Positions 1-27,759 of a DNA stretch of 27,759 bases are shown piece after piece. Location: the NCBI GenBank assembly GCA_051866635.1, contig JBJDXJ010000056.1:1-27759 (forward strand), written 5' to 3'. Position 1 is the stretch's first letter. The number at the start of each line of letters is the position of its first letter. A model generated the notes under the pieces. It was not told the DNA's origin. It saw only the letters and a list, made by a program, of their open reading frames with translations, and searched no databases. Source of the stretch: Clostridia bacterium. GTDB lineage: Bacteria; Bacillota; Clostridia; UMGS1883. A program made the position numbers and the translations under genes.

Positions 1-1747
1 AGCTACCGTCCGGAAGCCTTTTAGTACTGCTTTTAGGTTCCCATACTTGCTCTGTGTCAGTAAAAATTTCGCAAAATACCGCACCGTCAATTTTAAGAAC
101 CTCGTCTACAACATTTTTCATTTCTGCATTGTTGTGGGCACAGTAGTATCTGTAGCCAAATGCATCCGCAATTTTTCTAAAATTCGGGAAGGATAAATCA
201 CCTGATTCAGGACCTATCCCTATTTTACTTTTATCTTTAAAAAGGTTGTTCTGCGTTAATCTTATGGAATGGTATCCATCGTTATTTATTAAAAAAATCT
301 TAATCGGCAATTTATTTGTAATTATAGTCTGCAATTCCTGCAAATTCATCATTATACTGCCGTCCCCTTCAAGGCAGATTGTATCTCTCCTGCCGCCCGA
401 TATACAGGTGCCGATTGCGGCAGGTAATCCATAACCCATACTAGCAACCGCACTGTTATTTGCCATGCGGCTCCCTTTTTTAATAACATAAGCCTGATTG
501 CCCACAACACAGCAAGCACCGTTAGAAACGGCCGTAAGGCTGTTTTCCGGGAGGAGACTGCTCATATATCTCATAAAAGCGTATACATTAACGCCTTCAC
601 CATTATACTTCATCTTTTCATCATTTGCAACAGGATATTCATTTTTCCATCTTTTGCAAGTGTCAAGCCACGATCTGTCATTATAAAGCGTTGTGCAATC
701 CAGTTTTTCATAAAGTCTATTTAAAAAATCCTTAGCATCAGCCCAAATTGGCATATCCACATGGAGCGTAGGCTTTTTCATTTCAGCCTTGTCAATGTCA
801 ACCATGATAACTTCGGCACATCTCGCCCATGTTTTCCAATTATAGCCCACTTGCCTGATGGAAATTCTTGTTCCCACTGCCAGTACTAAATCGGCGTTCT
901 GTATTGCCCAGTTACCTGCCCTATCACCCATATTTCCTGCTCTGCCACAGTACAAAGGGTTATCGTCCTCAATTAAATCCACAGCATTCCAGTAAGTTAC
1001 AACCGGAATATTAAGTTTAGTTAAAACCTTTCGGAACATCTCATATCCGCCTGACAAACGTATACCATAGCCCGCATGAAGAACAGGTCGTTTTGCTTTT
1101 GATATTTTTTCTATTATTTTGTCTATCATATCATCCGAAACAGCAGGCGGAAGATTAATATCATCGAAAGATGGGTCGTAGCCTTTCAAAGAATCAGTTT
1201 CAATAAACCCGCCCTGAAAATTTACCGGAATATCAATCCAAACAGGCCCGGGTCTGCCGGTAGTTGCAAGATGCCACGCCTTCTCTAACGCATATCGTAT
1301 ATCATTGGGGTTTTCTATCATCACAGCATATTTTGTCATATGCTTGACTGATTTTACAATATCATATTCCTGATCGCCTACTGCTCTTAATGGCAATCCA
1401 TCAGTAAACTGCATTGCATATCTTGCCGTGGTGTCATAGCGTACCTGACCGCTTATAATAAACATGGGTATCGAGTCAAGCCATCCGCCTAAAACACCTG
1501 TCAAAGCATTCGTTCCGCCGGGTCCGGTAGTTACGCATACAGCAGCTATTTTGTTGTCAAGTCTTGCATAGGCTTCAGCCGCCATAGCACACGCCTGTTC
1601 ATGATGGTTGTAGGTTACGGTAAGTTTATCGTGATGACCTAAAGCATCGTTTAAGTGCATTGCACCACCGCCCACAACACTGAACACATCCGTTACGCCA
1701 CGGTCAACTAAAAAGTCTGCAACGTAATCTGCCAGTCTCTGTTTCAC
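1..1747 (-). CDS. Thiamine-diphosphate-dependent enzyme, acetolactate-synthase-like/YerE-like (3' end runs off the window)
   Basis: Absent from the ORF track, presumably because it has no stop in the window. GTG at 1747-1745 follows an AAGGGG RBS overlapping the rfbH end. Manual translation gives MKQRLADYVADFLVDRGVTDVFSVVGGGAMHLND...HHEQACAMAAEAYARL...TTGPGGTN, then GRPGPVWIDIP (about 1226-1258), the ThDP motif EGDGSIMMNLQELQT...INNDGY (about 275-370), and ...EPKSSTKRLPDGS at the edge. These checked segments are all in one frame. Confidence 0.9.
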   Translation of the reverse strand, partial: MKQRLADYVADFLVDRGVTDVFSVVGGGAMHLNDALGHHDKLTVTYNHHEQACAMAAEAYARLDNKIAAVCVTTGPGGTNALTGVLGGWLDSIPMFIISGQVRYDTTARYAMQFTDGLPLRAVGDQEYDIVKSVKHMTKYAVMIENPNDIRYALEKAWHLATTGRPGPVWIDIPVNFQGGFIETDSLKGYDPSFDDINLPPAVSDDMIDKIIEKISKAKRPVLHAGYGIRLSGGYEMFRKVLTKLNIPVVTYWNAVDLIEDDNPLYCGRAGNMGDRAGNWAIQNADLVLAVGTRISIRQVGYNWKTWARCAEVIMVDIDKAEMKKPTLHVDMPIWADAKDFLNRLYEKLDCTTLYNDRSWLDTCKRWKNEYPVANDEKMKYNGEGVNVYAFMRYMSSLLPENSLTAVSNGACCVVGNQAYVIKKGSRMANNSAVASMGYGLPAAIGTCISGGRRDTICLEGDGSIMMNLQELQTIITNKLPIKIFLINNDGYHSIRLTQNNLFKDKSKIGIGPESGDLSFPNFRKIADAFGYRYYCAHNNAEMKNVVDEVLKIDGAVFCEIFTDTEQVWEPKSSTKRLPDGS

Positions 1748-1749
1748 TT

Positions 1750-3096
1750 TTATTCCCCTTTTATGGCTTCAATAATAGTTTTTGCCATATAATCAATCAT
1801 TTCATCTGTCATTCCCGGGTATACGCCAACCCAGAAGGTGTTGTTCATAATATAATCGGTAACTTCAAGGCTTCCCGATACCCTGTAGGCATCTGTATGA
1901 CGTATTGAATCAAAGCACGGGTGCTTTATCAAATTACCTGAAAATAAAAGCCTTGTCTGAATATTTTTTTCTTCAATATATTTTGTAATTGTATTTCTAT
2001 TAAGCCCACTGTCAGGCTTTAAGGATATTAAAAATCCAAACCATGACGGTTTACTGTTCTTGCAAGGCTCAGGCAAAATCAACTTGTCGGAAACACATTC
2101 CAATGCACTTTTAAGCCTTTGCCAGTTATGTCGACGACGTTCAATGAAATGCGGGAACTTTTTCAGCTGTTCACATCCTATCGCTGCCTGCATATCGGTA
2201 ATCTTTAAGTTATAGCCAAAATGGCTGTAAACATATTTATGGTCATAACCTGCAGGCAATTGACCGTACTGTCCGTCAAAGCGGTGATTACAGAAATTGT
2301 CCTTTCCCGATGGACAAATACAATCCCTTCCCCAGTCGCGGTAGGACAAAATAAGCCTGTGAAGTATGGGATTATCGGTGTATACACAGCCACCCTCGCC
2401 CATTGTCATATGGTGGGGTGGATAAAAACTGCTTGTACCTATATCGCCCCAAGTACCTGTAAATTTAGTCACGCCGTCAATGGTGTATTCACTGCCCAAA
2501 GCATCGCAATTGTCCTCCACAAGCCAAAGGTTATGCTTATTGCAAAACTCTTTAACCGCCCCCAAATCAAAGGGATTCCCCAGGGTGTGTGCAATCATAA
2601 CAGCTTTTGTCTTATCTGATAAAGCTTCTTCAAGCTTAGTTTCATCAATATTGTACTGCGGAATGGTAACGTCCACAAAAACAGGAACGGCACCGTACTG
2701 AATAATAGGTGCAACAGTTGTGGGAAATCCGCAGGCAACAGTTATTACCTCGTCACCACGTTTTATTTGCCTTTCGCCCAATTCAGGCGATGTTAAAACG
2801 GAAAATGCAATCAGGTTTGCCGATGACCCGCTGTTTACCAAATGTGCATATTTAACACCTATCCACTTGGCAAACTCTTTTTCAAATTCATCGGAAAATC
2901 TTCCCGTTGTAAGCCAAAAATCAAGAGTTGCATCGGTTAGGGCACACATTTCCTTTTCGTCAAAAACACGTGTGGCATAATTTATACGGTCGCCCTCTTT
3001 AAATTCTGTTTTATTTTCCTTGAAATCGTGATAATATTCACTGACCAAAGCTTTTATTTCTTCTCTGGCTTCGGCTTCATTTTTCCAGTTTTTCAT
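1750..3096 (-). CDS. rfbH: CDP-4-keto-6-deoxy-D-glucose 3-dehydratase (E1, RfbH/DdhC family)
   Basis: DegT-fold protein with WLTTGRF, NSGSSANL and EDNCDALG. SFYPPHHMTMGEGG has His in place of the aminotransferase Schiff-base Lys. Cys cluster RDCICPSGKDNFC and YDHKY..SHFGYNLK.TDMQAA are present. Directly downstream of rfbG. Confidence 0.92.
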   Translation of the reverse strand: MKNWKNEAEAREEIKALVSEYYHDFKENKTEFKEGDRINYATRVFDEKEMCALTDATLDFWLTTGRFSDEFEKEFAKWIGVKYAHLVNSGSSANLIAFSVLTSPELGERQIKRGDEVITVACGFPTTVAPIIQYGAVPVFVDVTIPQYNIDETKLEEALSDKTKAVMIAHTLGNPFDLGAVKEFCNKHNLWLVEDNCDALGSEYTIDGVTKFTGTWGDIGTSSFYPPHHMTMGEGGCVYTDNPILHRLILSYRDWGRDCICPSGKDNFCNHRFDGQYGQLPAGYDHKYVYSHFGYNLKITDMQAAIGCEQLKKFPHFIERRRHNWQRLKSALECVSDKLILPEPCKNSKPSWFGFLISLKPDSGLNRNTITKYIEEKNIQTRLLFSGNLIKHPCFDSIRHTDAYRVSGSLEVTDYIMNNTFWVGVYPGMTDEMIDYMAKTIIEAIKGE

Positions 3097-3097
3097 A

Positions 3098-4153
3098 TTA
3101 TACTCCCAAAAATTCTTTTATCTGCCTGTCCATACATTCTCTTACATTTCCTTTTTCAAAATAGCACTTCGACCATTCAACAGTTTTTTCGATGGCCATT
3201 TCTAAGTTCCATCTCGGCTTCCAGCCGAAGGTACTTTTAAGCTTTGAACAGTCCAACTTTAAAAAGTTTGCCTCGTGGGGTCCATTGTCATTGACATTAA
3301 CCCATTTAAGACCGTTGCCCCATTTTTTCACAAATAAATCAACCAAGGCACCTGTTTGGAAACAGTCCGCATCATCAGGTCCAACGTTATAATATCCTGC
3401 ATAATCTGCATTTTCATATTGCTTAGCGGCAATCATCAAATATGCAAAGAGTGGTTCTAAAACGTGCTGAAAAGGTCTTGTGGAATAAGGATTTCGCACA
3501 ATAATATCTTCGCCTTTTTCAGCGGCTCTCACACAGTCGGGGATAATTCTGTCGTTTGCAAAATCACCGCCGCCAATTACGTTTCCGGCTCTTGCTGTTG
3601 AAATAGAAACGCTGTTATCTGCAAAAAAGCTGTTTCTATAGCTATGTGTTACAAGCTCAGAGCAGGATTTTGAGTTGGAATAGGGGTCAAAACCGTCAAG
3701 CTCTTCATTTTCACGGTAACCCCATTCCCACTCACGGTTTTTGTATACTTTATCTGTTGTAACGTTAAGGAAGGATTTTACACAATTTGAATTTCTGACA
3801 CATTCCAAAATGTTAACAGTACCCATTACGTTAGTTTCATAAGTATAACGGGGATCTTTGTAGCTGTCACGCACTATAGGCTGTGCCGCCAAATGAAACA
3901 CTATCTCCGGCTGAGCTTTATCAAAAGCAGTCTTTAGTCTGGCATAGTCACGGATATCACCTATAACGCTTTGTACATCGCCTTCTATATTGGCAATTTC
4001 AAATAGTGACGGATTTGTAGGTGGATTTAGAGAATACCCGGTAACTTCCGCACCCACGTTACTCAGCATTTTGCAAAGCCATGAACCCTTAAAGCCCGTG
4101 TGTCCGGTGATAAACACTTTTTTATTTTTATAGAAATCCATAGTAGAATTCAT
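3098..4153 (-). CDS. rfbG: CDP-glucose 4,6-dehydratase
   Basis: FITGHTGFKGSWL, HLAAQPIVR.SY, TTDKVY.N.EW.WGYRE, DPYSNSK, RAGNVIGGGD and RPFQHVLEPL are diagnostic RfbG/DdhB motifs. Confidence 0.95.
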   Translation of the reverse strand: MNSTMDFYKNKKVFITGHTGFKGSWLCKMLSNVGAEVTGYSLNPPTNPSLFEIANIEGDVQSVIGDIRDYARLKTAFDKAQPEIVFHLAAQPIVRDSYKDPRYTYETNVMGTVNILECVRNSNCVKSFLNVTTDKVYKNREWEWGYRENEELDGFDPYSNSKSCSELVTHSYRNSFFADNSVSISTARAGNVIGGGDFANDRIIPDCVRAAEKGEDIIVRNPYSTRPFQHVLEPLFAYLMIAAKQYENADYAGYYNVGPDDADCFQTGALVDLFVKKWGNGLKWVNVNDNGPHEANFLKLDCSKLKSTFGWKPRWNLEMAIEKTVEWSKCYFEKGNVRECMDRQIKEFLGV

Positions 4154-5377
4154 TTAAATCACACTCTTATATATTTCTTCCAATTTTTCAATATATAAAT
4201 TGCAGTCAAATATCATTTCTGCTTTTTCTAAAGCTTTCGTTCCCATAAGAGATACATCTTCATCTTTAAGCAAACACATACGCTTCAAAGCAGAACTTAA
4301 TGCCTGTACATCACACGGTGGAACAATAAATCCTGTAACGGCATCCTCAACCATTTCCGGAAGCCCTCCCAAACTGCTTACGATACAAGGCTTACCTAAT
4401 GCCATGGCTTCCATAATGGAATATGGTCCGTTTTCATACCATTCACTGGTGAGTACTACGCAAAGGCTGTTTTTCACAATGCCTTTTAGTTCGTCACCGC
4501 TCTTAAAGCCTAAAAGCTTAACCTTGTTTTCAAGATTGTGATTATTTACATATTCTTCAAGTTGTTCTTTTATGGGACCTGTTCCTACAAAATAAAGCGG
4601 TTTTTCGACATTTGCTTTTTCATAAGCCTTTAAAAGCGTCATCGTGCCTTTTTCATGACTAAGTCTGCCGAAATATAAAATGTAATCGCCTGTGTCGCTT
4701 TCTGTGTATTCTGTTCCTTCGGGCAAAAAGTTTGCCATATGTACAACAGGGCACTTTGTAACTTTTGCCTCTTCGATTTTCTTCTTGTAAAACAAGGATG
4801 GAGTAATTACATAATCAAATTTTTCATAAGTTCTATTAAACTTATAAACATACGCTTCTAATGTAGCAAGAAGGCTCTTCAATTTTGAATCCTTCATGCA
4901 TCCTGTCTTGAAGCAATTCATATAATTTCCGTTAATGCATCTTTCGCAAACCTCACCGTGATTCATCATCTGATAATTGGGGCAAACGCTCTTTAAATCA
5001 TGTGCTGTATAGACCATAGGTATTTTATGCTTTACAGCTACATCAACAATGGATCCCGTCAATTGACTCTGAAAGATATTAAGGTGAATTACATCGGGCT
5101 TTTCATCAAGTATAAGTTTTTCAAACTTCTTTTTTGCCTCAAAGGAATAAAGCATTTTAAATGCAGTTTTTATAAGTTTGCCCTTTCCCATAGGCTCGTT
5201 AAAATCCACTTTTTCCACAAAGTATTTTTCTTCCTTGCACTCTTGGTTCTTTTCGTCCTTCATGGAGAAATATATTACTTCGTGTCCCTTAGCTTTTAAC
5301 AATTCACCCAAACCAAAGTAGTATGTTTCACTTCCGCCTTTTACATTATGAAATTTATTAACTAAAAGTATTTTCAT
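4154..5377 (-). CDS. Glycosyltransferase family 4 (GT-B) with Cys-rich insert
   Basis: N-terminal GGSETY; YFGRLSHEKG; EWYENGPYSIMEAMALGKP (Ex7E motif); HDLKSVCP...CERC...C...GC segment. ATGA overlap with the VanZ gene. Confidence 0.9.
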   Translation of the reverse strand: MKILLVNKFHNVKGGSETYYFGLGELLKAKGHEVIYFSMKDEKNQECKEEKYFVEKVDFNEPMGKGKLIKTAFKMLYSFEAKKKFEKLILDEKPDVIHLNIFQSQLTGSIVDVAVKHKIPMVYTAHDLKSVCPNYQMMNHGEVCERCINGNYMNCFKTGCMKDSKLKSLLATLEAYVYKFNRTYEKFDYVITPSLFYKKKIEEAKVTKCPVVHMANFLPEGTEYTESDTGDYILYFGRLSHEKGTMTLLKAYEKANVEKPLYFVGTGPIKEQLEEYVNNHNLENKVKLLGFKSGDELKGIVKNSLCVVLTSEWYENGPYSIMEAMALGKPCIVSSLGGLPEMVEDAVTGFIVPPCDVQALSSALKRMCLLKDEDVSLMGTKALEKAEMIFDCNLYIEKLEEIYKSVI

Positions 5378-5955
5378 ATCAATCTATCTCTCTTTATCGT
5401 AAAAAACAATTTGCAAACTACAGCACCTAAAAGTGCTCCTATTGTGTTCATCACTAAATCATCAACACTTGTTACTCCTCTTGCAAAAATATATTGCAAA
5501 AGTTCTGTTGCCAATGCCGCACTAAAACCTGTAAAAAAGGTTTTTAAAACTTTATGTTTTGTAAATGAATGCCTATACAAAAGCCATCCCAATGGCACAA
5601 ACAGGCAAATGTTAAACAGCGAACCCAGTACGTTGCTTTCGTGAAAACCGTTATATGTAATCCATTGATCAAAATTCCATCGTATTTCACGGTAACTTGC
5701 ATCACGGTTAAAAACCGTAAGTGCCAATATAACAAGCAAATACACCCACGGCGACAGTTTTCTGAGAATATTTAAAACTGCTTTATTTTTCTTAAAATAT
5801 GCCATGCATCTTACAACTATATATATCAAAACTATTGTAAAAATAATTAAAACCTCATACTTAAAAATATAGTTACGAAGCATACCCATTGCTTTTTCCC
5901 TCTGCAAATCTGTGGCAAGGAAATAAAAATCGTGTCCTAATATATTAAAATGCAT
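5374..5955 (-). CDS. VanZ-family membrane protein
   Basis: FNICLFVPLG, ELLQY, and RGVTSVDDLVMNTIGALLG match VanZ motifs; several TM segments. ATG at 5955 preferred because GGTG lies just upstream; the ORF track starts at GTG 5964. Confidence 0.85.
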   Translation of the reverse strand: MHFNILGHDFYFLATDLQREKAMGMLRNYIFKYEVLIIFTIVLIYIVVRCMAYFKKNKAVLNILRKLSPWVYLLVILALTVFNRDASYREIRWNFDQWITYNGFHESNVLGSLFNICLFVPLGWLLYRHSFTKHKVLKTFFTGFSAALATELLQYIFARGVTSVDDLVMNTIGALLGAVVCKLFFTIKRDRLI

Positions 5956-5966
5956 ATAAATCACCG

Positions 5967-6971
5967 CTATTTGTTATCAGTTTTGTTGGTTTTTGAAAAA
6001 TCACCTAAAACAAGTATTCTTGTAATTCTAAATTTTCTCACTATATATTTTGACACCAATATAGGAATTGATACTCCAAATATAACACTCATAAAGAAAC
6101 AAGCAATACCCGGCAAATGCAGTCTGTTGAGAAATACACTTCTTATTAACACCTGAACTAAGTTTGCCATTATGTAAATATCCATCCCATATTTTCCGAC
6201 AATATCAAATATTGGGGTTTCCATACTCTCAAAACGTTTACACATTTCACATACAATTATAATTCCGGTAACTGCCGTAATTGTTTTAAGGAAATCAATT
6301 GCGTAAATTTGATTTAAAACATTTGCAGTTGCAAACAAAATTGTACTAATTATTAACATAGCTGTTGGCAATTTATCAAAGCTACCGTGTTTTCTGTACA
6401 AAACACCCAATACATAAAAGAGAAATTGGAACGTAACCTCATTAAGAACATTTATAGGGCAATATGATACGGCCCAAAAAACATTCATTATTACAGCTAC
6501 AGTAAGAATAATCCATTTATATTCTTTTTTTGGAAATGCAAAAATCGCAATTATTGCGGCAGAAATAAATAATGCATATAATGTCCACAACTGATAATTA
6601 GGATTGTACCCTACCAAAAAATCAAACGGTAATGTTTGAAAATCTATCTTAGTGTTCACTTCAGATGATAATACTAATTTAAGCGGTATATATAACGCAC
6701 CGACAAAAAAATACGGAATCATAAGTCTCTTAAAACGAGAAAATATATAATTAGCTTTATCTTTCAGTATATACATATCCATAGCTTTTGCACCAACAAA
6801 ACCTGACAAAAAGAAAAACAATGGCATATGGAAGCTATAAATAAGATCAAATAAAAGTTTTGAAATTGATCCGTCTGCGGCACCTAATGTATCTGTAAGT
6901 GCATGACCCATCACTACTAAAATAATACCTATGCCTCTTGCGGTGTTAACCCATTTAAAATATGGCTTCAT
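5967..6971 (-). CDS. Acyltransferase family 3 (OafA-like membrane O-acyltransferase)
   Basis: ARGIGIILVVMGH, IYSFHMPLFFFLSGF, RFKRLMIPY, LWTL; polytopic; AAGGAG RBS. Confidence 0.9.
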   Translation of the reverse strand: MKPYFKWVNTARGIGIILVVMGHALTDTLGAADGSISKLLFDLIYSFHMPLFFFLSGFVGAKAMDMYILKDKANYIFSRFKRLMIPYFFVGALYIPLKLVLSSEVNTKIDFQTLPFDFLVGYNPNYQLWTLYALFISAAIIAIFAFPKKEYKWIILTVAVIMNVFWAVSYCPINVLNEVTFQFLFYVLGVLYRKHGSFDKLPTAMLIISTILFATANVLNQIYAIDFLKTITAVTGIIIVCEMCKRFESMETPIFDIVGKYGMDIYIMANLVQVLIRSVFLNRLHLPGIACFFMSVIFGVSIPILVSKYIVRKFRITRILVLGDFSKTNKTDNK

Positions 6972-7006
6972 AAAATACTCTCCTTCAGAGATTTGTTTGT
7001 TTCTTC

Positions 7007-8530
7007 TTATGCAGAACGCTTTTTCTTCTTCAAAAAGCCCATTACTAAATTCAAGCTGTAATGAAATTCATCGGATTTACAATATACAAGGGTGATAGTA
7101 ACGCCTGAAATTACCGCACCAATAATTCCGTAAACAATAAAATCTAAAATCAAATAAGGGGTTGTAACAAAGTGGCAGACAGCCTTGCTTAAAAGCATAG
7201 AAAATATAAGTACAGATGCCAGGCTGATCCACAAAAGCGAATATTTAAAGGGTGACTCTTTAAAACGAAGTTTATAAACATAATAAATCTTCATGATAAC
7301 CTGTATTACATAGGTCACCACGGTTCCCAAAAAAATACCTGTAATACCTATCATTTTGCCTAAAACGATGGATACAATCAAATTTACCACCGAACCGATA
7401 ATTGAAATATTTCTTCCTTTTTCAAATTCGCCTATCATATGCATTGCGATATAAATAGGCTTGCAAGAAATATACATAAAAAGGTTAATACATATAACAA
7501 ACAAAACTGTATAGCCTAAAAGATATTCCTCGCCCATCCACACAGTCATAAATGTTTCCATGCAAGAATAAATGCAAGTGCAAATAACAATTCCCAAAGA
7601 TGCGTATATCCATGTTAATCTATGTAATACAGCTTTGCATCTATCGTTGGCTTCGCTTGCAAAAAGATTGCCAACACTTGCGTGAACACTTCCTTCAAGC
7701 TGATCAATTAACTGTTTGAATACACTTACCACCATTGCATAAAAAGAATAATATCCAACCGTGATAGTGCTTACAAGCACCGATATAAGTATATTATCGG
7801 TAGAATTTGTTATTTTACCTGATAAGCTCTTAATAAAAATGTTCTTAACATTTCTGAATATCTGTTTCGACTCTTCTTTCGGAAGTTTAGCCTCGTGAAG
7901 ATAAGGATACATTTTGTCAGCGACTAAAGATGTAACAATATTTATTGTAATAGTTGTTAAAATATTTGCTACAAGATACAATATAAAGCTACCGGTTATA
8001 TACAAAACCGCAAGCATTGCTACAGTGCCTGCAATCTTTACAAGAGCATTGACTATAGAAACCACATATTGTTTCTGGTCTGCATTTAATAGCGATGCTT
8101 TATATGTGAACAAATAAGATGCAGAAATCTGCAATACAAAAAGCATATATATAAGCCTTATGTAACCTATAGGCTGATCAATTTCTTTTATCATGTACTG
8201 GATAAAAGGACACAAAATAGTACCAATACATAAAGTTGCAAATGCAATGATTCTATACACTTTCTTAAAAAGTGTCATAAGCTCGCATACTTTTTCTTGA
8301 TTTCCGTCTGCAAGAGGTTTGTATAAATTATATACAATAGCAGAACCTACCCCAAGTTCCGTTAGCGATAATACTGCTATTACTTCAGTAAACAAACCAT
8401 TTAAGGAAACAGCCTCCACCCCTACAGTCCACGCCATAACTGTACGTGATACAAAAGTCAAAAGCGTTGTAACAAGCTGTGCCAATATTGCAAATTTTGC
8501 ATTTTTCAGGCTTTTTTCTGTTCTGCCCAT
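7007..8530 (-). CDS. wzx: Wzx-like polysaccharide flippase (MOP superfamily)
   Basis: About 500 aa with many TM segments; MGRTEKSLKN, LSLTELGVGSAIVYNLYKPLA and NSTDNILIS are typical of Firmicute flippases. ATG 8530 follows AGAGGTG RBS; the ORF track starts at GTG 8539. Confidence 0.85.
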   Translation of the reverse strand: MGRTEKSLKNAKFAILAQLVTTLLTFVSRTVMAWTVGVEAVSLNGLFTEVIAVLSLTELGVGSAIVYNLYKPLADGNQEKVCELMTLFKKVYRIIAFATLCIGTILCPFIQYMIKEIDQPIGYIRLIYMLFVLQISASYLFTYKASLLNADQKQYVVSIVNALVKIAGTVAMLAVLYITGSFILYLVANILTTITINIVTSLVADKMYPYLHEAKLPKEESKQIFRNVKNIFIKSLSGKITNSTDNILISVLVSTITVGYYSFYAMVVSVFKQLIDQLEGSVHASVGNLFASEANDRCKAVLHRLTWIYASLGIVICTCIYSCMETFMTVWMGEEYLLGYTVLFVICINLFMYISCKPIYIAMHMIGEFEKGRNISIIGSVVNLIVSIVLGKMIGITGIFLGTVVTYVIQVIMKIYYVYKLRFKESPFKYSLLWISLASVLIFSMLLSKAVCHFVTTPYLILDFIVYGIIGAVISGVTITLVYCKSDEFHYSLNLVMGFLKKKKRSA

Positions 8531-8555
8531 GGTATCCACCTCTTATTTAAAAATA

Positions 8556-9677
8556 CTATTTGCTCGGAAAATCATACAAATAGTCTGAAAGCTCTCTTTC
8601 GATTTTTTTAATTTCATTGTCCAAATGAGGGTATTTCAAAAACATTTGCGTGTTTTTTTTGGATTTCTCAACACTAAAACACTGCATCTTTAAAACATGA
8701 TCCTGTGGATTTAGGTCACAGAAGTCTTCGATTTTCTTTACCGTTTTCTCATATTTATAAATCAAGTCCTCAAAACTAAGTGTAAGTACGTTTTCGCTAT
8801 TAAAACTTTTTACACTGTTACGCAGTTTTTTCCACAAGATAATAAAATTATCAACATCTGTCGGAATACGTGTGTTAAATCCCTTCTGACTTGACTCCTC
8901 AACGGCATGTACAAAAACATCACGCGGATCCCTGTCAACAAGTATAACTTTCATATTATGAAAATAATTGTCCATTCTGTAAAGGTTATTAGGCAGCAAA
9001 AAGTGATCCATAATAAGCTTGCCTTCGTTTCCTCCCCGTATGATACTGCAATATGCCTGTACAAGATTTTTCGCCGCCGAGTAAAACTCCTCATCTGTTA
9101 CATAGCTGTATCTGGTGCAATCTTTTTTTCTGTAAACAATGCTTTTTGTAAAATCACCTACAGCTTGTCTCCCGGTCAAAACATTTTTTATGCTTCCCAA
9201 AGTATGTTTAAACGAGAATTTTGTAGTTAAATAGTCATATGACCAGTTGCAATCAAGTTTTATGTCTGTAAGATTTTCTATAAAATCATCCACAGCTTCC
9301 ATAAATACGGGACCAAACTTTTTGCTGTAATTACCAAACCAAACAAAGTTGTTATCGTTAAGCCTTCTCATTTCTTCATAAAAGCTTCTTAATGCTTCGT
9401 CGGAACGGTGGATATTATTTCCCAAAAGCAGCTTATCCTCCAAATCAAATAAACCGTTGGGTGTATACATCATTAAGTGTTCCACATCAGAATTTTTCAT
9501 TATACCTTCTGTACATGACTCATATTCTTTCAGCAAAACATACACGGCAGAAGAGCCGGTATCATAAAATCCGGTTGTCGTAATAATGCTGTCATTATTC
9601 ATTTGCATATTTTTTTGTGCATTTTCGGGTTTATCTTTCCCGTTATCCACACTAAAATGAATTGTTTTAGATGTCAT
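8556..9677 (-). CDS. Sulfotransferase-fold (P-loop-like) protein, paralogue B
   Basis: ITTTGFYDTGSSA (5'-PSB-like), ILVDRDPRDVF (3'-PB-like) and LSFEDLI...KIEDFC. About 25-aa N-terminal extension relative to paralogue A, so the start may be a downstream Met. Confidence 0.7.
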   Translation of the reverse strand: MTSKTIHFSVDNGKDKPENAQKNMQMNNDSIITTTGFYDTGSSAVYVLLKEYESCTEGIMKNSDVEHLMMYTPNGLFDLEDKLLLGNNIHRSDEALRSFYEEMRRLNDNNFVWFGNYSKKFGPVFMEAVDDFIENLTDIKLDCNWSYDYLTTKFSFKHTLGSIKNVLTGRQAVGDFTKSIVYRKKDCTRYSYVTDEEFYSAAKNLVQAYCSIIRGGNEGKLIMDHFLLPNNLYRMDNYFHNMKVILVDRDPRDVFVHAVEESSQKGFNTRIPTDVDNFIILWKKLRNSVKSFNSENVLTLSFEDLIYKYEKTVKKIEDFCDLNPQDHVLKMQCFSVEKSKKNTQMFLKYPHLDNEIKKIERELSDYLYDFPSK

Positions 9678-10617
9678 AATTTAATTACATTCCCTTACAA
9701 ATTTTCCGGAAAATCATATAAATACTCCGTTAAACTCTCCTCAATGCGTTTAATTTCCTTCTCATATTCACTGCAATTAGAGAAAGTTTTTAAATGTTTG
9801 ATTGATTTTTCCGGATTGAAATATTTATATTTATCAACGTGGTCTTTTGCATCCAATCCGCAAAAATCTTCAATTAACCGTACACTTTCCTCATAATTGT
9901 AGAACATATCTTCAAATCTAATTCTTAAGATGCTTTTACTATCCGCTTTTTTCACAGAAGAACGCAACTTTTTCCAAAATAATATAAAGTCCTCTATATC
10001 ACAAGGCACTCTGGGGCTAACATTTTTTGATTTAACTTCATTCATAACAGGAATAAACACATCTCTCGGATCTCTATCCACTAAAATAACTTTCATGTTA
10101 CCAAGGTACCTGTCGATACGATATAAATTATGGGGCAATATACAATGATCCATTAGTAAACTGCCTTGGTTTTCTCCCTTTATTAATTCACAATAAGAAG
10201 TAAAGAAAATTTCTGCAATTTTATAAAATTCTTCTTCTGTAACATAACTGTATCTGGTACAATCTTTTTTTCTGTAAACGATGCCCTTTGCAAAATCACC
10301 TACAACTTGTCTACCCGTCAAAACATTTTTGATGCTTCCAAAAGTATGTTTAAGTGAGAATTTTGTAGTTAAATAGTCGTATGACCAATTACAGTTCAGA
10401 ATTATATCTGTAAGATTTTCTATAAAACCATCCACAGCTTCCATAAACCCGGGACCGGGCTTTTTGCTGTAATTGCCAAACCATACAAAATTATTATCGT
10501 TAAGCCTTCTCATTTCTTCATAAAAGCTTCTTAACGCTTCGTCGGAACGGTGGATATTATTTCCCAAAAGAAGCTTATCCTCCAAATCAAATAAACCGTT
10601 GGGAGTGTATAACATTA
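9095..10617. repeat. Direct repeat pair (about 9095-9475 and 10237-10617, offset 1142 bp) inside the two sulfotransferase-like paralogues
   Basis: Manual alignment: 9352-9461 versus 10494-10603 differ at only 2 of 110 bases, and the surrounding block of about 380 bp is clearly alignable. Confidence 0.9.
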
Positions 10618-10747
10618 GATGCTCAAACTCTGCTTCGCCAACTATTCCGGAGGTGCAGGAACTATATTCCTTTAACAAATCATAAGCTGCAGAAGAACCG
10701 GTTTTATAATACCCCGTAGCTGTTATGACACAGTTATTATCGTTCAA
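9695..10747 (-). CDS. Sulfotransferase-fold (P-loop-like) protein, paralogue A
   Basis: ITATGYYKTGSSA, ILVDRDPRDVF and IRFEDMF...IEDFCGL. TTG start 8 nt after an AAAGGAG RBS. Confidence 0.72.
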   Translation of the reverse strand: MNDNNCVITATGYYKTGSSAAYDLLKEYSSCTSGIVGEAEFEHLMLYTPNGLFDLEDKLLLGNNIHRSDEALRSFYEEMRRLNDNNFVWFGNYSKKPGPGFMEAVDGFIENLTDIILNCNWSYDYLTTKFSLKHTFGSIKNVLTGRQVVGDFAKGIVYRKKDCTRYSYVTEEEFYKIAEIFFTSYCELIKGENQGSLLMDHCILPHNLYRIDRYLGNMKVILVDRDPRDVFIPVMNEVKSKNVSPRVPCDIEDFILFWKKLRSSVKKADSKSILRIRFEDMFYNYEESVRLIEDFCGLDAKDHVDKYKYFNPEKSIKHLKTFSNCSEYEKEIKRIEESLTEYLYDFPENL

Positions 10748-10765
10748 TTATATCGCTCCTTTCGG

Positions 10766-11689
10766 TTATTTATGCATTATACAGCTTTTCAATAGCCTCA
10801 ATTTCAAATATATGCTATGCAAAACTGTTTTCCTAAAACTAAGCTTTAACATCAGATTATATACATGCTTAGCTTCCGTTTTCATTTTATTTCCCTTATA
10901 CAACTCGTGAAAACGACGCAAAAATGCATATTCAACATTTAAAATCTGCCAGTCTTCCAGTTTATAATATTGTTTTCTACATTCTGTACGGTAAAGTTTT
11001 TCGCCTTCAATGTTTTTCATATTTCCGCGGCTTATTCTATCGCCTACAACAAAGTTGTAATACTTTGAAAGCTCTTCCTTGACACAATCAACTTCATATC
11101 CTGCCGCCAACAGCTTTAAAATAAGTTGTGAGTCCTGTTTGCAAGGTACTATGGAAAACATATCCACCTTCAAAAGAGCGTCTTTTTTTACAAGCCACTG
11201 GCTGGTTGCGGCAATACAATTTTGCTCCATTGCCTCATACAAGCAATTACCCTTAAAATATCTTCTGTCAGAATATGTGCTGGTACCGTCTTTATCAATG
11301 AAAGTTGCAAAGCAGTATACTAACGCAAGCTTAGGGTTATTTGAATTTTTAAAAAGACTTAGTTGCTTCTCAATTTTTTCGGGATAGTACTCATCGTCAT
11401 CATCTAAAAAAGCAATATATTCTCCCTTTGCGGCTTTAATACCTTCGTTTCTGGCACCTGCACCGCCCAAGTTTTGGGCATTTTTTATGTAACGAACTCT
11501 TGGATTGTTCTCATACTTTTGCATGATAGCTTCGGATGTTTTTCGCCATTCCGACTCTGAAGGGTTGTCATCCACAACTATTACCTCAACATTTTTATAT
11601 GTTTGATTGAGAATGCTTTCAATAGCTCTTACCAAAGTTTCATTTCGTGAATATGTAGGCACTACAGCACTTACTAAAACATCATACAT
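10766..11689 (-). CDS. Glycosyltransferase family 2 (GT-A)
   Basis: VSAVVPTYSR, SILNQTY.NVEVIVVDD, GGAGARNEGI..AKGEYIAFLDDDD. Confidence 0.93.
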   Translation of the reverse strand: MYDVLVSAVVPTYSRNETLVRAIESILNQTYKNVEVIVVDDNPSESEWRKTSEAIMQKYENNPRVRYIKNAQNLGGAGARNEGIKAAKGEYIAFLDDDDEYYPEKIEKQLSLFKNSNNPKLALVYCFATFIDKDGTSTYSDRRYFKGNCLYEAMEQNCIAATSQWLVKKDALLKVDMFSIVPCKQDSQLILKLLAAGYEVDCVKEELSKYYNFVVGDRISRGNMKNIEGEKLYRTECRKQYYKLEDWQILNVEYAFLRRFHELYKGNKMKTEAKHVYNLMLKLSFRKTVLHSIYLKLRLLKSCIMHK

Positions 11690-11711
11690 ATTTCATCTTC
11701 CTTTTGTGTTA

Positions 11712-12746
11712 TTAACCTCTTTTTGCTCTTTTAATATGTGTATTTATTAAAGATATTAACGAAAGAACAGCGACGGTTAAAATCAGTATTACAATACTTA
11801 TAAAAGCACCGGATAAAGTGAATTTTCCCATGTTCCCTATGGGGTTTCCAATTATTAAAACAAATATTTCTATCACAAACTGGTTTAAGCATAGATAAAT
11901 AATAGATGTTTTTCCTACGAAAGAAAGAAACTTTTTTAAAACAGGTATTTTTTCGTCAATAAATAACGCCGCAAGATATAAAGCAAATATTCCTATTAAC
12001 GCATTTAACCAGCTTAACGGCACAATACCGTGCCAGCCTGACTTGAAATTCACATATCCGTTTACAAAAAATGTGATGCAAGCATTTATAAAAAGCAGAC
12101 CTAATATTGAGATTATTATATAAAAGCTGTTCATTTTCTTTGCTAATGCCATAATTTTTTCTCCGGCTTCTGCTTTTCTTAATAGCGTGCCAAAATGATA
12201 GTATATCATACATGCAAGAGCAATATCTATCGTTAAAGGAAGCCTATACTCTGTTAAGGTGGTGATGACCGACACCACTGTAGATATTAAAAGAACAATA
12301 ATTGTTACTAACTTTTCACTTTTTATGTTATATACAATTAATGAATAGAATATTTCCATAAAGAAAAGAGCCGTTAAAAACCAAAGTGCACCGGCTATCG
12401 GCAAGCCCTCGGTGTTATATGTAAACAAATTTATCAAAGGCTGAAACACATTACTTTCATCCCGGAAGAATATCAGCCATGAAATATAAAAAAACAGTCC
12501 GTAGCATACATAGGGAACTAACAACTGTTTTGCTTTGCGAAAAGCAAATTCAGAGATGTTAAATTGATCACGTTTTTTAAACAAATACCCCGAAACTACA
12601 AAAAACAGAGGCATATGAAAGGAATGTATGAATACATCGAATATGCCGCTAAAACCAACATGCCCCATGATCATAATAATAATACCGATACCTTTTAAAA
12701 TATCAATATCATCAAGCCTCTTGATTTGCATTGTTTTCGTTAACAT
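11712..12746 (-). CDS. Acyltransferase family 3 (membrane O-acyltransferase)
   Basis: DILKGIGIIIMIMGH, IHSFHMPLFFVVSGY, LLVPY, LWFLTALF. TAAGGAG RBS; overlaps the wzy 3' end by 35 nt. Confidence 0.9.
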   Translation of the reverse strand: MLTKTMQIKRLDDIDILKGIGIIIMIMGHVGFSGIFDVFIHSFHMPLFFVVSGYLFKKRDQFNISEFAFRKAKQLLVPYVCYGLFFYISWLIFFRDESNVFQPLINLFTYNTEGLPIAGALWFLTALFFMEIFYSLIVYNIKSEKLVTIIVLLISTVVSVITTLTEYRLPLTIDIALACMIYYHFGTLLRKAEAGEKIMALAKKMNSFYIIISILGLLFINACITFFVNGYVNFKSGWHGIVPLSWLNALIGIFALYLAALFIDEKIPVLKKFLSFVGKTSIIYLCLNQFVIEIFVLIIGNPIGNMGKFTLSGAFISIVILILTVAVLSLISLINTHIKRAKRG

Positions 12747-14022
12747 CTTTTATCTCCTTATGCTTATCAAAACTATCTATAATATATAAAAGTACCACAA
12801 GATAAAACCATGGTGAATAGTATCTGTAGGTCAACAAATTACATTGCCAGAAAGCATAGAATAACCAACCGATATATAACGCCAATCCAAACAGTGCATA
12901 GGGCTTCCCCTGGTTTTTTATAAGTAAATACAACAAATACAGCAATGCACTGCCTATTAAAACACAACCGATAATACCCGTTGTAAAGTAAAGATAAACG
13001 TAATACATATCCAGAGATGATGTTCTAACACCAAAAGCACTTGTAAAGTTGTTTTCTCTCGTAGCCTGGAAATTAGCATTTTCAACATATCCCATACCGG
13101 TCCATATATTGCCTAACTCTTTAAAAACAGGATAGTTAACAGTTATGTTTAAATCACGGTTGGAATCCGCCCAGATGCGTCCGAAAGCTCCTGTTGCGAT
13201 TAAGGCAACAAGAATAATAATCAACGCTGAACTTAATATTGCATAAAAGATCTTCTTTTTGCTTTTAGGCAAACCACTCACAAAAGTTCCGCCAAAATAT
13301 ACAACTGCAATTAAACTAACGGTCAATATACCGCTTCTGCCTGCACTGGAAGCTAGCATACAAAGAATTACAAAATCAATGATTGCCATAATTATCAGTG
13401 CGTTAAGATTGCTCTTAAGCTTTTTTTTGTTTTTCAGAATATCGAAAATCAATAAAGACACAACAAGTGCAAACACACAGTAATGTGCTGTGTAGCCGTA
13501 TGTAATAAATCCAAAATCGAACTTAACACGGCTACTGCTGCTGAAAACCTTTAAATACGACACAGGATTTACAAAATGGTTCAAATTATTAACAGCCGCA
13601 TACATAAGCTGAATAACACATGCAATATATGTGGTAACTGTATATGTTAAAAACAGTTCGTTTTCATACACATAAGTCAAAGTAATAATTACGGGAATGT
13701 AAAAGTAAAACAACATACCTATACCGTGAGTGTGTGAAAGAGATTTAACAATATCATTTGTAAAAATGTAGGCAAACAATATGGTATGTAAAAGTCCCAA
13801 AATTATAATTATATTCGATTTTCTTTTAAATCTGTCTCTTGCAGCAGTGTTTTTTAACGATAAGAAATACCAAGCAATCATAACTGCTAAATAAACAAAT
13901 CTGAGCTTTCGCAATTGATTCATAAAAGGTACTGTGCCTAAAACATCAAGCAGAAGAAATACCATTGTTAAAAAATACAACATAACAAAGGCAATATGTT
14001 TTTTGTTAATTTTAAATTGCAA
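12712..14022 (-). CDS. wzy: Wzy-like polysaccharide polymerase (O-antigen ligase/polymerase superfamily)
   Basis: 436-aa polytopic membrane protein with SAGRSG, a large late extracytoplasmic loop (TGMGY...SLDMYY...TGIIG), located among the GT genes. TTG start 8 nt after AAGGAG. Confidence 0.7.
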   Translation of the reverse strand: MQFKINKKHIAFVMLYFLTMVFLLLDVLGTVPFMNQLRKLRFVYLAVMIAWYFLSLKNTAARDRFKRKSNIIIILGLLHTILFAYIFTNDIVKSLSHTHGIGMLFYFYIPVIITLTYVYENELFLTYTVTTYIACVIQLMYAAVNNLNHFVNPVSYLKVFSSSSRVKFDFGFITYGYTAHYCVFALVVSLLIFDILKNKKKLKSNLNALIIMAIIDFVILCMLASSAGRSGILTVSLIAVVYFGGTFVSGLPKSKKKIFYAILSSALIIILVALIATGAFGRIWADSNRDLNITVNYPVFKELGNIWTGMGYVENANFQATRENNFTSAFGVRTSSLDMYYVYLYFTTGIIGCVLIGSALLYLLYLLIKNQGKPYALFGLALYIGWLFYAFWQCNLLTYRYYSPWFYLVVLLYIIDSFDKHKEIKDVNENNANQEA

Positions 14023-14044
14023 AGCAATCTCTCCTTGTCATATT

Positions 14045-15292
14045 TTACTGCTCCGTATCATCTGTCAAAACTTCAGCATATACCGGCAACATTTCTTTGA
14101 CCTTTTTTTCCCAAGTATAATTATCTCTTATTCTACAATAAGCCGCATAACTCTTATGTTTCAACATATCAGGGTTATTAATACATTCAAACATAGATTG
14201 TCTGAAATTTTCAACAAATTCTTCTTTATTTGCTCCGTCAACAAGATAACCCGTTTCATCTGTGAGCACAAATTTTGCACCGCCTTGATTTAAGCAAATA
14301 ACAGGTGTTCCCTTCGACATTGCCTCAACTATAACCGTACCGGTTGTCTCCCTAAGGCTCGGGAAAACAAAAACATCAGCATTGTTATATTCCCCAATAA
14401 CATCTTCATAAGACAGTTTACCGGTAAAGGTCACGTAATCATCTAAGCCTTTTTCATTGCAAAGGTATTGATAGTATTCTTTTTGGGTGCCGTCACCGCA
14501 AAGAACAAGCCTCCATGAATTATTTTTAGGTAAACCTTCAATAACATCAAACAAAAATTCCAAGCCTTTTCTGTATTCCATTCTGCCTGCCCACATGAAT
14601 GTTCTTATATTTCTTGTGTCTTTTTCCTTATACATTTCAAGGGCAGAACATCCAATCTCTGTCATATATCCACATTTGCCGGTATCATTTATTTTTCGCT
14701 TTAGATAATCAAAAGTCTCTGTATTTGAAAAATAAATTTTCGCCGCTTTATTCAAAGCTCTTTTATATCCCGGCGTAGAAGTCATGAACTTATTTAAAAA
14801 ACTTCTTAACAGCTCGCTTTTCTTGTTTTTTTGAACATATTCCCTAAGTGCCTCAGGTGTTTCCTGTGCCCCGCCGATAGGTCCTATAATATATGCTTTA
14901 TTAAGCTTATACAATCTGCCTAAGAGCCTGAAGTCATTTGTGGAAACATGATGGATTATATCAAAATTAATCTCTTTATCTGCCCTTTTTGCCACTTTTA
15001 AGGCAGGGTATTGCCACAGCCACTGATACAAGAGAAAATCCAACACCCCGTTTTTATTCTTTGCTTTATTTTTATAATAAAAATTCATCCAATCGGGAAT
15101 GTCGCAGTATATAAAATGAATGTCTTTTATATTGTTTTCGGAACAATATTTTTCAATATCTTCTCGTCTGTCTTTTCTTACCAAGGCCCAAACTTCATGA
15201 TATTTTCTCATATAATATGGCCAAAGCCAACCAATCCCCTCATCACTGCCGTAATATGGCGAGCAAGAGAAACAATCAAACAAAATTTTCAT
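14045..15292 (-). CDS. Glycosyltransferase family 4
   Basis: CSPYYGSDEGIGW N-terminus; WAGRMEYRKG; FVFPSLRETTGTVIVEAMSKG (Ex7E motif). Confidence 0.9.
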   Translation of the reverse strand: MKILFDCFSCSPYYGSDEGIGWLWPYYMRKYHEVWALVRKDRREDIEKYCSENNIKDIHFIYCDIPDWMNFYYKNKAKNKNGVLDFLLYQWLWQYPALKVAKRADKEINFDIIHHVSTNDFRLLGRLYKLNKAYIIGPIGGAQETPEALREYVQKNKKSELLRSFLNKFMTSTPGYKRALNKAAKIYFSNTETFDYLKRKINDTGKCGYMTEIGCSALEMYKEKDTRNIRTFMWAGRMEYRKGLEFLFDVIEGLPKNNSWRLVLCGDGTQKEYYQYLCNEKGLDDYVTFTGKLSYEDVIGEYNNADVFVFPSLRETTGTVIVEAMSKGTPVICLNQGGAKFVLTDETGYLVDGANKEEFVENFRQSMFECINNPDMLKHKSYAAYCRIRDNYTWEKKVKEMLPVYAEVLTDDTEQ

Positions 15293-15293
15293 A

Positions 15294-16037
15294 CTATACT
15301 CTCTTTAAATTAGCTTTCAATTTATCGTACCTATCGTAGCCTAAAATCGCCTGAATAACAGGGACTATAATTTTAAATTTAAGAATTTCCTTTACTGTCA
15401 TTTTCTTCCACGAACTTTGAAAATGATGAACCGTAAGTGTATCATCAGTTATCTTAGGGTGCGAATTTTCCATGTCATATCCTGCAAATACATCATATGG
15501 ACATATTAAAACTGTATCATTTTCCAAAAGCTGTTTTTTGTTATTCAAAACCAATCCGTATTCAATCATCAAATCTGTAAATCGATTATTAATCGGCGTT
15601 AAATCACAATTTTCGCTTTCATCTACAAAATGCATACTCTTATATCTTGCAACAAATTCACTTATTATTGGATGTTCTTTTTCAGCAGCTATAAAAGCTG
15701 TAATCAAGGTGTTCATCGTTTCAAAACCTGTAACTAAAGAGTAATTTGAAATCAATTCATCGAAAGGTTTTAATATTTCAATATCAGTATCTAAATATAT
15801 GCCGCCGTATTCTTTAAGAGCAACTAAGCGTACATAATCGCTGACAAATGCAAATTTTTTTTTGCTGTACGCTTCTTTTACATAATCAATACTGCTATAC
15901 ACATCAAAATTCTTTTCATTCCATTCCATGAACTGATAATCAGGTAGTTTTTTGTGCCAGGCATCAATATACTCTGATATGATTGGTGGTTTTTCAGCGT
16001 TTCCAAACCAACAATAATGGATTATTTTAGGTATCAT
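15294..16037 (-). CDS. Glycosyltransferase family 32 (OCH1-like, DxD)
   Basis: MIPKIIHYCWFG, AFVSDYVRL.AL..YGGIYLDTD and HHF..SW. ATG 16037 lies 7 nt after AAGGTG; the ORF track starts at GTG 16040. Confidence 0.92.
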   Translation of the reverse strand: MIPKIIHYCWFGNAEKPPIISEYIDAWHKKLPDYQFMEWNEKNFDVYSSIDYVKEAYSKKKFAFVSDYVRLVALKEYGGIYLDTDIEILKPFDELISNYSLVTGFETMNTLITAFIAAEKEHPIISEFVARYKSMHFVDESENCDLTPINNRFTDLMIEYGLVLNNKKQLLENDTVLICPYDVFAGYDMENSHPKITDDTLTVHHFQSSWKKMTVKEILKFKIIVPVIQAILGYDRYDKLKANLKRV

Positions 16038-16068
16038 CACTTCACACCTTCATCGAGCTTTACTTAAG

Positions 16069-16608
16069 TTAAAATTTCTTTGCATAAAAATTTCCGTTAT
16101 GATTTATAACTTTAGCAGGAACCCCCGCTATATTAACGTTATCTTCAAAGGACTTATTGACAACTGCATTTGCACCAATCATAACATTATTGCCGATATT
16201 TATGTCGCCAAAGAGCTTTGCCCCGGGGCCAATCCAAACGTTATCTCCTATAACGGGAGCACACTTATCAATATTTTCCCCGATATTAACCCCTTGGTGA
16301 ATATCGCACCAATCGCCGACTTTTGCTTTCGGATTAACAACTATGCAACCAAAATGGTTAATTTTTAAGCCTTTTCCGAAAACATTGCAAGGTATATCAA
16401 ACCCGAGTTTTATGCTCATTCGCCTATGTTTCATTTTGTAATATAAAAGCATTATGGGATTTTTCCCTGTATTTTGGTAGTATTCACGCTTGCGAAGAGT
16501 AATCACATATTTCCATTGTTCATCACCAAACAAGCGTGGTGTCCCCCCCCCATAGACAAATGTATCTGCACGCAAGTATTCTTTTAAATCAGCTTTACTT
16601 TGTATCAC
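16069..16608 (-). CDS. Left-handed beta-helix O-acetyltransferase (serine-acetyltransferase-like, polysaccharide-associated)
   Basis: Hexapeptide repeats FGKGLKINH.G.IVVN..AKVGDWCDIHQGVNIG, IGDNVWIGPGAK and GANAVV...AGVPAK; lacks the CysE N-terminal domain. GTG 16608 follows AAGGTG; the ORF track starts at 16617. Confidence 0.85.
   Translation of the reverse strand: MIQSKADLKEYLRADTFVYGGGTPRLFGDEQWKYVITLRKREYYQNTGKNPIMLLYYKMKHRRMSIKLGFDIPCNVFGKGLKINHFGCIVVNPKAKVGDWCDIHQGVNIGENIDKCAPVIGDNVWIGPGAKLFGDINIGNNVMIGANAVVNKSFEDNVNIAGVPAKVINHNGNFYAKKF
16543..16551 (-). repeat. G9 homopolymer (C9 on + strand) in the acetyltransferase coding sequence
   Basis: + strand reads gt-ccccccccc-ata; coding strand TAT GGG GGG GGG ACA (Y-G-G-G-T). 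Confidence 0.9.
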
Positions 16609-16619
16609 AAAAATCACCT

Positions 16620-17870
16620 TTAATCTCTTCTGAATACATCTCTTGTGTAAACCTTATCGTTAACATCATCAAGACAGCTGTCATAGCGGTTTGCAATAAT
16701 TGCATCGCACATACCCTTAAACTCGTCAAGGTTGTTTACAACCTTACTGCCAAAGAATGTACTGCCATTTTCAAGTGTAGGCTCATATACAACAACAGTT
16801 GCACCTTTCGCCTTAATACGCTTCATTACGCCCTGTATGCTGCTCTGCCTGAAGTTATCAGAATTGGATTTCATTGTAAGGCGGTAAACGCCGATTACAC
16901 AGCTCTTTTCGCAATCTTTTGAGTAGTCTCCTCTATTGTAATAATCATAGTAGCCTGCCATTTTAAGAACGCGGTCTGCAATAAAATCTTTTCTTGTTCT
17001 GTTGCTTTCAACAATAGCTTCAATAAGGTTTTCGGGAACATCAGCATAGTTTGCCAAAAGCTGTTTTGTGTCCTTAGGCAGACAGTAACCACCATAGCCG
17101 AAGCTGGGGTTATTGTAGTGGGAACCTATTCTGGGGTCAAGGCACACACCGTCAATAATTTCTTGTGTGTTTAAGCCTTTCATTTCTGCATAAGTATCAA
17201 GTTCGTTAAAGTAAGATACTCTCAGTGCAAGATATGTATTGGCAAAAAGCTTAACAGCTTCAGCTTCCGTAAATCCCATAAATAAGGTATCAATATCTTC
17301 TTTAATTGCACTCTCCTGCAAAAGAGATGCAAATGTATGTGCGGCTTCTACCAACCTTGCATCTTCCATATCCGTGCCCACAATTATGCGGGAGGGATAG
17401 AGATTGTCATAAAGTGCTTTACTTTCTCTTAAAAATTCAGGGCTGAAAATAATATTTTTACTGCCGGTTTTCTCTCTTATACTCTGGGTGTAACCCACAG
17501 GAATAGTGGATTTAATAACCATAATTGCGTTGGGGTTATATTCCATAACAAGATCAATAACCTTTTCAACTGCACCTGTATCGAAAAAATTCTTTTCGCT
17601 GTCATAATTTGTAGGAGCCGCAATTACAACAAAATCCGCATCGGTATAGGCTTTCTTTGCATCAAGTGTAGCAGTTAAATCAAGCTCTTTTTCTGCAAGA
17701 TATTTTTCAATATAATCATCCTGTATGGGAGATTTACGGTTGTTAATTAAATCCACCTTTTCAGGAATAATGTCAACTGCCGTAACGGTGTGGTTTTGTG
17801 CCAATAACGTAGCTATTGATAATCCCACATATCCTGTACCTGCAACCGCAATTTTATACTTTTTATTCAT
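16620..17870 (-). CDS. ugd: UDP-glucose 6-dehydrogenase
   Basis: [48 protein letters not shown] and DNFRQS. Confidence 0.95.
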
Positions 17871-17882
17871 TTAAAACACCCC

Positions 17883-19085
17883 TTACTTCAAAAAAGCTTT
17901 CTCATACTTATCGGCAATATATTCCCAGCTGTAGTAATCTCTAATTCTTTTCTTTGCCGATACAGAAAGTTTGTTAATTTCTTCACTACTCATTTGGTCA
18001 GCCTTGTTTATAAGGTTTGCAAGGTTTCCGTCCTCTTTATTCCAGTAAAGAGCACCGTCCTCGCCCACTTCGCGATTAAAGCCCACATCTAACAGAAGGT
18101 TAAGCTTTGTAATTGCCAGTGCCTCTAACAAACTTGGGTTTGTGCCGCCCACTTCGTGCCCGTGGAAGTATGCGTATGCATCTTCACGAATACGTTTTAA
18201 AAGCTCCTGGTCATACACAGTTCCAACAAACTTTATGCGCGGGTCGCTTTCAAAGTTTGTAGTTTTACGAAGATTTTCGTAAAAAGCATTGCCTTCTACA
18301 TTTGTTATAATCACAAAATCCTTATCAGTGTCAGACTTCATAAATTCTTTTATCATTGTTTCGTAGTTGTTTTCCGGAACAAAGCGACCTACCACAAGAT
18401 AATACTCGCCCGGTGTCACATCTTTATCCTTATACCAATTAACCACCTTTTCATCACAAGGCTGAAGTGTTGATTTTGTAGTATCTGCACCATATGCTAT
18501 AAATGTGGTATTCGGATTGTATTTTCCGTAGCTTTCAAGAATATATTTTTCAATATTGACACTGTCACAAATAACAAAATCGCTGTGCTTTATCATCATT
18601 TGTTCGGATATTTTCCAATACTTGCGAATAGGTGCCGACCACTTTGCTCTTTTCCATTCATGTCCATCGGGATTAAGATAAACTTTTCCGCCAAGTTTAT
18701 GGATTTTTCTTTGATAGTGTGCGGCAAAAGGTCCTATTCTGCAAGCCAAAATGTACACAATAGGATTTTCAATTTCGTTTTTCCTAATATATTCACAGCA
18801 GAACTTTAACGCCGCAACATCGTAATAAATTGCTGATGCAGGACCTATATTCGGAACAGTAATTTTAAAACAATGTGCATTGTGATACTCAAATTCATTA
18901 TCGCTGATTTTTTCAGCACCATCAAGTTTTGATTCGTCCATCGAGCCGTCACCGTTGGCCTTGCAGGCGATATGATATTTAATATTTTCATTGTTTTGAT
19001 GATATTCCGTCAATTTATTTACAAATGTTTCATAACCACCGTAAGCTCCCATAGATTTTGAGCCGACAATAAATACATGTTGCAT
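17883..19085 (-). CDS. WchF/Cps2T/RgpA-like rhamnosyltransferase (GT4, DUF1972-type N-terminus)
   Basis: MQHVFIVGSKS...YGGYETFV, LNPDGHEWKRAKWS, VGRFVPENNYE and HGHEVGGTNPSLLEAL. ATG 19085 follows GGAG; directly after the rml genes. Confidence 0.85.
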   Translation of the reverse strand: MQHVFIVGSKSMGAYGGYETFVNKLTEYHQNNENIKYHIACKANGDGSMDESKLDGAEKISDNEFEYHNAHCFKITVPNIGPASAIYYDVAALKFCCEYIRKNEIENPIVYILACRIGPFAAHYQRKIHKLGGKVYLNPDGHEWKRAKWSAPIRKYWKISEQMMIKHSDFVICDSVNIEKYILESYGKYNPNTTFIAYGADTTKSTLQPCDEKVVNWYKDKDVTPGEYYLVVGRFVPENNYETMIKEFMKSDTDKDFVIITNVEGNAFYENLRKTTNFESDPRIKFVGTVYDQELLKRIREDAYAYFHGHEVGGTNPSLLEALAITKLNLLLDVGFNREVGEDGALYWNKEDGNLANLINKADQMSSEEINKLSVSAKKRIRDYYSWEYIADKYEKAFLK

Positions 19086-19111
19086 TAACAAACACTCCAA
19101 TTATCAATATC

Positions 19112-19714
19112 TCAGAACTTAAAAGTATCTTTAAGTCCCAGCCACTTCTGATCTTTTTCGGAAAGATTAAGTTTTGTTCCGTCAGTGAGTGTATATCCCT
19201 CACCGCTTGCACTGCCATTATACTCCCCTGTAAGTTCGGGCCATTCAATGCCGATTTCGGGGTCGTTCCATGCAAGACCGCCCTCGTCACCGGGATGATA
19301 AAAATCTGTAACCTTATAGCAAAATTCTGCTTCATCGCTGAGAACCAAAAAACCGTGGGCAAAGCCTTCGGAAATGTAGAACTGCTTTTTATTTTCGGCA
19401 GTTAATTCAACTCCGTACCACTTTCCGTAAGTTTCGCTTCCGCTTCTGAGATCAACCGCCACATCAAAAACGCTGCCGCGAATAACTCTCACAAGCTTAC
19501 CCTGGGGAAATTCCTTCTGAAAGTGAAGCCCACGGAGTACACCTTTTGTACTCATGCTCTGATTGTCCTGTACAAAAACCATATTAAGTCCGTTTTCTTC
19601 CATATCCCTTTGGGAATATGTTTCCATAAAATAGCCTCTGCTGTCGCCGTGCACTGCCGGTTCAATTATATAAAGTCCTTCAATAGGTGCTTTTGTAACT
19701 TTAATCTGTCCCAT
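19112..19714 (-). CDS. rmlC: dTDP-4-dehydrorhamnose 3,5-epimerase
   Basis: HGDSRGYFME, QDNQSMS..GVLRGLHFQ, DVAVDLR..S.TYGKW and GFAHGF. TAATG overlap with rmlD. Confidence 0.96.
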   Translation of the reverse strand: MGQIKVTKAPIEGLYIIEPAVHGDSRGYFMETYSQRDMEENGLNMVFVQDNQSMSTKGVLRGLHFQKEFPQGKLVRVIRGSVFDVAVDLRSGSETYGKWYGVELTAENKKQFYISEGFAHGFLVLSDEAEFCYKVTDFYHPGDEGGLAWNDPEIGIEWPELTGEYNGSASGEGYTLTDGTKLNLSEKDQKWLGLKDTFKF

Positions 19715-20580
19715 TAAAACTCAATCTCCTTTAAGTATCTTTCAAGGGCATTCTGCCATGTGGGAAGCGGCTCAAAACCGTTGTCAACAAGTTTTTGCTT
19801 GTCAAGGCGGCTGTTAAAAGGTCTTGCAGCCTTTGACAATCCGTATTCTTCAGTAGTTACAGGTACAACCTTAGTGTCATACCCTGCCTGACGGAAAATC
19901 TCACAGGTAAAGTCATACCAGGAAATATATCCGCCTTCATTGGTGGCATGGTAATAACCGTACTTTTCTGTTTCCACCATATCAACCAGAAGCCTTGCCA
20001 AGTCAAGGGTATATGTAGGTGTTCCCACCTGGTCGGAAACAACCCTTACAGTATCAAACTTTTTGCCAACGTTAAGCATGGTTTTTATAAAGTTTTTACC
20101 GTTTACGCCAAAAACCCACGCAATACGAACGATAAAATACTTACTAAGGGTTTCACTAACTGCAAGTTCGCCTTCCAGCTTAGTCTGTCCGTACACATTT
20201 AAAGGCTTATAGTCTTTGCAGTCTGCTTTCCATGGCTCTGTTCCCTGACCGTCAAAAACATAGTCCGTGCTGATATATACCATTTTACAGTCAAGTTTTT
20301 TGCATACATCGGCAATATTTTTTGTGCCTTCGGCATTTACCTTGCGGCACGTATCAGCGTTATCTTCTGCCGCATCAACAGCGGTCCATGCCGCACAGTG
20401 AATAACCGCATCCGGATTAGCTTTAGTTATAACGCTGTTAACGCTTTCGGCGTTTGTTATGTCCATTTCCTCAATATCAACGCCAATAGCTACATGTCCG
20501 CGTTTTTCAAGCTCATTAACAACATCGTAGCCAAGCTGACCTTTTACACCTGTTACCAATACTTTCATATTTATACCCAT
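19714..20580 (-). CDS. rmlD: dTDP-4-dehydrorhamnose reductase
   Basis: VTGVKGQLG, HCAAWTAVDAAE, YISTDYVFDG, YGQTKL.GE and DQVGTPT. Alternative ATG at 20568. Confidence 0.95.
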   Translation of the reverse strand: MGINMKVLVTGVKGQLGYDVVNELEKRGHVAIGVDIEEMDITNAESVNSVITKANPDAVIHCAAWTAVDAAEDNADTCRKVNAEGTKNIADVCKKLDCKMVYISTDYVFDGQGTEPWKADCKDYKPLNVYGQTKLEGELAVSETLSKYFIVRIAWVFGVNGKNFIKTMLNVGKKFDTVRVVSDQVGTPTYTLDLARLLVDMVETEKYGYYHATNEGGYISWYDFTCEIFRQAGYDTKVVPVTTEEYGLSKAARPFNSRLDKQKLVDNGFEPLPTWQNALERYLKEIEF

Positions 20581-20599
20581 TAACTCCTTTCACAAAACC

Positions 20600-20707
20600 T
20601 AAGTCTGAAAGAAAATCGTTCAGATTGCCGCTTTGAAGCGAGCGGTGCCGTACAAAGGTACTGCCCCGAGCAAAAAGTGGTGAGATGGGCGATTCTATTC
20701 ACACTTA
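20600..20707. repeat. 108-bp imperfect palindrome (MITE/ERIC-like or structured RNA element)
   Basis: Ends TAAGTCTGAAAGAAAATCG and CGATTCTATTCACACTTA are imperfect inverted repeats with TA at both termini. Pairing continues inward to a GTAC-aaag-GTAC apex (20650-20661). Confidence 0.7.
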
Positions 20708-21724
20708 TCTGTCTCCGTACATTTTATCGTAATAGTTCTGGTATTCACCGGAGATAATCTCCTCCCACCATTCCTTATTGTCAAGGTACCACTTAATTGT
20801 CTTCTTTATGCCGTCCTCAAACTTTGTCTCGGGAAGCCAGCCAAGCTCATTATGAATTTTTGTGGGGTCAATTGCATAACGCATATCGTGACCTTTTCTG
20901 TCGGTTACATATGTGATAAGGCTTTCGGGCTTGCCAAGTTCTTTACATATAATCTTAACTATTTCGATATTCTGCTTTTCATTGTGACCACCTACATTGT
21001 AAACCTCGCCTACTCTGCCCTTGTGAATAATAAGATCTATTGCCTTGCAGTGATCCTCAACATAAAGCCAGTCACGGACATTCAAGCCTTCGCCGTATAC
21101 GGGAAGGGGCTTGTCGTTAAGAGCATTGGCAATCATAAGAGGAATAAGCTTTTCAGGGAAATGATACGGTCCGTAGTTGTTGGAACAACGGGAAATTGTA
21201 ACTGGTAAGCCGTACGTCCTGTGGTATGCCAGAACAAGCAAATCAGCCCCTGCTTTACTGCTGGAATAGGGCGATGATGTGTGGATAGGTGTTTCTTCTG
21301 TAAAGAAAAGGTCGGGACGGTCCAAGGGAAGGTCGCCGTACACTTCATCTGTAGACACCTGATGATACCTCTTAATACCGTATTTACGGCAAGCATCCAT
21401 CAAAACAGCCGTACCCTTAATATTTGTTTCAAGGAAAATATCGGGGTTTTCAATAGAGCGGTCAACGTGGCTTTCTGCCGCAAAGTTAACCACCATATCG
21501 GGCTTTTCCTCTTCAAAAAGCTTATAAACTGCTTCTCTGTCGCATATATCAGCCTTTACAAACCTGAAATTGGGGTTGTCCATAACACTCTTAAGAGTTG
21601 AAAGGTTACCTGCGTATGTAAGCTTGTCAAGACAAATAATTCTGTAATCGGGATATTTTTCAAGCATATGGAAAACAAAATTTGAACCTATAAATCCTGC
21701 GCCGCCTGTTACTATAATATTCAT
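20705..21724 (-). CDS. rmlB: dTDP-glucose 4,6-dehydratase
   Basis: VTGGAGFIGSN, DKLTYAGN, FAAESHVDRSI, VSTDEVYG, PYSSSKA, RCSNNYGP and EKLIP; AAGGAG RBS. Confidence 0.97.
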   Translation of the reverse strand: MNIIVTGGAGFIGSNFVFHMLEKYPDYRIICLDKLTYAGNLSTLKSVMDNPNFRFVKADICDREAVYKLFEEEKPDMVVNFAAESHVDRSIENPDIFLETNIKGTAVLMDACRKYGIKRYHQVSTDEVYGDLPLDRPDLFFTEETPIHTSSPYSSSKAGADLLVLAYHRTYGLPVTISRCSNNYGPYHFPEKLIPLMIANALNDKPLPVYGEGLNVRDWLYVEDHCKAIDLIIHKGRVGEVYNVGGHNEKQNIEIVKIICKELGKPESLITYVTDRKGHDMRYAIDPTKIHNELGWLPETKFEDGIKKTIKWYLDNKEWWEEIISGEYQNYYDKMYGDR

Positions 21725-21739
21725 AATTCTACTCCTTTT

Positions 21740-22636
21740 TTAGTGTAATACATCAAGATATTTACCATCGAGAACATCTTTAAGGTACTGTCCGTACTGA
21801 TTTTTTTTGAGCACCTCATAAACTTCAAGCACATCCTCTTTTGTAATCCAACCGTTAAGATATGCAATTTCTTCAAGACATCCTATCTTACGGTGCTGAT
21901 GTGTTTCAATCGTTTTAACAAATTCAGTTGCTTCCGCAAGGCTTTCATGCGTGCCTGTATCAAGCCACGTAAAGCCCTGACCTAAAAGCACAACGTTCAA
22001 AGAGTCGTTTTCGAGATATATTCTGTTTAAATCGGTAATTTCCAACTCTCCTCTGGGGGAAGGTTTAAGGTTCTTTGCATACTCAACAACACGGTTGTCG
22101 TAAAAATAAAGCCCTGTCACGCAGTAATTACTCTTAGGCTTTTCGGGCTTTTCCTCAATGGAAATTGCCTTGCCGTTTTCATCAAATTCAACAATGCCAA
22201 ACCTTTCGGGGTCGTCAACATAATAACCGAAAACAGTGGCACCTTTTCCTGTTTCTGCATTTTCTACAGCTTGTTTCAGCCTTTTCTTAAGACCGTGACC
22301 TGCAAATATATTGTCACCCAAAACCATGGCAACGCTGTCGTCACCGATAAAATCAGCACCGATAATAAACGCCTGTGCCAATCCGTCAGGCGAAGGCTGA
22401 ACAGCATAGGAAAGATGAACTCCGAACTGATGTCCGTCTCCTAAAAGTGCTTCAAATCTGGGTGTGTCCTGCGGAGTGGAAATAATAAGTATGTCACGTA
22501 TTCCTGCGTTCATCAGAACTGACATGGGGTAATAAATCATCGGCTTGTCATAGATGGGTAAAAGCTGCTTACTTGTCACCTTTGTTAACGGATAAAGCCT
22601 TGTTCCGGAGCCTCCTGCCAAAATAATACCTTTCAT
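21740..22636 (-). CDS. rmlA: Glucose-1-phosphate thymidylyltransferase
   Basis: [18 protein letters not shown]...[39 protein letters not shown] and WLDTGT. ATG 22636 follows a GGAGGG RBS. The ORF-track extension to 22750 crosses the promoter. Confidence 0.97.
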
Positions 22637-22688
22637 AAAATCCCTCCAACAATTTTCATAAAACGTACAGTATTCCACAATTACATTT

Positions 22689-22717
22689 ATTTTACCACAA
22701 GTAGTTCCTATTGTCAA
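22689..22717 (-). promoter_or_regulatory. Sigma-A/sigma70-type promoter of the polysaccharide operon
   Basis: Minus strand: TTGACA (22717-22712), 17-nt spacer ending TGTGG, TAAAAT (22694-22689). This is a perfect -35, optimal spacing and a TGn extended -10, about 50 nt upstream of the rmlA ATG. Confidence 0.85.
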
Positions 22718-22760
22718 CATAAAACATACAATATATTGCATTTCCGCCAAGCTCTAAAGC

Positions 22761-22804
22761 CAAAAAAGAGCAGAAAAAACGCCTGTTTTAACTGCTCTTT
22801 TTTG
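22761..22804. terminator. Intrinsic terminator after pth-mfd-prsA, probably bidirectional
   Basis: CAAAAAAGAGCAG-aa-AAAAC-gcct-GTTTT-aa-CTGCTCTTTTTTG hairpin giving a U6 tail in both orientations, beginning a few nt after the PPIase stop. Confidence 0.85.
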
Positions 22805-22810
22805 CCTTTA

Positions 22811-23836
22811 TTATTCAGTTTCTGTTTCTTGTGTCACTGTGTATTTTGAAAGGTCGATTGTTTTAATTAAGTCCTCATTTTTGTAAAGAGGATACTTTTC
22901 AAGCATATCATTCATCTTTTCTTCTGTGAAATATTGGCTCAGCTCATTTTCCTTAATACTTGTGATGTAGCTTTCATAGTTTTCATCATCACTACCGGGG
23001 TTTTCATAGCGTTTTATAATATGATAACCATAGCTGGTCTTTACAGGTTCAGATACTTCACCGATTTTTAAATTAAGTGTACCGTTATAGAATTCATCAA
23101 CCATATCGCCTTCAACAAATGTATAACCTGCACTAGAATCCTGACCGGGGTCCTCACTCAATTCATCAATAAGGCTTTCAAAGTTTTCACCTGCAAGCAC
23201 TCTTTCGTATATAGCACTGATTTCGTCGTATGCCGCTTCTTCGCTTTCTCTGCCGTCAAAGGATATAAGAATATGCTTAGCTGTAAGTACCTTATCGTTA
23301 TAAAGTTCTGCCGCATCTTCATCGGAACAAACATAATTTCTCAATGCATCATAAGCACAGTTTGCCGCAACATACTTTCTGAAGCCTGCTTCGGTAAGAC
23401 CTGTTGCATCCAGTGTTTCTTGGAATGCTTCTTCACCGCCGTAAAGTTCCACATAATCATCAAAAGCCTCATCAATTTCGTCTTCTGTGCAAATACCTTC
23501 GTCCATACACATAAGGAGCATAGCGTTCTGATACCATGCTTCTTCAACGGCATATTCGATTATAGTATCATGTGCCGTTAATCCGTTCGAACCTACGATA
23601 TCTTCCCATCCGGGTGCATTTCCTGTATAACTCTGAAGCTGGTATGTTACACTGTCAACATAAACTGCAAGTTCGTCCATTGTAATCTCACTATTACCTA
23701 CAATAGCTGCAACATTTTCAGCAAAAGTTATTTCTTCTGTTGCGGTTTCAACATCACCCTTGTCATTTGAACATCCTGCCATAAAGCATGTTGAAAAAAC
23801 AAGAACAGTCATTAAAATGCTAAGTAATTTTTTCAT
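22811..23836 (-). CDS. prsA: PrsA-like parvulin-type peptidyl-prolyl isomerase lipoprotein
   Basis: Signal peptide with lipobox FMAG-C; rotamase motifs AKHILI, SEDPG, GDMVDEF and GEVSEPVKTSYGYHIIK; AAAGGA RBS. The pth-mfd-PPIase order is typical of Clostridia. Confidence 0.8.
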   Translation of the reverse strand: MKKLLSILMTVLVFSTCFMAGCSNDKGDVETATEEITFAENVAAIVGNSEITMDELAVYVDSVTYQLQSYTGNAPGWEDIVGSNGLTAHDTIIEYAVEEAWYQNAMLLMCMDEGICTEDEIDEAFDDYVELYGGEEAFQETLDATGLTEAGFRKYVAANCAYDALRNYVCSDEDAAELYNDKVLTAKHILISFDGRESEEAAYDEISAIYERVLAGENFESLIDELSEDPGQDSSAGYTFVEGDMVDEFYNGTLNLKIGEVSEPVKTSYGYHIIKRYENPGSDDENYESYITSIKENELSQYFTEEKMNDMLEKYPLYKNEDLIKTIDLSKYTVTQETETE

Positions 23837-23876
23837 ATGAATTTCCTTTCGTAAATAGAATTATAGATATTGTACA

Positions 23877-26800
23877 TTATATTTCAGGGTTTTGCAAGCA
23901 GTTTAATACAAAATTTATTTTTTCAATAATATCCTTTTCAGAAGGATTCTGTAATCTTATCAAAATATAGGGTTTATCACCTGAACCAAATAAGATTCTA
24001 ACGACACGGCTCGAAGATATTTTCGACAAAACCTTTATATCAGGCTCATGTGCCTTTGTAAACTTAAGCACAATGCCGTCTGAATTTTGTGATATATCCG
24101 TAATTCCCAACTGATTGGCATTTGCCTTCATAAGGGCAATTTTCATCAGCATATCAACAGAGGTAGGAATAAGTCCGTATCTGTCCTCCAGCTCCTCCTG
24201 TACACGGTTAAAGTCGTTTATATCTTCTATAGCGACAATCAGCTTATATGCTTCTATGCGAAGCTTTTCAGAATCTATAAATTCATTGGGTATATAAGCA
24301 TTTACATTAAGGTCAATTTGTGTAGACACTTTCTTTTCTTCCATAGGAATGCCCATAACTTCATTTACAGATTCATTAAGCATCTGACAATACATATCAT
24401 ATCCGACAGTTGCCATAAACCCATGCTGTTCAGGACCCAATACATTGCCTGCACCACGAATTTCCAAATCACGCATGGCAATTTTAAAGCCTGAACCAAA
24501 CTCTGTAAATTCCTTGATTGCCCGAAGTCTCTTTTCAGCAACCTCATCAAGTGATTTGTGGGGGTTAAATGTAAGATAGGCATAGGCAAGGCGGTTTGTA
24601 CGACCCACTCTTCCCCTTAGCTGATACAACTGTGCCAATCCGAAATTGTTGGCATTTTCAATTATTATGGTGTTGACGTTCTGTACATCCATGCCGGTTT
24701 CTATAATAGTGGTACATACCAAAACATCAATTTCGCGATTCAAAAATCGCATAAGGGTTCTTTCCAGCTGAGCTTCGCTCATTTGCCCATGTGCCGCCTC
24801 GACTCTTGCGTCAGGCACTAAAGCTGAAATTTCTTCCACTGTCTTTTCAATTCCCTGAACACGGTTTGAAACATAATACACCTGGCCGTTGCGGGAAAGT
24901 TCCCTTTCTATGGCACTTTGCAAAACAACTTTGTTATGCTCCAAAACATAGGTTTGCACAGGATAACGGTCATCAGGCGGATTTAAAAGAACACTCATAT
25001 CTCTTATCCCAACCATTGCCATATGCAGTGTTCTGGGGATAGGTGTTGCACTTAATGTTAAAACGTCAACATTCTTTTTGAATTCCTTTATTTTCTCTTT
25101 ATGTCCCACACCAAATCTTTGCTCTTCGTCAATAACTAAAAGCCCCAATCTCTTGTACTCAATTTTCGGAGAAAGCAGTTTGTGGGTACCTATGACAATG
25201 TCACATTCGCCACTTTTTAACATTCTTAATGTTTCAGCTGTTTCCTTTTGGGAAGAAAAACGGGAAAGCATCCTGACTGTTATGGGAAACTTTTTCATTC
25301 TTTGGACAAAGTTATTATAATGCTGTTGTGCAAGTATTGTTGTAGGCACAAGATAAGCAACCTGATAACCGGAATCAACAGCCTTAAAAGCGGCTCTCAT
25401 TGCCACTTCTGTTTTTCCGTAGCCTACATCGCCGCACAAAAGACGATCCATAGGTCTTTTGGACTCCATATCATGCTTGATTTCCTCAATAGCCCTGAGC
25501 TGATCCTCCGTTTCTTCATAAATGAAGTCGTCTTCAAATTCCCTTTGCCACGAGGAATCCTCGCTGAAGGCAACACCTTCAGACACGCTTCGCTGAGCAT
25601 AGAGCTCTACAAGCTTTTTCGCCATTTCGGCGGTACTTTTTTTAACCTTAGCTTTGGTTGCTGCCCATTCTGCACCCCCAAGCTTATTTATACGTACGCT
25701 TTTTCCCTCGCCTGCACCAATGTATTTGTTAATCAAATCCAGTTGGTCAACAGGAATGTATAAAAAATCGGAACCACGATATTCAATTTTGAAATAATCA
25801 CGTGTAACGTTGTCCACCTCAAGGCGTTTCATACCGATATATTTACCTATACCGTGGACGTTATGAACTACCAAATCACCGGGTGCAATATCAACAGGAG
25901 CTGTTATTTTTGAAGTGTTGGGGTCTTTTTTTACCTTTCGTTTCTTTTTCTCGGTATTAAAAATTTCCCTGTCGCTGACAATTACGGTATTTATCAAAGG
26001 ATATTCAAAGCCCTTATTTACCGAACCTCTTAAAACAGAAATACTGCCGGGTTTTATGGACTTGATATCTTCAATTTTATCGTATAAGTCAGGTTTAAAA
26101 CCTTTGTCCCGTAAAGCCTCACAAAGTGATTTTGCCCTCATACTGCTTCCGCCAAGGACAAAAATACTATACTTCTGCTTTTGCCACATACTTATATCGT
26201 CATACAAAAAGTTAATGTTGCCGTTATAATTCTGTAATGTTTTTGAAGTTAAGCTTAAATGTGTTTTTGGGTGAAAATCCGGGCATGCTCTACTCAATGC
26301 GGAAAAAGAAACAACAGGATTTAAAAGAAGCTTATTTAAAAGGGCATGATATGACTGGATATACTCTTTTTCCGCATCAAAATCAATTTCCTTTTCAATC
26401 AGTGCTTTTATGTTGTCTTCAATTTCAAACTTTATTGTTTCTGCACTTTCATGAACACGGTTTGGCTCGTCAAAAAGAACTAAATCGTCCTCTCCGATAT
26501 AAGATAAAATGCTTCCCACAAAGGTCTTTGAGGATGCAGGAGAGATATTCACACAATCTCTTTTTTCTGTAGATAACTGTGTAAAGGGGTCAAAAACCTT
26601 TATAAGGTCAACTTCGTCACCGAAAAATTCAATTCTGTATGCTTCACCGCCGGGAGGATAAATATCAACAATACCTCCACGCAACGCAAACTGACCGGGG
26701 TTTTCAACTACGTCCATTCTCTTGTAGCCCATTTTTACAAAACGATGGGACAATTCATCAATGGAGAACACATCTCCGAGATGGGCTTTTACAGTTAAAA

Positions 26801-27197
26801 GCTCCAAATCTTCCTTGGAAACAGCATATTGCAAAAGGGACAACACACTTAAAATCACGATTTTTTTAGAAGAAACCTTTAAAAGTGATTCTATTCGTTT
26901 ATTTTCAGCCTCGTTATCTGCCGCTTCTGTCTTATAAAGCCTTAAGTCTGTTTCAGGTACTAAAATTGCCGCATCTTTTGCAAAAAACGAAATATCGTCA
27001 TATAGTTTTTGTGCCTGTAACTCGCTGTATGTGACAATAAAGCCCCGCTTATTTAATGAGGCTAACAAAGACACCACAAAATGAGCCTTCACAGATTCTG
27101 AAGGCCCTGTAATATGAATGGGATAACGTCCTTTTTTTGCCGACTCTATGATATTGTCATATTCGGCTGCGGATAAAAGTAATTCTTCAAATTTCAT
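23877..27197 (-). CDS. mfd: Transcription-repair coupling factor
   Basis: UvrB-like N-terminus (GQFALRGGIVDIY), RID (GDLVVH.VHGIGKY), MDRLLCGDVGYGKTEVA, DEEQRFGV, SATPIPRTL, QLRGRVGR, DLEIRGAGN and a C-terminal TRCF domain. Confidence 0.97.
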   Translation of the reverse strand: MKFEELLLSAAEYDNIIESAKKGRYPIHITGPSESVKAHFVVSLLASLNKRGFIVTYSELQAQKLYDDISFFAKDAAILVPETDLRLYKTEAADNEAENKRIESLLKVSSKKIVILSVLSLLQYAVSKEDLELLTVKAHLGDVFSIDELSHRFVKMGYKRMDVVENPGQFALRGGIVDIYPPGGEAYRIEFFGDEVDLIKVFDPFTQLSTEKRDCVNISPASSKTFVGSILSYIGEDDLVLFDEPNRVHESAETIKFEIEDNIKALIEKEIDFDAEKEYIQSYHALLNKLLLNPVVSFSALSRACPDFHPKTHLSLTSKTLQNYNGNINFLYDDISMWQKQKYSIFVLGGSSMRAKSLCEALRDKGFKPDLYDKIEDIKSIKPGSISVLRGSVNKGFEYPLINTVIVSDREIFNTEKKKRKVKKDPNTSKITAPVDIAPGDLVVHNVHGIGKYIGMKRLEVDNVTRDYFKIEYRGSDFLYIPVDQLDLINKYIGAGEGKSVRINKLGGAEWAATKAKVKKSTAEMAKKLVELYAQRSVSEGVAFSEDSSWQREFEDDFIYEETEDQLRAIEEIKHDMESKRPMDRLLCGDVGYGKTEVAMRAAFKAVDSGYQVAYLVPTTILAQQHYNNFVQRMKKFPITVRMLSRFSSQKETAETLRMLKSGECDIVIGTHKLLSPKIEYKRLGLLVIDEEQRFGVGHKEKIKEFKKNVDVLTLSATPIPRTLHMAMVGIRDMSVLLNPPDDRYPVQTYVLEHNKVVLQSAIERELSRNGQVYYVSNRVQGIEKTVEEISALVPDARVEAAHGQMSEAQLERTLMRFLNREIDVLVCTTIIETGMDVQNVNTIIIENANNFGLAQLYQLRGRVGRTNRLAYAYLTFNPHKSLDEVAEKRLRAIKEFTEFGSGFKIAMRDLEIRGAGNVLGPEQHGFMATVGYDMYCQMLNESVNEVMGIPMEEKKVSTQIDLNVNAYIPNEFIDSEKLRIEAYKLIVAIEDINDFNRVQEELEDRYGLIPTSVDMLMKIALMKANANQLGITDISQNSDGIVLKFTKAHEPDIKVLSKISSSRVVRILFGSGDKPYILIRLQNPSEKDIIEKINFVLNCLQNPEI

Positions 27198-27759
27198 GAT
27201 AGATCCTTATTTCCGTTAAATTTATTCATAGCATCACTTACGCTGCCCTTGATAATCGTATTGATTATATCGGGGAGTTTTCTTATTGCATCAGATACTT
27301 TTACTCCGTCTTCCTCGCTGAATTTGCCTAAAACATGGTTTACCATGTCATGTTCTGCTTTCCCAACACCGAATCTTACACGGGGGAACTCATCGCTTTG
27401 GAGTTGATATATGATGGACTTAATGCCGTTATGACCTCCTGCACTGCCCTTTGGTCTTATTCTTATACGACCCGGTTCAATATCAACATCGTCATATACG
27501 ACTATAATACTATTCACATCAATTTTAAAATATTCGGCAGCTTCTCTTACGCTTTCTCCGCTTAAGTTCATATACGTCTGGGGCTTTAGTAAAATGCACT
27601 TTTCGCCACCGATAAAACCGTCACCGTATATTCCTTTGAACTTAATCTTTGATATTGAAATATTTTGGTTATACGCCAGATAGTCAATGGCTGTAAAACC
27701 AACATTGTGTCTTGTTTTTTCATATTCCTTACCTGGATTTCCCAAGCCGACAATTAAAT
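27194..27759 (-). CDS. pth: Peptidyl-tRNA hydrolase (start codon just outside the window)
   Basis: The frame is open to the window edge: LIVGLGNPGKEYEKTRHNVGF, KPQTYMNLSG, VVYDD and GSAGGHNG. ATGA overlap with mfd. Confidence 0.96.
   Translation of the reverse strand, partial: LIVGLGNPGKEYEKTRHNVGFTAIDYLAYNQNISISKIKFKGIYGDGFIGGEKCILLKPQTYMNLSGESVREAAEYFKIDVNSIIVVYDDVDIEPGRIRIRPKGSAGGHNGIKSIIYQLQSDEFPRVRFGVGKAEHDMVNHVLGKFSEEDGVKVSDAIRKLPDIINTIIKGSVSDAMNKFNGNKDLS

Follow-up and report, generated by a model that had tools for sequence, protein, structure and literature searches.

Tandem sulfotransferase-fold genes in a Clostridia Wzx/Wzy polysaccharide operon whose host lacks recognisable PAPS synthesis

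Two adjacent paralogous genes lie between a glycosyltransferase gene and a flippase gene on contig JBJDXJ010000056.1 of a Clostridia bacterium. Automatic annotation and careful sequence reading would both predict that they encode sulfotransferases, and that this Gram-positive gut anaerobe carries a sulfated capsule. Do the two proteins sulfate the polysaccharide, or do they use the same fold to add something else?

The gene pair and its operon

The window, by which we mean the entire 27,759-nucleotide stretch that was analysed, contains the following genes, given from the head of the operon downward:

17883..22750, minus strand: rmlA, rmlB, rmlD, rmlC and a Cps2T-type beta-1,4-rhamnosyltransferase gene, the operon head (Pfam; NCBIfam NF046071, 624.7 bits against a cut-off of 500 for the rhamnosyltransferase)
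16620..17870, minus strand: ugd, a UDP-glucose dehydrogenase-family gene (three UDPG_MGDP_dh domains)
12712..14022, minus strand: probable Wzy polymerase, 436 aa, eight hydrophobic segments, no family match
10766..11689, minus strand: GT2 glycosyltransferase, directly upstream of the pair (Pfam Glycos_transf_2, E 9e-36)
9695..10747, minus strand: upstream paralogue, 350-aa ORF, predicted sulfotransferase fold, clade A, Lys at loop position 15
8556..9677, minus strand: downstream paralogue, 373-aa ORF as listed, clade B, Asp at loop position 15
7007..8539, minus strand: Wzx-type flippase, directly downstream of the pair (Pfam Polysacc_synt, E 5e-11; 10 hydrophobic segments)
10253..10612, minus strand: gene-conversion tract in the upstream copy (aa 46-165), within the helical insert and including the most conserved motif of the family
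9111..9470, minus strand: gene-conversion tract in the downstream copy (aa 70-189)

An earlier note, made from the sequence alone, had described a tightly packed pair between GT2 and wzx, free of signal peptides and transmembrane segments, and this description holds: the genes are separated by gaps of 16-18 nt, and the maximum 19-residue hydropathy of the two proteins is 0.79-0.96, so neither has a transmembrane segment or a signal peptide. Both ORFs were also confirmed, and translation bore out the motifs quoted for them: the GYYKTGSSA or GFYDTGSSA loop, RDPRD, and RFED or SFED. The upstream gene starts with TTG, with AGGAG 8 nt 5' of the start. Relatives begin about 24 residues further in than the downstream ORF, so translation of this gene may in fact start from the ATG at 9608 or at 9602, giving a product of about 350 aa; no clear ribosome-binding site favours one candidate start over another.

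Aligned without gaps over 345 residues, the two proteins show 67% identity (E 3e-178), and the divergence is uneven along the genes. Inside the gene-conversion tract the copies share 83-96% of nucleotides (70-87% at third positions), against 51-64% (27-50% at third positions) outside it. In a tree of the paralogues, clades A and B were recovered with supports of 99/98 and 100/99, respectively, and each of four same-contig pairs has one member in either clade. Judged from this tree, the pair arose by an old duplication, and at least five lineages have retained both genes.

The pair belongs to a large, unnamed family of 1337 clusters at 50% identity, recorded in 305 genomes, and a literature search found no paper on it or on sulfated polysaccharides of the taxa that carry it. 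In all 78 loci examined (79 family ORFs, most carriers having a single copy), the family gene lies within a Wzx/Wzy locus of gut or rumen Bacillota. Its neighbours within four genes, mostly on the same strand, include GT2 (58) and GT4-type (51) glycosyltransferases, Wzx (34 + 18) and Wzy (34), and Wzx is adjacent in about 50 of the loci. The family is thus a recurrent accessory of these polysaccharide loci. Across the 78 loci, no gene for donor synthesis, for a transporter or for sulfate esters recurs throughout. Neighbours annotated as sulfatases in five loci were considered as signs of sulfate metabolism and set aside, being soluble proteins of the alkaline-phosphatase superfamily without the C/SxPxR motif.

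A sulfotransferase fold with altered active-site positions

The similarity of both copies to sulfotransferases is far beyond chance, since both exceed the Pfam gathering scores and hundreds of relatives exist. The upstream and downstream copies scored 35.4 and 34.1 bits with Sulfotransfer_1 (cut-off 22) and 31.7 and 31.9 bits with Sulfotransfer_3 (cut-off 27), the alignments covering the C-terminal half of each protein only. At E <= 1, 51 of 52 relatives matched Sulfotransfer_3 and 44 matched Sulfotransfer_1; no NCBIfam model matched either copy. An AF2 model of the upstream copy (pLDDT 94.5, pTM 0.90) was compared with 48,161 chains, and the top 20 structural neighbours were all PAPS-dependent sulfotransferases (Z 8.3-14.9); a Foldseek search also returned sulfotransferases. 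Both copies are accordingly assigned a sulfotransferase fold, as the earlier note had proposed. The model shows an alpha/beta core in which strand-loop-helix and strand-turn-helix elements surround a central sheet. The upstream copy also contains, at aa 36-195, a helical insert (about 150 residues) whose only structural matches were generic helical bundles. Every detectable homologue of known function, whether found by profile, alignment or structure, is a PAPS-dependent sulfotransferase.

The same note had named nucleotide or sugar kinases as the competing assignment. The first kinase appears only at rank 21 (Z 8.0), and the Lys of the Walker A motif GxxxxGK[ST] is absent: the loop reads G12-x-x-x-x-G17-S18-S19, with Ser18 in place of that Lys in 239 of 247 family members. 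A P-loop kinase was therefore rejected.

The motifs and candidate active-site residues are located as follows:

10688..10714, minus strand: phosphate-binding loop GYYKTGSSA of the upstream copy, in the strand-loop-helix after beta-1
9546..9572, minus strand: phosphate-binding loop GFYDTGSSA of the downstream copy
10622..10624, minus strand: Glu42 of the upstream copy, candidate catalytic base
9480-9482, minus strand: Glu66 of the downstream copy, counterpart of Glu42 with the same candidate role
10061..10075, minus strand: RDPRD in the upstream protein, where the 3'-phosphate-binding strand-turn-helix begins, with Pro at +8 instead of Ser
8919..8933, minus strand: RDPRD of the downstream copy, with His at +8

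In the upstream model the loop is flanked by a strand (E7-12) and a helix (H18-25), and G17, S18 and A20 are invariant across 52 aligned sequences. Among 247 members, E42 (246/247) and G17 (245/247) are near-invariant, and the TGSS loop, R225, D226, R228, D229 and E279 are also conserved. RDPRD and FED are typical sulfotransferase motifs, and position 225, matched by alignment to the Arg in RxxxDxxxS of sulfotransferases, is occupied by Arg in 241 of the 247.

In the accessible text of PMC11625862, sulfotransferases are defined by a Lys or Arg in the loop, a Ser on the phosphate-binding helix and a beta-sheet core. Loop position 15 is G in 108 of the 247 members, S in 39, A in 33, K in five and R in one, and a Lys or Arg at any of positions 12-16 occurs in only eight; Lys15 is confined to the upstream copy and to four orthologues of it. 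The catalytic Lys/Arg is therefore missing from the family at large and from the downstream copy, where Asp takes its place. The helix Ser falls at +8 after R225, in the register set by alignment to SULT2A8 (RDPRD against RNPRDVLVS); this position is Ser in 12 of 247 members and in neither of our copies, though both keep the R and D of RxxxDxxxS. By these alignments the family lacks one or both of the residues that define PAPS catalysis. The earlier identification of the motifs as PAPS-binding elements holds only in part, with the loop Lys/Arg in 6/247 members at position 15 and the helix Ser in 12/247.

The nearest structures are the tyrosylprotein sulfotransferases TPST1/2 and tick TPST (Z 14.5-14.9, rmsd 3.4-3.8 over 226-237 aligned residues; Foldseek E about 5e-6), at a sequence identity of just 12-14%. 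Glu42 lies about 25 residues past the phosphate loop, much as the catalytic base of TPST does. TPST has an Arg in its loop and a Ser on its phosphate-binding helix, whereas neither is conserved in the family; nor does TPST have the helical insert, and its substrate is a protein, in contrast to the glycan operon in which the pair resides.

PAPS supply in the host, in other carriers and in control genomes

Profile searches of the window ORFs, in agreement with the earlier note, identified no PAPS-synthesis genes there. In the host genome as a whole (a 63-contig draft, 96.57% complete, with 3.4% of marker genes missing) there were no matches to PF01583, PF01747 or PF01507, which represent APS kinase, ATP sulfurylase and CysD/PAPS_reduct, respectively, and tblastn with CysNC, CysD and TauE of L013, a Coriobacteriaceae MAG that carries the family, returned GTPase domains only. 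APS kinase was likewise absent from 15 sampled relatives, seven in the family and eight in the order of the host.

We extended the search to the genomes of 50 of 80 fetched loci, most of them drafts or MAGs, several of them isolates or complete chromosomes, and some as small as 0.9-1.3 Mb. APS kinase was found at full length (model positions 2-152, 223-226 bits) in two of the 50, a strong CysD-type match in four, with further, weaker PAPS_reduct matches, and an ATP sulfurylase above the cut-off in none. Candidate cysC-lacking carriers in culture are Clostridium paraputrificum NCTC11833, Christensenella sp. MSJ-20, Erysipelothrix sp. HDW6A and Gemmiger formicilis DFI.6.10. Of the weak PF01583 matches in 18 carriers, the three sampled were Ffh, FtsY and an AAA_33-HD protein. 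In a sample of the host's class, APS kinase is present in 32 of 401 genomes and the family in five of 399 scored, the host included; of the other four, one (G369) has APS kinase, which brings the count to 3/55 among all carriers examined. Canonical Sulfotransfer_3 proteins (E <= 1e-8) served as a control from the same class: they occur in 27 of 400 genomes, and a comparison of the two genome lists showed that 22 of these 27 have APS kinase.

The earlier note had predicted that the lipid-linked repeat unit is sulfated, possibly at two positions, and had counted a genome without any PAPS source as evidence to the contrary. No such source was recognised in the host genome, and by the comparative data the prediction is probably wrong for the host and for most of the family. 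The pair probably transfers a group other than sulfate, because the host and almost all carriers of the family apparently cannot make activated sulfate. Sulfation is kept among the readings because in L013 a convergent tauE-cysD-cysNC cluster is found some 1.3 kb away from the family gene, an arrangement suggestive of PAPS supplied from within the locus.

What the pair may transfer

We tentatively favour a reading in which the two proteins are soluble, cytoplasmic enzymes with the sulfotransferase fold and modify the lipid-linked repeat unit with a donor that is not PAPS. Each copy would act on a different position of the undecaprenyl-diphosphate-linked unit at the cytoplasmic face of the membrane, before Wzx flips it. 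A nucleotide-type donor would be bound by a phosphate in the loop G12-A20 and by its nucleotide part through R225 and R228, and Glu42 would deprotonate the acceptor hydroxyl, which would then attack a group on the bound phosphate, much like sulfuryl transfer except for the donor. The added group is taken not to be PAPS-derived sulfate because the host and most carriers are without sulfate activation and because the PAPS-defining residues are missing. With less assurance, the family as a whole could be a large branch of the sulfotransferase fold that has moved away from PAPS and places a non-sulfate group, for example a phosphoryl-type one taken from a common nucleotide donor, on lipid-linked repeats. 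Against a non-PAPS donor, all functionally characterised homologues detected use PAPS, R225, RDPRD and FED are sulfotransferase features, the upstream copy keeps the canonical loop Lys, and we know of no precedent for a sulfotransferase fold that uses another donor.

It is unlikely, though less so than the two readings considered below, that these are genuine PAPS-dependent glycan sulfotransferases, which would sulfate the repeat unit at two sites ahead of the flipping step and would draw their PAPS from a pathway that was either not assembled or not recognised. The Pfam and fold matches solely to PAPS enzymes, the conserved TGSS loop and RDPRD residues, Lys15 in the upstream copy and its orthologues, the cluster in L013 and the draft state of the host genome all speak for it. 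Against it stand the absence of APS kinase, Sat and CysD from the host and of APS kinase from its sampled relatives, the contrast between 3/55 carriers and 22/27 control genomes, the very small genomes among the carriers, and the loss of the helix Ser from both copies and of the catalytic Lys from the downstream one. We consider it very unlikely that the proteins are non-catalytic relatives that bind lipid-linked glycan or a nucleotide and aid Wzx or assembly; the frequent adjacency to Wzx and the loss of two canonical catalytic residues would suit such a role, but the conservation, from E42 and G17 to R225, D226, R228, D229 and E279, resembles that of an active site, and two diverged paralogues have been kept in five lineages. 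Most improbable of all is a shuttle in which bound PAP accepts the sulfate of an imported sulfate ester and delivers it to the glycan, perhaps with one paralogue for loading and the other for unloading. The retained PAP-binding features and the missing cysDNC genes would both be explained, and cytosolic sulfotransferases can run the reverse transfer from aryl sulfates; however, most carriers have a single copy, 15 of 51 lack CoaE, which makes a CoA-derived supply of PAP doubtful, and the loci share no transporter or sulfate-ester gene.

Two alternative donors were tried for the favoured, non-PAPS reading; neither fits, and no specific donor gained support. CDP-glycerol was rejected as a universal donor, TagD (TIGR01518) being above cut-off in four of 51 genomes and absent from the host. 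CoA and acyl-CoA have 3'-phospho-ADP in common with PAPS, but their candidacy appears weakened because CoaE, present in 36 of 51 genomes, is missing from the other 15, mostly MAGs of 0.9-1.3 Mb. A role as the missing choline kinase of lic-type loci was also considered: Choline_kinase had no match in 14 small genomes and the host but is present in 11 other carriers, and the window has no lic genes.

If the non-PAPS reading is true, the family would represent a new enzyme class for polysaccharide decoration, with a wide distribution among the Bacillota of gut and rumen that extends to genomes of about 1 Mb. The carriers may decorate their surface polymers with a new group, by a fold so far regarded as exclusive to PAPS; alternatively, they may have an undescribed way of activating sulfate. 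It matters which group is added, because surface glycans of gut Bacillota influence both the sensitivity of the cells to phages and their recognition by the host immune system.

Among known systems, Stf0, Stf1, Stf9, NodH, LpsS, Mesorhizobium KpsS and synechan Xss likewise place a sulfotransferase fold in or beside a surface-glycan locus, and Stf9 (Z 10.8), Stf1 (Z 9.2) and Stf0 (Z 6.8) matched our model. The hosts of these bacterial glycan and glycolipid sulfotransferases make PAPS. Unlike those enzymes, the family conserves neither the loop Lys/Arg nor the helix Ser. The synechan system also joins Wzx/Wzy genes with sulfotransferases, according to the accessible text of PMC8205485.

The donor of the Campylobacter jejuni O-methyl-phosphoramidate (MeOPN) transferase is said to be a PAPS-like 3'-phospho-nucleotide. 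The MeOPN pathway requires an APS-kinase homologue, which is absent from the carriers of our family. By language-model features, the non-sulfotransferase families closest to ours were DUF2972 clusters (score 0.82, within the range of chance), and PF11186 (DUF2972) had no HMMER match in 52 family members at E <= 1, so we treat the likeness as a lead only. DUF2972 lies in the MeOPN transferase, an enzyme of capsule decoration, in the accessible part of PMC5808241.

Aryl sulfotransferases (ASSTs) are periplasmic and adopt a fold other than that of the pair. None of the searches run gave any similarity to them. Their PAPS-independent sulfation in intestinal bacteria is described in the accessible part of PMC13426309. 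ErSULT of Eubacterium ramulus is, like the pair, a sulfotransferase-family protein of gut Bacillota, but it belongs to a separate, Stf1-like family that acts on small molecules and is not placed in a glycan locus in the accessible text of PMC13449962. This gut Clostridia enzyme acts on hydroxy fatty acids and is active with PAPS, and products of the E. ramulus strain were labelled from sulfate (PMC13449962, same portion).

The paralogue pair and its locus

The window is the complete contig C56 of a 2.33-Mb genome (63 contigs, completeness 96.57%), and its genes lie on the minus strand throughout. The ORFs and their translations confirmed two tandem paralogues between a GT2 gene and wzx, 67% identical without gaps and spaced 16 to 18 nt from neighboring genes.

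Gene order in the window (all minus strand)
pth, mfd, prsA, then rmlA, rmlB, rmlD, rmlC
17883-19100, Cps2T-type beta-1,4-rhamnosyltransferase, then ugd
hexapeptide acetyltransferase, DXD glycosyltransferase, GT4
probable Wzy (436 aa, 8 hydrophobic segments, without family match)
Acyl_transf_3, GT2
9695-10747, upstream paralogue, 350-aa ORF
8556-9677, downstream paralogue, ORF of 373 aa as listed
wzx
second Acyl_transf_3, VanZ-like gene, GT4
CDP-glucose 4,6-dehydratase, RfbH, TPP enzyme (cut by the contig end)

The upstream copy carries the motifs GYYKTGSSA and RFED and the downstream copy GFYDTGSSA and SFED; RDPRD is found in both. No hydrophobic segment was found in either protein, in agreement with the earlier note, which had seen no signal peptide or obvious transmembrane segment. 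The downstream ORF as listed is probably about 24 codons too long at its 5' end, given where its relatives begin; no clear ribosome-binding site deciding this start was found. As also noted earlier, the window holds no PAPS gene, and neither a priming phosphoglycosyl transferase (Bac_transf or WecA type) nor a CpsB/C/D-type regulator was found in it. The Cps2T-type enzyme implies a Glc-PP-undecaprenol primer, which would be made outside the window.

The genes at 2-4153 encode a CDP-glucose 4,6-dehydratase (TIGR02622, 460.8 bits), an RfbH-type CDP-6-deoxy-4-hexulose 3-dehydrase (NF011936, 724.8 bits), and an acetolactate-synthase-like TPP enzyme, truncated by the contig end, that scored below all equivalog cut-offs. 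They look like a pathway to a CDP-3,6-dideoxy or branched-chain (yersiniose-type) sugar, unusual in a Gram-positive anaerobe; a cytidylyltransferase for it is absent from the window. The operon also encodes a VanZ-like membrane protein and three candidate O-acetyltransferases, two Acyl_transf_3 and one hexapeptide EpsC/WcaB-like (5374-5964, 5967-6971, 11712-12746, and 16069-16617, minus strand); heavy O-acylation of the polymer is probable. At 21740-22750 (minus strand), the listed rmlA ORF (336 aa, TTG start) probably reaches too far in the 5' direction, as its NTP_transferase domain starts only at residue 40.

A maximum-likelihood tree of 30 family members resolved two clades (support 99/98 and 100/99), and each of four apparent same-contig pairs had one member in each, which places the duplication before these lineages, with both copies retained. 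Over residues 46-165 the window copies share 83-96% DNA identity (third positions, 70-87%) versus 51-64% outside (27-50%); this part of the helical insert is a gene-conversion tract.

10253-10612, minus strand, gene-conversion tract, upstream copy
9111-9470, minus strand, gene-conversion tract, downstream copy

Fold and conserved residues

Both proteins exceeded the Sulfotransfer_1 and Sulfotransfer_3 gathering scores, with alignments confined to the C-terminal half, and neither matched an NCBIfam model. An AlphaFold2 model built from 52 relatives (pLDDT, 94.5; pTM, 0.90) gave significant Foldseek matches in the PDB to sulfotransferases, the first being TPST2 (E about 5e-6). In an exhaustive structural alignment against 48,161 chains, ranks 1 to 20 were sulfotransferases; TPST was the closest neighbor in fold (Z, 14.5 to 14.9), with the olefin-synthase sulfotransferase domain at 11.7 and Stf9 at 10.8. 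The best kinase stood at rank 21 (Z, 8.0). The helical insert, residues 36-195, matched generic helical bundles only. The sulfotransferase fold assigned earlier is therefore right.

The earlier identification of the motifs as PAPS-binding elements held only in part. Among 247 family members, R225, D226, R228, and D229 (upstream-copy numbering) were near-invariant, as were E42 (246/247) and E279 (245/247), and the loop consensus was G-[YF]-x-x-[TS]-G-S-[SG]-A. The review PMC11625862 limits the sulfotransferase definition to the loop Lys/Arg, the Ser of an RxxxDxxxS helix, and the beta-sheet core. At the loop Lys/Arg position, however, the family has G (108), S (39), A (33), Y (17), D (11), K (5), and R (1), and the helix Ser is present in only 12/247. 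All five Lys occur in the upstream copy and four orthologues of it; in the downstream copy, as in its orthologues, the residue is Asp.

PAPS supply in the genome and its relatives

In the organism's own genome, searches for APS kinase, ATP sulfurylase, and PAPS_reduct/CysD came back empty, although control genomes gave matches, and tblastn queries of CysNC, CysD, and TauE taken from the locus of a relative recovered only translation-factor GTPase domains. We searched the genomes of 50 of 80 related loci, chosen for longer contigs (30 were left out). APS kinase matched in 20 of these carriers at E <= 0.001, 16 of them above the cut-off; only two (G009 and G050) had a domain-covering match (positions 2-152, 223-226 bits), the others reaching positions 2-63 at most and <=26 bits. 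Three sampled weak matches were Ffh, FtsY, and an AAA_33-HD protein. CysD matched strongly in 4/50 carriers, with further, weaker PAPS_reduct matches, and ATP sulfurylase exceeded the cut-off in none of the 50.

Across a class sample, APS kinase (E <= 1e-20) occurred in 32/401 genomes, including 0/7 of the own family and 0/8 of the own order. The paralogues' family was present in 5/399 scored genomes, the own genome included (two could not be scored); among the other four, only G369 had APS kinase, bringing the carriers with this enzyme to 3/55. As a positive control, canonical Sulfotransfer_3 (E <= 1e-8) was found in 27/400 genomes, 22 of which had APS kinase when the lists were compared by hand; of the remaining five, three were <80% complete. 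In this class, then, ordinary sulfotransferase genes go together with PAPS synthesis; the paralogues' family does not.

The sulfated polysaccharide predicted earlier is thus probably wrong for this organism. Tentatively, we consider it most likely that the sulfotransferase-fold pair modifies the lipid-linked repeat unit with a group taken from a non-PAPS donor. True PAPS-dependent sulfation by the pair would need an undiscovered PAPS source and seems unlikely; the best single argument for PAPS use by the family is locus L013 of a Coriobacteriaceae MAG (7968-13840), in which a family gene with the same motifs as other members, then a radical-SAM gene, face a convergent cysNC (APS-kinase fusion)-cysD-tauE cluster. 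Among the loci examined, only this one had PAPS genes near the family gene.

Family distribution and candidate donors

The family comprises 943 clusters at 90% identity (E <= 0.001, from 2321 candidates), 1337 representatives at 50% identity (806 at E <= 1e-10), and 305 stretches in one-genome-per-species contigs. Only one member had a source name, "hypothetical protein." Hosts of the best 80 loci include Lachnospiraceae, Ruminococcus, Acutalibacteraceae, Erysipelotrichaceae, Erysipelothrix, Solobacterium, Clostridium paraputrificum, Christensenella, Gemmiger, Blautia, and many small "uncultured Bacilli" MAGs.

ORF clustering recovered the family in the window and in 77/80 loci. Its neighbors up to four genes away included GT2 (58 loci), GT4-type (51), Wzx (34 + 18), Wzy/O-antigen-ligase-like (34), HTH-nucleotidyltransferase (25), and LicD (12) genes, and no constant donor-making gene was found among them. 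TagD exceeded the cut-off in only 4/51 genomes, ruling out CDP-glycerol as a general donor; CoaE was found in 36/51, so that CoA-based donors are doubtful for small genomes. A language-model comparison (score, 0.82) suggested DUF2972, described in PMC5808241 as a domain of Campylobacter MeOPN transferases; no HMMER support was found for this relationship.

Soluble "Sulfatase"-superfamily (Pfam, alkaline-phosphatase) proteins of 576-599 aa adjoin the family gene in five loci (L022, L023, L033, L039, for example at 8032-9789, and L075). They have no transmembrane segment and an APYTEAA-type site in place of a C/SxPxR motif, and are probably phosphotransferases rather than sulfatases. Loci of the small "Bacilli" MAGs G016-G031 (e.g., L025 and L034) combine LicD, an HTH-nucleotidyltransferase, and an ABC importer; Choline_kinase had no match genome-wide in 14 of these MAGs. 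Possibly the activated head group is a phosphonate, or it enters by import in phosphorylated form. A nucleotidyltransferase-aminotransferase fusion occurs in some related loci.
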